From Bacteroidia bacterium (GTDB taxonomy: Bacteria; Bacteroidota; Bacteroidia; J057; JANRLA01), in the NCBI GenBank assembly GCA_033763015.1, contig JANRLA010000031.1, forward strand, positions 1 to 60,955: DNA of 60,955 nt. The letters are read 5' to 3'. Positions within the stretch are counted from its first letter, which is position 1. The number at the start of each line of letters is the position of its first letter. Below the pieces are notes generated by a model that had not been told where the DNA came from, ran no database searches, and saw only the letters and a list, made by a program, of their open reading frames with translations. Shown here one piece after another: positions 1 through 60,955 of the stretch. A program made the translations under genes and the position numbers.

Positions 1-110
1 GCCCGGCGCTCGAACCCGTGTGCATCGAACTGGCGGCCCAGGGTGGCCGTTTCGGCAAAATTGAGCTTGCAGCCTAGGGTGTAGAAGCTGACCGTCTGTG
101 GCACGAGCAC
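1..110 (-). CDS. radical-SAM methylthiotransferase (MtaB/MiaB/RimO family), N-terminal fragment running off the left edge
   Basis: Reverse-strand translation from GTG at 110 (or 104) reads (M)LVPQTVSFYTLGCKLNFAETATLGRQFDAHGFER. This matches the N-terminal TLGCKLN motif of methylthiotransferases. Only ~36 codons are visible. Confidence 0.45.
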   Translation of the reverse strand, partial: MLVPQTVSFYTLGCKLNFAETATLGRQFDAHGFERR

Positions 111-137
111 TACAACGCAGTAGCGGCCGGTTTCGTG

Positions 138-572
138 TTACTGGCCCAGCCGCACTTCAGAAAGCCGCAGTTGCAGGCTCGAAACAAAGCTCTCGGCCAG
201 CCCGCGGTTGCCCCGCTTCACCTGTACCCGCAGCACGTTCCCCTGCGTGCCCATGAGCCCTTGGCATACCGCCAGGTCGTTGAATACCAGCCGTATGCGG
301 GCGCCCGTCCAGTGCGTGGCGTACTCGGCCCGTTCGAGCGAGGTCAGGGGCAGTTCGCGCGAGATGAGGGTGCGCTCGGTTTTGGAGAAGTTGGCCGCGT
401 AGTTTACCTCGTTGTATTGCACCACCAGGTGGTCAGGGGTCAGTTTGAGCAGCCCATCGCTGCTGTAGCTGGCCCGTTGCCCCGACCACACCAGGGGGTC
501 GTTCCAGTTTACAGCGTAGCGGACCTCGAGTACCTGGGCAATCAACATGGGCCTAAAGTAGTGGTTGGCCAC
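138..572 (-). CDS. hypothetical protein (144 aa)
   Basis: The minus-strand ORF has balanced amino-acid composition. The overlapping plus-strand ORF 135..665 is Arg/Pro/Gly/His-rich, typical of a wrong frame in GC-rich DNA. It lies directly upstream of the mtaB-like fragment on the same strand. Confidence 0.5.
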   Translation of the reverse strand: MANHYFRPMLIAQVLEVRYAVNWNDPLVWSGQRASYSSDGLLKLTPDHLVVQYNEVNYAANFSKTERTLISRELPLTSLERAEYATHWTGARIRLVFNDLAVCQGLMGTQGNVLRVQVKRGNRGLAESFVSSLQLRLSEVRLGQ

Positions 573-654
573 CGGTTACGGGTCCTTGCTCGGAAAAGCG
601 AAAGCCATGGCGGCTTTTTTGCTAGTTTGGTGGACTCTGCCGTGGGGCACTGCT

Positions 655-981
655 ATGCCATTTAAGCTGCTGGCGTACGATAGACTGCGCAAAGGGGGCG
701 AAGTAGCCGCCGAGCTACCGGCCACCCTGGCCCGCCACCGGCGGTGGATTGCTATCTACCCCGTGCTGGGCGACGACCGGCAGCACTTCAAGGCCTTTCA
801 GGTGCTCGATTTTGAGCTCGACGAAGACGACCTCTCCGACTTTTTCAGTACCGACTTGCGCAAAAACCAGCAAAGGCTCAACATGCCCACCGAAGCCGAG
901 CTGTACGCGTACCTAGAGGTAAAAGGCATTGAGCCGAGCGTGTTTGACGCGCCCTGGCACTGCGACTTCCCCGCCGAATAG
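655..981 (+). CDS. hypothetical protein (108 aa)
   Basis: ORF 565..981 trimmed to the ATG at 655 (MPFKLLAYDRL...). The upstream part overlaps the divergent gene. No recognisable domain. Confidence 0.45.
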   Translation: MPFKLLAYDRLRKGGEVAAELPATLARHRRWIAIYPVLGDDRQHFKAFQVLDFELDEDDLSDFFSTDLRKNQQRLNMPTEAELYAYLEVKGIEPSVFDAPWHCDFPAE

Positions 982-1007
982 CCCCCTCCGAACAGCGATT
1001 CTAGCGG

Positions 1008-1370
1008 CTACTCGACGGCCTCTTTGAAGAATTCGTTCACCGTGCCCTTCTCGGTCGTTGTGATCGGCATGACTTCGGCACCTACCAGGTCAACGTAAAA
1101 GTTGATGTGGCCCGGCTCTACGGTCTCGGCATCGATGTGGCTGGGGACGCTGCCGGTAATGAGCACCTTGTCGCCGACGGATAGGTCGAGCGGTTGGCTT
1201 AGGGCCACACGTACCAGGTAATAGATCTGGTCGTCTTTGATGAGTTTGCGGCGCACGAGGAAGGTCATCTCGCCTGCCGACTGCTCTTCGAGCTTCCCTA
1301 CCCAGGCGACGGTCTTACCGGCGTGGTCGGGGGCGTTTTTTACGGCTGTGATGATGTCGATGGCTTCCAT
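1008..1370 (-). CDS. hypothetical protein (120 aa)
   Basis: Clean ORF with protein-like composition. A TAGTTTCG -7-like box lies 28 nt upstream on the same strand. Confidence 0.55.
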   Translation of the reverse strand: MEAIDIITAVKNAPDHAGKTVAWVGKLEEQSAGEMTFLVRRKLIKDDQIYYLVRVALSQPLDLSVGDKVLITGSVPSHIDAETVEPGHINFYVDLVGAEVMPITTTEKGTVNEFFKEAVE

Positions 1371-1397
1371 AGGTGCAGTTTGGGGTGTGTGCTCTCA

Positions 1398-1405
1398 CGA
1401 AACTA
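1398..1405 (-). promoter_or_regulatory. candidate Bacteroidota -7 box (TAGTTTCG)
   Basis: Reverse complement of CGAAACTA, 28 nt upstream of the ATG at 1370. It is a near match to TAnnTTTG. Confidence 0.25.
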
Positions 1406-1562
1406 GCCTCTAGGGGTCGCGGTAGACCGTTTTGCTTTTCCACGCACTTTGAGCACCCGCGTGAAATCGGTGTGCATTAGCTCGTAAACCTGTTGGCCCC
1501 GAAAGTGTTAGCGTGTGCAAAGCGCCTACCGGGCACGTGCGTAGTCCGCGTAGCTTGCCCGT

Positions 1563-2114
1563 ATGCGCACTGCCCTTTTTCTAGCCTGTATGCTCCTGGC
1601 GGCTGTAGGCTACGCCCAGACACCTGCTACAACCCCGACACCAACCCCTGCCACGCCCTCGCCCTACGCTGCCGACACCGAGTCGCCCGATGCCCTCATT
1701 GCTGCGCTCTACGGTGTGATATCGGGGCCGGTGGGGCAAGCCCGCGATTGGGACCGGTTCCGCAACCTGTTTCACCCCAAAGGGCACCTCATGGCCGTGG
1801 CCCCGAACAAAGACGGCGTGTACCAGGCCTACTACCTAACGCCCGACGACTACATTGCCCGCAGCGGCCCTCGGCTGGTCGAGCTGGGTTTTCATGAAAT
1901 CGAGCTTGCCCGCACCACCGACAGCTACGGGCCCATCGTTCAGGTGTTTACCACCTACCAGGCCTACGCCGGCAGCCCCAGCGGCGAGCGCATTGCCCGC
2001 GGCATCAACAGCGTGCAGCTGGTACAGGAGCAGGGCCGCTGGTGGATACTCAGCATCGCGTGGCACGGCGAAACGCCCGCTACACCACTGCCCGAAAAGT
2101 ACCTCAAGCACTAG
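1563..2114 (+). CDS. secreted protein, possibly NTF2-like (SnoaL/DUF4440-type) fold
   Basis: N-terminal signal peptide MRTALFLACMLLAAVGYAQ followed by a Pro/Thr linker and a ~130-aa globular part ending GRWWILSIAWHGE. The fold assignment is tentative. Confidence 0.6.
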   Translation: MRTALFLACMLLAAVGYAQTPATTPTPTPATPSPYAADTESPDALIAALYGVISGPVGQARDWDRFRNLFHPKGHLMAVAPNKDGVYQAYYLTPDDYIARSGPRLVELGFHEIELARTTDSYGPIVQVFTTYQAYAGSPSGERIARGINSVQLVQEQGRWWILSIAWHGETPATPLPEKYLKH

Positions 2115-2116
2115 GG

Positions 2117-3454
2117 TTACTTCTTGCCCGGCATGGGCAGGCTCTCGAGGCTGCGCCCCGCACCGACCATCTTGTTCATGGTCTTCATCATTTTGCGCAT
2201 CTCTTCAAACTGCTTGAGCAGTTGGTTGACTTCTTGCACCGTGCGGCCTGAACCGCCCGCGATGCGTTTGCGGCGGGGCCCGCTGATGAGCTGAGGGTTG
2301 CGCCGCTCTTCCAGGGTCATGCTCTGGATGATGGCCTCGATGTGCTTAAACGAGTCGTCTTCGATATTCACATCGCGCAGTTGCTTGCCCAGGCCGGGTA
2401 TCATGCCCACGATGTCTTTGAGGCTGCCCATCTTTTTGATGGTGCGCAGCTGGCCCAGGAAGTCTTCGAAGTCGAACTGGTTTTTGCGGATTTTCTTTTG
2501 GAGCCGTTCGGCTTCGGCCTGGTCGAACTGCTCCTGGGCCCGCTCGACGAGGGTCACTACGTCGCCCATGCCCAGAATGCGGCTGGCCATGCGCTCGGGG
2601 TAGAAGGCGTCGATGCCGTCTAGCTTCTCGCCGGTGCCTACAAACTTGATGGGCTTGTTCACGACGGCGCGGATGCTGATGGCGGCCCCGCCACGGGTGT
2701 CGCCATCGAGCTTGGTTAGCACCACGCCCGTGAAGTCGAGCCGCTCGTTGAAGGCCTGGGCCGTATTGACCGCGTCCTGGCCCGTCATGGCATCCACCAC
2801 GAAGAGGATCTCGTGGGGGTTAATGGCAGCCTTGACAGCTGCAATCTCGGCCATCATCTCCTCGTCTACGGCCAGCCGACCGGCCGTATCGATGATGACG
2901 GTGTCTTTGCCGAGCTGCCGGGCCTGTTGGATGGCCTTTTTCGCGATGTCGACCGGGTTGGTGTTGCCCGGCTCGGCGTAGATGGGCACGCCCACCTGCT
3001 CGGCGAGGACGGTCAGCTGGTCGATGGCGGCGGGCCGGTAGACGTCGCAGGCCGCTACGAGCGGGTTTTTACCCTTGCGCTTGAGGTGGCTGGCCAGCTT
3101 GCCGGTAAAGGTGGTTTTACCCGACCCCTGCAGCCCGCTCATGAGGATGACCGTGGGCGGGTTCTTGGCGAAGGTGAGCTGGGCCTCGTCGCCGCCCATG
3201 AGCGCTACGAGCTCGTCGTGGACGATTTTGGTGAAGAGCTGGCCGGGCGAGACCGAAATGAGGATGTCTTGGCCCAGGGCCTTTTCCTTCACCCGGTCGG
3301 TGAAGTCTTTGGCGACTTTGTAGTTGACGTCTGCATCGAGCAGCGCGCGGCGGATTTCGCGCACGGTCTCGGCCACGTTGATTTCGCTGATTTTACCCTG
3401 CCCCCGCAGGGTCTTGAAGGCGCCTTCTAAGCGCCGTTGCAAACTGTTGAACAT
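2117..3454 (-). CDS. ffh: signal recognition particle protein Ffh
   Basis: MFNSLQRRLEGAFKTLRG N-terminus. GTPase motifs GLQGSGKTT, DTAGR and TKLDGD. Met-rich M domain at the C-terminus. Start trimmed to the ATG at 3454. Confidence 0.95.
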   Translation of the reverse strand: MFNSLQRRLEGAFKTLRGQGKISEINVAETVREIRRALLDADVNYKVAKDFTDRVKEKALGQDILISVSPGQLFTKIVHDELVALMGGDEAQLTFAKNPPTVILMSGLQGSGKTTFTGKLASHLKRKGKNPLVAACDVYRPAAIDQLTVLAEQVGVPIYAEPGNTNPVDIAKKAIQQARQLGKDTVIIDTAGRLAVDEEMMAEIAAVKAAINPHEILFVVDAMTGQDAVNTAQAFNERLDFTGVVLTKLDGDTRGGAAISIRAVVNKPIKFVGTGEKLDGIDAFYPERMASRILGMGDVVTLVERAQEQFDQAEAERLQKKIRKNQFDFEDFLGQLRTIKKMGSLKDIVGMIPGLGKQLRDVNIEDDSFKHIEAIIQSMTLEERRNPQLISGPRRKRIAGGSGRTVQEVNQLLKQFEEMRKMMKTMNKMVGAGRSLESLPMPGKK

Positions 3455-3524
3455 CGCCTCGTAGTAGGCAGGCAGGCCGCTGGTGGCCACCTAGCCAAGG
3501 GCAAAGGTACGTTTTAGGGGCGCT

Positions 3525-3842
3525 CTAGCCGTAGGGTTCGTCGCTGCGGGGGGCCTGGGCCACAAGGTTGGGGTGGGGGTAGCGGCCCACGCGGTACAGG
3601 TTGTGCAGCACCAGCTGCGGGGGCTGTAGCAGCACTAGCCGCCCCCCGCCGTCGAGCCAGTCGGCCAACAGGCGCGTGAGGGCCCCCATGGCGTAGCCGT
3701 CGAGCACGTCGCAGACTTCGAAATCGAGTTTACGTGTGCCCTCGGGGCCTCTGGCCCATTGGGTGGCAAAGTCTGGCCACGTGGGCTGCGTTAGGTCGTC
3801 GGTGAGCGCCCAGCAGTTCCCCGACCACGTGCCCAGCCCCAC
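3525..3842 (-). CDS. hypothetical protein, weak STAS-like pattern
   Basis: GTG-initiated 105-aa ORF between the TonB-like gene and ffh. The segment LDFEVCDVLDGYAMGALTRLLADWLDGGGRLVLL resembles the STAS/anti-sigma-antagonist core but lacks the phosphorylatable Ser. Weak call. Confidence 0.4.
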   Translation of the reverse strand: MGLGTWSGNCWALTDDLTQPTWPDFATQWARGPEGTRKLDFEVCDVLDGYAMGALTRLLADWLDGGGRLVLLQPPQLVLHNLYRVGRYPHPNLVAQAPRSDEPYG

Positions 3843-3854
3843 GGCCTGCGGGCG

Positions 3855-5192
3855 TTAGTCGTAGTGGGGTGCGCGCGGCAGGGCGCTCAACTGGGTGCTG
3901 AGCTGGGGCTTGTCGCGCTTGTTGAAGATGAAGAAGCCCTTCTTCTTCTCCAGGCTGCCCCCTTCGGCTGTGAACGTGACAATGAAGTGCACCCAGGTGC
4001 CTTTGGGCGTGCCATCTTCGCCACGCGCGGGGCTAAAGCGGGCCCGTTTAAAGAGCCGCCCTGCCTCGAGCGTGAAGTCGTACTCGGGACTTTGCACGAT
4101 ACGGGCGCCCACGACTTCGGTCTTGCGGGTGGGCTTTTTGATGTCGGGTTGCACGTATAGGGCGGCGACCACGGTTCCTTCGCGGCCAATGATACGGGCC
4201 AGCTTGGGGTAGCGCAGTTTGCGGTTCAGCTTACGGGCGTTGAGCAGCTCGGGCCACTGGTCGATGGCGGGGCGGTCGGTGAGTGGGGGTAGGTTCACCT
4301 TGCCGCGCTTGGCCTGTTTCTTGAGCTTTTTTTGCTGCCTTTTCAGGTCTTTTTGCTCCTGTTTGGCCCGTTTCTCGAACTTCTTCGAGTCGGGCTCGGG
4401 TAGGGTGACGGCCTTGCCCTTGGCCTGGCGCCGCTGCTGCGATTTGGTGAGGCCGGTGGCCGAAACGGGGGCCTTGCCGGCTTTGACGTTGGGCGAAAAC
4501 TCGACTGCGTTGTAGATACCGACCAGCTGAAAGTCGAAGGGCAGGTCTACCCGTGTCTCGACCGGGGCGTTGTTGACCGAGCCAGGGCTAAACCGCAGCT
4601 CGGGCAACCCGGCCACCACGGGCTCGGTGAGCAGCCTGTGGGGGCTGGTCAAGATCTCGTAATCGGTTACGCGGCCCCCGGTACTTACCGTGACCCGGAC
4701 CATAACCCGCCCCAGGATGCCCGATTCCTTGGCCAGTTTGGGGTAGCCAATCTTCTGGCGCACGAAACTCAGGTTCTGGGGTAGCGCCTCGCTGCGGGCC
4801 TGGCCGGTGCCGTCGAACTGAAAGTTGAAGGCTACGGTGGTCCAGCAGGCTACGGTCTGGTTGAGCCGTACGGCTGGCTGGAAGCGTGCCTTGGGCAGTA
4901 CTTTCTCGCACGCCAAGGTGAGCAGTGTATCGGCTGAGGCCAGAACAACGTGCTTGAGGTAGGTGCCTTCGGGCGCTACAAGGACCCGAAACGTGGTGCG
5001 GTCGGTAATGGTACGCGATGCCAGGGTACTGGGCACCTCGATAGCGGCACTCAACTCGCTAAAATTCAGGAGGATGGGTTTGCGCTCCACCTCGTATTCC
5101 TGGTAACTCTCCTGGGCAGAAACCCAAGGGGTTAGCCCCACTACCAGGGCCAGCACTGCGCCCAGGCGCAGGTAACGGTGTACACGAATCAT
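3855..5192 (-). CDS. TonB-family protein with three TonB C-terminal-like repeats
   Basis: Signal/anchor MIRVHRYLRLGAVLALVVGL. It carries repeated YPKLA..G..G.V.V motifs (IGYPKLAKESGILGRVMVRVTV and LRYPKLARIIGREGTVVAALYV) and a Lys-rich linker (KRAKQEQKDLKRQQKKLKKQAKRGK). Confidence 0.75.
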   Translation of the reverse strand: MIRVHRYLRLGAVLALVVGLTPWVSAQESYQEYEVERKPILLNFSELSAAIEVPSTLASRTITDRTTFRVLVAPEGTYLKHVVLASADTLLTLACEKVLPKARFQPAVRLNQTVACWTTVAFNFQFDGTGQARSEALPQNLSFVRQKIGYPKLAKESGILGRVMVRVTVSTGGRVTDYEILTSPHRLLTEPVVAGLPELRFSPGSVNNAPVETRVDLPFDFQLVGIYNAVEFSPNVKAGKAPVSATGLTKSQQRRQAKGKAVTLPEPDSKKFEKRAKQEQKDLKRQQKKLKKQAKRGKVNLPPLTDRPAIDQWPELLNARKLNRKLRYPKLARIIGREGTVVAALYVQPDIKKPTRKTEVVGARIVQSPEYDFTLEAGRLFKRARFSPARGEDGTPKGTWVHFIVTFTAEGGSLEKKKGFFIFNKRDKPQLSTQLSALPRAPHYD

Positions 5193-5334
5193 ACCGACAG
5201 TTAGGGCGGCAAAACTACGCCATTTTCGGTGCCACGGGGGGGCGCAGAGGCAAGGTAGTGGCCGTTGGCGTGGGTAGGGTAGCAGTTGTTACTGCGTGCA
5301 GGTGGTCTACGTCTGTAGAGGGGCTGTAACGAAA

Positions 5335-5360
5335 GTGGCTGTCCCCAGGGAAACAGCCAC
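5335..5360 (-). terminator. hairpin downstream of the DUF2147 gene
   Basis: GTGGCTGT / ACAGCCAC 8-bp stem with a 10-nt loop. On the minus strand it is followed by TTTCGTT. Confidence 0.35.
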
Positions 5361-5450
5361 ACACACCTACACACAACATTTATTGTACTGGGCTGGCCGA
5401 AGCATAGGAGCTTTGTAAACCACCCCCACAACTAAAGACGTATTTAGTGA

Positions 5451-5801
5451 CTAATGTTTGACCCACTCTACCGTTCGTGAGGCGATACCGGCACTTACGG
5501 CAACACTCAGCTTGCTGGCATCTTGTTTCGTGATGGTTACTTCTGCCCATTTGCCCAGCCGGGGTACGTACAGTTGGCCTTTCCATTCGTTCCCGGTAAG
5601 CTTGACGTCTTTAAGCATTAGTTTTCCTTTGAGTTCTGCATTGTCTGAAGCGACGACGGTACCGGTAGAAACGCCGCCCACTTTTTTGATGTCGAGGAGC
5701 GTATTATCCTTGCCCATATTCCAAACCCCGGTAATGGTGCTTTGGGCATGCATGGAAAGGGCAGCTACTGCAAGGCCAAGTGATAAAACGAACTTTTTCA
5801 T
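5451..5801 (-). CDS. DUF2147-like secreted protein
   Basis: ORF 5451..6101 trimmed to MKKFVLSLGLAVAALSMHAQ (signal peptide). GVWNMGKDNTLLDI and GQLYVPRLGKWAEVTI are typical of DUF2147. Confidence 0.7.
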   Translation of the reverse strand: MKKFVLSLGLAVAALSMHAQSTITGVWNMGKDNTLLDIKKVGGVSTGTVVASDNAELKGKLMLKDVKLTGNEWKGQLYVPRLGKWAEVTITKQDASKLSVAVSAGIASRTVEWVKH

Positions 5802-6161
5802 TGCGGAATAAGCGTAGGGGATGCGTGAGAGGTTGGTTGTTTGAACTGTATAGTGCTTGCCTGAAAAGGATTTTCTGCAAAGGGTATACCACTTGGGTAG
5901 GTTTCGCGGCAGTCGACGCGCTGCGATGGGTGCCACCCAGGTGTAACGGTTGTGCTGCGGCGGAATTGGAGGTTTTGTTGGCGGTAGATGCGGTACAAAA
6001 TTGAAGGGCTGCGGACCTGAACCCGTCAACATATGTCGAAATGTATTGCGAGGGCGCTCGCAGCCTACTGGCAGATTGGGTAGGCGCTCTTGGCCGGCCA
6101 CCCACTACCGTTGCCCTTACCTGGGTGTAGGGTACTGGGCAAAAACGCATTTTGCAGCGCT

Positions 6162-7559
6162 ATGACTCACTGCTACCTCCGTCGCTGGGCGCCCGCCGTG
6201 GTGGGCGCATTCCTCCCGCTCCTTTTGCAGGGGCAGGCACCACCCACCGACGATGCCGCTACGCTGCGCCGTATCTACGACGAAGCCCTGCTGCGTGGGC
6301 AGGCCTATAGCGAGCTGCGGGTGCTTACCCAAACCATTGGCGGCCGGCTGGCGGGCAGCCCTCAGGCGGCAGCGGCGGTCGAGTGGGCGCACCAGCTCTT
6401 GGTGCGCAATGGCATGGATACTGTGTACCTGCAGCCTGTGCGCGTGCCCCACTGGGTACGGGGTAGCGACGAGCAGGGCCACCTGCTGGGTGGCGCTACA
6501 GGCCCCGAAGTACCCTTGGCACTTACGGCGCTGGGAGGCTCGGCCGGCACCCCGCCCGAGGGTATTGCCGCCGAAGTGGTGGTGGTGCAAACCCTCGACG
6601 AACTGCGGCAACTGGGTGCAGCCGTGAAGGGTAAAATCGTCTTCTTCAATCGGCCGATGGACCAGCGGTTCATCCGCACCGGGCAGGCCTACGGTGCGGC
6701 GGGCGACCAGCGGCGGGCCGGGCCCAGCCTGGCGGCCAGCCTGGGGGCCGTGGGGGCACTGGTGCGCTCGCTGAGCACAACCACCGACGAGTTCCCCCAT
6801 ACCGGAGGCACGCGCTTCGAGGCGGGGCAAGCGCCGATCCCGTGCGCGGCCATTGCAACCGCGAGCGCCGACCGGCTGGCGGCGGCCCTGGGCCAGGAGC
6901 CTAGCCGACGGCTCTACCTCAAACTCTCGTGCCAGACCCTGCCCGATAAGCTCTCGTACAACGTGGTGGGCGAACTGCGCGGCACCCTGGCCCCAGATAG
7001 CATCGTGCTGGTGGGGGGCCACCTAGACGCCTGGGACAATGGCGAGGGCGCCCACGACGACGGCGCGGGCTGCGTCCACGCCATCGAAGCCCTGCGGCTC
7101 TTCAAAACCCTGGGCCTGCGGCCGCGCCATACCCTTAGGTGCGTGCTGTTCATGAACGAAGAGAACGGCCTGGCCGGTGGCCTGGCCTACGCCGATAGCG
7201 CCCGCACAGAGCCCCACCTGGCTGCGCTCGAAAGCGACGCCGGCGGCTTTGTGCCCCGCGGCTTTGGGCTCGATGGCAGTGCGGCCGCCCTGGCACAGCT
7301 GCGCAGTTGGGCCCCGCTCTTTGAGCCATACTGGGTCGAACGGTTCGAGGCCGGCGGCGGCGGGGCCGACATTGGGCCCCTGCGCCCACGGGGCATCCCC
7401 CTTATCGGCTTCATCCCTGACTCGCAGCGCTACTTCGACCTGCACCACACGGCCAACGACACCTTCGACAAGGTCAACGCCCGCGAGCTGCACCTGGGCT
7501 GTGCCGCCATCGCCAGCCTGCTGTACCTGATCGACACCCACGGGTTGCCGAGCCGGTAA
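6162..7559 (+). CDS. M28-family zinc aminopeptidase
   Basis: Signal-like N-terminus. Metal-ligand motifs GGHLDAWDNGEGAHDDGAG and FMNEENG, plus a C-terminal HHTANDT. Start trimmed to the ATG at 6162. Confidence 0.85.
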   Translation: MTHCYLRRWAPAVVGAFLPLLLQGQAPPTDDAATLRRIYDEALLRGQAYSELRVLTQTIGGRLAGSPQAAAAVEWAHQLLVRNGMDTVYLQPVRVPHWVRGSDEQGHLLGGATGPEVPLALTALGGSAGTPPEGIAAEVVVVQTLDELRQLGAAVKGKIVFFNRPMDQRFIRTGQAYGAAGDQRRAGPSLAASLGAVGALVRSLSTTTDEFPHTGGTRFEAGQAPIPCAAIATASADRLAAALGQEPSRRLYLKLSCQTLPDKLSYNVVGELRGTLAPDSIVLVGGHLDAWDNGEGAHDDGAGCVHAIEALRLFKTLGLRPRHTLRCVLFMNEENGLAGGLAYADSARTEPHLAALESDAGGFVPRGFGLDGSAAALAQLRSWAPLFEPYWVERFEAGGGGADIGPLRPRGIPLIGFIPDSQRYFDLHHTANDTFDKVNARELHLGCAAIASLLYLIDTHGLPSR

Positions 7560-7599
7560 CCGCACATCCCTCCCGTATACCGCTTGCCCATATAACGAC

Positions 7600-7968
7600 A
7601 TGCCGAGCCACGACGAACGCATTGCCAGGATGACCTTTGCCTCGGTGTACCCCCACTACGTTGAAAAGGTGGTGAAGAAGGGGCGCACCCAGGAGGAGCT
7701 GCACCAGGTCATTGAATGGCTGACCGGCTTTGACGCCCCCAAGCTGCAGGCACTCATGGAAGCGAAAGCCAGCTTTGAATCCTTCTTTGCGCAGGCGACC
7801 CTCAACCCACATGCGGGGCTCATAACCGGGGTTATCTGTGGGTACAGGGTCGAAGACATCCAGAACCCGCTTACCCAAAAAGTCCGGTACCTGGACAAGC
7901 TGGTCGACGAACTGGCCAAGGGCAAACCGATGGCGAAAATTCTGCGCTCGCCCCAGCCGAGTGCCTAG
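7600..7968 (+). CDS. DUF2200 domain protein
   Basis: IARMTFASVYPHYVEKVVKKGRTQEELHQVIEWLTG matches the characteristic DUF2200 N-terminus. Confidence 0.7.
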   Translation: MPSHDERIARMTFASVYPHYVEKVVKKGRTQEELHQVIEWLTGFDAPKLQALMEAKASFESFFAQATLNPHAGLITGVICGYRVEDIQNPLTQKVRYLDKLVDELAKGKPMAKILRSPQPSA

Positions 7969-8032
7969 CCGCCAGCAAGCGGGCACAACAGCAAACACCC
8001 CACGCCGGTTGCCCGAGGTGGGGTGCTACTTG

Positions 8033-8105
8033 AGCGGGAAACGGGGTTCGAACCCGCGACCTTCAGTTTGGGAAACTGATGCTCTACCAACTGAGCTACT
8101 CCCGC
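8033..8105 (-). tRNA. tRNA-Gly (anticodon CCC)
   Basis: The reverse complement GCGGGAGTAGCTCAGTTGGTAGAGCATCAGTTTCCCAAACTGAAGGTCGCGGGTTCGAACCCCGTTTCCCGCT folds as a cloverleaf. Anticodon loop TTCCCAA. Confidence 0.9.
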
Positions 8106-8136
8106 ACAACCTACCGGCAGGGTTGCCTGCCGAGAG

Positions 8137-8209
8137 AGCCACTAGGCGGACTCGAACCGCCGACCTATGCTTTACGAAAGCAGCGCTCTACCGGCTGAGC
8201 TATAGTGGC
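8137..8209 (-). tRNA. tRNA-Thr (anticodon CGT)
   Basis: The reverse complement GCCACTATAGCTCAGCCGGTAGAGCGCTGCTTTCGTAAAGCATAGGTCGGCGGTTCGAGTCCGCCTAGTGGCT folds as a cloverleaf. Anticodon loop TTCGTAA. Confidence 0.9.
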
Positions 8210-8225
8210 AACCGTAACCGGGCTG

Positions 8226-8233
8226 CAAATATA
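8226..8233 (-). promoter_or_regulatory. -7 box TATATTTG for the tRNA-Thr/tRNA-Gly transcription unit
   Basis: Perfect TAnnTTTG on the minus strand, 16 nt upstream of the tRNA-Thr 5' end. Confidence 0.45.
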
Positions 8234-8246
8234 CGCGCCTCGGGCA

Positions 8247-9257
8247 CTATTTCGCGGGCCAAAAATTGGCCGGCGACGACTGGATGGCCTGCGAAATGAG
8301 CACTACGTTGATGACAACAAAGAATAGCAGCAGCACTGTCGAGGCAATGCGATCTACCCGCTTGTAGCGCTTCGTAAGCCCCCGCTGCTGGTAGTACAGG
8401 CTGATGACCGAAATGCAGATGCACGAAATAACCGCCGCAAACGTGTAACCGTGCAGGGTATCGACCAGGTTGTCTTTGGTCATCTCGGGCAGGATGCTGT
8501 CTACGATGTACTTGTTGCCCACGGTCGCAAACAGGCCCCCCACGCTGAGCCCAAAGCGGGGGTCTACGGCCGAAGGGTTAATAAACAGGCTGAACCAGGC
8601 AATGAGAAACGCCGCGTACATGCCCGAAAAGAGCTTGAGGAACAACGACCACCCCTGCCGCTCGAGCTTGAGCTGGGCCATGAAGAGCGAAAGGGTGGTG
8701 GTGTTGCCGTTGACGACCGGCGTGCCAAAGTCGGTTTGGTAGGTGCGGGGTTCTACCACGGTCGAGAAGCCGACGAGGTTCCAGCCCTCGGGTTGGTTGA
8801 ACTCGTCGTAGACACTGTGGCTGGTGGTATCGGCGACCAGGACGATGTCGCGATCGGTTGAGCCCTCAAAGCCCACCCGAAAGCGCAGCACCTGTTTATC
8901 GAAGGGGAAATACTTGAGCAGGTATTTCTGCCGAACCACGGCGGTGCAGTTCATCTGTACCCAGTGCACACCATTGATCTCCTGGTGAACGACATGGGTG
9001 AACTCGAACGATTTGGCGTTAAAGACGGCCGCTAGCTTTTCGGGCTGCAGCGCCGGGTTGGTGTACCGGAACCAGAGCCAGCACTTTACGCTGTAGCTCT
9101 CGTCGGGCAGGTTAAAGTCGTATACCCACACGAAGTAAGCCCCCATGTGCACGGTATCTGGGGCGGCACCCTGGGCCTTGGGCGCCCGTTCCATCCGCTC
9201 CTGCCCCTTCAATGAGAGGGCGCTTACTACCACCAGTAAAAGCAACCAAACACGCAT
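8247..9257 (-). CDS. pentameric ligand-gated ion channel (Cys-loop receptor superfamily) homologue
   Basis: Signal peptide, then a ~200-aa beta-rich N-terminal domain carrying YFPFDKQ (the conserved FPFD motif of the pLGIC extracellular domain). Four hydrophobic helices follow, with a very short M3-M4 loop. Confidence 0.6.
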   Translation of the reverse strand: MRVWLLLLVVVSALSLKGQERMERAPKAQGAAPDTVHMGAYFVWVYDFNLPDESYSVKCWLWFRYTNPALQPEKLAAVFNAKSFEFTHVVHQEINGVHWVQMNCTAVVRQKYLLKYFPFDKQVLRFRVGFEGSTDRDIVLVADTTSHSVYDEFNQPEGWNLVGFSTVVEPRTYQTDFGTPVVNGNTTTLSLFMAQLKLERQGWSLFLKLFSGMYAAFLIAWFSLFINPSAVDPRFGLSVGGLFATVGNKYIVDSILPEMTKDNLVDTLHGYTFAAVISCICISVISLYYQQRGLTKRYKRVDRIASTVLLLFFVVINVVLISQAIQSSPANFWPAK

Positions 9258-9263
9258 CGGTGA

Positions 9264-9271
9264 CGAAAGTA
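9264..9271 (-). promoter_or_regulatory. candidate -7 box TACTTTCG
   Basis: Lies only 6 nt upstream of the ATG at 9257, which implies a leaderless or near-leaderless mRNA. Confidence 0.3.
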
Positions 9272-9361
9272 CGCGGTAGCCACCAGAGTTTGGGCCCCCT
9301 GTGGCCTAGAAGGGGTTGCCGGTTGGCGGTAACGGGCCTGAGGCGTTTCTTTGCCCGACCG

Positions 9362-10189
9362 ATGGCAACCCCTATCCAATCGTGGCTCCCACACAGTGGG
9401 GGCTCGGCCCAGACGCCGTTTTTCCTGTTGGCCGGGCCCTGTGCCATCGAAGACGCTACAACTCCGTTCGAGGTCGCGCAGACGGTTAAGGCCTGGTGTG
9501 CAGCGCTGGGGATCCCCTACGTGTTCAAAGGCTCGTACCGCAAGGCCAACCGTACGAGTAGCAGCAGCTTTACGGGCATTGGCGACGCTGCGGCGCTCGA
9601 AATCCTGGCCCGGGTGCGGCAGGAGGTGGGGGTACCCGTGGTAACCGACATCCACGAGACCCACGAGGCCAAGTTGGCCGCCGAATTCGTAGACGTGCTC
9701 CAGATACCTGCGTTTCTGTGCCGCCAGACCGAACTCCTGCACGCCGCGGGCGAGACCGGCAAGGTGGTCAACATCAAAAAAGGGCAGTTTGCGGGCCCTG
9801 AGGTGATGCGCTTTGCGGCTGAAAAAGTGGCCGAAACCGGCAACCACCAGGTGCTGCTCACCGAGCGTGGCACCACGTTTGGCTACACCGACCTGGTGGT
9901 CGACTACCGCAACTTTGCCTGGATGCAGCAATACGGCTTTCCAGTCGTGTTCGATGGTACCCATAGCCTCCAGCAGCCCAACAGCGCCAGTGGTGTGACA
10001 GGGGGGCGGCCCCAGCTGATCGAAACCCTGGCCAGGGCAGCCGCCGCCGTTGGTGTTGACGGGTTCTTTTTAGAAGTACACCCCGAGCCCAGCCGGGCAA
10101 AATCGGATGCGGCCAACATGCTGCGGCTCGATCTGCTTGAGGGCCTACTTACCCGTTTGGTGCGCATTGCCCAAGCCGCACGTGCATGA
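9362..10189 (+). CDS. kdsA: 3-deoxy-8-phosphooctulonate synthase
   Basis: FFLLAGPCAIE, GIPYVFKGSYRKANRTS and VVFDGTHSLQQP motifs. Start trimmed to the ATG at 9362. Confidence 0.9.
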   Translation: MATPIQSWLPHSGGSAQTPFFLLAGPCAIEDATTPFEVAQTVKAWCAALGIPYVFKGSYRKANRTSSSSFTGIGDAAALEILARVRQEVGVPVVTDIHETHEAKLAAEFVDVLQIPAFLCRQTELLHAAGETGKVVNIKKGQFAGPEVMRFAAEKVAETGNHQVLLTERGTTFGYTDLVVDYRNFAWMQQYGFPVVFDGTHSLQQPNSASGVTGGRPQLIETLARAAAAVGVDGFFLEVHPEPSRAKSDAANMLRLDLLEGLLTRLVRIAQAARA

Positions 10190-11136
10190 CCGATACCCAA
10201 CGTTCGTTTTCGCTTCTGCCAGAGCTTACCGTGTTGCTTGCGGGCTGGCGCTGGCTGCTGGGTGCAGTTGCCGTGGCGGTGGTGCTGGGTGTGGTGGTGT
10301 CGCACCCCCGGTTTATGCCCAAAGAGTACAAAGCGCGGGCCTCGTTTGTGCCCCCAGGGCTAGACAACCTGCAGCAGTTTCGCGACGTAAAGTCGCGGTT
10401 AGGTACTGCCAATCCCTACGACCTGGAGCAGGTGGTGGGCCTCCTGTTGGCCGACAGCAGCACCCGGTACATCCAGCACAGCCTGGGCTTGTTCGAGCAC
10501 TACGGCATTGAAGGTAGAGACCGGGCGGCCTACAAAGCGCTCGACGACCGGTTTGCCGAGAGCGTGAGCCTAGGCGTCGACAACTACTCCTCTGTCGAGG
10601 TTCGGGTCTACGACCGCAGCCCCGAACTGGCTGCCCGGATTGCGAATGCCTATGTGATGCTGGCCGATAGCCTACTGGAGGCCATGGCCAAACGGAAGGC
10701 AACCATGGCATCGCTCAGGCGGTCGTTCACCGACCAGACCGTCCGCCGCGAGGTGGTGCTCGATAGCCTTGCCTGGATCCGCAAGACGTTGGGCCTGTAC
10801 GACCTGAACTACACCAGTGATGCCGGCGCTACACTCGCGGCCCGTGGGGTTTCTACCCCGGCAGGCGCCCTTTTTTACGACCGGTTGCGGGTGTACGACA
10901 GCGAGCTGGAGTGGATACAGGAAGAATTGCTCGACAAGCGCAAGCAGCTCCGCCAGCTCTCTGAGAACCTCAGCGCCTACCCCTCACTCTTGCCCCAGGC
11001 AGTGTTTGCAACCGTACCGCACTACCCCAGCCGCCCATCTCGGTCGCTGGTGGTGATTGGGTTTGTAGTGGCTGCGTTTGCCGTGGCGGTGGTGGCCCTG
11101 CTCGTACGGCAGCGGCTGCGCACCCAGGGGGCTTAG
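10186..11136 (+). CDS. Wzz/GumC-like polysaccharide chain-length determinant family membrane protein
   Basis: One TM helix near each terminus flanks a ~230-aa helical region. The ATGA overlap with the kdsA stop suggests coupling. The family call is tentative. Confidence 0.5.
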   Translation: MTDTQRSFSLLPELTVLLAGWRWLLGAVAVAVVLGVVVSHPRFMPKEYKARASFVPPGLDNLQQFRDVKSRLGTANPYDLEQVVGLLLADSSTRYIQHSLGLFEHYGIEGRDRAAYKALDDRFAESVSLGVDNYSSVEVRVYDRSPELAARIANAYVMLADSLLEAMAKRKATMASLRRSFTDQTVRREVVLDSLAWIRKTLGLYDLNYTSDAGATLAARGVSTPAGALFYDRLRVYDSELEWIQEELLDKRKQLRQLSENLSAYPSLLPQAVFATVPHYPSRPSRSLVVIGFVVAAFAVAVVALLVRQRLRTQGA

Positions 11137-11567
11137 GCTTTGTTGTAGTGGTGCAGCAGGTAGTCGATAGCCAGTACGTAGCCGGCTACGCCAAAGCCTG
11201 AAATGACCCCGGCCACGACAGGCGAAATGACCGACTGGTGGCGCCAGGTTTCGGCGCGGCCAAACACGTTCGAGATGTGAACCTCGACCACGGGTTTGGG
11301 TAGGGCGCGGATGCAATCGGCGAGGGCATAGCTGGTATGGGCCAGTGCGCCGGGGTTGATCACGACCGAGTCGAAGCCGTCGGTCTCCTGCAGTTTATCG
11401 ATAAGGGCCCCTTCGTGGTTGCTTTGGTAGTGCTTGAGGGTAAGGTCGAGGAAGCGGCGCTGCAGGTTGGCAATGACGGTGGGTAGCGTTTCCTTGCCGT
11501 AGATTTCGGGTTCGCGGGTGCCCAAGAGGTTCAGGTTGGGGCCGTTCAGGATCAGGATTGTCTGCAT
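11133..11567 (-). CDS. aroQ: type II 3-dehydroquinate dehydratase
   Basis: MQTILILNGPNLNLLGTREPEIYG N-terminus plus the HISNV motif. Start trimmed to the ATG at 11567. Confidence 0.92.
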   Translation of the reverse strand: MQTILILNGPNLNLLGTREPEIYGKETLPTVIANLQRRFLDLTLKHYQSNHEGALIDKLQETDGFDSVVINPGALAHTSYALADCIRALPKPVVEVHISNVFGRAETWRHQSVISPVVAGVISGFGVAGYVLAIDYLLHHYNKA

Positions 11568-11593
11568 CGGGTAGGGGTTACGACAAGCGGCGA

Positions 11594-12523
11594 ATGAAGG
11601 GGGTGAAAAACCGACCGGAAGATAGGGACTGGGCCTTGGCCATAGACGCATTCTTGGCGCATTTGCGCATCGAGCGCGGCCTGAGCCCCCACACCCTAGA
11701 AAGCTATGGCCACGACCTGGCCGCCCTGGCGGGCTGGCTGGCCCAAACCACCCCCGTCCGCCTGGCCGAGCTGGCCCCGGTGCACATCCAACACTACCTG
11801 GAGCAGCTGGTAGACCAGCGGCAGCTCTCCGAGTTCAGCCAGGCGCGGGCCCTGAGCGCGCTGCGCACTTTCTTTCGGTACCTGGAGGCCGAGGGCCGGG
11901 TGCCAGTCAGCCCCCTGGCCCAGATCCGCAGCCCCAAGCTGCAGCGCAAGTTGCCCCGGGTGCTGAGCGTGGCCGATATAGATGCCCTGTTTGCGGGTAT
12001 AGATATGAGTACCGACGCTGGCACCCGTAACCGGGCCCTGCTCGAGCTACTCTACAGCAGCGGCCTGCGCGTGACCGAAGCGCTGACCCTGCCCATGCAC
12101 CACCTGTACCCCGACGAGGGCTTTGTGCGTGTGGTGGGCAAGGGCAACAAAGAGCGCATCGTGCCGGTAGGCGGCAGCGCCCTGCGCTACCTGGCGCTCT
12201 ACCGCACCGCCGTGCGTGTGCACCAGCAGCCCCAGAAGGGCGCGGCGGGCCTATTGTTCCTCAACCAGCGCGGGGGGCAGCTTAGCCGACAGCAGGTGTT
12301 TCTGGTGGTGCAGCAACTGGCGGCGCAGGCGGGCCTGGCCCCGCCGGTGAGCCCGCACACGCTGCGGCACTCGTTTGCCACGCACCTGATAGAAGGCGGC
12401 GCCGACCTACGGGCCGTGCAAGACATGCTGGGCCACGAGAGCATCCTAACGACCGAAATCTACCTGCACCTCGACCGCCAGTACCTGCGCGAAATCCACG
12501 CCCAGTACCACCCGCGGGGGTGA
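11594..12523 (+). CDS. xerD: site-specific tyrosine recombinase XerD
   Basis: SAM-like N-terminal domain (AIDAFLAHLRIERGLSPHTLESY). Catalytic motifs LYSSGLRVTE, HTLRHSFATHL and LGHESILTTEIYLH. Confidence 0.85.
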   Translation: MKGVKNRPEDRDWALAIDAFLAHLRIERGLSPHTLESYGHDLAALAGWLAQTTPVRLAELAPVHIQHYLEQLVDQRQLSEFSQARALSALRTFFRYLEAEGRVPVSPLAQIRSPKLQRKLPRVLSVADIDALFAGIDMSTDAGTRNRALLELLYSSGLRVTEALTLPMHHLYPDEGFVRVVGKGNKERIVPVGGSALRYLALYRTAVRVHQQPQKGAAGLLFLNQRGGQLSRQQVFLVVQQLAAQAGLAPPVSPHTLRHSFATHLIEGGADLRAVQDMLGHESILTTEIYLHLDRQYLREIHAQYHPRG

Positions 12524-12585
12524 GGCCCGAGCCCGGGGCTGCCAAGGAAGGTTCGTAATCAAAACTGCCCCTGGCGGCTCGCCAG

Positions 12586-12671
12586 TACCGAGGACGGGAA
12601 TCGAACCCGTACGGCCCTTGCGGACCACAGGATTTTAAGTCCGGCGCGTCTACCTGTTCCGCCACCTCGGC
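12586..12671 (-). tRNA. tRNA-Leu (anticodon TAA)
   Basis: The reverse complement GCCGAGGTGGCGGAACAGGTAGACGC...CTTAAAA... has a long variable arm and a GGTTCGATTCC T-arm. There is one mismatch in the anticodon stem. Confidence 0.85.
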
Positions 12672-12695
12672 CCACTTACTACACTGCGCTACTAC

Positions 12696-12728
12696 AAAAA
12701 ACGGTAGCTGATAAGGCTACCGTTTTTT
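12696..12728. terminator. bidirectional rho-independent terminator between tRNA-Gly(GCC) and tRNA-Leu
   Basis: AAAAAA-CGGTAGC-TGATAAG-GCTACCG-TTTTTT. The stem is flanked by an A-run and a T-run. Confidence 0.55.
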
Positions 12729-12741
12729 GGGGGTTACCGCG

Positions 12742-12814
12742 AGCGGGAGACGAGATTCGAACCCGCGACCCTAACCTTGGCAAGGTTATGCTCTACCAGC
12801 TGAGCTACTCCCGC
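12742..12814 (-). tRNA. tRNA-Gly (anticodon GCC)
   Basis: The reverse complement GCGGGAGTAGCTCAGCTGGTAGAGCATAACCTTGCCAAGGTTAGGGTCGCGGGTTCGAATCTCGTCTCCCGCT folds as a cloverleaf. Confidence 0.9.
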
Positions 12815-12827
12815 TTTTTTAGAGCGG

Positions 12828-12835
12828 CAAAGATA
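12828..12835 (-). promoter_or_regulatory. -7 box TATCTTTG for tRNA-Gly(GCC)
   Basis: Perfect TAnnTTTG, 13 nt upstream of the tRNA 5' end. A TTGAC lies about 23 nt further upstream. Confidence 0.45.
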
Positions 12836-12940
12836 ACGGCCCAACGTTTCACGCGTCAAGCCCCCCACCGCAAAAGGTTTGCCCCACTGCTAACATTTGC
12901 ATAACTATCAAAGCAGCCTGCTGTAGCTTTCTGAAAGGTC

Positions 12941-12948
12941 TATATTCG
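12941..12948 (+). promoter_or_regulatory. candidate -7 box TATATTCG upstream of the amino-acid permease gene
   Basis: TATATTCGCG lies 56 nt upstream of the ATG at 13005. The same 8-mer recurs at 28306 and 31099. Confidence 0.35.
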
Positions 12949-13004
12949 CGAGCTGTTACCGAATTGTAAACCAACCCCTCTTAGGACTAACCCCCGGCAC
13001 AGGC

Positions 13005-14594
13005 ATGGCCAGTACTCTATTCAAGACCAAATCGATCGAACAGCTAAAAGCCGAAGCCGGTGGCAGCGAAGGCGGCATGAAGCGTACGCTGAACGCCTTC
13101 AACCTTACCACGCTGGGCATTGGTGCCATCATTGGGGCGGGCATTTTCTCGCTGGTGGGCACGGCATCGCAGGCAGCGGGCCCGGCGGTTATCCTCTCGT
13201 TTGTGCTGGCGGCCTTGGCGTGTGCCTTTGCCGGGCTGTGCTACGCTGAGTTCGCGGCCATGATACCCGTGGCGGGTTCGGCGTACGTGTACGCATTTGC
13301 CACCCTGGGCGAGATTGTGGCCTTTGTCATTGGCTGGGCGCTCACGCTGGAGTATGCCTTTGGGGCCAGTACAGTGGCGGTGAGCTGGAGCGGCTACCTG
13401 GTGAGCTTTCTGCGTGACTTCCAGATCGTCATACCCGCCGAGCTGACCAATGCCGCCGGGGTAAAACTCATCGACCTGACCAACCCCGAGCTTGCCCAGC
13501 AACTGGGGGTTAAACCCGCCTGGGTGCCCATTGCACAGGTGGCTGCTACAGCCAAAAATGCCGGTATAGACCTGGCCGGGCTGAGCACGACGACGGCGCT
13601 CTTCAACCTGCCGGCAGTTATTATTATCGGGGTGCTCTCGGCGGTACTCTACCGGGGCATCAGCGAAAGCGCGAAGCTCAACAACGTCATTGTGGTCATT
13701 AAGATGGTGGTGATACTGGCCTTTATTGGGGCCGGGGTCTGGTTTGTAGACCACATGTTCTTTACGCCCTTTATACCTGCCAACCCCAACGAGTGGGGCA
13801 GCTTCAACCCCGAAAGCCCCGAACTGGGCGGCTTTGGCCACCTTGGGTGGACGGGCATCCTGGCCGGTGCGGGTACCATCTTCTTCGCCTACATCGGGTT
13901 TGACGCCGTTTCGACAGCCGCCCAGGAAACCAAGCGGCCCGAGCGCAACATGCCCATCGGCATCCTGGCCTCGCTTGTCATCTGTACGGTCATTTACATA
14001 CTGGTGGCCTACGTGCTCATTGGCCTAGTACCCTATACCTCGCTCAACGTGCCCGACCCCATTGCGGTGGGCATCAACGCGGTGCAGGAGCTCAACTGGC
14101 TGAAGTACCCCATCAAACTAGGGGCGCTGGCTGGCCTTACCTCGGTAATGCTGGTGATGATGCTGGGCCAGAGCCGCATTTTCTACTCGATGGGCAACGA
14201 TGGCCTGCTGCCGGGCTCGTTCTCGCGCTTGCACCCCAAGTTCAAATCGCCGGTCATCCCGACTATCATTACTGGCATTTTCGCGGCCACGCTGGCGGGC
14301 CTGCTGCCCATTGGCACGCTTGGGCACCTGGTATCGCTGGGTACGCTGCTGGCCTTTGCCATTGTGTGCATTGGCATTTTGGTGCTGCGCTACACCAAGC
14401 CCAACCTGGAGCGGCCCTTCCGCACACCGCTGGTGCCGCTGGTGCCGGTGCTGGGCGCGCTTATCTCGCTGCTACTCATTGTAGGGCTTGAAAAGTTGGC
14501 GCTGTTTGCTGGCATTGGCTGGCTGGTCATTGGTGTGGCCATCTACTTCGCTTGGGGCCGGGGCAATCGCCAAAAGCGTATGGCGCGGCAGTAG
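13005..14594 (+). CDS. APC-superfamily amino-acid permease (cationic amino-acid transporter-like)
   Basis: 529 aa with about 13-14 hydrophobic helices. The N-terminal LNAFNLTTLGIGAIIGAGIF motif is typical of APC/CAT transporters. Confidence 0.88.
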   Translation: MASTLFKTKSIEQLKAEAGGSEGGMKRTLNAFNLTTLGIGAIIGAGIFSLVGTASQAAGPAVILSFVLAALACAFAGLCYAEFAAMIPVAGSAYVYAFATLGEIVAFVIGWALTLEYAFGASTVAVSWSGYLVSFLRDFQIVIPAELTNAAGVKLIDLTNPELAQQLGVKPAWVPIAQVAATAKNAGIDLAGLSTTTALFNLPAVIIIGVLSAVLYRGISESAKLNNVIVVIKMVVILAFIGAGVWFVDHMFFTPFIPANPNEWGSFNPESPELGGFGHLGWTGILAGAGTIFFAYIGFDAVSTAAQETKRPERNMPIGILASLVICTVIYILVAYVLIGLVPYTSLNVPDPIAVGINAVQELNWLKYPIKLGALAGLTSVMLVMMLGQSRIFYSMGNDGLLPGSFSRLHPKFKSPVIPTIITGIFAATLAGLLPIGTLGHLVSLGTLLAFAIVCIGILVLRYTKPNLERPFRTPLVPLVPVLGALISLLLIVGLEKLALFAGIGWLVIGVAIYFAWGRGNRQKRMARQ

Positions 14595-14614
14595 CCTACC
14601 TGTGCACGAACACC

Positions 14615-14643
14615 GAAGGGCGTGGATAATCTCTGCGCCCTTC
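14615..14643 (+). terminator. hairpin downstream of the permease gene
   Basis: GAAGGGCG / CGCCCTTC 8-bp stem with a 13-nt loop. The T-tract is weak. Confidence 0.3.
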
Positions 14644-14669
14644 TGCGTTGTAAGGAGACGTAACTTTTG

Positions 14670-17195
14670 ATGCAAATGCGGCTCAGGCTCAGCCTATTGG
14701 TATGTCTGGGGCTATGTGCCCTAGCCCCTGCTGTGCTGCAGGCGCAGCGGCTGGAGACACTGGCGGCTGTATTTCTGCAAGAGGAGGGCGATCGGGCACG
14801 GCCCCCCATCACCTACTTCGCGTTTCCGAACATCAACAAACTGCCGCTCTTTGTCGACAAAAAGCTGCGGCGCGACATCGACGCGGCCCGTAGCCAGAAC
14901 GACCTCGACCAACTCGAACTCCTGCTCACCACCTACGTGCGGCAGTTTGGCATCCAGAACTTCAAAGACCCCGACGACCTGTCGCTGATCTGGGAGCTGG
15001 GCCAGGTAAAAGAACTGCGCGGCGACACCGCCCGGGCGGCCCTGTTCTACACCATTGCCCTGAAAAACCAGAGCCGCTGGGCCGATAGCATTTCGGTGCG
15101 CCTGGAGGGCATTACGGCCCCCAAAGCCTCGCGGTTTGTAGACCTCGACTACTACTACCAGCTCGTTGCCGCCCGCCAGTCGGTAGATACCCTCAAGCCG
15201 CCCAAGGGCGTGCACATCAACGTGGGCAAGCAGGTAAACACCCCGGCGCCGGAGTACGCCCCCTACATGCACCCCTCGGGCGACGTGCTGCTCTTCACGA
15301 GCCGACGCGGCGGGCTCGACCTCGACGCCCCGGCCCAGGAGCAGAACGAAGACATCTACTACACCCAGCGCAACCCCTTCACGAACAAGGGGTGGGAGTA
15401 CGCCCAGCGCCTGCCCGATGTCATCAACAGCCCCTTCAACGAGGGCTCGGCCTGCGTAGACTCGAGCGGGCTGTACCTGGTTTTTTCGCGCTGCAACAGC
15501 CCCGACGGCCTGGGCGTGTGCGACCTCTACCAGGCGCGCTGGGTTGAAGGCGAGTGGGTGGAGGTCGAAAACCTGGGCCCAACGGTAAACTCAGACGCCT
15601 GGGACAGTCACCCGTACCTCACCGCCGACCAGCAGTACCTTTTCTTCGCCTCTAACCGCAGCGGGGGCTTTGGCGGCATAGACCTCTACATGTGCCGCAA
15701 AGACGCCCGGGGGCGCTGGCTTGCGGCCGAAAACCTGGGCCCCATCGTCAATACCTTCTACGATGAGGTGTCGCCCTACCTACACCCCATCAACAACACG
15801 CTCTACTTCGCGTCCACTGGGCACCTGCACAACCTGGGGGGCTTCGATATCTTCAAGAGCCGCTGGGTGTACCACCACTGGGAGGAGCCCCGCAACCTGG
15901 GCCCCCTGGTCAATTCGCCCCAGGACGAATACTACTTCTCGATTGATGGCAAGGGCGAAAACCTGTTTTTCAGCCATGCCCTCAAGGGCCAGCCCCGCAA
16001 CTTCGACATCTTCAGCTACCCCATGCCCATCGACGCCCGGCCCGACGCTGTGGTCGAGTTCAAGGGCTACCTCATCGATTCGCTAACGGGCAACCCCCTA
16101 ACGGGCATCGTGGCGGCGATAGACCTGGACAAAGGCGCCGAGATCACCCCGAAGTACATCAGCCCCACGGGCTACTTTGAGTTCAGCCTTGTCAACAACC
16201 GGCGCTACCTCTTGGTGGTTATCGGCGAAAACCTGCTGACGGTCGAAGACCTGGCGCTGGAGCTCGATTCCCTGAACCACGTGCTGGTGCGCAGTGCGCT
16301 TGACCGCCAGGCGATCGTCTTCCGGCAGGTTGAGTTTGACAAGAACAGTACCGAGGTGCACCCGAGCGACCTGGGGCTGCTGCGCCAGATTGGCACCTTC
16401 TTGGCCGAGCACCCCTACGCCACGCTCACCATCCGGGGCCATACTGACGGCGAGGGTGATGCGGGCTACAACCTGCGGCTCTCGCGCCGACGGGCCGAGA
16501 CGATCCGCGAAACGCTCTTGAGCCTGGTAGACCTGCCGCCCGAGGTGGTGGTGGCCGAGGGCTACGGCGAGAGCCGGCCCATATTCCCGAACGACACGAA
16601 AGAGAACCGGGCCAAGAACCGGCGCGTGGAATTCCGCATCGAAATACCCGATAGCTACCGCGCCCAGCTGCTGGCCGAAGCCGCGCCCGACTACGTACCG
16701 CTGGAGCCGCTGGCCGGTGCCGAGCCGCTCACGCCCACCGACCCGGCCCCCACCGAGCCCAGCCTGACCGACCCGGCAGCACCCCCGGGGCCCACGGTTT
16801 CGACCGACCCGGCCCCGACGCTCCCCACGCCGGCACCCCCTACGACACCCCCAGCCACCGAACCCACACCTGCGTTTGGCGACGATCTGGACGACTGGGG
16901 CGACTTTGAGGGCTTCGACGACCTTGACTTTGGCTTCAGCGACGATGAATTGGATGCCCTGGAGGGCGAGCTCGGCGAGAGCGACCTGCTGGACATCGAA
17001 AGCGTCACGGCCGACATCTTGGACGAAGAAGCCGAGGAGGACGAAGACGACCTGCTGCGCGAGCCCAAAGAAACCCCCAGCCCGTCCACGCCCGGTAGCC
17101 CTGCCCAGACCACCCCTGCCAAGCCCACGGCCCCCAAGCCCACCCCTGCCCCCGCCGATACCACCCGCAAGCCACCCCCCAAGAAGGGCAGCTAA
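14670..17195 (+). CDS. OmpA-family outer-membrane/peptidoglycan-associated protein with PD40 (TolB-like) repeats and a long disordered C-terminal tail
   Basis: Signal peptide and several PD40-like repeats (LLFTSRR, LVFSRCN, LFFASNR, LYFASTG). OmpA_C motif TIRGHTDGEGDAGYNLRLSRRRAE...NRRVEFRI. A ~185-aa Pro/Thr- and Asp/Glu-rich extension follows. Confidence 0.85.
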   Translation: MQMRLRLSLLVCLGLCALAPAVLQAQRLETLAAVFLQEEGDRARPPITYFAFPNINKLPLFVDKKLRRDIDAARSQNDLDQLELLLTTYVRQFGIQNFKDPDDLSLIWELGQVKELRGDTARAALFYTIALKNQSRWADSISVRLEGITAPKASRFVDLDYYYQLVAARQSVDTLKPPKGVHINVGKQVNTPAPEYAPYMHPSGDVLLFTSRRGGLDLDAPAQEQNEDIYYTQRNPFTNKGWEYAQRLPDVINSPFNEGSACVDSSGLYLVFSRCNSPDGLGVCDLYQARWVEGEWVEVENLGPTVNSDAWDSHPYLTADQQYLFFASNRSGGFGGIDLYMCRKDARGRWLAAENLGPIVNTFYDEVSPYLHPINNTLYFASTGHLHNLGGFDIFKSRWVYHHWEEPRNLGPLVNSPQDEYYFSIDGKGENLFFSHALKGQPRNFDIFSYPMPIDARPDAVVEFKGYLIDSLTGNPLTGIVAAIDLDKGAEITPKYISPTGYFEFSLVNNRRYLLVVIGENLLTVEDLALELDSLNHVLVRSALDRQAIVFRQVEFDKNSTEVHPSDLGLLRQIGTFLAEHPYATLTIRGHTDGEGDAGYNLRLSRRRAETIRETLLSLVDLPPEVVVAEGYGESRPIFPNDTKENRAKNRRVEFRIEIPDSYRAQLLAEAAPDYVPLEPLAGAEPLTPTDPAPTEPSLTDPAAPPGPTVSTDPAPTLPTPAPPTTPPATEPTPAFGDDLDDWGDFEGFDDLDFGFSDDELDALEGELGESDLLDIESVTADILDEEAEEDEDDLLREPKETPSPSTPGSPAQTTPAKPTAPKPTPAPADTTRKPPPKKGS

Positions 17196-17241
17196 CCCCG
17201 CTTCGGCGTACTTTGCGCCCTCTATTCTCGGCCTACCTACT

Positions 17242-18051
17242 ATGAACAACCTACTGAGCGGGAAAACCGGCATCATCACCGGCGCACTCGACGAATCTTC
17301 GATCGCCTGGCAGGTAGCCCTCAAGGCCCATGCCCAGGGCGCACGCATTTTGCTGACCAACGCCCCGGTGGCGATGCGCATGGGCGCCATCCGCGAGCTG
17401 GCCCAGACGATTGGGGCCGAAGTGGTGCCCGCCGATGCCACGAGCCTGGAAGACATTGGCAAGCTCTACGACGCGGCCGAGGCCCAGTTTGGCAAGATTG
17501 ACTTCCTCTTGCATTCCATCGGCATGTCGCTCAACGTGCGCAAGGGGCGCGAGTACACCGACCTGAACTACGACTTCTTGCAGAAGACGTACGATATCTC
17601 GGCTGTCTCGTTCCACAAGATGCTGCAGGTGGCCTACCAGCGGGGGCTGTTTAACCCCTGGGGTAGCATTGTGGGGCTGACCTACATCGCGGCCCAGCGT
17701 ACGTTCCCGAAGTACAACGATATGTCGGAGAGCAAGGCCCTGATTGAGAGCATGGCCCGCACGTTCGGCTACTACTACGCCAAGAAGTACCAGGTACGGG
17801 TGAATACCGTAAGCCAGAGCCCTACGCCCACCACGGCAGGCTCGGGTGTGGCGGGTTTCGATGCCATGCTCAAGTACGGCGAGGCCATGAGCCCACTGGG
17901 TAACGCCACGGCCGCCGAATGCGCCGACTACGTGATTACCCTCTTCAGCGACCTGACGCGCAAGGTGACGATGCAGAACCTGTACCACGACGGGGGCTTT
18001 TCGGCCACCGGTGTAAGCGAGGAGGTCTTGGCGGCCTTTGGCGAGGGCTAG
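17242..18051 (+). CDS. fabI: enoyl-[acyl-carrier-protein] reductase (FabI type)
   Basis: MNNLLSGKTGIITGALDESSIAW N-terminus and an SDR fold. ORF 16876..18051 trimmed to the ATG at 17242. The upstream part overlaps the OmpA tail out of frame. Confidence 0.9.
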   Translation: MNNLLSGKTGIITGALDESSIAWQVALKAHAQGARILLTNAPVAMRMGAIRELAQTIGAEVVPADATSLEDIGKLYDAAEAQFGKIDFLLHSIGMSLNVRKGREYTDLNYDFLQKTYDISAVSFHKMLQVAYQRGLFNPWGSIVGLTYIAAQRTFPKYNDMSESKALIESMARTFGYYYAKKYQVRVNTVSQSPTPTTAGSGVAGFDAMLKYGEAMSPLGNATAAECADYVITLFSDLTRKVTMQNLYHDGGFSATGVSEEVLAAFGEG

Positions 18052-18055
18052 CACG

Positions 18056-19408
18056 GTGAGTGGTTTCGACCCCCTGCTGGCGATTTCGCCGCTCGACGGC
18101 CGGTACCGGTCGGTGACCGAGCCGCTGGCCGATTACTTCTCAGAGTTCGCCCTCATCCGGGCGCGGCTGTGGGTCGAGTGCCAGTATTACCTGGCCCTGG
18201 CCGAGGTGGTGCCCCAGCTGCAGGGCCTATCCGAAGACGTGCGGGCAGTGTTTGAGCTCCTGCCCCAGGAGTTTGGCCTTGCCCAGGCCCAGGCGGTCAA
18301 AGCCCACGAGCAGACCACCCGGCACGATGTGAAGGCCCTGGAGTACTTTATGAAAGACCAGCTCGCGCGGCTGGCCTTCTACCAGGCGGCCCCACAGCTG
18401 CTCGAGTTCATCCACTTTGGCCTTACCAGCCAAGACATCAACAACACAGCGACACCCCACCTGCTCAAGGGTGCCATCGTAGGGTGCTACCTGCCCCGCC
18501 TCGATGCCGTGCTGGGTCAGCTAAACTCAATGGCTCAACGGTACGCGGCCCTACCCATGCTGGCCCGCACCCACGGGCAGCCTGCCAGCCCCACCACGCT
18601 GGGCAAAGAGCTGGCCGTGTTTGCCAGCCGCCTAGCCACCCAGCGCGCTTCGCTCGTTGCGTTGCCCTATCCGGCCAAGTTTGGCGGGGCCACTGGGGGC
18701 TTCAACGCCCATTATGCGGCCTACCCGGGGGTAGATTGGCAGGCCTTTGCCGACCGCTTCGTGGCACGCCTGGGCCTACAGCGCAGCCGCCCCACGACTC
18801 AGATTGAGCACTACGACGGTCTGGCGGCGATCTTCGACAACCTCAGGCGCATCAACGTCATCTTGATCGACCTGGCGCGCGACGTATGGCAGTACATCGC
18901 ACTGGGGTACTTCCGCCAGCCGACCGTGGCGGGCGAAATCGGCTCTTCGGCCATGCCGCACAAGGTGAACCCCATCGACTTTGAGAATGCCGAGGGCAAC
19001 CTGGGCCTGGCCAATGCCTTGCTGGACCACCTGAGCAACAAACTGCCCATCTCACGCTTGCAGCGCGACCTCACCGACAGCACCGTGCTCCGCAACCTGG
19101 GGGTGCCCCTGGGCCACACCTACCTCGCACTGCGCAACCTGGAGGTGGGCCTGGGCAAGCTGGCGGTAAACGAGGCGCGGCTCCACGAAGACCTTGAGGC
19201 CAACTGGGCGGTTGTCGCCGAGGGGATACAGACCATTCTGCGGCGCGAGGGCTACCCCAAACCCTACGAGGCGCTGCTGGCGCTCACCCGCGGCGCGGTG
19301 GTCGACCAGGCGGCTATTTCGGCCTTTATTGATGGGCTCGAGGTGCCCCCTGGGGTCAAGGCCGAGCTTAGGGCCCTCACGCCCTTTACCTACCTGGGCC
19401 GGGCCTAG
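18056..19408 (+). CDS. purB: adenylosuccinate lyase
   Basis: SPLDGRY N-terminal motif and the fumarate-lyase signature GSSAMPHKVNP. The GTG at 18056 gives an N-terminus of canonical length. The TTG at 18038 would overlap fabI. Confidence 0.92.
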   Translation: MSGFDPLLAISPLDGRYRSVTEPLADYFSEFALIRARLWVECQYYLALAEVVPQLQGLSEDVRAVFELLPQEFGLAQAQAVKAHEQTTRHDVKALEYFMKDQLARLAFYQAAPQLLEFIHFGLTSQDINNTATPHLLKGAIVGCYLPRLDAVLGQLNSMAQRYAALPMLARTHGQPASPTTLGKELAVFASRLATQRASLVALPYPAKFGGATGGFNAHYAAYPGVDWQAFADRFVARLGLQRSRPTTQIEHYDGLAAIFDNLRRINVILIDLARDVWQYIALGYFRQPTVAGEIGSSAMPHKVNPIDFENAEGNLGLANALLDHLSNKLPISRLQRDLTDSTVLRNLGVPLGHTYLALRNLEVGLGKLAVNEARLHEDLEANWAVVAEGIQTILRREGYPKPYEALLALTRGAVVDQAAISAFIDGLEVPPGVKAELRALTPFTYLGRA

Positions 19409-19418
19409 CGCTACCGCC

Positions 19419-20876
19419 GTGGCCAGCCCCCCCGATGCCATCAGTCTGGCCGCACGGTTTGTGCGGGCCCTGGGCTTTGAGCCCACCCACGACCAACGCC
19501 GGGCGTTCGAGGCTGTGGCGCGGCTGCTGCTCACCCAAGAGGCCGGGGCCTGCCTGGTGCTGCAAGGGGCCGCCGGTACGGGCAAAACCAGCCTTCTGAA
19601 AGCCGTGGTGGCCGTGCTCTACGAGCTCGAGGCCCACGTGGTGCTCATGGCGCCCACCGGCCGGGCGGCCAAGGTGCTCGCGGGGCGCACGGGGCAGGAG
19701 GCCAGCACGCTGCACAAAGTCATTTACGATACCGAGACCAGCCTATCGGGCAGTGTGCGCTACCGCCCCCGGCGCAACAGCGACCCCCAAGACGCGGTGT
19801 ACATCGTAGACGAAGCCTCGATGATTGGCGAGGACCGGGGCGAAAGCGGCGGCAGCCTGCTGCACGACCTGGTGGGGTATGTGTACGGCGAAGAACCTGG
19901 CCGGAAACTCATCTTTCTGGGCGACCCCTACCAGCTACCCCCCGTTGGTGCCCCCGATTCGCCCGCGTTGGCCGTGAGCTACCTGCGGCGCAACTACGGG
20001 TTGGTGGCCGGGAAGGTGCAGCTTACCGAGGTGCGCCGCCAGGGTGTGGGCTCGGGCATCTTGCAGGTAGCTACGGCCCTGCGCGAGGCCCAAGACCGGG
20101 TGCGCGAGGCCGGCGAGGTAGGGCCGCTGCCCACCGTACCGCACCTGCCCGATGTGCTGGCCCTGCCCGATACCCAGGCGGTGGTTGATACGTTTTTAGA
20201 GCGCTACGACCCCGACGACCCCGACAGCGTGGTTGCGGTGTGCTACAGCAACGGCATCGCGGCCCAGTTAAACGCCGCCATCCGCCAACGGCTCTACGAC
20301 GACCCCGAGCCGCTGGTGAAAGGCGACCGGGTCATGGTCGTAAAGAACTTTTACCGGCAGTCGTTTCACGCCCTGCCTTTCATTGCGAACGGCGACATGG
20401 GGCTCGTCACCCGCACCTTCCCCGAAACGGCCGACGAGAAGTTTGGCCAGCGCTGGTTAGAGGCGTTGGTCGCGTTCCAGGAGCCCAGTGGCCGGGTGGT
20501 CGACCTTTCGGCCACCGTGCCTACCTCGTTGCTGCTGGGTAAAGCCCCCAACCTGACCAGCGCCGAGCTGAAAGCTATCTGGGACGGGCGGCTCGAAGAA
20601 CTGGCCCGGGCATCGGACAAGAAGCCCGACCGCAAAGACCTGAAGGCCGACCCCTACCTCGGGGCATTGCAACTCAAATTCGGGTACGCCATCACGGGCC
20701 ACAAGGCCCAGGGCGGCCAGTGGCGTACCGTCATCGTGGTCTTTGAACCCTACCTGGTGAACCGACACCTGGCCGAAGATCCCGTGGGCTTCTTGCGCTG
20801 GAGCTACACGGCCCTTACCCGTGCCAGCGAGGTGCTGTACCTCTACAACAGCCCTTTTGGCGCAGTGGGAACTTAG
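19419..20876 (+). CDS. RecD-like (AAA_30 / UvrD_C_2) ATP-dependent DNA helicase
   Basis: Walker A GAAGTGKTS, Walker B YIVDEASMIG, and C-terminal GYAITGHKAQGGQW and YTALTRASEVLYLY. There is no in-frame ATG after the purB stop, so the GTG at 19419 is proposed. Confidence 0.8.
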   Translation: MASPPDAISLAARFVRALGFEPTHDQRRAFEAVARLLLTQEAGACLVLQGAAGTGKTSLLKAVVAVLYELEAHVVLMAPTGRAAKVLAGRTGQEASTLHKVIYDTETSLSGSVRYRPRRNSDPQDAVYIVDEASMIGEDRGESGGSLLHDLVGYVYGEEPGRKLIFLGDPYQLPPVGAPDSPALAVSYLRRNYGLVAGKVQLTEVRRQGVGSGILQVATALREAQDRVREAGEVGPLPTVPHLPDVLALPDTQAVVDTFLERYDPDDPDSVVAVCYSNGIAAQLNAAIRQRLYDDPEPLVKGDRVMVVKNFYRQSFHALPFIANGDMGLVTRTFPETADEKFGQRWLEALVAFQEPSGRVVDLSATVPTSLLLGKAPNLTSAELKAIWDGRLEELARASDKKPDRKDLKADPYLGALQLKFGYAITGHKAQGGQWRTVIVVFEPYLVNRHLAEDPVGFLRWSYTALTRASEVLYLYNSPFGAVGT

Positions 20877-20902
20877 CCAAGAATTCGATAGTTTTGCTAT
20901 TG

Positions 20903-21169
20903 ATGTCGCTGGCAAAGCTATTGGCACTCGTTGCGGTGGTACTCATTGGGGGGCACGCAGTTGCGGCCGACCCCGTGGCCCACGTGCCCGCCGAAGACGT
21001 GCGTGTAGAGTTGGCCGAGGCGAGTGAGCCCTTCGTTGCGCCAGGCGGCGCAACCCTGGCGCTACTGGTGCCTTCGGTTGGCGACCGTGTGGTGGGGTTC
21101 TTGCCCAGCACCTACCGCTATTGCTTTGCGCATCGGCTGTTACGACCGCCCTGTCTCGAGGTGTGCTAA
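20903..21169 (+). CDS. small hypothetical secreted protein (88 aa)
   Basis: Signal-like MSLAKLLALVAVVLIGGHAVAA. A TAGTTTTG -7 box at 20889..20896 lies immediately upstream. There is no homology clue. Confidence 0.3.
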   Translation: MSLAKLLALVAVVLIGGHAVAADPVAHVPAEDVRVELAEASEPFVAPGGATLALLVPSVGDRVVGFLPSTYRYCFAHRLLRPPCLEVC

Positions 21170-21205
21170 CCGGTTAGGTTTTCACGTAAGCAACGGAGGT
21201 CACCC

Positions 21206-21319
21206 ATGAACGTCAGGTACAAACGGCTGGCCCGGTACACCTGGTCGCTGCTGAGCATCCTTACCCTTGGGGTATTGGCGCAGGCGGCCCTGTTCCGGTA
21301 CATCGCCAGCCACAATTAG
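21206..21319 (+). CDS. possible 37-aa membrane peptide
   Basis: MNVRYKRLARYTWSLLSILTLGVLAQAALFRYIASHN has one TM helix and is followed by a terminator hairpin. It is below the ORF-track size cut-off. Confidence 0.2.
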   Translation: MNVRYKRLARYTWSLLSILTLGVLAQAALFRYIASHN

Positions 21320-21328
21320 TGTCTCATA

Positions 21329-21351
21329 ACGCAAGCGGGTTGCGTGTTTTT
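21329..21351 (+). terminator. rho-independent terminator
   Basis: ACGCAA-GCGGG-TTGCGT followed by GTTTTT. Confidence 0.45.
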
Positions 21352-21425
21352 ACGAATGCAAGCCCCGGTACAGGGTTACCCCGTGGTAGCAAGGCTATTG
21401 CCCTGTATACGGGCACCATTTTTCG

Positions 21426-22157
21426 CTAGGTGCTCCATTTCGCCAGTACTTTGAGTACGGCGGCAAAGTGATCGGGTAGGGGCGCTTCGGCGGTCATCTC
21501 GGCCCCGGTGCTAGGGTGATGAAATGTTAGCGACGTGGCATGGAGCAAAAAGCCGTGGTTGAGCGGCGCCTCGTCGTACCGATCGCCTTTGTATCCTTTT
21601 TTAAAGTCCGAGAGCTTCAGGTCGGTGCCCCCGTACAGTGTATCGCCTACGAGCGGGTGGCCCATAAACGCCGCGTGTACCCGTATCTGGTGGCTGCGGC
21701 CGGTGATGGGTTTGGCGGCGACGAGTGTAACGGTGGGGTAGGTGGCTTCGAGGCGAAAGCGCGTCTCGGCGGGTTTGCCTGTTTTAAAATCAGCGCGGAC
21801 GATGCCCTTGGGGTTTACGGCCAGCGGCGCGGTAATGGCTACCCCATCGCCCACGGGCGGGTGCCCGTTGAGTAGGGCCCAGTACACCTTGACGACCACC
21901 CGTTTTTCGAACTGCTGGGTGAGGGCGCGGTAGGCGTCGGGGGTTTTGGCGAAGAGCAGGGCGCCGGTGGTCTGTTTGTCGAGCCGGTGGCACACCTGCA
22001 GGGAGGGGCAGTAGGCCCGGCCCAGGTCGAGTAGGTTGGGTTCGTTGCCCGTGCGCTCGGCGAGCGTTGAGATGCCAGCAGGTTTGGCCAGGACCAGGAG
22101 GTCGGTGTCTTCTACCAGAATGTTCGCTGCAAAGCGGAAGGGGCCGTGTTTACTCAC
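21426..22157 (-). CDS. RluA-family pseudouridine synthase
   Basis: LVLAKPAGIS, the catalytic HRLDKQTTGALLFAK motif, and GRSHQIRVH. The GTG at 22157 lies just after the upstream stop. Confidence 0.85.
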   Translation of the reverse strand: MSKHGPFRFAANILVEDTDLLVLAKPAGISTLAERTGNEPNLLDLGRAYCPSLQVCHRLDKQTTGALLFAKTPDAYRALTQQFEKRVVVKVYWALLNGHPPVGDGVAITAPLAVNPKGIVRADFKTGKPAETRFRLEATYPTVTLVAAKPITGRSHQIRVHAAFMGHPLVGDTLYGGTDLKLSDFKKGYKGDRYDEAPLNHGFLLHATSLTFHHPSTGAEMTAEAPLPDHFAAVLKVLAKWST

Positions 22158-22159
22158 CC

Positions 22160-22912
22160 TTACCCCTCCAGCGCCTGGTAGGCGCCGATAACCCATTCGT
22201 GGCGGCGCAGTTCGGCCATGCGTACCCGGTAGTCGGGCAGTACGTCTTCGACCAGGGCCCAGAACCGTGGCGAGTGGTTCATCTCTTTTAGGTGCATGAA
22301 CTCGTGAACAATGACGTAGTCGATGAGCGACTTGTCGAGCAGAATGAGGTACCAGTTCAGGTTGATGTTACGCCGACTGCTGCAGCTGCCCCATTTGCTG
22401 CGGTGATCCTTTATCCGTACATCGTTGTAGCGCAGCTTGAGCACCTGGCTCCAGTAGCCTACCCGGTTCTCGAGGTAGTGCTTGGCGTACGCCTTGAGCA
22501 CGGCAAGTGTACAGGTGGCACGCCGGTTGGCGTGTTCGGGTGTGAGGGTGATGTGCAGCTGCCCGTCGTGGTAGCGGAAGTAGAGGGTATGCCCTACCTC
22601 GAACTTGATGGGCGTAGGCTTGCCGAAAAGCAGGGTTTCGTGCGTGGCGTGGTTGAGCAGGTAGGCCTGCTGGGTTTCGCGGCGCTGCTGCAGAAGGTAG
22701 CTGCGCTTGATCCAGCGGCTCCGGGCGCGCAGGAACGTGGTGCCCGGCTCGGTGAGGCTACCCGAGGGCGTTTCGAGCCACATGCGGCTGCCCTCGAACC
22801 CAATGCGTAGTTTCCCCTGCCGGCCCTTGCGGACCTGGAGTGGGATGCGCACGGCATCGATGTGAACTTGGCCCGGCAATAGCTGAAAGCCGGTAGTGGG
22901 TTGCATGCCCAA
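22160..22912 (-). CDS. YgjP-like (DUF45 / M48-type) metal-dependent hydrolase
   Basis: HEFMHLKEMNHSPRFW zinc-binding HExxH motif near the C-terminus. Confidence 0.8.
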   Translation of the reverse strand: MGMQPTTGFQLLPGQVHIDAVRIPLQVRKGRQGKLRIGFEGSRMWLETPSGSLTEPGTTFLRARSRWIKRSYLLQQRRETQQAYLLNHATHETLLFGKPTPIKFEVGHTLYFRYHDGQLHITLTPEHANRRATCTLAVLKAYAKHYLENRVGYWSQVLKLRYNDVRIKDHRSKWGSCSSRRNINLNWYLILLDKSLIDYVIVHEFMHLKEMNHSPRFWALVEDVLPDYRVRMAELRRHEWVIGAYQALEG

Positions 22913-23294
22913 GTGGTAGATTAAGTTATACGACAGCCCAAAGTTCTGGCCTTAATGTACAACCACGACACGTTGTTCACAATTGCAGCACCACACGCTC
23001 TAGTGGTGGATAGCATCCTGCGGGAAAAATGATACCCGAGGTAAACTATGTTCACTCTGGAACTCATTCATTTTTTGCCTAACGTAATGATTGTAAGCAG
23101 CTTACGTGACTACCTGGTAACCGGCTGGCATAACAAAGAGTTCATACGCCCGGCCAATTAATTAACATATCAAGGGTGCTCCTGTAGCATGTGCGGGTGG
23201 CTGTTGGCGCCAAGTGGCGCCCGGCGGGCCCCTGTGCCTAACTTGCCCTTCGATGCCCACCCCCGACCGTGGCACCCAGGCGCACGCCCAGCAA

Positions 23295-24215
23295 ATGCGC
23301 CAGTATATGAATCCTGTGGTGGTCTCAAAGATCCAACACATGGAGATGCGGGCCCGCTTGATTGTAGAGGGCTTTTTGACGGGTTTGCACAAAAGCCCCT
23401 ACCACGGGTTTTCGGTCGAGTTTGCCGAGCACCGCGCCTACAACCCCGGCGAATCGCTGCGCGCCATTGACTGGAAAGTGTACGGGCGCACCGAAAAGCT
23501 CTACACCAAGCGCTTTGAGGAGGAAACCAACCTGCGCTGCTACGTGGTGCTCGATACCTCCGATAGCATGCGCTACCCCCTTACGGGCATGAGTAAGCTG
23601 GTGTACGGGGCCAACCTGATGGGGGCGCTGGGGTACTTAATGGTTAAGCAGCGCGACGCGGTGGGCCTGTGCCTCTTCGATACGACCCTGCACACGTACC
23701 TGCCCCCGAAGGCGACGCGCTCGTGGCTGTACCGCATTTTCCAGTCGCTCCAGCAGACCATCGACCAGGCCGAGCGCTTTACCCACCAAACGGCCACGGC
23801 CCAGGTGCTGCACACCCTGAGCCAGAAACTCCACCCCCGCTCGCTGGTCGTGATCTTGAGCGACCTGTTTGGCGACCCTGCCCAGCTCGATGCGCTCTTC
23901 CCGGCCCTGCAGCGGCTGCGGCACATGAGGCACGAGGTGCTCATCTTCCAGATGCTCGAGCCGCATACCGAGGCCCAGTTCGAGTTTGCCAACCAGCCAC
24001 TCATCCTGCAAGACCTTGAAACAGGCGAGCGGCTGAAAGTGAACCCCGAAACGATCCGCACCCGGTACCAGGCCTATTTCGAGGCCTACCAGCGCCAGCT
24101 GCACCGCCGCTGCCGCGAACTCAACATCGAGCTCATCGAGCTCGATGTTAACCAACCGTTCGACAAGGCTCTTACCGATTACCTGCGCAAGCGTAGCCAC
24201 ATCCGCCGCGCCTAA
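23295..24215 (+). CDS. DUF58 (vWA-like) protein
   Basis: YHGFSVEFAEHRAYNPGESLRAIDWKVYGRTEKLYTKRFEEE is the canonical DUF58 core, and VVLDTSDSM is a vWA-like MIDAS remnant. The start could be the ATG at 23295 or 23307. Confidence 0.8.
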   Translation: MRQYMNPVVVSKIQHMEMRARLIVEGFLTGLHKSPYHGFSVEFAEHRAYNPGESLRAIDWKVYGRTEKLYTKRFEEETNLRCYVVLDTSDSMRYPLTGMSKLVYGANLMGALGYLMVKQRDAVGLCLFDTTLHTYLPPKATRSWLYRIFQSLQQTIDQAERFTHQTATAQVLHTLSQKLHPRSLVVILSDLFGDPAQLDALFPALQRLRHMRHEVLIFQMLEPHTEAQFEFANQPLILQDLETGERLKVNPETIRTRYQAYFEAYQRQLHRRCRELNIELIELDVNQPFDKALTDYLRKRSHIRRA

Positions 24216-24219
24216 CCCC

Positions 24220-24993
24220 ATGCTCTGGAGTCGACAGTGCCCCGGCAAGCTCAACCTGGGGCTTTTTATTACCGGCAAACGCGACGACGGCTATCACCTG
24301 CTCGAAACGGTGTTTTACCCGGCGCCCATTGCCGATACCCTTACCCTGGAAGAAGTGCCCGGGGCTGCAGCTGAGCTAACCCTGACGGGGCTGGCGCTGC
24401 CAGCCGATGGTCGGCCGAACCTTTGCCAGCGGGCCTGGCAGGCGGTGCGCGACCTGCGGCCTACGCTGCCAGGTGTGCACATTCGGCTGGAAAAGCGCAT
24501 CCCGCCGGGCACTGGGCTCGGCGGCGGCTCGTCGGATGCCGCGCAGACGCTGCTGGGCCTCGACGCGCTGTTTGACCTGCACCTGACCCCTGCCGAGCTC
24601 CACTCCCTCGCCGTGGGTCTGGGCGCCGATGTGCCCTACTTCTTAGAAGGCGGTGCCTGCTTTGCTACCGGCATAGGCGAGTGGCTGCTGCCGATAGACC
24701 TCGACCTCACGGGCTACCGCATCGAGCTGGTACTGCCGGGGGTGCATTCCGACACCCGCACGGCCTACGCCGATTTGCTGCCCAGCGACTTTACCCCGGC
24801 CCCCGGCCTTCACCAAGCTATCTGGCAACCGGTAACCGCCTGGCGCGGGCTACTTACCAACGCCTTTGAGCGCGGTGTCTTTGCGCGGTACCCTGCCCTG
24901 GCGGCCGCCAAAGAGGCCCTCTACGCACGCGGTGCCCTCTACGCCAGCCTGAGCGGCAGCGGGAGCGCCCTGTACGGTATTTTCGAGGCGTGA
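24220..24993 (+). CDS. ispE: 4-diphosphocytidyl-2-C-methyl-D-erythritol kinase
   Basis: PGKLNLGLFITGKRDDGYH and the GHMP-kinase motif PPGTGLGGGSSDAA. Confidence 0.9.
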   Translation: MLWSRQCPGKLNLGLFITGKRDDGYHLLETVFYPAPIADTLTLEEVPGAAAELTLTGLALPADGRPNLCQRAWQAVRDLRPTLPGVHIRLEKRIPPGTGLGGGSSDAAQTLLGLDALFDLHLTPAELHSLAVGLGADVPYFLEGGACFATGIGEWLLPIDLDLTGYRIELVLPGVHSDTRTAYADLLPSDFTPAPGLHQAIWQPVTAWRGLLTNAFERGVFARYPALAAAKEALYARGALYASLSGSGSALYGIFEA

Positions 24994-26576
24994 GCACACC
25001 CACTGTCCCCCTGCTAGAGGTCGAGGCGCTACGGGTGGACTACGGCGCGGTCTGTGCGCTTGAGGGGCTCTCACTACAGGTGCATGCAGGCCAGGTAGTG
25101 GCGTTGGTCGGCGAAAGCGGCAGTGGCAAGAGCACGGCTGCCCTGAGTTTGCCCGGCCTGTTGCCGCCCACGGCTCGGGTGACTGGCGAGGCACGGTTTC
25201 GGTTTTCGCCCTCGGCGCCGCCGTGCGAGCTTATCTCACTGCCCGAGGCCCAGCGGCGGGCGCTGCGCGGGCGGCACCTGGGGGTAGTGTTCCAGGAGCC
25301 CCTCTCGGCCCTTAACCCGGTACAACGGGTGGGCCACCAGGTGGCCGAGGTCATCCGCCGGCACCTCCACGTTACGAAGCACGAAGCCCTGGCCCAGACC
25401 CAGGTGCTGTTTGAGCGGGTGGGCCTCCCGTCCCCTACCGAGATGCTGGGCCGCTACCCCCACGAGCTCTCGGGCGGGCAGCGTCAGCGCGTGGTCATTG
25501 CCCAGGCCATTGCCTGCAACCCCGCCCTGGTGGTGGCCGACGAGCCGACCACGGCGCTCGACCCAACCGTGCAGCGCAAGGTGCTCGAGCTCTTGGTGGC
25601 ACTGCAGGCCGAGGCAGGCTTTGGGTTGCTGCTCGTAACGCACGACCTGGGCATTGTGGCTGCTCTGGCGCACCAAGTGGTGGTGCTTTGCCGGGGCCAG
25701 GTGGTAGAATCGGGCGCGCCTAGCCAGGTGTTTACCCAGCCCAGCCAGCCCTACACCCGGCAACTGGTGGGGTTGCGCCGTGCCCTGGAGGCCGCCGACC
25801 CCCGGCCCACCGAAACCCGCGGGCCCACGGCCCCGCTGGTTTCGGTACGCAACCTGACGGTACACTACCGCCGCGCCGGTGCGGCAAGGCCCGCCCTCGA
25901 CGACGTGTCGTTCGAGCTCTACCCCGGAGAAACGCTGGGCATCGTTGGCGAAAGCGGCAGTGGCAAAAGCACGCTGGCTTCGGTGCTCGTGGGCCTGCAA
26001 CGGCCAACGCGTGGCACCGTAGCCTGGGCACCAGCGGGGCCCCAGCCCAGGGCTCGGACGGTTCAGTTGGTGTTCCAAGACCCGTTTGCCGCACTAACGC
26101 CCACCTACACGCTGGGCCAGGCGTTTGGTGAGGTCTTGCGGGTGCACGGCGTGAGGTCTCGCGCCGAGCGCGCCGAACGGGCCGCGGCGGCGGTGCGCCA
26201 GGTAGAGCTGCCTGACGACAGCTTGGCCCGCTACCCACACCAGTTTTCGGGTGGCCAGCGCCAGCGCCTGTGCATTGCCCGTGCGCTACTGCTGGCGCCC
26301 GCTGTGCTGGTGCTCGACGAGGCCCTGGCCTCGCTCGATGCCTCGGTGCAGGTATCGGTGCTCGAGCTACTTGAGCGTATCGCGGGTAACCGGCCCATCG
26401 CCTACCTATTTATCAGCCACGATCTGGCGACTGTGCGCCGGTTCTGTCATCGGGTAGGGGTGCTCTACCAGGGCAAGCTGGTGCAGCTAGGTACGCCCAC
26501 AGAGGTAGTTGGGTCGGCCCCGGCGCCCTACACCCAGACCCTCTTGGCGGCCGAGTACCGGCTGGCCACCGTGTAG
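24990..26576 (+). CDS. ABC transporter ATP-binding protein with two fused NBDs (peptide/nickel DppD-DppF type)
   Basis: Two copies each of Walker A (GESGSGKST), signature (LSGGQRQR / FSGGQRQR) and Walker B. The GTG start overlaps the ispE stop (GTGA). Confidence 0.88.
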   Translation: MSTPTVPLLEVEALRVDYGAVCALEGLSLQVHAGQVVALVGESGSGKSTAALSLPGLLPPTARVTGEARFRFSPSAPPCELISLPEAQRRALRGRHLGVVFQEPLSALNPVQRVGHQVAEVIRRHLHVTKHEALAQTQVLFERVGLPSPTEMLGRYPHELSGGQRQRVVIAQAIACNPALVVADEPTTALDPTVQRKVLELLVALQAEAGFGLLLVTHDLGIVAALAHQVVVLCRGQVVESGAPSQVFTQPSQPYTRQLVGLRRALEAADPRPTETRGPTAPLVSVRNLTVHYRRAGAARPALDDVSFELYPGETLGIVGESGSGKSTLASVLVGLQRPTRGTVAWAPAGPQPRARTVQLVFQDPFAALTPTYTLGQAFGEVLRVHGVRSRAERAERAAAAVRQVELPDDSLARYPHQFSGGQRQRLCIARALLLAPAVLVLDEALASLDASVQVSVLELLERIAGNRPIAYLFISHDLATVRRFCHRVGVLYQGKLVQLGTPTEVVGSAPAPYTQTLLAAEYRLATV

Positions 26577-26671
26577 CCATTCATTTTTGGTACCGCTGTT
26601 GGCGTAAGGGCTAAAAGAGCGCGTACTTACTGTCGCTTAGGCCCTGGGGCCTGCCACCGCCGCCCGCCGCT

Positions 26672-27517
26672 ATGTTTACCTCGCCGCAGGAGTTAGACCT
26701 CGAACTTGATCGGGATGAGCTCGATCGGTTCATCCACGAAGTACGCGCCAAGTACAGCTACGACTTTGCCAACTACGCCCAGTCGTCGTTCAAGCGGCGG
26801 GTAGCCATGGTGCTCAAAAAGCACGGCATCAAGAGCCTGAATTACCTGACCGACCGGGTGCTGGCCGATGCCGTTTTTTTTGACCAGGTACTCCTCGACA
26901 TCACGGTCAATACGACCGAGATGTTCCGTGACCCGACCTTCTGGAAGTACCTACGCCTATATGTATTGCCTGAGCTGGCCAAGCGGCCCGAGCTCGCCAT
27001 CTGGCATGCCGCCTGCTCCAGTGGCGAGGAGGTGCTTTCCATGGCCATTCTACTCAAAGAAGAGGGCCTCTTCGACCGGGCACGGGTCTACGCCACCGAC
27101 ATCAACCATAAGGTACTTAAGCGTGCGGCCGACGGGCGTTACGCTGCGCGCAACCTTGAGCTGTTCCGCACCAATTACCTGGCCACGGGCGCCAAGACCC
27201 AACTGGAGGCGTACTACCAGTTGCAGGGGGGCGACCCGGTGTTTGACCGCGGGCTGCTCGAGCGGGTAAACTTTCGGCCCCACGACCTGGCGTTAGATGG
27301 GTCGTTTGGCAAGTTCGACCTCGTTTTTTGCCGGAACGTGATGATCTATTTCAACCAGACGCTGCAAAACCGGGTATTTGAACTGCTGCACGACAGCCTG
27401 TTTCTGGGCGGCTTTTTGGCCCTGGGCGCCAAAGAGAGCCTGATCTGGTGCCGTATCGCCGATAAGTTTCAGACCGTAAGCGACCACGAAAAGATCTACC
27501 GCAAGCTGCGGGCCTAG
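26672..27517 (+). CDS. CheR-type protein-glutamate O-methyltransferase
   Basis: CheR N-terminal helical domain, TEMFRDP, and SAM-binding IWHAACSSGEEVLSMAI and FCRNVMIYF. Confidence 0.88.
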   Translation: MFTSPQELDLELDRDELDRFIHEVRAKYSYDFANYAQSSFKRRVAMVLKKHGIKSLNYLTDRVLADAVFFDQVLLDITVNTTEMFRDPTFWKYLRLYVLPELAKRPELAIWHAACSSGEEVLSMAILLKEEGLFDRARVYATDINHKVLKRAADGRYAARNLELFRTNYLATGAKTQLEAYYQLQGGDPVFDRGLLERVNFRPHDLALDGSFGKFDLVFCRNVMIYFNQTLQNRVFELLHDSLFLGGFLALGAKESLIWCRIADKFQTVSDHEKIYRKLRA

Positions 27518-27523
27518 TACGCC

Positions 27524-28156
27524 ATGATTGTCATTGGCAGCCCCAGCGGCAGCAGCAAACCCAATGTGCTGGGCGACCTGACCGAAGCCCGGGCCCGTGT
27601 GCAGGTGGTGCTCATCGGCGGTTCGGCGGGCAGCTTCAGCGTTACCCACCGGTTGTTGGAGCAGTTGCCGGCCGATTACCGCCTGCCCGTTGTGGTGGTC
27701 TTGCACCGGCTGAAAGACAAACGGGAGGGCTTTAAAGAGGCCCTGCAGATCCGCACCCGTGTAGTGGTGGAAGAGCCCGACGACAAGACCCTTGTCGAAC
27801 CCGGCAAGGCGTACATCGCACCGGCGAACTACCACCTGCTCTTCGAAACCCCCCAGCAACTGGCACTGGCGACGACCGAGTTGGTGCAGTTCTCGCGGCC
27901 CTCGATCGATGTGCTCTTCGAGTCGGCCGCCGATGTGCTGGGGCCCCGTGTGCTGGCCATTTTGCTCTCGGGGGCCAACCGCGATGGGGCAGCGGGCATG
28001 TACCGCATTGGCCGACGGGGTGGTTTTTTGGCGGTGCAGGACCCCGCCGATGCTGCCATGCCCACCATGCCGCAAGCGGCGCTGCAGCTTAGTAAGCCCA
28101 CCTGGACGCTCCCCGAATACCAATTGGCCGAGCTGCTGTGCGGATTGCAGGCCTGA
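27524..28156 (+). CDS. CheB-type protein-glutamate methylesterase, catalytic domain only (no receiver)
   Basis: VVLIGGSAGSF, VVVLHRL, AYIAPANYHL, SRPSIDVLFESAA and LSGANRDGAAG. At 210 aa there is no room for a REC domain. Confidence 0.85.
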   Translation: MIVIGSPSGSSKPNVLGDLTEARARVQVVLIGGSAGSFSVTHRLLEQLPADYRLPVVVVLHRLKDKREGFKEALQIRTRVVVEEPDDKTLVEPGKAYIAPANYHLLFETPQQLALATTELVQFSRPSIDVLFESAADVLGPRVLAILLSGANRDGAAGMYRIGRRGGFLAVQDPADAAMPTMPQAALQLSKPTWTLPEYQLAELLCGLQA

Positions 28157-28305
28157 GCCGTGCTACTTTTTGTGCCCAAACATTCGTTTCAGGTGCCTTT
28201 TTTCACATTTTTAGGGGCCCGCGATTTCATCTGCCGTGGCTATGTGGATAACACGTGGGCGAAACAAAGTCATTTTACAGGCCAGAGGAACGGGGTTGTT
28301 TTTTG

Positions 28306-28313
28306 TATATTCG
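28306..28313 (+). promoter_or_regulatory. candidate -7 box TATATTCG upstream of the SiaB/SiaC-like cassette
   Basis: Lies 65 nt upstream of the ATG at 28379 in a 222-bp T-rich spacer after cheB. Confidence 0.35.
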
Positions 28314-28378
28314 TCGCAACTTCGCCTCTCCCAACGATTTAGCCCTCGGCTTGTAACGCCGTATCGCTCCCCGAGCTC

Positions 28379-28969
28379 ATGAACGACACGCCGGCAGTGC
28401 CACATACGTCCGACGAAAGACAGCTGTCTTTTACGTACCCTACGTTTAAGGACATGCAGGACAACAATGTGATATTTGTTTACAAAGGCATTGTCAATTC
28501 TGACCTCGTGACGCATGTCCTGGAGATGATGTCCGAAAAAATGGAAGAGGACAAACAGGATCGCAGGTTATCGAAAAAGGTGTTTAACGTGATGGTAGAA
28601 TGCCTTACCGGCGCCTACACCGACGAAGCGCTGGAGGGCAAAGAAGGCTACGACCCCACCACGGTGCTGCTCGTTAAGCGCGACGACACCGCCTATGTAG
28701 TGGCCACCGGGTACTACATCCACAACCCCAAGGTGCAGACCATCAAGCACATGCTCGACCGCATCAACGGCATGAGCATCGAGGAGATGAAAGAGTTTTA
28801 CCAGGAAGTTATCAGCCGCGAAGACCCCGGGGCTACTGGCTTCACTGATCTGGCGATTATAGACCTGGCGCGGAAAAGCAAACACAAGCTTCAATACCAG
28901 TTCAAGTACATCTCGCCAGAGTTTACGTTCTTCAGCCTCGAATCGAGGATATCACAGCAAAGTCTCTAA
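28379..28969 (+). CDS. SiaB-like (DUF6272-type) putative protein kinase, copy 1
   Basis: NNVIFVYKGIVNSDLVTHVLEMM and KKVFNVMVECL resemble the SiaB/anti-sigma-kinase-like family that partners with DUF1987 proteins. It is a paralogue of 29443..29991. Confidence 0.65.
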   Translation: MNDTPAVPHTSDERQLSFTYPTFKDMQDNNVIFVYKGIVNSDLVTHVLEMMSEKMEEDKQDRRLSKKVFNVMVECLTGAYTDEALEGKEGYDPTTVLLVKRDDTAYVVATGYYIHNPKVQTIKHMLDRINGMSIEEMKEFYQEVISREDPGATGFTDLAIIDLARKSKHKLQYQFKYISPEFTFFSLESRISQQSL

Positions 28970-28993
28970 TTTTACGCCAAACACCCACGGGTT

Positions 28994-29377
28994 ATGCTAG
29001 AGCCGCTCAAAATTGAACCCACCCACAAGACCCCTAAGGTCTACCTGGATCCCGCCGAAAATCATTTCGAGCTCAGTGGGCGTTCCATCCCCGAAGATTC
29101 GGTTGGTTTCTACCAGCGAATCCTCGGTTGGATCGATGAGTATGCCCAGAGCCCAAACGCTAAGACAGACTTCAAGTTTGAGCTGGAGTACTTCAACACG
29201 AGCTCCTCGAAGAACATCCTCGAGCTGCTCAAGAAGCTCGAGAGCATTCACAACGACGGCCACCCGGTCAATATCACCTGGTACTACGATGAGGATGACG
29301 AGGACATGGAGGAAACGGGACAGGACTACAAGGCCCTGCTCAACGTACCCATTGAGCTAATTGTGAAAGTATACTAG
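28994..29377 (+). CDS. SiaC-like (DUF1987) regulatory phosphoprotein, copy 1
   Basis: PKVYLDPAENHFELSGRSIPED, EYFNTSSSK and ITWYYDEDDEDMEETG are hallmark DUF1987 motifs. Confidence 0.8.
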   Translation: MLEPLKIEPTHKTPKVYLDPAENHFELSGRSIPEDSVGFYQRILGWIDEYAQSPNAKTDFKFELEYFNTSSSKNILELLKKLESIHNDGHPVNITWYYDEDDEDMEETGQDYKALLNVPIELIVKVY

Positions 29378-29442
29378 GTACTACCTACCAGTCCGGCCCA
29401 AACTACCAAGCTAAACTACCCAGCTAACTACATCGTCCTGCC

Positions 29443-29991
29443 ATGACGTACAGCTATTACAAGAACATGCAGCTGAACAACATCATTTTCGTCTACCAGG
29501 GCGAAGTGACAGCTGACTTGGTCTCCTCCATACTGCACATGATGGAAAACAAGCTGGATGGCGACGGTGAGGACAAAAAAATCAAGAAGAAGGTCTTCAA
29601 CGTGATGGTAGAGTGCCTCCAAAACGTCTACCACCACCTGGATACCCTGCCCGTAGGCCAAGTAGAAACCGACATCAACGACCGCACCGCGCTACTGATG
29701 ATCGGCAAAGAAGAGAAAGACTACTACGTGATTACCGGCAACCACATTGAGAACGACCGGATCAACGACCTGAAACGCAAGCTGGAGCGGGTAAACCAGG
29801 CCGACAAGCAGGAGCTCAAGGCGCTGTACCAGGAAATCCTTTCCAACGAATCGTTTTCTGAGAAAGGCACTGCAGGTTTGGGCATGATCGACATTGCCCG
29901 CAAGAGCGGCCAGAAACTTGGGTACGACTTCCACCCCGTGAACGAAAAATATTCGTTCTTTAGCCTCGAAGCCAAGGTATCCCGCGTGTAA
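29443..29991 (+). CDS. SiaB-like (DUF6272-type) putative protein kinase, copy 2
   Basis: NNIIFVYQGEVTADLVSSILHMMENKL, KKVFNVMVECLQNVYHH and GLGMIDIARKSGQKL. Confidence 0.7.
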   Translation: MTYSYYKNMQLNNIIFVYQGEVTADLVSSILHMMENKLDGDGEDKKIKKKVFNVMVECLQNVYHHLDTLPVGQVETDINDRTALLMIGKEEKDYYVITGNHIENDRINDLKRKLERVNQADKQELKALYQEILSNESFSEKGTAGLGMIDIARKSGQKLGYDFHPVNEKYSFFSLEAKVSRV

Positions 29992-30047
29992 TTTCAACGA
30001 GTCAAAAACCCGGTTCTACCTCCACCAGCGCGCAATACTTACCCCGG

Positions 30048-30422
30048 ATGAGAAACCTGATTATTGAGCCCACGGCCAAGACCCCTAAAGTGATCCTGAA
30101 TGCGGATATCAACGTGTTCGAGATCACCGGGCGCTCCATTCCCGAGGACTCCATTGGTTTTTACCGCAAGATCCTGGACTGGGTCGACGAGTACGGACAA
30201 AGCCCCAACCCGCGTACCAACTTCAAGTTTGAGCTGGAATACTTCAACACCAGTTCGTCTAAGTGCCTGCTGGACCTGTTCCGTAAGCTTGAAAAGCTCT
30301 ACAAAAGCGGCCATGACGTAGAAATTACGTGGTGCTACGACGCCGACGATGAGGATATGGAGGAAACCGGCGAGGACTACAAAGCCCTGCTCGACGCCCC
30401 CTTCAACCTGGTTTCGGTGTAA
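30048..30422 (+). CDS. SiaC-like (DUF1987) regulatory phosphoprotein, copy 2
   Basis: PKVILNADINVFEITGRSIPED, EYFNTSSSK and ITWCYDADDEDMEETG. By eye it is roughly 60 percent identical to copy 1. Confidence 0.8.
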   Translation: MRNLIIEPTAKTPKVILNADINVFEITGRSIPEDSIGFYRKILDWVDEYGQSPNPRTNFKFELEYFNTSSSKCLLDLFRKLEKLYKSGHDVEITWCYDADDEDMEETGEDYKALLDAPFNLVSV

Positions 30423-30443
30423 GCCTGGTACAGATTTTGTAGC

Positions 30444-30472
30444 AAAAACGCGTAGTCACCCTACGCGTTTTT
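30444..30472. terminator. rho-independent (bidirectional) terminator ending the SiaB/SiaC cassette
   Basis: AAAAA-CGCGTAG-TCACC-CTACGCG-TTTTT. Confidence 0.6.
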
Positions 30473-30493
30473 GCGTAAGTGATGGCTGTGGAA

Positions 30494-30501
30494 TACTTTT
30501 G
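30494..30501 (+). promoter_or_regulatory. -7 box TACTTTTG
   Basis: Perfect TAnnTTTG, 70 nt upstream of the ATG at 30572. Confidence 0.4.
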
Positions 30502-30571
30502 CGGAACGCAAGGCATCCCACACCTGTATACTTGCACTAATTACTTTACCACCTAGCTCAGGTCACACCCG

Positions 30572-31021
30572 ATGGAACTCAAGTCCAAGAAAAAAGCCGA
30601 CGCTTTTGCAGTTGAAATCGAGTTCTTGACTGAAGCGCGCGCGCGCCTCGATACGCTTTCTTCGGCCGATGAACTCCGTAGCGCGTATGCTACGGTACTC
30701 GAAGAGTACGAGAAACTGCTCGAAGAGAGCAAGTTTTTGACCAAAGTGTCAGACAAGCTCGAGTCGAAGCTGAACTCGGCCAACGAGCAGCTCAAAAAAT
30801 ACAACCAAGAGCTGCAGTCTGAAACCGAAGTTGCGCGCACCCAGAAAGATAAAGTACTCGAGAAGAACAAGCAGCTCTACCAGGAGAAGTCTGAGCTTGA
30901 CTACCGGATGAACCGGTTCCAGCTTACGCTCATTATTCTTATCGCCGTTCTGGTGGTGATTATCTTGATCATGCTGTACTACTTCTACTTCAAGGACAAG
31001 CTGATGCCTGCCAGCCGGTAA
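30572..31021 (+). CDS. tail-anchored coiled-coil protein
   Basis: About 110 aa of heptad-like Glu/Lys/Leu-rich sequence, then a single C-terminal TM helix LTLIILIAVLVVIILIMLYYFYF. It has its own promoter and terminator. Confidence 0.65.
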   Translation: MELKSKKKADAFAVEIEFLTEARARLDTLSSADELRSAYATVLEEYEKLLEESKFLTKVSDKLESKLNSANEQLKKYNQELQSETEVARTQKDKVLEKNKQLYQEKSELDYRMNRFQLTLIILIAVLVVIILIMLYYFYFKDKLMPASR

Positions 31022-31030
31022 CCAACACAG

Positions 31031-31056
31031 GGCCCTCGGCAGCGAGGGCCTTTTTT
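31031..31056 (+). terminator. rho-independent terminator
   Basis: GGCCCTCG-GCAG-CGAGGGCC followed by TTTTTT. Confidence 0.65.
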
Positions 31057-31098
31057 GTTTGTGCCGGGCACAGCTCTAGCAACTGAACTTCCTAAACC

Positions 31099-31106
31099 TA
31101 TATTCG
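31099..31106 (+). promoter_or_regulatory. candidate -7 box TATATTCG
   Basis: TATATTCGCG lies 27 nt upstream of the ATG at 31134. Confidence 0.35.
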
Positions 31107-31133
31107 CGGCCACTTACAAACTGGCCTCTACAC

Positions 31134-31355
31134 ATGTATTGGACTCTTGAGCTGGCTTCTCACCTGGAGGACGCCCCCTGGCCTGCCACCCGCGACGAGC
31201 TAATTGACTATGCACTGCGTACCGGCGCACCGTTAGAGGTGGTCGAAAACCTGCAGGAACTCGTCGAAGACGATACCCCCTACGAGAGCATCGAGGAGAT
31301 CTGGCCCGACTACCCTACCAAAGAGGACTTCCTCTTCAACGAAGACGAGTATTAG
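31134..31355 (+). CDS. DUF2795 domain protein
   Basis: The 73-aa acidic protein contains WPATRDELIDYALRTGAPLEVVENLQEL, typical of DUF2795. Confidence 0.7.
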   Translation: MYWTLELASHLEDAPWPATRDELIDYALRTGAPLEVVENLQELVEDDTPYESIEEIWPDYPTKEDFLFNEDEY

Positions 31356-31391
31356 GGCACCCCACACCCGTTAGGGTGTTATCTGTGGCAT

Positions 31392-33596
31392 ATGGGGGCT
31401 ACCCAGCAGCGCACCTACCACTTGTTGGGGCTTACCTGCATCAGTTGCAGCGAAGCGGCTACCGAAAACCTACGCAGGCATCCCGGGGTCACCTCGGCGC
31501 AGGTGCACTTTAGTACCGCCAGCGCTGAGGTGACGTACGACCCCCAGCTCACGACGTTTGAGCAGCTGCAGGCCGGGCTGGCACAGCTGGGCTACACCCT
31601 TCTGGAGGATACCCAGTTGGTGACGGACGCCCGTAAGCGTCAGCTACGGCGGTTACGGGCGCAGGTCGTACTCGCGGGTGGGGTAGGGCTCCCGTTTTGG
31701 GTTGCCGACCTGGCGGGCCTGCATGTACCGGGCATAGCGTGGGCGGCCTGGGTACTGGGCCTGGTGGTCGTTGCGACGGCCGGCCGTCAGTTTTACGTCG
31801 GGGCGTACACCCAGCTGCGCCAAGGCAGTGTCTCAATGGATCTGCTAATCGCCCTGGCGGTGGGGGCCATGGTTGTGCTGGGCGGGTGGCTGCTACTGGG
31901 CCCCAACACCGCGCACGCCGGGCCGGTGCTGCACAACGAGAGCCCTGCGATGGTGCTGTTTTTCGTGCTGTTGGGCCGCTACCTCGAAGAGCGCGCCAAG
32001 GGCCAGCCCACCACCGACCTCGACACGGTTGTGGCAGGCTGGCGCCAACAGACGGTGACAGTGCTAGCGGGCGAAGCGCGCCGGGAGGTCACTGCCGAGG
32101 CCCTGGTGCCCTTCGACCAGGTGGAGCTGCCTACCGGCGCGCGCATCCCCGTAGACGGCGTGGTGGTCTCGGGCAGCGGCTATGTCGACGAAAGCACCCT
32201 AACCGGCGAGCCTACGCCCGTGACCAAGCGGGTGGGCGATGCCGTTTCGGCCGGTACGGTTGTCGGCGCCGGGCCACTGGTGGTACAGGCCCAGCGGGTG
32301 GGGGAGCAAACCGCCCTCATGCGCTTCGTACGGGCTGTACGCCAGGCTCAGGCCTCACGCAGTGCTACCCAGCACCTCATCGACCGCTGGGTTAAATGGT
32401 ACGTGCCTGCGGTGGCGCTGCTGGCACTGCTGGCCGGTGTAGGCTGGTCGGTGTGGGGCGGCAGCTCGGGCGCCGGTACCGGTATCATCACCGCGTTAAC
32501 TACGCTTATTGTATCATGCCCCTGTGCACTGGGGCTGGCAACCCCTGTTGCGCTCAAGCACGGCATAGACGCCGCAGCCACCCAAGGGCTATTGGTGACC
32601 CACGCCGGGGCGCTGGTGGCCGCGGGCAAAACCACTACCGTGGTCTTTGACAAGACCGGCACGCTCACCCAGGGCCAGCCTGTGGTGGAGGGCTTTACCG
32701 TACCCAGCGCCCACCAGGGGCAGAGCGGTACGTTTTTGCCGGCGCTCGCTACCCTGGCAAGCCAAAACCTGCACCCGCTTAGCCGTGCGCTGGCACGGCA
32801 CTTTACCGCGCATCACATTCAGCCGGTGTACCTGGCGGGGGTGACCGAGCATGCGGGGCTTGGGGTGAGTGGCAGCCGCGAAGGGGTGGTGCTGCACCTG
32901 GGCAGCCCTGCCTGGCTACGAAGCCTGGGCTACTGCTTTGAGCCCGAACTGGAGGCCAAGCTCGAAACCTACGCGCGCCAGAGCTGGTCGGTGGTGGTGG
33001 GCGGCTACGGGGGCGATGCCGTGCTGGCCGTCGGGTTTGCAGACCCCTTGAAGCCAGAGGCTCGCAGCGTCGTGGCCGCCTTGCAGGCCCAGGGCCTTGA
33101 GACCATTGTACTTACGGGCGATGGCCAGACGACCGCCCAGGCCGTCGGCGCCCAACTGGGTATCGACCACGTGGTGGCCAACCAGACCCCTGAGGCCAAA
33201 GCCGAGTACTGCCGGAGCCTGCGGGCAGCGGGCAAGCGGGTAGCCGTAGTGGGCGATGGCCTGAACGATGCCGTGGCCCTGGCCCAGGCCGAGGTTAGCA
33301 TCGCCATGGCCACGGGCATGGACGTTAGCCGCTACGCGGCGGGCATTGTCGCTGTGGGGGGCTCGCTGCGGGGGCTGCCCGCCCTCGTGCAGCTGAGCCG
33401 CAGGGTGAACCGGATTGTGCGGCAGAACCTGATCCTGGCCCTGGGCTACAACCTGGTGGCGCTGCCCTTGGCCCTGGGGCTGTTCTACCCGGTGCTGATG
33501 CTACCCACGGTTGCGGCAGTTGCGATGGCGGCCAGTTCATTGGCGGTGGTGCTCAACGCCAATCGGCTGCGCGGCATGGGGCCTCGGCGGGCTTAG
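31392..33596 (+). CDS. copA: heavy-metal (Cu/Ag-type) translocating P1B-type ATPase
   Basis: N-terminal HMA domain with the CxxC motif [13 protein letters not shown] motif ([11 protein letters not shown]), phosphorylation site DKTGTLT, and the hinge [10 protein letters not shown]. Confidence 0.9.
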
Positions 33597-33703
33597 CCTC
33601 TTGAAACTACCCACAGGTTACGCCCAGTACGGGCCTAGGAGAGGCGGTTTCGGGGGGCAAAAAATTCTTCGGCATAGGTTTTGCCAAGTGCGGCCCCTCA
33701 GGC

Positions 33704-33711
33704 TATCTTTG
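33704..33711 (+). promoter_or_regulatory. -7 box TATCTTTG for the tRNA-tuf operon
   Basis: Perfect TAnnTTTG, 16 nt upstream of the tRNA-Thr 5' end. A TTG at 33681..33683 lies about 20 nt upstream (-33-like). Confidence 0.5.
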
Positions 33712-33727
33712 CCACTCAATTTTTTGC

Positions 33728-33800
33728 GCCTCCTTAGCTCAGTTGGTAGAGCTACTGATTTGTAATCAGTAGGTCGCTGGTTCGAGTCCGGCAGGGGGCT
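33728..33800 (+). tRNA. tRNA-Thr (anticodon TGT)
   Basis: GCCTCCTTAGCTCAGTTGGTAGAGCTACTGATTTGTAATCAGTAGGTCGCTGGTTCGAGTCCGGCAGGGGGCT folds as a cloverleaf. Confidence 0.9.
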
Positions 33801-33932
33801 CAAGAAACGGGCAACGGCCCACTTAGCCTCGGCGCGCCGGGGTACGTTCTTTCACAGTCAGCAGCCAGGGGTACGGCCAGTCGTTGTAGGCTACCCAGTG
33901 GGCAACGTGGGTCAACCCGCGCAGACAAGTAG

Positions 33933-34015
33933 GGGAAGGTGCCGGAGCGGTCAAACGGAGCAGACTGTAAATCTGCCGGCGTCAGCCTACGGGGGTTCGA
34001 ATCCCTCCCTTCCCA
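33933..34015 (+). tRNA. tRNA-Tyr (anticodon GTA)
   Basis: Type II tRNA with a long variable arm. Anticodon loop CTGTAAA and T-arm GGGGGTTCGAATCCCTC. Confidence 0.88.
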
Positions 34016-34070
34016 CTCATACCGCGTTGGTTCACCTAGGGTACAGACGCTCGCCCTAGGGTTTACACCC

Positions 34071-34143
34071 GCGGGAGTAGCTCAGTTGGTAGAGCTTCTG
34101 CCTTCCAAGCAGAATGTCGCGAGTTCGAGTCTCGTCTCCCGCT
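34071..34143 (+). tRNA. tRNA-Gly (anticodon TCC)
   Basis: GCGGGAGTAGCTCAGTTGGTAGAGCTTCTGCCTTCCAAGCAGAATGTCGCGAGTTCGAGTCTCGTCTCCCGCT folds as a cloverleaf. Confidence 0.9.
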
Positions 34144-34253
34144 CGTTCGGTCCTAGCCCACTTCAGCCTATCCAATGGTAGGGCTGTAACCCTGGCGGCT
34201 TTTCCAAGTCGGTGCTGTGCCCCGTTGCGGGTCATTCGCACGCCTTGCAATAA

Positions 34254-34328
<75 letters not shown>

Positions 34329-34438
34329 GAAGTATGTGCTGGCCGCCTACCGGTTGTTCGGGAAGCGTTCAGCCGACCTGTACAAGCCACATTATCCGTT
34401 ACCATCACCCGTACTAAACCCTACCCCTTCACAGCAAC

Positions 34439-35626
<1,188 letters not shown>

Positions 35627-35694
35627 GACACGCGCGTAACCGAACGTAACCGGAGCGCTGGGGTGCTACATGGCCCCCAAGGCTCCGGTTACTT

Positions 35695-35770
<76 letters not shown>

Positions 35771-35822
35771 AATATGCCTGCCTGATGGGTAGGAATTGTA
35801 GTAGACAAACGAAACACACCCC

Positions 35823-36017
35823 ATGAACCGACTGCGCACCTGGCTGAACCTGTACCGCGAAGAGCTGGTGAACAAAGTGCAGTGGCCCAAAGCCGAATCG
35901 TTGCAAGGTGACACCATTACGGTGTTGGTCGCCTCGCTGATTCTAGCGTTGGTCATTGCCTTGCTCGACTTTGCCTTCAGCAACGGCATGGGCCTGGTGT
36001 ACGGTTTGTTCGAATAA
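35823..36017 (+). CDS. secE: preprotein translocase subunit SecE
   Basis: 64 aa, single TM helix, ELVNKVQWP motif, and the conserved position between tRNA-Trp and nusG. Confidence 0.88.
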   Translation: MNRLRTWLNLYREELVNKVQWPKAESLQGDTITVLVASLILALVIALLDFAFSNGMGLVYGLFE

Positions 36018-36055
36018 TGGGGATTGAGGGTAGAGAGGTAAACACACGCGAAGCG

Positions 36056-36616
36056 ATGGCCGAAGAAGCGAAGGATGTTCAGTGGTATGTGGTTCGGGCA
36101 ATTGCTGGGCAAGAGAACAAGGCCAAGCAATACCTCGAGTCCGAGATCGCGCGCCTGAAGCTCGAGAACATCATCCAGCGTGTGGTGATACCGACCGAGA
36201 AGGTCTTCGAGATCCGCAACGGTAAGAAGCGTACCCGCGAGCGCAGCTATCTGCCTGGCTACATGCTGTTGCAGGCCTACCTAGAGCCCGAGGTCATCCA
36301 GGTTATCCGCGATGTACCTGGCATTATTGGTTTCCCGGGCCACAGCAAAGACAGCAACATCCCGCCCCAGCCGCTGCGCGAAAGCGAGGTAAACAAGATA
36401 CTGGGCAAAGTAGAAGAGCTCCAGACGGCCGATGAGACGATGGAAAACCCCTATCGCGTGGGCGAAGCTATCAAGGTGATGGACGGACCCTTCAGCGGCT
36501 TTACCGGTTCGGTAGAGGAGGTGGACGAAATGAAGAAAAAATTGAAGGTCTCGGTCAAAATTTTTGGCCGGGTAACTCCGTTAGAACTCAACTTTTTACA
36601 AGTCGAGCGCGTATAA
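36056..36616 (+). CDS. nusG: transcription termination/antitermination factor NusG
   Basis: WYVVRAIAGQENK NGN domain and a C-terminal KOW (GEAIKVMDGPFSGFTGSV). Start trimmed to the ATG at 36056. Confidence 0.93.
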   Translation: MAEEAKDVQWYVVRAIAGQENKAKQYLESEIARLKLENIIQRVVIPTEKVFEIRNGKKRTRERSYLPGYMLLQAYLEPEVIQVIRDVPGIIGFPGHSKDSNIPPQPLRESEVNKILGKVEELQTADETMENPYRVGEAIKVMDGPFSGFTGSVEEVDEMKKKLKVSVKIFGRVTPLELNFLQVERV

Positions 36617-36706
36617 CCCTGTCTAGCTTCCACTAGTTATATAGGTTGCTTTGTGAGAGCGACCGCCAACCAGTCCCTAACTACTTCGAATTGAACCGTT
36701 TACCGA

Positions 36707-37162
36707 ATGGCCAAGCAGATTGAAACCTTTGTGAAGCTGCAGGTGAAGGGTGGCCAAGCCAACCCTGCACCCCCTATCGGTCCGGCATTGGGTTCGAAGG
36801 GCGTGAACATCATGAAGTTCTGCAAGCAGTTCAACGCCCGAACCCAGGACAAGATGGGGCAGGTTCTGCCCGTGGTCTTGACGGTCTACTCCGACAAAAG
36901 CTTTGAGTTTGTCATCAAAACACCGCCCGCGGCCATCCTGCTGAAGGATGCCTCGAAGGTGCAAACCGGCTCGGCCGAACCCAACCGTAAAAAGGTTGGC
37001 ACGGTCACCTGGGACCAAGTCAAAGCGATCGCAGAAACGAAACTGCCCGATATGAACTGCTTCACGGTAGAAAGCGCCATGAAAATGGTAGCCGGTACCG
37101 CACGCAGCATGGGCATTACCGTAGAAGGCACGCCTCCCTGGGGGGAGGTGTCGGACAACTAA
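36707..37162 (+). CDS. rplK: 50S ribosomal protein L11
   Basis: [34 protein letters not shown]. Confidence 0.97.
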
Positions 37163-37177
37163 CCGACCGTTACCACA

Positions 37178-37876
37178 ATGGCAAAACGTAGCAAAAAATA
37201 CACCACCGCAGCAGCGCTGTTGGCCTCGAAAGGGCCCCAAAAGCTCGCCGACGCCTGCTCGCTCGTGAAACAAGTATCGTACACCAAGTTCGACGGCTCG
37301 GTTGACCTGGCCGTTAAACTGGGGGTAGACCCCCGCCAAGCCAACCAAATGGTACGGGGCGTTGCCTCGCTACCCCACGGCACAGGCAAGGAAGTGCGTG
37401 TACTGGTACTGACAGGACCCGATAACGAAGCCGCGGCGAAGGACGCCGGGGCCGATCTGGTGGGCCTCGATGAGTTTATCTCGAAAATCGAAGGCGGCTG
37501 GACCGACGTGGACGTCATCATCTGTACCCCAGATGTGATGCCCAAAGTAGGCCGGCTCGGTCGGGTACTCGGCCCCCGTGGCCTGATGCCCAACCCCAAG
37601 AGCGGCACCGTGACCACCGACGTAGGCAAAACCGTACGTGAGGTAAAGGCCGGTAAGATCGACTTCAAAGTTGACCGTACCGGGATCGTTCACGCGGCTA
37701 TCGGCAAAACGTCGTTCAGCGCCCAGCAGTTGGCCGACAACGCCAACGAGCTGCTGCAGGTCATCCAACGCCTCAAGCCGCAAGGCCTGAAAGACACGTA
37801 CGTCAAATCTGTCTTCCTCTCGGCCACCATGAGCCCGAGTGTAGAAGTCGACAAAGCAACGCTCGCAGGTTTCTAA
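37178..37876 (+). CDS. rplA: 50S ribosomal protein L1
   Basis: Conserved L1 sequence and operon position. Confidence 0.97.
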
Positions 37877-37899
37877 CCCACCTAAACGTACCTCTTACC

Positions 37900-38433
37900 A
37901 TGACCAAAGAAGAGAAAAACGCATTGGTGGACGAGTTGGCCGCGGTACTCGAACACACCCCGAATTTCTACGTCCTCGACATGGGCGGCATGGATTCGGC
38001 CCAGACGAGCGCCTTCCGGCGCAAGCTCTACGAGAACCGCCTCTCGGTACGGATGGTGAAGAACACGCTGATGGAAAAGGCCCTCGCCAAACGCGGGGTC
38101 GATACCGAAAGCCTGAAGGGTGCCCTCAAGCAACCTTCGTCGTTCATCTTCGTAGGCGAGAACGCCAACCAGCCTGCCAAACTGCTCAAAGACCACCTGA
38201 AAGGTGGTGCCGAACTGCCCAAGCTCAAGGGTGCCTTCATCGAACACAGTGCGTTCGTGGGCGAAGACCAGCTCGATACGCTGGCCAGCCTGAAGAGCAA
38301 GCAAGAGCTGCTGGGCGAACTCATCGGCCGTCTGCAAAGCCCCATGAGCAATCTCGTGGGCGCTCTACAGTCGGGCGGTGGTACCCTCCACGGCCTACTC
38401 AAAGCCCTCGAGGCCCGCGAGAAAGCCGCGTAA
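37900..38433 (+). CDS. rplJ: 50S ribosomal protein L10
   Basis: Operon position and L10-like sequence. Confidence 0.95.
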
Positions 38434-38485
38434 GTACACTTTCTATTTCCCTGAACCCCACACCCCTGTAATTCATCTTACAACC

Positions 38486-38875
38486 ATGGCAGATCTGAAA
38501 ACACTGGCCGACCAACTGGTTAACCTCACGGTAAAAGAGGTGAACGAGCTGGCCCAAATCCTGGAGAACGACTACGGTATTAAGCCTGCCGCTGCGGCCG
38601 CCCCCATCATGGTAGCGGCTGCCGGTGGTGCCGATGCCGGCGCTGGCCCAGCTGTAGAGGCACAAACCGAGTTCGATGTCATCCTCAAGTCGGCCGGCGC
38701 CAAAAAGCTGGAAGTCGTGAAGGTGGTTAAGAACATCACCGGTCTGGGCCTGGCCGAAGCCAAAGGCCTGGTGGACAACGCCCCCAGCCCCATCAAGGAA
38801 AAAGCCTCGAAAGAAGACGCCGAGTCGATCAAGAAGCAGCTGGAAGACGCCGGCGCCGAAGTCGAACTCAAGTAA
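38486..38875 (+). CDS. rplL: 50S ribosomal protein L7/L12
   Basis: [23 protein letters not shown], an Ala-rich hinge, and C-terminal [12 protein letters not shown]. Start trimmed to the ATG at 38486. Confidence 0.97.
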
Positions 38876-38943
38876 GTCTTCGTTCGTTGAGAGCACCTCA
38901 TACCCGGCCGTTGGCATACTGCCTGCGGCACCGCTAGGGATAC

Positions 38944-38969
38944 AGACAGGGCACACCCGTGCCCTGTCT
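38944..38969 (+). terminator. rplL-rpoB intergenic hairpin (candidate attenuator)
   Basis: AGACAGGGCA-CACCCG-TGCCCTGTCT, a 10-bp perfect stem with a weak T-tract. Its position is analogous to the known rplL-rpoB attenuator of E. coli. Confidence 0.4.
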
Positions 38970-39057
38970 ATGCCCGTTTATAGACAAACTACAAACGCCT
39001 CTCCCGGCACTGCTATCTCTCCTGCGGCAACGCTCCACCGGTAAACGGATACGCCCC

Positions 39058-42861
<3,804 letters not shown>

Positions 42862-42916
42862 CTTTTTCTCACCCGACGGGGGGCTGCTTGCGGCCCCCCA
42901 CAGGCATCTCTACCCG

Positions 42917-47230
<4,314 letters not shown>

Positions 47231-47243
47231 CCCGGCAGGTACT

Positions 47244-47288
47244 AGCGTAAGCAAAAGGGCCCTACTTGGGGCCCTTTTGCTTACGCTA
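47244..47288. terminator. bidirectional terminator between convergent rpoC and the 47281..48123 gene
   Basis: AGCGTAAGCAAAAGGGCCC-TACTT-GGGGCCCTTTTGCTTACGCT long inverted repeat. The stop codon of the minus-strand gene lies inside the right arm. Confidence 0.65.
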
Positions 47289-48123
47289 GGGTAGGGAAGA
47301 ACGGGTTGACCGGTGTGGTGGCCACGATTACCTGCGAAACGGCCCCCGTGGCCCGCTGTAGCTTGGCCAGGTCGAAGCGCAAGAACCGCATCAGTACCAG
47401 CAGGGTCTTGGCGTACGTGCCTGGGTAGCCCTGTAGCGTCGCTTTCCCAAAGATGGGCTTTCCGTTTCCGCCGGGCAGCACCTCAAAGGCGGGCAGGGAA
47501 AAGTGGGTATCCGAATACTTGCCCGCTGAATTCACGTAGTCTAGCCGGTCGCCAAGCACCACCAGCGCGCCAACCAGTGCCTGGTTTACGGCCAGGTCAT
47601 CGGTTTCTGTGTGCAGGGCAATGGTTAGTAGCTCGGCATCGGCCACCAGATCGGTTAGTTGGGGGTGGCCCTCCAGTTTGCGCCAGTACCGGCTTTTGTC
47701 CAGCGAAGGGTGGGTGCTAATGGCCTCCCAGCCCCGCAGCTGGTAGGGCAGCTGCCGTGGCAATGCACGCACCCATGCCCGCGCCTGCAAGCCCTTGCCA
47801 ATGCGCCACAACGGCAGGCCCACTACCACCCCCACGGCTGCATACAGCAGCACCCAGGCAGCCGGGTAGCTCTCAAGTACCTTCCCCAACGCGGCTTTGG
47901 TACCCTCGTAAAACGGCGATAGGATACCCACCAGCACAACAGGTAGCATTGCATAGGGCAGCATGCTATCTGTGTACTGCCGGAAGGCGGCATGCGCTAG
48001 GCTGCCTTGGCCCAGGGGCTTGGCCAGCTCGAGGATGGGTTTGCTGTGAAACGCCGGCGGTGCCTTCTCCTTAAGCGTTTCAATGCCTTTGGTGCGGTAC
48101 TCTTCCAGCAGGTCATCGCTCAT
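47281..48123 (-). CDS. hypothetical membrane protein (280 aa)
   Basis: Two central hydrophobic helices. It begins 10 nt after the queG stop and is therefore likely co-transcribed. No recognisable domain. Confidence 0.6.
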   Translation of the reverse strand: MSDDLLEEYRTKGIETLKEKAPPAFHSKPILELAKPLGQGSLAHAAFRQYTDSMLPYAMLPVVLVGILSPFYEGTKAALGKVLESYPAAWVLLYAAVGVVVGLPLWRIGKGLQARAWVRALPRQLPYQLRGWEAISTHPSLDKSRYWRKLEGHPQLTDLVADAELLTIALHTETDDLAVNQALVGALVVLGDRLDYVNSAGKYSDTHFSLPAFEVLPGGNGKPIFGKATLQGYPGTYAKTLLVLMRFLRFDLAKLQRATGAVSQVIVATTPVNPFFPTLA

Positions 48124-48132
48124 ACCGGTAAG

Positions 48133-49077
48133 TTATTCGGGAACGTTGTACCCAGCTGCGGCCAGGTTGCCTAGCCACTTGGGCCGCCGGATGCGCCGCA
48201 GGGGCGTGGGCCGCGTAAAGCGGGTGTACTGGGTGTTGGTGTGCGTGAGCCAGGTGTGGGCCGAGAGCTGGCTGTGGGGTAGGGGCCGAAAAAACGCGTT
48301 GTGGCCCGTACGGGCAAAGCGGTTCCAGGGGCACACCTCCTGGCAGATGTCGCAGCCAAAGGCCCAGCCCTCCAGCTGGCCTTCGAACTCCTGGGGCACC
48401 TGGTCTTTGAGCTCGATGGTGAGGTAGCTGATGCACCGCCGGGCATCGATCTGGTAGGGGGTCAGGGCGCCGGTGGGGCAGGCGTCGATGCAGCGGGTGC
48501 AGGTGCCGCAGTAGTCGGGTAGGGGGTCGTCGGGGGGGAAGTCCACTTCCGTAAAAATCTCGCCCAGTAGGAAGTACGACCCCGCCTCGGGCCGGATGAG
48601 GCACGTGTTCTTGCCCACCCACCCCAGGCCCGCGCGGCGGGCCCAGGCTTTTTCCATCACCGGCGCGGCGTCTACGTACCACTGGGCCAAGACCGGCCCG
48701 CAGCACTCGCGTATCACACGAATGAGGGCCTGTAGCTGCTCGCGTAGCACGTGGTGGTAGTCTTTTCCCCAGGCGTACCGCGCAATTTTGGGCGCGCCCG
48801 GGGGCTGCTGGGCGCCTTCGGGCGGCAGGTACCCGGCCAGCACGACCAGTACCGTTTGGCTGCCGGGCAGCAGGCGCTGGGGGTCGGTTCGGGCCTCAAA
48901 GTGGTCGGCCATGTAGGCCATTTGGCCGTGGTACTGTACAGCCAGCCAGCGCTCAAGGGCGTGCTTTTCGGCCTCTAGGGGCGTGGCACGGGCAAAGCCG
49001 CAGTACGCGAAACCAAGGCGCAGGGCCTCTTCGTGCACGTGGGCTTTGATGCGGGCGGCGGTGGCGTGGGGCAGCAT
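48133..49077 (-). CDS. queG: tRNA epoxyqueuosine(34) reductase
   Basis: 4Fe-4S motifs CGTCTRCIDACPTGA and CDICQEVCPWN, plus a HEAT-like C-terminus. Confidence 0.88.
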   Translation of the reverse strand: MLPHATAARIKAHVHEEALRLGFAYCGFARATPLEAEKHALERWLAVQYHGQMAYMADHFEARTDPQRLLPGSQTVLVVLAGYLPPEGAQQPPGAPKIARYAWGKDYHHVLREQLQALIRVIRECCGPVLAQWYVDAAPVMEKAWARRAGLGWVGKNTCLIRPEAGSYFLLGEIFTEVDFPPDDPLPDYCGTCTRCIDACPTGALTPYQIDARRCISYLTIELKDQVPQEFEGQLEGWAFGCDICQEVCPWNRFARTGHNAFFRPLPHSQLSAHTWLTHTNTQYTRFTRPTPLRRIRRPKWLGNLAAAGYNVPE

Positions 49078-49146
49078 GGCAAGCGCCCGAAAGGTAACGG
49101 CCTGCGCTGCAACAAGCGCCAGGCCAGCCCTACCACCCGGTCTGTA

Positions 49147-49608
49147 CTAAGCTACCTGGGCCAGTGTTTCGGCAAAGTCGGCGTGGAGTTGTTCGGCCAC
49201 CCGACGGTCGATGGGCAGGGTCATGCAGTCCTGGGCCAATGCCACGAGCGGCACCCAGCGGAAGCGGTGCAACCCCTCGAGGCTGTGCACCGTGGCTAGG
49301 GTCTCTTCGCAGGTTACCAGGTAGTACACGCTCAGTACCTGCTCGTCGGGGGCGAAGGCCGAGGGCTGAAAGAAGTCGGTGGTGTAGTAGTGGCGAACAA
49401 TGCGCGGGGAGAGGCCGGTTTCTTCCATCCACTCACGCTTTAGGCAGTCTACCAGGCCCTCGCCGTACAGCAAACCACCCCCCGGGAATTTGCAAATCCG
49501 ATGCCCGTGGTGCGCTTCGTCGCTTACCAGCACATCGCCCTGGCTGTTAATCCAGATACCGTACGCGCGTACGTTAAATCTGGGCGTTTGTTCACCGCGT
49601 ACTGGCAT
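49147..49608 (-). CDS. NUDIX hydrolase
   Basis: Nudix box GGGLLYGEGLVDCLKREWMEETGL. Start trimmed to the ATG at 49608. Confidence 0.8.
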   Translation of the reverse strand: MPVRGEQTPRFNVRAYGIWINSQGDVLVSDEAHHGHRICKFPGGGLLYGEGLVDCLKREWMEETGLSPRIVRHYYTTDFFQPSAFAPDEQVLSVYYLVTCEETLATVHSLEGLHRFRWVPLVALAQDCMTLPIDRRVAEQLHADFAETLAQVA

Positions 49609-49842
49609 AGGCTCCCGTAACACTCCCCTAACATAGATACCGCGTTTCTGGTTGCCGTTCAAGACCTCGTGCTTGGTTTTGCAATGGATTTAAGGAAAAG
49701 CACCTTCACGCGCACGTTTTACTGGTATGCCGACACCCTAGGTGTAGGTTAAAAAACCGAACTCGGTTACAAAATCTTTACATTGGGAGCAGATGAGCCT
49801 TGTCTTGAAATGAAGTACTATTGAATTGCGACCCCGCACCCT

Positions 49843-50241
49843 ATGGCCAAGCCTATCATTCTCTGTGTAGACGACGAAAAGACGGTGCTCAACAGCCTGC
49901 GCCAGGAGCTTGAGTTTGCCCTGGGTGCCTCGTACAGTTTTGAGCTCGCCGAAAGTGCCGAAGAAGGGCTCGAGGTCATTGAAGAACTTTTGGCCGAAGG
50001 CCGCGAAATCCGGGTCGTCATTTCAGACCAAACCATGCCGGGTATGACCGGCGAGAGCTTCCTGAGCCAGGTGCACAAGAAGCTGCCCAGGGTCGGCAAG
50101 ATTCTGCTCACCGGCGATTCGAGTAAGGAGGGTGTCAACGGTGGGGTCTATGCCGGCAGCAAGTTCCCGTGCCTGGTCAAGCCCTGGGACAACGTGCGCC
50201 TGCGCGAGCTGGTGGTCTCGATGGCCACCGCCGGTGCGTAA
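49843..50241 (+). CDS. stand-alone response-regulator receiver (CheY-like)
   Basis: CVDDE acidic pocket, phospho-acceptor in VVISDQTMPGM, and LVKPW. It is a paralogue of the N-terminus of the next gene. Confidence 0.8.
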   Translation: MAKPIILCVDDEKTVLNSLRQELEFALGASYSFELAESAEEGLEVIEELLAEGREIRVVISDQTMPGMTGESFLSQVHKKLPRVGKILLTGDSSKEGVNGGVYAGSKFPCLVKPWDNVRLRELVVSMATAGA

Positions 50242-50316
50242 CACGCTTGCTTCCTACCAGTTGCAGGCGCTGGCACAGCGCCGTAGTTTTACCCGCACAA
50301 CCTGCCCCTTAGTGCC

Positions 50317-52086
50317 ATGCCCAAATCCGTCATTCTGTGCGTTGACGACGAGCTTTCTGTGCTCACCAGTCTGCGCCAGGAGCTAGAGGCCGGGCTGGGG
50401 CATGACTTCCTGATCGAATGCGCCGAAAGCGCCGAGGAGGCCCTCGAAGCCTACGACGAACTCGTTGCGCAGGGCCAACAGGTGCAGGTCGTGCTGTCTG
50501 ACCAGATTATGCCGGGCATGAAGGGCGACCAGCTACTGGTCAAGCTCTACGAGCGCGATGCCAACCTGAAGACCATACTCCTCACCGGCCAGGCAACCGC
50601 CGATTCGGTTGGCAATGCCATCAACCGCGCCAACCTCTTCCGGTACATCGGCAAGCCCTGGAACGAGCGCGACCTGCGCATGACGGTGCAGGAAGCTGCC
50701 CGCACCTACCGCGAGCAAAGTGCCCTCGACCGCCAGGTGGCTATCCTCGATAGCCTCAACCGCGGCACCCAGTACCTGGCCGATACCCTGAACCCCGAGG
50801 TGCTCGCCGAACGGCTGCTCACCTCGGCGCTGCTCGATACCCACACCAACATCGGGGTGCTTTGGCTGCGCCAGCCCGATGGGCAACACCGCTTCTACAC
50901 CAACGAAAGCGACGGCGACCCCGATACCGTAGACCCGGTGCACGAAATCAGGCCCGCAGATGCTGCCACCCAGTTCCCGGTCGGGTGGATGGACGAAGTC
51001 TTTGGCGACGGGCAGCCCCGGCTGCTCGCCGATGCTGCCTACGAAGGCCCGCTCGTAACCGACAAGCGCGTGGCCACTCGGAAGATTCGCTCCATCTGTG
51101 CAGTACCCATAGCCGTAAGCGGCGAAGCGCCCCTGGGTGTGCTTTACCTCGAAGAACAGGCCAAGGCCCACCACTTTCGCCCCGATACCCTGGAGTTCTT
51201 GAGCCTTTTTACCGGGTATGCCGCGGTGTGCTTCCAGAACACCTGGCTCTACCACAACCTCGAGGCCACGGTGCAAAGCCGCACCGAGCTGCTGCAGGAG
51301 CGCAACCAGAGCATGCGCCGAAGTATCGCGTTTGCCCACCGGATCCAGACCAGCGTGCTGCCCCCGCTCGAGGAGTTGCTCCGCCACTTCCCCAAGGCGT
51401 TCGTGTACTACCAGCCCAAAGACGTCGTCTCCGGCGACTTCTACTGGATGGGGCACCACCAGGGCTACTTCTATGTCGCCGCCGTCGATTGCACCGGCCA
51501 CGGTGTGCCGGGTGCGCTTGTCTCGGTGCTGGGCAGCAACCTCTTTACCCAGGCGGTGTACGAACAGAACCTGAAAACCCCTGGCGAGGTCCTGAACTGG
51601 GTGAACCGGCACGTACGGCAAACCTTCAAGCAGTACGGCGAGAACGCCGAGGTGCAAGACGGCATGGACCTGGCCATGGTGGCCATCGCCGACGACCGCT
51701 CGCACCTGTACTTTGGCGGGGCCAAGCGCCCCCTGTGGCACCTTAGGGATGGCGAACTGCGCGAGACCAAGGGCGACCGCTTCCCGATCGGGGGCTCAAA
51801 CTACGACCTGGGGGCCGACGACGAGGTCTTTACCACCCAGCACCTGCAGCTCCAGCCCGGCGACCGGCTCTTCTTGTTTACCGATGGCCTGACCGACCAG
51901 TTTGGGGGCGACGATGGGGGCAAAAAGTTCTCTACCCGGGCCTTCCGCGAGCTGCTCTTGGGGGCCCAAGACCTACCCCTGCCCCAGCAGCGCGATGTCA
52001 TCCGCCGCGGGATGGCCGCCTGGCAGGGTGAGCAACCCCAAACCGACGATCGCTGCCTGATTGGGCTCGAAATTCCGGCCCACTAG
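50317..52086 (+). CDS. response regulator fused to GAF and PP2C/SpoIIE phosphatase domains (RsbU/SiaA-like)
   Basis: REC (CVDDE, LSDQIMPGM, GKPW), a central GAF-like region, and PP2C motifs SGDFYW, VDCTGHGVPGA, DGMD, FTDGLTDQ and QTDD. Confidence 0.85.
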   Translation: MPKSVILCVDDELSVLTSLRQELEAGLGHDFLIECAESAEEALEAYDELVAQGQQVQVVLSDQIMPGMKGDQLLVKLYERDANLKTILLTGQATADSVGNAINRANLFRYIGKPWNERDLRMTVQEAARTYREQSALDRQVAILDSLNRGTQYLADTLNPEVLAERLLTSALLDTHTNIGVLWLRQPDGQHRFYTNESDGDPDTVDPVHEIRPADAATQFPVGWMDEVFGDGQPRLLADAAYEGPLVTDKRVATRKIRSICAVPIAVSGEAPLGVLYLEEQAKAHHFRPDTLEFLSLFTGYAAVCFQNTWLYHNLEATVQSRTELLQERNQSMRRSIAFAHRIQTSVLPPLEELLRHFPKAFVYYQPKDVVSGDFYWMGHHQGYFYVAAVDCTGHGVPGALVSVLGSNLFTQAVYEQNLKTPGEVLNWVNRHVRQTFKQYGENAEVQDGMDLAMVAIADDRSHLYFGGAKRPLWHLRDGELRETKGDRFPIGGSNYDLGADDEVFTTQHLQLQPGDRLFLFTDGLTDQFGGDDGGKKFSTRAFRELLLGAQDLPLPQQRDVIRRGMAAWQGEQPQTDDRCLIGLEIPAH

Positions 52087-52115
52087 CTGCGCAACCATTG
52101 CAACCCAAGGTGCGT

Positions 52116-52123
52116 TACTTTTG
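52116..52123 (+). promoter_or_regulatory. -7 box TACTTTTG upstream of lemA
   Basis: Perfect TAnnTTTG, 45 nt upstream of the ATG at 52169. Confidence 0.4.
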
Positions 52124-52168
52124 TGACCAAATGGGTAGGCGTAGTGCTGCCCAGACATTCAAACACAC

Positions 52169-52768
52169 ATGAAAAACCGTGGTTTCTTAATCGCCCTGGC
52201 TGCTGTTGCTGCCATTGGGCTACTCATCTACAGTTCTACCGTTGGCCGGTACAACCGCCTGGTGCGCATGCAGGAGGCCATTAACCAGCAGTGGAGCCAG
52301 GTAAAGAACCAGTACCAGCGCCGGTCAGACCTCATCCCCAACGTTATCTCGACGGTGAAAGGCGCCGCCAACTTTGAGCAGGAGACCCTGCAGAACATCG
52401 TCGATGCCCGGGCCCGCGTTGGCCAGATCGTTATTTCTGACGACGTGGTGTCTGACCCCGAAAAGCTAGCCGAGTTCGAGCGGGCACAGGCGCGCCTGAG
52501 CCAGGGCATCGGGCGGCTCATTGCGGTGTCTGAAAACTACCCCGATCTGAAAAGCAGCCAGCTCTTTCGCGACCTGGTCGTCCAACTCGAGGGTACCGAA
52601 AACCGCATTTCGGTGGAGCGCAAGCGGTTCATTGAGTCGATCGGCGCGTACAACACCTACCTCCGGCAGTTCCCCACCAACCTCATTGGGGGTATGATGG
52701 GCTTCGAGAAAATGACGTACTACGAAGGCGATGAAGGCAACGAAACGGCGCCAAAGGTGACGTTCTAG
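52169..52768 (+). CDS. lemA: LemA family protein
   Basis: N-terminal TM helix, YNRLVRMQEAINQQWSQVKNQYQRRSDLIPN, and ENYPDLKS. Confidence 0.88.
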   Translation: MKNRGFLIALAAVAAIGLLIYSSTVGRYNRLVRMQEAINQQWSQVKNQYQRRSDLIPNVISTVKGAANFEQETLQNIVDARARVGQIVISDDVVSDPEKLAEFERAQARLSQGIGRLIAVSENYPDLKSSQLFRDLVVQLEGTENRISVERKRFIESIGAYNTYLRQFPTNLIGGMMGFEKMTYYEGDEGNETAPKVTF

Positions 52769-52816
52769 CTAAAGTCTACCCACGTACAGCCAGCCACACC
52801 CACCACCCCCGCCCGT

Positions 52817-53257
52817 ATGTCGAAGAGTGCCAGCCAACTGTTCCAGGCCGAAGAGCGCCAACTCATCGTAGAGGCGATCCAACGCGCCGAGGGCCACACC
52901 ACGGGCGAGGTACGGGTCTTTATCGAAGACCGGTGCTCAGGCGATGTGCTGGAACGTGCCAAACGGCTCTTTTTTGAGCTCGATATGCATAAGACCGCCA
53001 ACAGCAACGGTACCCTGGTGTACCTGGCGGTGAAAGACCACAAGTTTGCGGTGCTGGGCGACCGCGGCATCGACAACGTGGTGCCCCCGGGGTTTTGGGA
53101 TACCACCCGCGACGTGATGCGCGACCAATTCAGCCAAGGCAACTTCCTTACTGGGCTTGTGGTAGCCATCGATAGTATTGGCCTGAAGCTGCAGGAGTTC
53201 TTCCCCAAAACCGACGACGATGTCAACGAGCTGCCCGATGAGGTTATCATCCGGTAA
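52817..53257 (+). CDS. TPM-domain protein (cytoplasmic type)
   Basis: AIQRAEGHTTGEVRVFI and NGTLVYLAVKDHKFAVLGDRGI are typical of TPM/DUF477, and the gene follows lemA. Confidence 0.78.
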   Translation: MSKSASQLFQAEERQLIVEAIQRAEGHTTGEVRVFIEDRCSGDVLERAKRLFFELDMHKTANSNGTLVYLAVKDHKFAVLGDRGIDNVVPPGFWDTTRDVMRDQFSQGNFLTGLVVAIDSIGLKLQEFFPKTDDDVNELPDEVIIR

Positions 53258-54044
53258 GGGCAGCGTGCGGGGCTTACTTGCAGTAGGGGTATGGCTCGGG
53301 TGGGCCGCAGGGCTCCTGGGCCAGACCTACCCCACGGCCACGGGCTTTGTCAACGACTTTGCAGGTCTACTCAAGCCCCAGGAGCGGCAGGCACTCGAGC
53401 AGACGCTGGCCAGCTTCCGGGCACAGACCAGCAACGAAATCGCAGTAGCCATCTTTAACGAGCTGCCCGAGGGCGCGGCTACAGCCCAGGAATACGCTAC
53501 CGAGCTGGCCAGCCGCTGGGGCATCGGCGGGGCCAAAAACCAGAACGGCATCCTCATTGCGCTGTTTGTCGCCCAGCGCCAGACCCGTATCGAGGTCGGT
53601 TACGGCCTCGAGGGGGCCATCCCCGATGCGCGGGCCAGCCAGATTTACCAAGACCTCATGCGGCCACAGTTTGCCACGGGGGCCTACTACGCCGGGCTGG
53701 TGGCTGGCACGGGCGCGCTGATGGCCGCCGCCCGCGGCGAGTACAACGCCCCAGCCCTGAAAAGCCCCCGCAGGCCCGCCCCCGCCAAACCGAATGTGGG
53801 GGTGGCGCTGTTCTTTGTCCTGCTGTTTCTGTTTATCGTCTGGCGCATTTCGCGCCAGAACCAGCGGCCTGGGGGTGGGGGTACCGGCGGCTATGGCGGC
53901 GGGGGTGGCTTCTTCATTTACGGGGGCGGCTACGGCGGCTACGGGGGTGGGGGCGGCTACTCAGGGGGCGGTGGCGGTGACAGTGGGTTTGGCGGCTTCG
54001 GGGGTGGCGACTTTGGCGGTGGCGGCTCGGGCGGCGACTGGTAG
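53238..54044 (+). CDS. TPM-domain (YgcG-like) membrane protein with a Gly-rich C-terminal tail
   Basis: Signal peptide, VNDFAGLLKPQE, EIAVAIF, GILIALFVAQRQTRIEVGYGLEG, a TM helix, then a GGYGGGGG low-complexity tail. It overlaps the previous gene by 20 nt. Confidence 0.8.
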   Translation: MRLSSGKGSVRGLLAVGVWLGWAAGLLGQTYPTATGFVNDFAGLLKPQERQALEQTLASFRAQTSNEIAVAIFNELPEGAATAQEYATELASRWGIGGAKNQNGILIALFVAQRQTRIEVGYGLEGAIPDARASQIYQDLMRPQFATGAYYAGLVAGTGALMAAARGEYNAPALKSPRRPAPAKPNVGVALFFVLLFLFIVWRISRQNQRPGGGGTGGYGGGGGFFIYGGGYGGYGGGGGYSGGGGGDSGFGGFGGGDFGGGGSGGDW

Positions 54045-54068
54045 CCCATCCTACCTTTACCCGTAGCC

Positions 54069-55280
54069 ATGACCCTCTACCTCTTCGAAGACCCCGGGGC
54101 CGCCGAGTTCTACCCCCTTACCCTTACCCGCCCGTTGTGGGACCTGCGCGTGGGCCTGCTCACGCTCCTCGAAAAGGCCCAGCACGATCTGCCCACCGGC
54201 GTCGTGGCCGCCCAGGGCCTGGCCAGTGGTTACCTCGCCCCGCTCTTCAACCAGTATGCCCCCGGCGCGTCGGCCGTGTTCCTCAACGCCGCCTACGCCC
54301 ACCACGCCAGCACCCGCACTGCTATCCTCTCGCAGCTACTGCCCGAACGCGAATGCGTACTCCTGGACGGTGAGCAGGTCGTGGCCTTCGCGACGGGGCA
54401 GCCCCTGCGGCTCGCGGGCCGCTTCCTGACCCCTGCGGCGCTGCCTGTGGGCTTACGGCCCCTGCTGTTTGGCGAGGATGCGCACAAGCCCCTGTCCCGC
54501 CTGTGGGACATCCTCGCCCTGCTCAAGCCCGCCATCGAGGCCGACTACCACACCCTCGTGCGGCCGTCTACCGCCAGTCTGCCTATCGCCGACCCCTACA
54601 CCCGCGCCTACAACCCCGCGCAGGTCTTTGTAGCGCCGGGGGTGCGCACCTACGCCGCGGTGCTCAACGCCGAGGGCGGGCCCATCTACCTGGGCCCCAA
54701 CGCCACGGTGGAGGAGGGGGCGCTCCTGCGCGGCCCCTGCGCGGTGCTGGCGGGCGCTACGGTGAGCATGGGCGCCAAGATTAGGCCCGGCACCGTGGTG
54801 GGCCCGCAGTGCAAGGTGGGCGGCGAGGTGAGCAACACCCTGTTCTGGGGGCAGAGCAACAAAGGCCACGATGGCTTTGTCGGCGATAGCCTAATTGGGC
54901 AGTGGTGCAACCTGGGCGCCGAGACCACCACCAGCAACCTGCGCAACACCTACGCCCCGGTGAGGCTCTACAGCCGGGTGCGCCACCACCTAGAGCCCAC
55001 GGGCCAGACCTTTCTGGGCCTAGTGATGGGCGACCACGCCAAGAGCGCCATCCACACCACGTTCAATACCGGCACGGTGGTGGGGGTAGGGGCCAACGTG
55101 GTGGCGACGGGCTTCCCGCCCAAGCAGGTGCCCGATTTTGCCTGGAACGCCGAGGGCACCGAGCGCTACGACTTCGAGGCCTTCTGCCAGACCGCCCAGC
55201 GCGTCATGGCCCGCCGCGACCACCCCTTCACCGATGCCCACCGGGCGCTGCTGCAGCACCTCTACCAACACCCCCAGTAG
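54069..55280 (+). CDS. GlmU-like putative sugar nucleotidyltransferase with a left-handed beta-helix
   Basis: Hexapeptide-repeat region (GPNATVEEGALLRGPCAVLAGATVSMGAKIRPGTVVGPQCKVGGEV). The N-terminus MTLYLFED resembles the Bacteroidota GlmU-family paralogue. Confidence 0.65.
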   Translation: MTLYLFEDPGAAEFYPLTLTRPLWDLRVGLLTLLEKAQHDLPTGVVAAQGLASGYLAPLFNQYAPGASAVFLNAAYAHHASTRTAILSQLLPERECVLLDGEQVVAFATGQPLRLAGRFLTPAALPVGLRPLLFGEDAHKPLSRLWDILALLKPAIEADYHTLVRPSTASLPIADPYTRAYNPAQVFVAPGVRTYAAVLNAEGGPIYLGPNATVEEGALLRGPCAVLAGATVSMGAKIRPGTVVGPQCKVGGEVSNTLFWGQSNKGHDGFVGDSLIGQWCNLGAETTTSNLRNTYAPVRLYSRVRHHLEPTGQTFLGLVMGDHAKSAIHTTFNTGTVVGVGANVVATGFPPKQVPDFAWNAEGTERYDFEAFCQTAQRVMARRDHPFTDAHRALLQHLYQHPQ

Positions 55281-55349
55281 CCGGGCTTACCACGACCGGT
55301 TCAAAAAGCCTGGTGCTGTGGGCAGGCCCCCGGGCCGTCCTTTGCAGGT

Positions 55350-55883
55350 ATGACTGCGTTACGTGGGTATTGGGTGGCTTTGCTGCTGCTACTGGCCTTG
55401 GCTGGCTATGCCCAGCGCAACCCCAAGCACGCCGATAGCGACAAGCGCCCCGGCACCGCCGCGCCCACCGCGCCCCCGGCCGTGCTGCGGCCCTACCTCA
55501 TGGCCCTGTTGGTGCGCAACGCCGATACCACCCAGGCATGGTACACCAGCCGCCTGGGCTTTGTGGCCGTAGACACGGTGGATGTGCCCGAAAGCCAGCT
55601 GCGCATCCGGTTTTTGGAGAAAGACGGCTACCGGCTCGAGCTCGTCGAGAACGCCACCACCATCCACCCCGACAGCGCCCTGCGGCTCGTGCCCCCGTAC
55701 AACGGCTTCTACGGCTACAGCAAGCTCTGCTTTGCCACGCCCGACCTCGACGCGCTCGACCGGCACCTGCGCGCCCTGGGCACCCGCTACTTCTTCTCGG
55801 TGCGCAAGGAAGAAGTGGGCGAAAACTCGTTTGTCATCGTCTACGACCCCGACGGTAACCTCGTACAGGTCGTAGAGGGGTAG
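55350..55883 (+). CDS. secreted VOC (glyoxalase/bleomycin-resistance-like) family protein
   Basis: Signal peptide, then beta-alpha-beta-beta-beta-like modules (LMALLVRNADTTQAWYTSRLGF ... VIVYDPDGNLVQVVE). Confidence 0.65.
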   Translation: MTALRGYWVALLLLLALAGYAQRNPKHADSDKRPGTAAPTAPPAVLRPYLMALLVRNADTTQAWYTSRLGFVAVDTVDVPESQLRIRFLEKDGYRLELVENATTIHPDSALRLVPPYNGFYGYSKLCFATPDLDALDRHLRALGTRYFFSVRKEEVGENSFVIVYDPDGNLVQVVEG

Positions 55884-56047
55884 GGGCATAGCCCAGCGGC
55901 CAAACGCCCGCGCGGGGTTTGCAGCCTGAGTAGCCTAGTTGACAGGCAGATAGCAGTCGGTTGCAGGGTTCGCCACCCCCGGCGGTGGTTTAGGGCCCTA
56001 TTTGCTGTAGCTTCGGGGTACATCAACCCACTGCCATCCCCACAGCC

Positions 56048-56764
56048 ATGCGACTTTTCTTCGCCACACTCTGCCTGCTGCTGCCCGCAGCCCTTACCGC
56101 CCAAACCTGCGACCTGTTCTACCCCCAAAAGCCCGGTACGGTGCTCACCTACGCTATGACCAACGGCAAGGGCAAACCCGAGGGCACCTTCAACCACACC
56201 ATCAAAGCCAAAGAGGGCGCGGTGTACACCATTTCTATTTCGGGCACCGACGACAAGGGCAAGCCCCTGCCGCCGTTCGAATACAAAGTGAAGTGCACCA
56301 GCGGCGAGTTTGAAATCGATATGCAGAGCATGATGGGCAGCCTCCGCCAGTCGGGTATGCCTGAGTCGATGACCCTCACGGCCGAGACCTCGTTCTTGCT
56401 CTACCCCGGCGAACTGGCCGTCGGCGCTACCCTGCCCGAAGGCACCATGACCACCACCCTGAGCCAGGACGGCCAGGCCATGGGTACCATGCGTCTGCGC
56501 ATCTACAACCGCCGGGTAACGGGCCAAGAAACCGTGACTACCCCAGCAGGCAGCTTTACCGCCTACGTGCTCGAAGAAGAAACCGAGGTGAAGACCGAAA
56601 TGCAGATCCCCGGCATGCCCGCCGGTGTGCCCATGCCCAACATCCCGCCCATTGTCTCAAAAACCACCACCTACATCAGCCGGGGTACGGGCATGGTGAA
56701 GAACATCAGCTACGACCGCAACGGCAAGCCCGAAATCACGACCGTGCTCTCGGCCATCAAGTAG
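56048..56764 (+). CDS. hypothetical secreted protein (238 aa)
   Basis: Signal peptide MRLFFATLCLLLPAALTAQ and beta-rich composition. No recognisable motif. Confidence 0.6.
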   Translation: MRLFFATLCLLLPAALTAQTCDLFYPQKPGTVLTYAMTNGKGKPEGTFNHTIKAKEGAVYTISISGTDDKGKPLPPFEYKVKCTSGEFEIDMQSMMGSLRQSGMPESMTLTAETSFLLYPGELAVGATLPEGTMTTTLSQDGQAMGTMRLRIYNRRVTGQETVTTPAGSFTAYVLEEETEVKTEMQIPGMPAGVPMPNIPPIVSKTTTYISRGTGMVKNISYDRNGKPEITTVLSAIK

Positions 56765-56766
56765 CG

Positions 56767-57303
56767 CTACTTCTTCTTGGCCTTTTTGAAGGCCGCCTTG
56801 TAACGGGCCTTGGCGGCTTTGAGGGCCGCTTCGGCGGCTGCGCGGTCGGCGTAGCCGGGCACGCGCACGGTTTTGCCTTCCAGGTCGGTGTACACTTCAA
56901 AGAAGTGGGCCAGCTCTTTCTTGAAGGCGCCGTTCAGGTCGTCGGGGCCCTGTAGGTCTTCGGCCTCGGGGTCGCGCAGGGGTACGGCAAGCAGTTTGTC
57001 GTCGGCACCTTCGTGGTCGGCCATTTTAAGCAGGCCAATGAGGCGGGTGGCGACGATGCAGCCCGGCAGCAGGCTCTCGTCGGTAACGACCAGGATGTCG
57101 AGCGGGTCGCCGTCTACGCTTAAGGTTTTGGGCACGATGCCGTAGTTCACCGGGTAGCGCACGGCCCCGTGCAGGATGCGCACCAGGCGCACCAGGCCCG
57201 TGTCTTTGTCGAGCTCGTACTTGGTGCGCATGCCCACCCCGATCTCGATGACCGCGAGCAGGTCTTTGGCGCTGCCGGGCTCCAGGTCGTGCCAGGGGTT
57301 CAT
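56767..57303 (-). CDS. ppa: inorganic pyrophosphatase (family I)
   Basis: YELDKDTG, YPVNYGIVP and DGDPLDILV motifs. Confidence 0.92.
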   Translation of the reverse strand: MNPWHDLEPGSAKDLLAVIEIGVGMRTKYELDKDTGLVRLVRILHGAVRYPVNYGIVPKTLSVDGDPLDILVVTDESLLPGCIVATRLIGLLKMADHEGADDKLLAVPLRDPEAEDLQGPDDLNGAFKKELAHFFEVYTDLEGKTVRVPGYADRAAAEAALKAAKARYKAAFKKAKKK

Positions 57304-57318
57304 GGGCGTGCGGGGGCG

Positions 57319-57777
57319 TTAAAAGGGCAGGTCGTCGGCGAAGCCCTCGTTGGGGTCTTCGTAGGGCGTGGCAGCGGGCGCAGTGGGGGTAGCGGGGGCC
57401 TTGGGCTTGTCGTAGGCGCCGTAGGCGGTTTCGGGGCCGCTGCTGGGCCGCTCGTCTTTGCCGCCCAAGAGCTCCAGGTTCTGCACCGTGAGCTCGAAGC
57501 TGGCCACGGTCTGGCCCTCTTTATTCTCGTAGGTGCGCACGCTGGGGCTGCCCTCTACGTACACCTGGCCGCCTTTGCGCAGGTACTGGGCCACGCCAAT
57601 GCGGTTTTCGTCGCGCCAGAGGCTACAGCGCACCCAGGTGGTGCGTTCCTGTTTCACGCCGCTGCGGTCGGTGTACTGCTCAGAGTGCGCCAGGTTGAAC
57701 GAAATGACCTTGCGGCCGGCGGCGTCGCGCACCTCGGCGTCGGCACCCAGGCGGCCTATCATCGTGAGTTTGAGCAT
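57319..57777 (-). CDS. ssb: single-stranded DNA-binding protein
   Basis: OB-fold N-terminus MLKLTMIGRLGADAEVR, a Pro/Ala-rich linker and the acidic tip DDLPF. ORF trimmed to the ATG at 57777. Confidence 0.92.
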   Translation of the reverse strand: MLKLTMIGRLGADAEVRDAAGRKVISFNLAHSEQYTDRSGVKQERTTWVRCSLWRDENRIGVAQYLRKGGQVYVEGSPSVRTYENKEGQTVASFELTVQNLELLGGKDERPSSGPETAYGAYDKPKAPATPTAPAATPYEDPNEGFADDLPF

Positions 57778-58057
57778 TGCGGTAGTAAGGTGGGGCCACA
57801 AGATACCAACGCACCGTATGGCCCCCACTATTTTTTGCATGCCCCGGTATACAGCCAGCCCCTTGCCTGCCGTTACTAGTGCCGTTGGTCTGCTGCGAGC
57901 TAGTATTTGCTTACAAATTCTGAGGCAGAAATACAATAAGTGGGTACAAGTTTTAGTTAGTACATCAGTTCCGGCCCACTTGCCAGTAACCGCCTGACAG
58001 GCAGCCGATTACGCCCCGCTTCTACCGCCCTTTCTACGCCTTTCCCCCCCTTGGTCG

Positions 58058-58924
58058 ATGAGACAGCTTAAAATCTCCAAGCAGATCACCAACCGCGAAT
58101 CGCAATCGCTCGACAAGTACCTGCAAGAAATTGGCAAGGTCGAGCTCCTGACGCCCGACGAGGAAGTAGACCTCGCCCGGCGCATTCGCGAAAACGACCA
58201 AACTGCCCTGGAGAAGCTGACCAAAGCCAACCTGCGCTTCGTCGTATCGGTAGCCAAACAGTACCAAAACCAGGGCCTCTCGCTCGGCGACCTCATCAAC
58301 GAGGGCAACCTGGGCCTGATCAAGGCCGCCAAACGCTTCGACGAGACCCGCGGCTTCAAGTTCATCTCCTACGCCGTGTGGTGGATCCGCCAGAGCATCC
58401 TGCAGGCATTGGCCGAGCAGAGCCGTATCGTGCGCCTGCCGCTCAATCGGGTAGGGGCCCTGAACAAGATCGGCAAGGCCTACAGCAAGCTGGAGCAAGA
58501 GTTTGAGCGCGAGCCAGCCCCCCACGAGATCGCCGAGGTCATCGAGGGCATGAGCAGCGCCGAGGTGTCAGACACCCTCAAAATTGCTGGCCGCCACATC
58601 TCGATGGACGCCCCCTTCGTGCAAGGCGAAGAAAACCGCCTGCTCGACGTGCTCGAAAACGACGAGGAGCCCAACCCCGACCAGGGCCTCATCAACGAGA
58701 GCCTGAGCCAGGAGGTAGAGCGTGCCCTGTGCACCCTGAGCCAGCGCGAGGCCGAGGTGGTCCGCCTGTACTTCGGCATCGGGGTAGAGCACAGCCTTAC
58801 GCTCGAAGAAATCGGCGAGAAGTTCGACCTGACCCGTGAGCGTGTGCGCCAAATCAAAGAAAAGGCCATCCGCCGCCTGCGCCACACCAGCCGAAGCAAA
58901 ATGCTCAAGGCCTACCTGGGCTAG
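58058..58924 (+). CDS. rpoD: RNA polymerase primary sigma factor (Bacteroidota SigA type)
   Basis: Regions 2-4 are present ([53 protein letters not shown]). The ~288-aa length is typical of Bacteroidota. Confidence 0.92.
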
Positions 58925-58935
58925 CCGCGCAGCGG

Positions 58936-60528
58936 TTAAAGTTTGAAAAGGGCTACCCGTACCCAGTGAGGCAGCGCGGCTTTGGGGTCGCGCTGTTTCC
59001 GTTTGGGGCCCTCGCAACTGCTTGATAACGAGCGGATTGCAGAGAAGAGTGCGTTGACCCGACTGGTTCGAAAGTGCCCGGTTTCGCGGTCGTACGTAAC
59101 ACCTTCCGGGAAGACCAAGTACTGTAGGCTACGTTGCGCTGCGAAGGGCGCTGAAACCCACGTAGTGACCATGTCTTGGGCGATTTCGAGGGCTTTTGCC
59201 AGGGCCTCAGGTAGGTTCGATAGCACATCGGCGTGCGGTTCGAGTTCGGCCTTCAATTGGCCGATTTCTGCGGTGTAGCTGGCGCGGAATTTTTCGTACA
59301 GCGCCAGGGGTACCTGTTCCTCGATGAACCTCTCTTCCAGCCGATTGAGCTTACGGGTTAGCTCCTTGAGCCGTAGCTGCTGGCTGCGGTGGTCTTCGGC
59401 CTGTGCATGTGTCAGCTCTGCAACCACCTCTGGCAGCATGGCTTTGAGTGGCGCAACAAAGCGCGGCTGAAGGGTGTACTGCTCCAGCAGCTCGGCAAAC
59501 CGGGCATGGGCGGTTTCCATCCGTAGGTTCAGGGCATTGGCGCCGCTACCGGCCTTGTAGTAGTGAAGCCGCTTACGCTTGACCTCGTAGCCGGCAAACG
59601 AACTGCCCGTTCGGGCCTCTTTGGCGAACACGCGAAGGGGGTACAGATCGGGTTCAGCAGTGTGCCGCCACCCCTGGCGGTGGGTTTCAGTGGTCACCTC
59701 GTTCACGCGTTGGAAGACCTCGACCGGCACCAGTGGTGCATGGTTGCCCTTCACGACGCTGCCGCCCAGGCACCGGTGGCTCAGGTAGCCGCAGTAGAAA
59801 ACGTTCTTGAACGTTCGTCGGAGGCCCTCTTTGGTAAGCGGTAGCCCCAGTAGCTTCAGGCGCCGTACGATTTCTACGTTCGGGGTGCCCTCGTGGGCTT
59901 TCCAGTAGAAAGCCTTCTGAAGGATGCGGCCCTGGGCATTGATTTGGATGAGCTGCCTGCCGTTTTGCACAATCATGTCGTAGCCCAGCGGTGGCCGGGT
60001 CACCCACTCGCCCCGGAGGAGCTTGTCGCGGGTACCGGCGATGCACTTCTCGCGCCGCAGCTGGTTGTCGTATTCTGAGAACAGGAACTGGATGTTCTGC
60101 TGAAAACTGCCTGTTGGCGTGGCGGCATCGATGGGTTGCGAAACCGACTGCACCAGGATGCCCTGCTGCCGAAGTTCGTGCGTGATGTAAATGGCATTGG
60201 GGCCCGAGCGGCTAAAGCGGTCGACAGAGTACACGACAATGGTGGAGACTTTGCGCTTGCTGCGTTTGACAAAGTCAAGCATCCGCTTGAACTCTTTGCG
60301 TTCGTCGCTCTTGGCGCTTTCGTAGGTGCCACCGAAGTGGCCCAAAACGGTGAGCCCGTTTTTTTGAGCGAAGTCGTCGCAGGCCTTGAGCTGCGTGTTG
60401 AGGCTCATGTTGGTATCGGCCTGCTCTTTGGTCGACACGCGGGTGTAGATGACGCAGTTACCTGCCGACTGAGGTGCAGTTGCGGCGGCGGCTTTGGCAA
60501 AGGCTTGGAGGAACTTGGGCGCTGACAT
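58936..60528 (-). CDS. large serine recombinase (resolvase/invertase catalytic domain + recombinase domain + coiled-coil)
   Basis: VIYTRVSTKEQ (catalytic Ser), VVYSVDRFSRS, a central recombinase domain with YCGYLSHRC, and a C-terminal coiled coil (LRLKELTRKLNRLEERFIEE). Confidence 0.85.
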   Translation of the reverse strand: MSAPKFLQAFAKAAAATAPQSAGNCVIYTRVSTKEQADTNMSLNTQLKACDDFAQKNGLTVLGHFGGTYESAKSDERKEFKRMLDFVKRSKRKVSTIVVYSVDRFSRSGPNAIYITHELRQQGILVQSVSQPIDAATPTGSFQQNIQFLFSEYDNQLRREKCIAGTRDKLLRGEWVTRPPLGYDMIVQNGRQLIQINAQGRILQKAFYWKAHEGTPNVEIVRRLKLLGLPLTKEGLRRTFKNVFYCGYLSHRCLGGSVVKGNHAPLVPVEVFQRVNEVTTETHRQGWRHTAEPDLYPLRVFAKEARTGSSFAGYEVKRKRLHYYKAGSGANALNLRMETAHARFAELLEQYTLQPRFVAPLKAMLPEVVAELTHAQAEDHRSQQLRLKELTRKLNRLEERFIEEQVPLALYEKFRASYTAEIGQLKAELEPHADVLSNLPEALAKALEIAQDMVTTWVSAPFAAQRSLQYLVFPEGVTYDRETGHFRTSRVNALFSAIRSLSSSCEGPKRKQRDPKAALPHWVRVALFKL

Positions 60529-60612
60529 AGGGAGTAGCAAAGCTGAGGACGGAAGTTAACCCGCACGGCGGAAGGAAGACGGCATACCGAACGGAATACC
60601 GATAGTACACGA

Positions 60613-60649
60613 CGCCCCTAGGCCATCGGTTACCGATGGCCTTGGGGCG
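60613..60649. other. 17-bp imperfect inverted repeat (strong hairpin)
   Basis: CGCCCCTAGGCCATCGG-TTA-CCGATGGCCTTGGGGCG with one mismatch. It lies between the acidic ORF and the recombinase start. Confidence 0.5.
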
Positions 60650-60676
60650 GGACAGAGAGCAGGAAGGGTGCGACGG

Positions 60677-60919
60677 TTATTCGTCGTCGTCTTGATCTTC
60701 GTCGTCGGGGTCAACGAATTCGAAGGAGGCGATCAGGGCCCAGTCACTGTCGGGGTCGGTACGCCCGGAGAGGGTGGCGAACCCGTCTTCGGCTTCTTTG
60801 ATGTCTTCGACCAGCGCCCGGTAGGTGCTTCGGGCTTCTTTGAGGTGGTCGAAGACCTCACGGCTGGTGGGGGTTTCGACGAGAAACTGGCCGAAGTCGT
60901 CGGCTTGAAAGGTGGACAT
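60677..60919 (-). CDS. hypothetical small acidic protein (80 aa)
   Basis: MSTFQADDFGQF... ends in the highly acidic tail DPDDEDQDDDE. ORF trimmed to the ATG at 60919. Confidence 0.4.
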   Translation of the reverse strand: MSTFQADDFGQFLVETPTSREVFDHLKEARSTYRALVEDIKEAEDGFATLSGRTDPDSDWALIASFEFVDPDDEDQDDDE

Positions 60920-60955
60920 GGGGGTACGGGTTTGCCACAAATGACTAGGGGACGG

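Follow-up and report, generated by a model that had tools for sequence, protein, structure and literature searches.

The locus reported here can be compared with described systems of Pseudomonas aeruginosa and Bacillus cereus. In the former, residue roles have been assigned for the N67-T68-S69 region of SiaC (PMC8457831), as well as for SiaC T68 and the SiaD stalk (PMC8457831, PMC7647112), T68 being contacted by S82/Q86 and S50/Q54 of SiaD (PMC8457831). In the latter, methylation by the CheR-type RsbM falls on the S-helix behind the GAF domain in RsbK, and a REC-PP2C and a partner switch follow downstream (PMC4574943). The original prediction for the present DNA had regarded reversible glutamate methylation and Ser/Thr phosphorylation partner switching as chemistries that are not normally linked; RsbM/RsbK/RsbY of B. 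cereus (PMC4574943) is a precedent, and the two have therefore been linked before. Our literature search found no paper describing the Bacteroidota signalling operon treated below, for which we computed here which genes are present, which motifs are kept or lost, the synteny, the fusion of the module to SiaC and the SiaD-stalk similarity.

Gene content of the cluster

Within the window (i.e. the whole analysed stretch of 60,955 nucleotides from a Bacteroidia bacterium, contig JANRLA010000031.1) seven ORFs occupy positions 26672-31021, all of them on the + strand and with the coordinates and domains originally predicted; every one of the assignments to CheR, CheB, SiaB and SiaC was upheld by HMM searches. 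These genes and the associated features are:

26672-27517, + strand: CheR-type protein-glutamate O-methyltransferase (281 aa; CheR_N and SAM-binding domain)
27524-28156, + strand: receiver-less CheB methylesterase (210 aa)
28157-28378, + strand: non-coding gap of 222 bp, where relatives carry a GAF or PEBP gene plus a sensor PP2C
28379-28969, + strand: SiaB1, fast-evolving SiaB-family paralog, probable pseudokinase (NF038262)
28994-29377, + strand: SiaC1, DUF1987/SiaC phosphoprotein with YFNTSS (PF09345)
29443-29991, + strand: SiaB2, canonical SiaB-family Ser/Thr kinase (NF038262)
30048-30422, + strand: SiaC2, SiaC phosphoprotein with YFNTSS (PF09345)
30442-30474, + strand: terminator-like hairpin after SiaC2 (14-bp stem including an A5/T5 run)
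30494-30501, + strand: TACTTTTG, a -7 box of the TAnnTTTG type (pattern search of intergenic regions)
30572-31021, + strand: tail-anchored coiled-coil protein (149 aa), proposed SiaC-docking output partner
30707-30784, + strand: codons 46-71 of the coiled-coil gene, YEKLLEESKFLTKVSDKLESKLNSAN, aligning to the SiaC-binding motif of SiaD (…KVARISDRYQQMM…)
31029-31052, + strand: intrinsic-terminator-like hairpin with a T-run, closing the coiled-coil gene
31134-31355, + strand: DUF2795 gene (PF11387 at 1.6e-17)
50317-52086, + strand: REC-GAF-PP2C (SpoIIE) phosphatase, 19 kb downstream (Pfam)

CheR (PF01739 at 1.7e-39; PF03705, CheR_N, at 9e-8) has the CheR proteins of B. subtilis and P. aeruginosa as its nearest solved structures, and its motifs (TVNxTEMFRD, IWHAxCSxGEE, ATDI and CRNVMIYF) show no change across 10 orthologs. 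CheB, which starts 6 bp past the CheR stop, matches PF01339 (8e-46) over residues 29-204, and the Pfam scan found no Response_reg domain in it; when it is aligned with CheB proteins of solved structure, the catalytic Ser (in GGSAGS), His (in LHR) and Asp (in RDGA) come to lie in the triad regions, the triad being unchanged in 10 orthologs, and the CheR/CheB junction is covered by one metatranscriptome contig (from a relative). With both predicted active sites intact, the two enzymes would carry out reversible glutamate methylation as adaptation or gain control of an input sensor. In keeping with the original prediction, the domain scan detected no MCP, CheA, CheW, histidine kinase or GGDEF domain in the cluster or in the scanned window ORFs of at least 180 aa; within the cluster, neither a phosphatase nor an EExxA[ST]-bearing protein was found.

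The coiled-coil gene does possess a -7 box and a terminator of its own, as had been proposed: TAnnTTTG is the Bacteroidota -7 promoter consensus, the TACTTTTG box at 30494 lies 71 bp upstream of the coiled-coil ATG, and the hairpin at 31029-31052 follows the gene. The hairpin after SiaC2 (-25 kcal/mol, z -3.57) was equalled in folding by 0 of 200 shuffles. Because this hairpin and the promoter-like box split SiaC2 from the coiled-coil gene, and the 222-bp gap splits CheB from SiaB1, the block may, judging by these elements, comprise three transcription units.

Conservation of the locus

The appearance of separate transcription units would suit a chance juxtaposition of two small operons, functionally unrelated in every lineage. 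We regard this reading as scarcely credible, since it is contradicted by synteny: SiaB-SiaC lies a few kb downstream in all 14 examined loci with this receiver-less CheB subfamily (CheB identity to the window CheB 46% to 100%), i.e. the CheR/CheB–SiaB/SiaC adjacency, whose conservation had been left to a gene-neighbourhood check, is upheld throughout. Moreover, genes overlap or pack tightly in loci L007 and L109, and a methylation-type motif (see below) is confined to CheR/CheB loci. When entered from the CheB side (L087-L093, L109 and L110, Catalinimonas alkaloidigena and Thermonema lapsum among them), the comparison revealed SiaB-SiaC downstream in 9/9 sampled CheB homologs, with a GAF gene and a sensor PP2C between CheB and SiaB in seven of these loci. 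When entered from the SiaB side, it showed that the four closest species-level genomes all keep CheR-CheB…2×SiaBC-coiled-coil, and that in three of them CheB is followed, in a tightly packed operon, by PEBP and a GAF-PAS-PAS-SpoIIE gene (907 aa), after which comes SiaB1. Altogether, a large sensor PP2C phosphatase sits between CheB and SiaB in 10/14 loci.

The block from CheR to the coiled-coil gene is intact in four subclade genomes (window, L088, L008 and L087), and the genes around it are different in L087 and, for L008, on the side of CheR (the L008 contig stops about 0.7 kb past the coiled-coil gene). As the block recurs in diverged genomes with different flanks, we consider that it was not chance that brought these genes together. 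The DUF2795 gene adjoins the block in the window, L088 and L087 (on the opposite strand in L087), its product being 92% identical in L088 and 89% in L087; no such gene was found beside the L007 block, and whether it is part of the system is uncertain.

These comparisons indicate that the order of the parent operon is CheR – CheB – (small GAF protein) – multidomain sensor PP2C phosphatase – SiaB kinase – SiaC phosphoprotein. The cluster holds no sensor gene in the window's subclade, and the composite island of the original prediction appears to have been derived, by reduction, from a larger operon with a sensor PP2C.

Two unequal SiaB/SiaC pairs

Both SiaB proteins match the SiaB_fam_kinase profile NF038262, SiaB1 (DUF6272) at 115.5 bits against a cut-off of 85 and SiaB2 at 171.7 bits. 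SiaB2 matches P. aeruginosa SiaB (6kko_A) at 6e-17, with the QN and AGLG..DIARKS motifs in common. In SiaB1 the family's ECLQN reads ECLTGA, and the family's KG[TG][AG]GLG[MF]ID reads TGFTDLAIID; the glycine-rich ATP-binding-type motif is missing in 6/6 aligned SiaB1 orthologs, and identity to L088 is 61% for SiaB1 versus 91% for SiaB2 (EF-Tu 85%). As SiaB1 lacks conserved kinase-family motifs, the two pairs, which the original prediction had counted as one pair present twice, are not equivalent. SiaB1 is probably a pseudokinase that, with the glycine-rich loop and here also the Asn of ECLQN lost, would most likely bind or sequester SiaC1 without catalysis.

SiaC1 (PF09345 at 1.4e-42) matches P. 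aeruginosa SiaC structures, and the alignment of SiaC2 (PF09345 at 2.4e-43) to PDB SiaC spans the N67-T68-S69 region; the YFNTSS phospho-acceptor motif is kept in both, and the Thr motif is conserved in 94/94 SiaC homologs. The SiaB2/SiaC2 junction is covered by a metatranscriptome contig with 0 mismatches. In the tree, SiaC1 and SiaC2 form sister clades, and the two Sia pairs were therefore produced by an old tandem duplication.

The coiled-coil protein as proposed output partner

A profile search with the 149-aa coiled-coil protein gave no significant family match. AlphaFold2 predicts a helix at residues 3-28 and then one continuous helix at 32-144, whose C-terminal part (112-144) is hydrophobic. 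The family alignment reveals a conserved N-terminal module (F12, E15, L19, Y46-E-x-L-L and L-T-K-V-S60-D61-K-L-E-x-K-L-N), whose profile finds its top PDB match in the SiaD stalk (7e6g_A, E 0.007); the alignment takes in both SiaC-binding motifs, and the score of 23 bits compares with a maximum of 9.9 bits among 2000 shuffles. The match is short and of modest significance (E 0.007 to 0.02; best single-domain i-E 0.05-0.4), and spurious sequence matches arise easily between coiled coils.

Among 25 loci with the module, it is fused to SiaC in one and located immediately downstream of SiaC in 22, while in metagenome loci SiaC is immediately upstream in 11/13; in L007, L009 and L010 the coiled-coil gene is translationally coupled to SiaC2. 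The module is also present at the N-terminus of small histidine kinases encoded just after SiaC (operon context SpoIIE-SiaB-SiaC-[module-HisKA-HATPase-REC]-Hpt-REC), and the fusion to SiaC has the context SiaB-[SiaC~module-TM]; two module–histidine kinase fusion loci are orphans, without SiaC nearby. On account of the SiaD-like SiaC-binding motif, the fusion of the module to SiaC and its presence on SiaC-adjacent histidine kinases, we argue that the coiled-coil protein is most likely the output partner of the switch, equivalent to the SiaD stalk.

The substrate of CheR/CheB

The original prediction had CheR/CheB methylate a target such as the coiled-coil protein and so tune the partner switch. 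Since CheR/CheB–SiaB/SiaC adjacency is conserved, the general idea of methylation tuning the switch is plausible; its choice of target fares less well, the sensor phosphatase being likelier. In relatives this sensor, encoded between CheB and SiaB, has the architecture dCache-HAMP-GAF-[helix with QNAEEMQATQEEL]-PAS-PAS-PP2C, and an MCP-like EExxAT motif is found in its GAF-to-PAS linker in 5/7 more distant loci. The pattern EE[LMI]x[AST][TS]xEE[LIM] matches 8 ORFs, every one in a CheR/CheB locus (seven from all ORFs of 95 loci and the window, the eighth being the L110 sensor, checked separately); the strict motif is absent from the L007-type, L090 and L109 sensors. The motif points to the sensor PP2C phosphatase, rather than the coiled-coil protein, as most likely the CheR/CheB substrate.

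Direct methylation of the coiled-coil protein or of a Sia protein, which would yield a minimal methyl-accepting membrane protein tuning the switch, seems improbable to us: the motif search found no EExxA[ST]-type site in the coiled-coil protein, its conserved part resembles the SiaC-binding motif of SiaD and not an MCP adaptation region, its family follows SiaC without CheR/CheB in many loci (L017, L029, L080, L094 and L096-L106), and 7 loci have CheR/CheB and SiaBC without it. These points outweigh, in our view, that in the window, L088, L008 and L087 the Sia and coiled-coil genes are the only conserved neighbours of intact CheR/CheB, and that the protein is Glu/Gln-rich with NEQL/NQEL heptads (family member P0273 has TNEEL repeats that resemble those in the CheB-CheR-PAS-HK fusion).

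As the sensor gene is gone from the subclade's cluster, substrate and phosphatase must be encoded elsewhere. It is rather unlikely, we consider, that with this loss CheR/CheB became functionally uncoupled from the Sia module and have since acted on some unrelated sensor encoded elsewhere (a rare MCP, say, or a PAS histidine kinase whose helix is of the TNEEL type), so that the genes are neighbours only as a relic of history. Consistent with such a relic, the CheB–SiaB1 gap is not conserved among the window, L088, L008 and L087, and blastx of its 222 bp detected no protein remnant; CheR and CheB (59-64% identical to L088) evolve far faster than SiaB2, SiaC1 and SiaC2 (87-91%, versus 85% for EF-Tu and 38-50% for flanking genes); and CheB-CheR fusions to PAS histidine kinases also exist in Bacteroidota (e.g. 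6 kb upstream in L089). Nevertheless, the block holds in all four subclade genomes despite the differing flanks, CheR/CheB remain above the flanking housekeeping genes in conservation, and SiaBC accompanies this CheB subfamily in 14/14 loci. The REC-GAF-PP2C is a candidate for a phosphatase of the SiaA type that would act in trans: its PP2C domain is 38-44% identical to PP2Cs whose genes immediately precede SiaB in other Bacteroidota, and its tie to the cluster is one that we infer.

Proposed mechanism and comparison with known systems

The biochemical steps, the methyl acceptor and the output partner that we infer are as follows. On the model of the homologous SiaABC system of P. aeruginosa, SiaB2 would phosphorylate the conserved YFNTSS Thr of SiaC1 and/or SiaC2, a PP2C phosphatase (in the window's subclade, with the sensor gene gone, possibly the product of 50317-52086) would strip the phosphate, and unphosphorylated SiaC alone would dock onto the coiled-coil stalk of its target. 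Here the target would be the tail-anchored coiled-coil protein, whose oligomeric state or partners would be altered by SiaC binding. As a whole, the best explanation, which we hold with moderate confidence, is that the cluster descends from a conserved Bacteroidota operon, of which it is a version particular to this lineage, rearranged, reduced and in part duplicated; in it, a SiaBC switch would act on a coiled-coil output and CheR/CheB would methylate a sensor.

In P. aeruginosa the target, SiaD, is a diguanylate cyclase, whereas the target proposed in the window is a tail-anchored coiled-coil protein, which has on its long helix one copy of [IV]-S-D-[KR]-[LY]-[QE], the same motif that is bound by SiaC on the SiaD stalk. 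In B. cereus, the RsbM/RsbK/RsbY system (PMC4574943) links a PP2C partner-switch cascade with methylation of the CheR type.

Gene content and transcriptional layout of the island

Profile searches upheld the domain assignments of the original prediction (CheR, CheB, two SiaB-family and two SiaC/DUF1987 proteins), and all seven of the plus-strand open reading frames that it had delimited are present, as follows:

26672-27517, +, CheR (PF01739 at 1.7e-39, plus CheR_N)
27524-28156, +, CheB, catalytic domain only (210 aa; PF01339 at 8e-46, residues 29-204; no receiver domain)
28379-28969, +, SiaB1 (NF038262, 115.5 bits, cut-off 85)
28994-29377, +, SiaC1 (PF09345 at 1e-42)
29443-29991, +, SiaB2 (NF038262, 171.7 bits, cut-off 85)
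30048-30422, +, SiaC2 (PF09345 at 2e-43)
30572-31021, +, coiled-coil protein (149 aa; no family match in profile searches)

CheB begins 6 bp past the end of CheR, SiaB1 is preceded by a gap of 222 bp, and a strong hairpin stands directly past SiaC2. The coiled-coil gene has, as had been proposed, a -7 box of its own (TAnnTTTG type, TACTTTTG at 30494) and its own terminator, and the island is probably organised as three transcription units (cheR-cheB, the four sia genes, and the coiled-coil gene). In three related loci (L007, L009 and L010) these genes are densely packed and overlap one another. Contigs from relatives were found in only one metatranscriptome, from leaf litter; they are short and span the CheR/CheB junction and, without mismatch, that between SiaB2 and SiaC2; these contigs are weak evidence of expression, across two junctions only, and may stem from DNA carry-over. 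No MCP, CheA, CheW, histidine kinase or GGDEF protein was found among the scanned window ORFs of at least 180 aa; the first reading of this DNA had noted their absence for the cluster.

The host lineage (uncultured Bacteroidia) occurs in hot-spring, sediment and sludge metagenomes. The GC content of the island stretch is lowered (52% vs 62%), and since the drop lies at codon positions 1 and 2 (GC3 0.69-0.75, as in EF-Tu and NusG) it reflects amino-acid composition and not foreign origin; horizontal transfer was rejected as its cause. A gene for a 73-aa DUF2795 protein (window 31134-31355) adjoins the block in the window and in the related loci L088 and L087 (on the opposite strand in L087), and its product, 89-92% identical across L088/L087, is conserved above EF-Tu. 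A tRNA cluster (Thr-Tyr-Gly-Thr, window 33728-34328) lies upstream of tuf, which is followed by tRNA-Trp (35695-35770) and then by secE-nusG-rplKAJL-rpoBC; the island stands directly upstream of this highly conserved region in both the window and L088. The window also encodes a tyrosine recombinase (11558-12523; Phage_integrase with a SAM-like N-terminal domain, possibly XerC/D-type) and a serine recombinase (58936-60540; 534 aa, Resolvase domain).

Conservation of the CheR/CheB-SiaB/SiaC association

The gene neighbourhood was surveyed from both of its sides. With the SiaB2 alignment as query (one genome per species, 80 loci), CheR-CheB together with both Sia pairs and the coiled-coil gene was found only in the four closest loci (SiaB2 77-82% identical), while in the remaining 76 (46-55% identical) there is only one SiaB-SiaC pair, and CheR/CheB are absent within 10 kb. 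Of the four close loci, three carry, between CheB and SiaB1, a PEBP gene and a gene for a 907-aa GAF-PAS-PAS-SpoIIE (PP2C) protein, have tight or overlapping gene spacing and encode two coiled-coil paralogs 3' of SiaC2. Upstream of SiaB, most distant loci likewise encode a PP2C. In three Cytophagales-type loci it is a protein of ~605 aa (TM-HAMP-PP2C in the two copies scanned, the layout of P. aeruginosa SiaA), with SiaB, SiaC and a coiled-coil homolog after it; elsewhere it is a Reg_prop/Y_Y_Y sensor phosphatase. In its most frequent Bacteroidota form the module additionally has, between the Reg_prop/Y_Y_Y sensor PP2C and SiaB, a conserved Pfam-less protein of 255-300 aa (e.g. L016 9157-9924, L075 9064-9906 and L060 9087-9962, with ~30 further loci).

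From the CheB side, the best 120 homologs of the window protein are all single-domain (147-226 aa), and SiaB-SiaC was encountered a few kb downstream of CheB in all nine loci examined from among them, which were picked by the length of their contigs. Two of these (L087 and L088) have the layout of the window; the other seven (L089 Catalinimonas alkaloidigena, L090 Thermonema lapsum, L091-L093, L109 and L110) are arranged as CheR-CheB-GAF protein-large sensor PP2C-SiaB-SiaC, with dCache_1, HAMP, GAF, PAS and SpoIIE domains in the sensor. The adjacency of CheR/CheB and SiaB/SiaC is thus conserved in relatives: with the window and L007-L010 included, SiaBC is present in 14 of 14 loci and an intervening sensor phosphatase in 10 (L007, L009, L010, L089-L093, L109 and L110). 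No MCP, CheA or CheW gene was detected within ±8-10 kb in nine related loci.

The flanking genes are unlike among the CheR/CheB-SiaBC loci, which argues that the association is selected and not accidental, and that the window has, judging from these gene orders, a derived and reduced form of the operon. The same synteny contradicts a chance juxtaposition of CheR/CheB and Sia genes. That the adjacency is a relic in the subclade of the window is possible, yet such a reading fits poorly with a block kept across four genomes with differing flanks. A blastx search of the 222-bp CheB-SiaB1 gap revealed no trace of lost sensor or GAF genes.

In five of the seven CheR/CheB-sensor loci (L089, at 16441-19620, L090, L091, L093 and L109) SiaC is followed by a gene for an ABC_tran-ABC2_membrane protein of ~1020-1070 aa, with a weak N-terminal TerB match in three of the five; it is a candidate for an alternative SiaC output in these loci. 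In Catalinimonas alkaloidigena and Thermonema lapsum it occupies the position that the coiled-coil gene has in the window, a gene that both species lack.

Duplication and divergence of the Sia pairs

The clades of SiaC1 and SiaC2 are sisters and mirror each other in internal branching, a pattern from which we conclude that a tandem duplication of the Sia pair took place in the clade's common ancestor. As to the descent of the pair itself, neighbour-joining trees gave no resolution between the CheR/CheB-type pair (NTASS subtype) and the general type (NTSSS). Both SiaC copies keep YFNTSS, and none of the 94 homologs collected lacks YFNT[SA]SS. In P. aeruginosa, SiaB phosphorylates SiaC on the threonine of this motif (T68), and T68 touches the SiaD stalk along with N67 and S69 (PMC7647112, PMC8457831). 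Since SiaC1 and SiaC2 score below the NCBIfam SiaC equivalog cut-off (86.5 and 88.8 vs 150), and the window SiaB proteins also fall below the corresponding SiaB cut-off, we regard the four proteins as family members and not as orthologs in function.

The two SiaB copies differ in their kinase-family motifs. SiaB2 keeps ECLQN and KG[TG][AG]GLG[MF]IDIARKS, which are common to the Bacteroidota homologs and to P. aeruginosa SiaB (6kko_A). The glycine-rich motif is replaced in the SiaB1 orthologs of all six genomes aligned, and the window SiaB1 has lost the Asn of ECLQN as well, so that both motifs are missing. On account of this loss, and by analogy with GHKL-type anti-sigma kinases, SiaB1 has probably become a pseudokinase while retaining the ability to bind SiaC. 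A Bacteroidales MAG (L109, 5751-6894) has two tandem SiaB genes ahead of one SiaC, and by a simple pattern check ECLQN occurs in the first only and the G-rich motif in the second only, which suggests that SiaB duplication and degeneration are recurrent.

Relative to L088, SiaB2 (91% identity), SiaC2 (90%) and SiaC1 (87%) are more conserved than EF-Tu (85%), and SiaB1 (61%), CheR (64%), CheB (59%) and the flanking genes (38-50%) less so. Values of 87-91% point to an unusually strong constraint for small regulatory proteins, and SiaB2/SiaC conservation above that of EF-Tu suggests that the module controls something central in these bacteria.

The coiled-coil protein and its likeness to the SiaD stalk

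AlphaFold2 models the 149-aa protein as a short helix (3-28) and a long one (32-144) with a hydrophobic anchor at its end. An N-terminal module of ~90 residues (F12, E15, L19, Y46-E-x-L-L, L-T-K-V-S-D-x-L-x-x-K-L-N) is common to its homologs. Only 71 relatives came out of an exhaustive phmmer search that covered 1.84 billion representative proteins; a word-indexed search with the module alignment had returned 15 close relatives only, the kinase and SiaC fusions emerging from phmmer. Most relatives are tail-anchored proteins of 140-240 aa, and in some the module precedes HisKA-HATPase and, in certain of these, a receiver domain as well. One such hybrid kinase lies in an operon of the form SpoIIE-SiaB-SiaC-[module-HisKA-HATPase-REC]-Hpt-REC, and in P0282 (a protein of the module family, encoded 3' of a SiaB gene) a SiaC domain is fused directly to the module and a membrane anchor. 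A metagenome scan seeded on the module (three-sequence alignment) produced 13 loci, in 11 of which SiaC is immediately upstream on the same strand, the other two being orphan kinases.

Compared with 177,635 PDB sequences, the module profile found its best match in the SiaD chain of the SiaC-SiaD complex (7e6g_A, E 0.007). The alignment covers both SiaC-binding motifs of the SiaD stalk (RIARISDGFQ with S50 and Q54; KVARISDRYQ with S82 and Q86), and S60-D61 of the window protein aligns with SiaD S82-D83. With profiles of 11 and 84 sequences the stalk scored 23.0 and 18.2 bits, against maxima of 9.9 and 9.0 bits, respectively, over 2000 composition-preserving shuffles. Each of these lines of evidence is modest alone; taken together, they make it likely that the coiled-coil protein is a docking partner of SiaC, and it is likely the unphosphorylated form that would be bound; the protein would then hold the place of SiaD in Pseudomonas.

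An origin of the module as a copy of the stalks of neighbouring sensor PP2Cs was rejected, as the module HMM matched only its own family among all locus ORFs. Past the SiaC-docking-like motif, the tail-anchored homolog P0273 has heptad repeats (TNDKL/TNEEL/TNEEL/TNEKL) that resemble the helix repeats of CheB-CheR kinase fusions.

CheR/CheB and their likely substrate

The Ser/His/Asp regions of CheB and the SAM-binding motifs of CheR are invariant in ten orthologs, and both enzymes consequently look active. The MCP-type methylation consensus is absent from all island proteins of the window. The original prediction had considered direct methylation of the coiled-coil protein by CheR/CheB, an idea that is weakened on three counts: the coiled-coil protein also occurs without CheR/CheB, CheR/CheB also occur without it, and it has no consensus methylation site.

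The sensors encoded in relatives offer another candidate. Their layout is dCache-HAMP-GAF-[QNAEEMQATQEEL]-PAS-PP2C (no such sensor is encoded in the window cluster), and QNAEEMQATQEE[LI] occurs in the helix between GAF and the first PAS domain in five of the seven sensor PP2Cs of the distant loci. This motif contains Glu-Glu-x-x-Ala-Ser/Thr, the classical consensus of chemoreceptor methylation sites. A scan for EE[LMI]x[AST][TS]xEE[LIM] in all ORFs of 95 loci and the window retrieved seven proteins, all of them in CheR/CheB loci: four sensor PP2Cs (the fifth motif-bearing one, from L110, was examined separately), two extra sensors in L092 and one CheB-CheR-PAS-histidine-kinase fusion in L089. 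Whether the linker helix is the substrate of CheR/CheB in these relatives we consider an evenly balanced question; that CheR and CheB belong functionally to the Sia module is, in our judgement, probable.

The extra L092 sensors (5448-9166, directly upstream of CheR) are a GAF-PAS protein of 482 aa and a dCache_1-GAF protein of 738 aa; both carry the QNAEE[LM]QATQEE motif of the sensor PP2C, and by this resemblance may be additional CheR/CheB substrates. The L089 fusion (3620-7066; 1148 aa, CheB-CheR-PAS-HisKA_2-HATPase) is located, with an accompanying receiver gene, at a distance of 6 kb upstream from the CheR-CheB-sensor-SiaBC operon and contains a run of EELxxxNEEL heptads.

No SpoIIE/PP2C gene is present between 26672 and 31056. 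The window does encode a REC-GAF-SpoIIE (PP2C) phosphatase of RsbY/RsbU-like layout at 50317-52086, with a PP2C domain 38-44% identical to those of PP2Cs directly upstream of SiaB in other Bacteroidota; that it serves this cluster is only a guess. It is followed by LemA (52169-52768) and a TPM-domain gene (53220-54044).

A proposed signalling scheme

What we observed directly are sequence, synteny, the SiaC-module fusion and motifs, and from these we infer every biochemical step of the following scheme. The input would be a PP2C sensor phosphatase, encoded outside the window cluster, whose signalling helix is methylated by CheR and demethylated by CheB. SiaB2 would phosphorylate SiaC1 and/or SiaC2 on the motif threonine, the phosphatase would reverse this, and SiaB1 would act as a non-catalytic binder of SiaC. 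As output, unphosphorylated SiaC would dock on the stalk of the tail-anchored protein, altering its assembly or its partners. We regard a SiaB2/SiaC phosphorylation switch as very likely; the existence in this genome of a trans-acting sensor PP2C with a methylated helix is put forward tentatively.

With similar reserve, we would extend the scheme to a 'methyl-accepting phosphatase' pathway of Bacteroidota, in which a dedicated CheR/CheB pair would adapt a Cache/HAMP/GAF/PAS sensor PP2C by way of methylated Glu residues in its signalling helix, in the manner of a chemoreceptor but without CheA or CheW, and the sensor would drive a SiaB/SiaC Thr-phosphorylation switch. The reader of SiaC would be a portable module, a homolog of the SiaD stalk, set on varied effectors (tail-anchored membrane proteins, histidine kinases and cyclases), and the window would represent a variant with its sensor in trans and a pseudokinase paralog as a second regulatory layer.

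If this is true, CheR/CheB adaptation would no longer be confined to chemoreceptors and one Bacillus kinase but would include a Ser/Thr phosphatase partner switch, an extension that would cover a large non-flagellated phylum and help to explain the many orphan CheR/CheB genes of Bacteroidota. Moreover, the SiaC mechanism would be general, the stalk motif of one Pseudomonas cyclase being a portable docking module that is found on histidine kinases and small membrane proteins as well, and testable systems would be available in the cultured Catalinimonas alkaloidigena and Thermonema lapsum.

Comparison with known systems

Searches of the available literature found no account of CheR/CheB coupled to a SiaABC-type switch, which agrees with the original view that the arrangement is undescribed, and no description of SiaB/SiaC homologs in Bacteroidota or of DUF6272.

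With P. aeruginosa SiaABCD (PMC7647112, PMC8457831) the island shares its SiaB-family kinase, its DUF1987/SiaC phosphoprotein and the N-T-S phospho-acceptor motif in the latter, and its relatives encode a PP2C upstream of SiaB, including SiaA-like TM-HAMP-PP2C forms (L029 and L080). Unlike SiaABCD, it has no GGDEF output (none in the window ORFs scanned), its stalk leads into a membrane anchor (elsewhere into a histidine kinase), there are two SiaB/SiaC pairs, produced by duplication, with one kinase copy degenerate, and the window cluster lacks a phosphatase and has CheR/CheB attached.

In B. cereus, the CheR-type RsbM methylates the S-helix after the HAMP-GAF module of the sensor RsbK, thereby governing both a REC-PP2C phosphatase and the RsbV/RsbW partner switch (PMC4574943). 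The relatives of the island resemble this RsbK-RsbM-RsbY pathway (PMC4574943) in having a CheR-type gene beside a non-MCP sensor, with HAMP/GAF and then a candidate methylatable helix, and in a predicted signal route on which a PP2C phosphatase would feed a kinase/antagonist partner switch. The window, too, encodes a REC-...-PP2C protein of RsbY-like layout. On the other hand, the B. cereus sensor is a hybrid histidine kinase, whereas in the relatives it is the PP2C itself; the B. cereus methyltransferase is an orphan without esterase, whereas the island has both CheR and CheB; and the switch is SiaB/SiaC instead of RsbW/RsbV-STAS, with no sigma factor evident (the sole one in the window is a σ70-type gene at 58058-58924).

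In common with MCP-CheR-CheB adaptation, CheR has its N-terminal and SAM domains, the CheB catalytic domain has the Ser-His-Asp triad, and the relatives' sensor combines Cache-HAMP input with an EExxA(S/T) helix, but the MCP signalling domain, CheA and CheW are missing from the window ORFs scanned, and so is the receiver from CheB, the last of which would mean that there is no phosphorylation feedback. The host phylum is not known to have flagella. The CheB-CheR-PAS-histidine-kinase fusions of Bacteroidota and others (compared by architecture only, as we found no functional study of them) likewise put CheB and CheR to non-MCP use; there the enzymes are joined to a kinase, whereas in the island they are separate genes coupled to a phosphatase/partner-switch module. 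What appears to be new is the combination of CheR/CheB with a SiaABC-type switch, the parts and the logic being known from SiaABCD, RsbK/RsbM and chemoreceptor adaptation.

Follow-up and report, generated by a model that had tools for sequence, protein, structure and literature searches.

We report that two adjacent pairs of SiaB-like and SiaC-like genes, located at 28379–30422 (+) in a 60,955-nucleotide stretch of a Bacteroidia genome (the window), belong to a seven-gene cluster, cheR-cheB-siaB1-siaC1-siaB2-siaC2-cc, whose order recurs throughout the related lineages for which sufficient sequence is available (Table 1). With a probability of about 55%, we read this conserved cluster as a Bacteroidota SiaABC partner switch without the diguanylate cyclase end, with the region as its core. 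The SiaB-like/SiaC-like/SiaB-like/SiaC-like run of four genes, originally predicted from the DNA letters and their translations, is borne out by the open reading frames and by profile scores.

The SiaABCD system of Pseudomonas aeruginosa controls biofilms and ends in a diguanylate cyclase; to our knowledge, it is the only characterised SiaB/SiaC-type pair, and c-di-GMP signalling is largely missing from Bacteroidota. Pairs of this type occur in at least 599 genome stretches of a one-genome-per-species collection; full-text searches retrieved no paper that names DUF6272 (SiaB) and a single one that names DUF1987 (SiaC). SiaABCD is encoded by PA0172–PA0169, and structures are available as 6KKO, 6K4F and 7E6G (PMC7647112, PMC8457831, PMC7278518).

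Table 1. Coordinates of cluster genes and associated features in the window
Feature	Position	Strand	Description
cheR	26672–27517	+	CheR-like protein-glutamate methyltransferase, 281 aa; Pfam CheR (PF01739) 135.8 bits plus CheR_N; first cluster gene
cheB	27524–28156	+	CheB-like methylesterase, 210 aa; CheB_methylest (PF01339) 156.3 bits, residues 29–204 only; no receiver domain
TATATTCG box	28306–28313	+	in the 222-nt cheB-siaB1 spacer; possible Bacteroidetes-type -7 element
siaB1	28379–28969	+	196 aa; SiaB-fold protein with eroded ATP-binding-type motifs; probable pseudokinase
siaB1 motif sites	28598–28627; 28706–28717; 28838–28855	+	ECLTGAYTDE; TGYY; GFTDLA
siaC1	28994–29377	+	127 aa; SiaC-family phosphoprotein; NTSSS 29195–29209; acceptor Thr69 codon 29198–29200 (predicted)
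siaB2	29443–29991	+	182 aa; canonical SiaB-family kinase (predicted)
siaB2 motif sites	29611–29637; 29734–29745; 29866–29883	+	ECLQNVYHH; TGNH; GTAGLG
siaC2	30048–30422	+	124 aa; SiaC-family phosphoprotein; NTSSS 30246–30260; acceptor Thr68 codon 30249–30251 (predicted)
Hairpin after siaC2	30442–30474	+	perfect 14-bp stem, -24.3 kcal/mol, z -3.4
cc149	30572–31021	+	149 aa, C-terminally anchored coiled coil; candidate SiaC docking partner/output
cc149 docking-type block	30737–30775	+	LTKVSDKLESKLN; core VSDKLE 30746–30763
cc149 TM helix	30923–30991	+	
Terminator after cc149	31029–31062	+	intrinsic; 10-bp stem, 7 GC pairs, then TTTTGTTTGT
REC-GAF-SpoIIE (PP2C)	50317–52086	+	589 aa; Pfam SpoIIE, Response_reg, GAF; only SiaA-type candidate in the window

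Family membership and age of the two pairs

Both SiaC copies score far above the cut-off of 24.5 bits for Pfam SiaC (PF09345, DUF1987), at 144.6 (SiaC1) and 147 bits (SiaC2), and cover the profile over its full length (positions 1–118/119 of 120). Both SiaB copies likewise exceed the cut-offs of Pfam DUF6272 (PF19788; 88.7 bits for SiaB1 and 148.6 for SiaB2, cut-off 26.6) and of the NCBIfam SiaB_fam_kinase model NF038262 (115.5 and 171.7 bits, cut-off 85), so that the proposed assignments to the SiaB and SiaC families stand. The equivalog models for the Pseudomonas proteins themselves give scores well below their cut-offs, namely 49.9 (SiaB1) and 86.7 bits (SiaB2) against 225 for the biofilm regulation kinase SiaB (NF038264), and 86.5 and 88.8 bits against 150 for the biofilm regulation phosphoprotein SiaC (NF038265). 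The window's proteins are therefore family members, and not orthologues of PA0171 or of Pseudomonas SiaC.

In sequence searches SiaB2 matches PDB entry 6KKO_A (E 6e-17) and SiaC2 matches 6KKO_C (E 3.7e-13). AF2 models of the two SiaB copies (pLDDT 80.8 and 81.3, the latter for SiaB1) both have 6KKO_A as their best Foldseek match (TMq 0.78 for SiaB2 and 0.75 for SiaB1), followed by SpoIIAB, UsfX, RsbW, histidine-kinase CA domains and PDK. These matches uphold the predicted GHKL/SiaB-like fold and, with it, the analogy to partner switches. A link of SiaB to SpoIIAB or HATPase_c at the level of sequence was dropped, since a SiaB profile search of PDB sequences retrieved 6KKO alone and no SpoIIAB. 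As in the SpoIIAB/SpoIIAA and RsbW/RsbV systems of Bacillus, the arrangement would comprise a GHKL-type Ser/Thr kinase, a small alpha/beta antagonist phosphorylated at a helix N-terminus and an opposing PP2C, although SiaC is a DUF1987 protein without a sequence-recognisable STAS domain and no sigma factor target is evident. In an ungapped alignment, N67-T68-S69 of SiaC2 falls on N67-T68-S69 of P. aeruginosa SiaC, and the block recurs in SiaC1 at an offset of one residue. It does not vary in any of 31 relatives, and the predicted acceptor Thr of NTSS is conserved in both SiaC copies, as it is in SiaABCD.

The two siaB-siaC pairs are tandem paralogues, as first proposed: protein alignment gives 41% identity between SiaB1 and SiaB2 (E 9e-50) and 66% between SiaC1 and SiaC2 (E 6e-62). 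The shared blocks that had been listed were all found (GRSIPEDS.GFY, FKFELEYFNTSSSK and DEDMEETG.DYKALL in SiaC; NN.IFVY.G and KKVFNVMVECL in SiaB), and the near-identical DNA at 29171–29199 and 30222–30250 differs at one of 29 bases. Overall nucleotide identity between the copies is just 70% for siaC and 62% for siaB, so this stretch reflects the invariant peptide EYFNTSSSK. Recent duplication or gene conversion is ruled out by these identities, by a longest common exact word of 19 nt and by the separation of the copies in the SiaC tree, a phylogeny suggested with the original prediction, where the C1 orthologues and the C2 orthologues form two sister clades that mirror each other in internal topology. 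SiaC1 sits in the C1 clade, with 81–83% identity to distant orthologues. By these alignments and this tree the duplication is old and took place before all sampled lineages with the double pair diverged. A ubiquitous, ancestral tandem pair with a known output next to it had been named as the arrangement that would speak against the prediction; within the clade the tandem pair is indeed ancestral and fixed, but the conserved gene adjoining it is a candidate rather than a known output, and beyond the clade there is generally just one pair, as in about 70 other Bacteroidota species.

The seven-gene order is identical in the window and in lineages L007, L176, L177 and L178; lineages L011, L012, L014 and L015 add a PP2C gene and a second cc gene to it. 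The genes flanking the cluster vary from lineage to lineage. The host is a hot-spring Bacteroidota genome, and the double-pair clade is thermophilic. An Rfam scan returned tRNAs only.

Divergence of the SiaB copies

The motifs E..QN..HH, TGN and G..GLG do not vary among 73 single-copy SiaB proteins of Bacteroidota, six SiaB2 proteins and Pseudomonas SiaB; from the fold and the pattern we infer that they bind nucleotide and Mg and correspond to the N, G1 and G2 boxes of GHKL proteins. SiaB2 has all of them, and by its residues pair 2 is canonical, keeping every family-invariant feature. SiaB1 lacks the Q-N..H-H, G-N and G-x-x-G-L-G motifs: Q60, H64, H65 and G145 are lost, and in the window copy N61, N100 and G147 as well. 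All of about 57 SiaB1 orthologue clusters are without Q60, H64-H65 and the middle Gly of the G2 box, and the window's sub-lineage is additionally without N61 and N100. Across lineages SiaB1 evolves about five times faster than SiaB2 (dN 0.39–0.41 versus 0.08), and SiaB2 retains 90% identity to distant orthologues. Against a close strain, SiaB1 has dN = 0 and dS = 0.087; it is under purifying selection and its fold is kept. The original prediction counted two kinase/substrate pairs; judged by its missing family-invariant motifs of nucleotide-binding type, SiaB1 is probably a pseudokinase instead.

Some residual kinase activity of SiaB1 is possible, since most of its orthologues retain E57 and N61. 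On this basis one could picture two fully active parallel modules, each SiaB acting on its own SiaC, with cross-talk between them or convergence on an output encoded elsewhere. Such an arrangement would be consistent with the passing NF038262 scores and SiaB fold of both copies, with E57 and the DxARK block kept in both, with an acceptor Thr in both SiaC proteins and with the persistence of N61 in most SiaB1 orthologues beyond the window's sub-lineage. We nevertheless find it rather unlikely, given the residues missing from SiaB1, its higher dN and the conserved candidate output that adjoins the cluster.

With SiaB1 as a probable pseudokinase, SiaB2 would phosphorylate SiaC2, and probably SiaC1 too, at the Thr of N-T-S-S, and SiaB1 would bind a SiaC paralogue without catalysis and so sequester it, adding a second, stoichiometric layer to the switch. 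The degenerate copy would then represent a naturally occurring pseudokinase within a GHKL partner switch. The duplicated pair with one degenerate kinase has no counterpart in SiaABCD, which the locus otherwise resembles in placing genes for a SiaB-fold GHKL-type kinase and for SiaC side by side.

Candidate output and phosphatase

Although the region had been described as having no output enzyme, the gene directly downstream, cc149, is a strong candidate, by motif and gene order, for the output or docking partner of SiaC. cc149 has no Pfam or NCBIfam family above cut-off; it belongs to a family of 805 cluster representatives without a Pfam model. The SiaC-binding motif of the P. aeruginosa SiaD stalk has been defined experimentally as I-S-D-R-Y-Q (PMC8457831), and the most conserved block of the cc family, [VI]-S-D-[RK]-L-[QE], matches it. 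Written out, cc149 has L..V-S-D-K-L-E, the family consensus is L..V-S-D-R-L-Q and SiaD has V78..I81-S82-D83-R84-Y85-Q86 (SiaD sequence from metagenome locus L096, with residue numbering that agrees with PMC8457831). Each of the positions S82, D83, R/K84 and Q/E86 is kept in 122 or more of 133 cc sequences, and the motif occurs once across the six frames of the window. The Gln of SiaD that contacts T68 is a Glu in cc149, which also lacks the second membrane segment seen in long-type family members. Alignment of the cc core with SiaD motif 2 by hhalign scores 26.3 (P 6e-4) with a probability of just 28%, and coiled-coil composition inflates such scores; 200 column shuffles gave 10.6 +/- 2.1 with a maximum of 21.7, none reaching 26.3, and the reversed alignment gave 10.3. 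A HMMER search of PDB sequences with the cc profile returned generic coiled-coil noise and did not retrieve SiaD.

Gene order and fusions point in the same direction. The cc gene lies directly 3' of siaC in five of five independent look-ups and in each fetched locus that has one, and in lineage L179 the order HAMP-SpoIIE, siaB, siaC, cc reproduces that of siaABCD with cc replacing SiaD. SiaC and cc are fused in at least six clusters (50% identity), all retaining ISDRLQ; where this C-terminal module is attached to REC-PAS or TPR, ISDRLQ is missing.

It might still be that cc is a mere conserved neighbour, for example a membrane scaffold, and that SiaC, or SiaB as an anti-factor, in truth acts on a sigma factor or enzyme encoded elsewhere. 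The SpoIIAB/RsbW-type relatives found as fold matches control sigma factors; a 150-nt gap with a hairpin separates siaC2 from cc149; the hhalign probability is modest; and most Bacteroidota siaB-siaC pairs are without a nearby cc. Because about 70 Bacteroidota species have the pair with no cc gene within 10 kb, cc is not a universal SiaC partner. We consider the neighbour reading quite unlikely, however, in view of the SiaC–cc fusions and constant adjacency, of the coincidence of the most conserved block with the experimentally defined SiaC-binding motif, both T68-contacting positions included, and of the loss of exactly that block where REC-PAS or TPR takes the place of the SiaC input.

On the preferred reading, with cc149 as docking partner, unphosphorylated SiaC would dock at V-S-D-K-L-E of the membrane-anchored protein, on its dimeric coiled coil, as SiaC does on I-S-D-R-Y-Q of SiaD, and phosphorylation of SiaC would break the contact. 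Unlike SiaABCD, the window shows no GGDEF domain in Pfam scans of its large open reading frames; a tblastn search of it with P. aeruginosa SiaD gave nothing better than E 2.6, and the protein that bears the stalk motif is a tail-anchored coiled coil of 149 aa. HsbR-HsbA-HsbD of P. aeruginosa and BgrSTUWV-BgrR of Sinorhizobium meliloti are partner switches controlling diguanylate cyclases (PMC8457831). The proposed docking of an unphosphorylated antagonist directly on its effector, rather than release of a sigma factor, would be shared with these systems, but they use STAS and GGDEF domains, whereas the effector candidate here is without an enzymatic domain. If the cc family is a docking partner, an unannotated family gains a function, the stalk motif of SiaD turns out to be a portable receiver for SiaC and a tractable partner switch with a membrane-protein output becomes available.

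The SiaC phosphatase would be a sensor PP2C. The statement that the region has no phosphatase holds for the cluster in the window, where a Pfam scan detects no PP2C gene between 26672 and 31355. It does not hold more broadly: PP2C genes lie inside the cluster in L011–L015, L020, L065 and L179 (as in SiaABCD; that of L179 is a SiaA-like HAMP-SpoIIE), and the window has a REC-GAF-SpoIIE gene about 20 kb away, outside the operon. Its PP2C domain shares 37–42% identity with PP2Cs adjacent to siaB-siaC elsewhere and 33% with P. aeruginosa SiaA, and the cluster-linked PP2Cs are at least as close to one another as to it; orthology with them finds no support in this similarity. As the sole candidate in view, it may be the SiaA-type phosphatase of the cluster.

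CheR, CheB and cluster expression

By gene order, cheR and cheB are part of the conserved unit too: in each of the nine non-redundant lineages whose DNA extends far enough upstream, they lie immediately ahead of the double pair. What comes before them depends on the lineage (ABC ATPase, peptidyl-tRNA hydrolase, Ser/Thr kinase or PAS protein), and neither cheR nor cheB occurs within 10 kb of any of about 75 single-pair loci. As in chemosensory modules, a CheR methyltransferase and a CheB methylesterase domain form an adjacent pair, but CheB is without a receiver, the pair accompanies a partner switch, which is also not the case in SiaABCD, and the scanned open reading frames of the window contain no MCP/MCPsignal, CheA (Hpt/P-domain) or CheW.

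CheR and CheB would reversibly methylate glutamates of some component. Inspection by eye detected no canonical MCP-type methylation site in cc149 or in the other cluster proteins. The heptad-spaced EE pairs of cc149 (LEEYEKLLEES) as CheR sites stay speculation because window-type relatives carry DE or CDE there. Alternatively, cheR and cheB may be unrelated neighbours whose substrate is encoded elsewhere, outside the SiaB/SiaC module. The absence of chemosensory partners and of a methylation motif, together with the 222-nt spacer between cheB and siaB1, leaves this possible, though on the less probable side when set against the strict adjacency in nine lineages amid changing upstream genes and the absence from single-pair loci. 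We know of no partner-switch system for which a combination with methylation-based adaptation has been described, and the fact that cheR/cheB are strictly found together with the duplicated pairs hints at a hitherto unexplored connection of glutamate methylation with Ser/Thr partner switching.

A wider evolutionary scenario can be offered tentatively, and we think it doubtful as a whole: Bacteroidota would have rewired SiaABC onto 'stalk-only' membrane effectors, in which a SiaC-docking ISDRLQ helix is joined to a coiled-coil/membrane module that elsewhere is driven by REC-PAS or TPR, and one thermophilic clade would then have duplicated the pair, turned one copy into a pseudokinase buffering a SiaC paralogue and recruited CheR/CheB.

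Regarding expression, the promoter-like box reported at 28306 is present, and its sequence TATATTCG differs at one position from TAnnTTTG, the Bacteroidetes -7 consensus; as a promoter element it is putative, and a sigma-70 promoter scan found no match to it and nothing else relevant. Within the cheB-siaB1 spacer, TTTGTATATT is common to the window and L178, and the remainder is not conserved. The terminator-like hairpin noted near 30444 is real; a consensus terminator scan misses it because its U-run is inside the stem, and it is possibly an attenuating or bidirectional terminator. Short contigs of one metatranscriptome span the cheR/cheB junction and, at 100% identity, cross the siaB2/siaC2 junction, with DNA carry-over possible in both cases.

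The duplicated Sia-type module and its age

Judged from sequence and predicted structure, the description that fits the locus best is that of a conserved Bacteroidota form of the Sia partner switch: its module was duplicated long ago, one kinase copy is probably a pseudokinase, a membrane protein lacking enzymatic function is the likely output, and the CheR/CheB pair is unexplained. The tandem SiaB-like/SiaC-like arrangement of the original prediction is real: the two long ORFs belong to DUF6272 and the two short ones to SiaC/DUF1987 (Pfam), and both long proteins exceed the cut-off of 85 for the SiaB kinase family (NCBIfam; 115.5 bits for SiaB1 and 171.7 bits for SiaB2), with all four proteins lying far under the NCBIfam equivalog cut-offs for the Pseudomonas proteins. 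SiaB1 and SiaB2 share 41% identity (E 9e-50) and SiaC1 and SiaC2 share 66% (E 6e-62), at an overall DNA identity of 62-70% within the paralogue pairs. Every identical block quoted previously was found, as was the near-identical 29-nt DNA stretch of the siaC copies, which carries one mismatch and encodes the family-invariant FKFELEYFNT. The alignment of SiaC2 with P. aeruginosa SiaC (6KKO_C, E 4e-13) is gap-free and puts N67-T68-S69 on the phospho-site mapped there by experiment (PMC7647112). SiaB2 matches P. aeruginosa SiaB (6KKO_A, E 6e-17), and AlphaFold models (pLDDT 81) match the same chain with TM 0.78 (SiaB2) and 0.75 (SiaB1), followed by SpoIIAB, UsfX, RsbW and other GHKL domains; on the phospho-site alignment, the SiaB2 match and these folds, both the observation and the family assignment stand. 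By full-text search, DUF1987 returned Pseudomonas work alone and DUF6272 no paper.

Features of the window discussed in the text
Feature	Position	Strand	Remarks
XerC/D-type tyrosine recombinase gene	11558-12523		adjoins tRNA-Leu/Gly genes
CheR methyltransferase gene	26672-27517	+	upstream of siaB1
CheB methylesterase gene	27524-28156	+	receiver-less; upstream of siaB1
SiaB1, SiaC1, SiaB2, SiaC2 ORFs	28379-30422	+	196, 127, 182 and 124 aa
Perfect 14-bp hairpin	30442-30474		downstream of siaC2; -24.3 kcal/mol
cc149 ORF	30572-31021	+	149 aa; long coiled coil, C-terminal single transmembrane helix
cc149 docking-type block	30737-30775		LTKVSDKLESKLN
tRNA-Thr/Tyr/Gly/Thr, tuf, tRNA-Trp, secE, nusG, rplKAJL, rpoBC	33728-47230		standard block directly downstream of the cluster
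REC-GAF-SpoIIE (PP2C) gene	50317-52086		20 kb from the cluster
LemA gene	52169-52768		same strand as REC-GAF-SpoIIE
Two TPM-domain genes	52817-53257, 53220-54044		same strand as REC-GAF-SpoIIE
Sigma-70 family gene	58058-58924		beside the serine recombinase gene
Large serine recombinase gene	58936-60540		534 aa, Resolvase domain; window end

Scanning a single genome of each species for EYFNTSSSK-type SiaC gave at least 599 matching stretches, of which 80 loci were fetched. According to ORF/HMM maps, about 75 of these, spanning Bacteroidales, Flavobacteriales, Cytophagales and Chitinophagales, hold a single siaB-siaC pair, and among the fetched loci the double pair is limited to the clade nearest the window. 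The order cheR-cheB-siaB1-siaC1-siaB2-siaC2-cc, where cc denotes homologues of a 149-aa coiled-coil protein (cc149), is constant in the window and in L007, L176, L177 and L178; loci L011-L015 read cheR-cheB-(PEBP)-[GAF-PAS-SpoIIE]-siaB1-siaC1-siaB2-siaC2-cc-cc-X. Outside the seven-gene cluster, the flanking genes vary between double-pair lineages, an argument that function keeps the seven linked. A neighbour-joining tree separates the C1 from the C2 orthologues: each set is a clade, the two clades are sisters and their topologies mirror each other; this indicates a single, old duplication that would predate the split of the double-pair lineages. Against a close strain, dN is near 0 and dS 0.09-0.26 for all seven genes, and identity to distant orthologues is 90% for SiaB2, 91% for SiaC2, 81-83% for SiaC1, 56% for SiaB1 and 53-64% for cc.

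Several smaller observations concern these loci. G+C falls to 0.518 over the siaB/siaC genes (28001-30000) from about 0.60-0.67 in the flanks, with AT skew up to +0.14; since the cluster is syntenic in relatives, the dip may stem from proteins rich in Lys, Glu, Asn and Asp and not from recent transfer. In the cluster of the sister clade, the two cc genes are followed by a conserved 195-aa ORF (L011, 9330-9917, with equivalents in L012-L015), which matches no Pfam family and has no counterpart in the window. In L177, a gene at 3964-7095, between an ABC ATPase gene and cheR, encodes a 1043-aa protein in which nothing but PAS domains, and no output domain, was recognised. In two Bacteroidales loci (L056, 9021-9896; L068, 4767-5645), the ORF 5' of siaC is about 290 aa long and scores as SiaC, not SiaB; this could point to a divergent architecture, to a fusion or to an artefact of ORF calling.

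SiaB1 as a probable pseudokinase

Motifs were compared, in SiaB2 numbering, across 73 single-copy Bacteroidota SiaB proteins, six SiaB2 and Pseudomonas SiaB. Essentially invariant in this set are E57-x-x-Q60-N61-x-x-H64-H65, T98-G99-N100, G142-x-x-G145-L146-G147 and D150-I-A-R-K. Their positions in the models are compatible with a Bergerat fold, the E..N motif being on the long helix and the G-rich motif at a helix N-terminus directly after a low-confidence lid. We read these motifs, by inference, as the N, G1 and G2 boxes of GHKL kinases; a search gave no residue-level alignment of SiaB to SpoIIAB. Q60, H64/H65 and G145 are missing from all SiaB1 orthologues (six in the fetched loci and about 57 database clusters), and the window's sub-lineage additionally lacks N61 (ECLTGAYTDE), N100 (TGYY) and G147 (GFTDLA). 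SiaB1 keeps E57, DLARK and the C-terminal strands but, having lost the other residues, is a probable pseudokinase. As it is full-length, well folded in the model and under purifying selection, its retention would reflect a role outside catalysis, of which binding a SiaC is the simplest.

A candidate membrane output with a SiaD-type docking motif

Neither Pfam nor NCBIfam assigns cc149 to a family. Clear homologues lie directly 3' of siaC in L007, L009, L011-L016, L031, L032 and L087, and the cultivable relatives Marivirga and Flexithrix also carry siaB-siaC-cc; in roughly 70 species, by contrast, no cc gene adjoins the pair. A profile search gave 208 proteins and an exhaustive HMMER search 805 cluster representatives (285 with E <= 1e-10); all are annotated 'hypothetical' and none has a Pfam family. 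Distant members adjoin siaC in five of five independent look-ups: siaC-cc (L094), siaB-siaC-cc (L095 and L180), siaB-[SiaC~cc fusion] (L092) and HAMP-SpoIIE, siaB, siaC, cc (L179), the last being exactly the siaABCD gene order with cc in the place of SiaD. At least six clusters at 50% identity contain SiaC~cc fusions (P0176, P0365, P0373, P0375, P0377 and P0394).

The stalk of P. aeruginosa SiaD, a parallel coiled coil, carries two repeated motifs to which SiaC binds: T68 enters between the helices and bonds S82 and Q86, N67, S69 and Y65 contact D83 and Q86, I71 contacts V78, and E110 contacts R84 (PMC8457831). In a SiaD sequence taken from a P. aeruginosa metagenome locus, whose numbering agrees with that paper, the motifs read LERIARISDGFQSM and LEKVARISDRYQQM. 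Conservation in the cc family is highest in the block L-T-x-[VI]-S-D-[RK]-L-[QE]-x-K-L-N, with, in SiaD numbering, T79 in 132 of 133 sequences, S82 in 122, D83 in 130, R/K84 in 129, L85 in 130 and Q/E86 in 125; in the SiaC~cc fusions it reads ISDRLQ, one residue off the ISDRYQ of SiaD. Aligned with hhalign, the cc profile matches SiaD motif 2 over 36 columns (score 26.3, P 6e-4), against 10.6 +/- 2.1 (maximum 21.7) for 200 column shuffles and 10.3 for the reversed alignment. A further contact is consistent: at SiaC position 79, Pseudomonas has Asp where Bacteroidota have Lys/Arg, and at position 74 of the aligned stalks, SiaD has Arg where cc has Glu/Asp/Gln. Should D79 pair with R74, which is our own reading of the contact list in PMC8457831, the charges would be exchanged on both partners. 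In six frames, the docking pattern occurs nowhere else in the window. The protein cc149 is likely a non-enzymatic membrane output with a SiaD-type docking motif.

Long-type cc proteins end in a coiled-coil/membrane module (..TIDELTKAK..R.A.TI....LF..SEG...LKPIE..) that recurs as the C-terminal domain of REC-PAS-PAS (P0407, P0414) and TPR (P0417, P0422) proteins, which suggests an undescribed membrane output domain. The ISDRLQ block is missing from these proteins, as expected if the block serves to receive SiaC and the effector is the C-terminal part.

Phosphatase, CheR/CheB and surroundings

In several lineages, siaB-siaC is immediately preceded by a gene for a sensor PP2C (GAF-PAS-SpoIIE, Reg_prop-YYY-SpoIIE or HAMP-SpoIIE), so the PP2C/SiaB/SiaC triad is general. 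The original prediction had seen neither phosphatase nor output enzyme here; this needs correction. The cluster of the window's lineage has no PP2C gene, and GGDEF, MCP, CheA and CheW are absent from the large ORFs scanned in the window, but a candidate output, cc149, adjoins the module and a REC-GAF-SpoIIE gene lies elsewhere in the window. The PP2C domain of the latter is 37-42% identical to siaB-siaC-linked PP2Cs and 33% to SiaA; as the linked PP2Cs resemble each other at least as closely, it is only a candidate for the cluster's phosphatase. With the LemA and TPM-domain genes that follow, it may form a separate envelope or stress-signalling unit.

The cheR-cheB pair accompanies the duplicated module in nine of nine non-redundant lineages versus none of about 75 single-pair loci; no CheR/CheB substrate was found. 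The window is almost complete in hot-spring metagenome runs. In one metatranscriptome, contigs span the cheR/cheB junction and a 169-nt contig, 100% identical, spans that of siaB2/siaC2, weakly suggesting transcription as units. Directly 3' of cc149 is a strong terminator, and beyond it are DUF2795, a copper ATPase, tRNAs and tuf. Recombinase genes of the tyrosine and serine types are also present in the window, and the synteny of the whole tRNA, tuf and rpoBC block is the same in L176 and L178.
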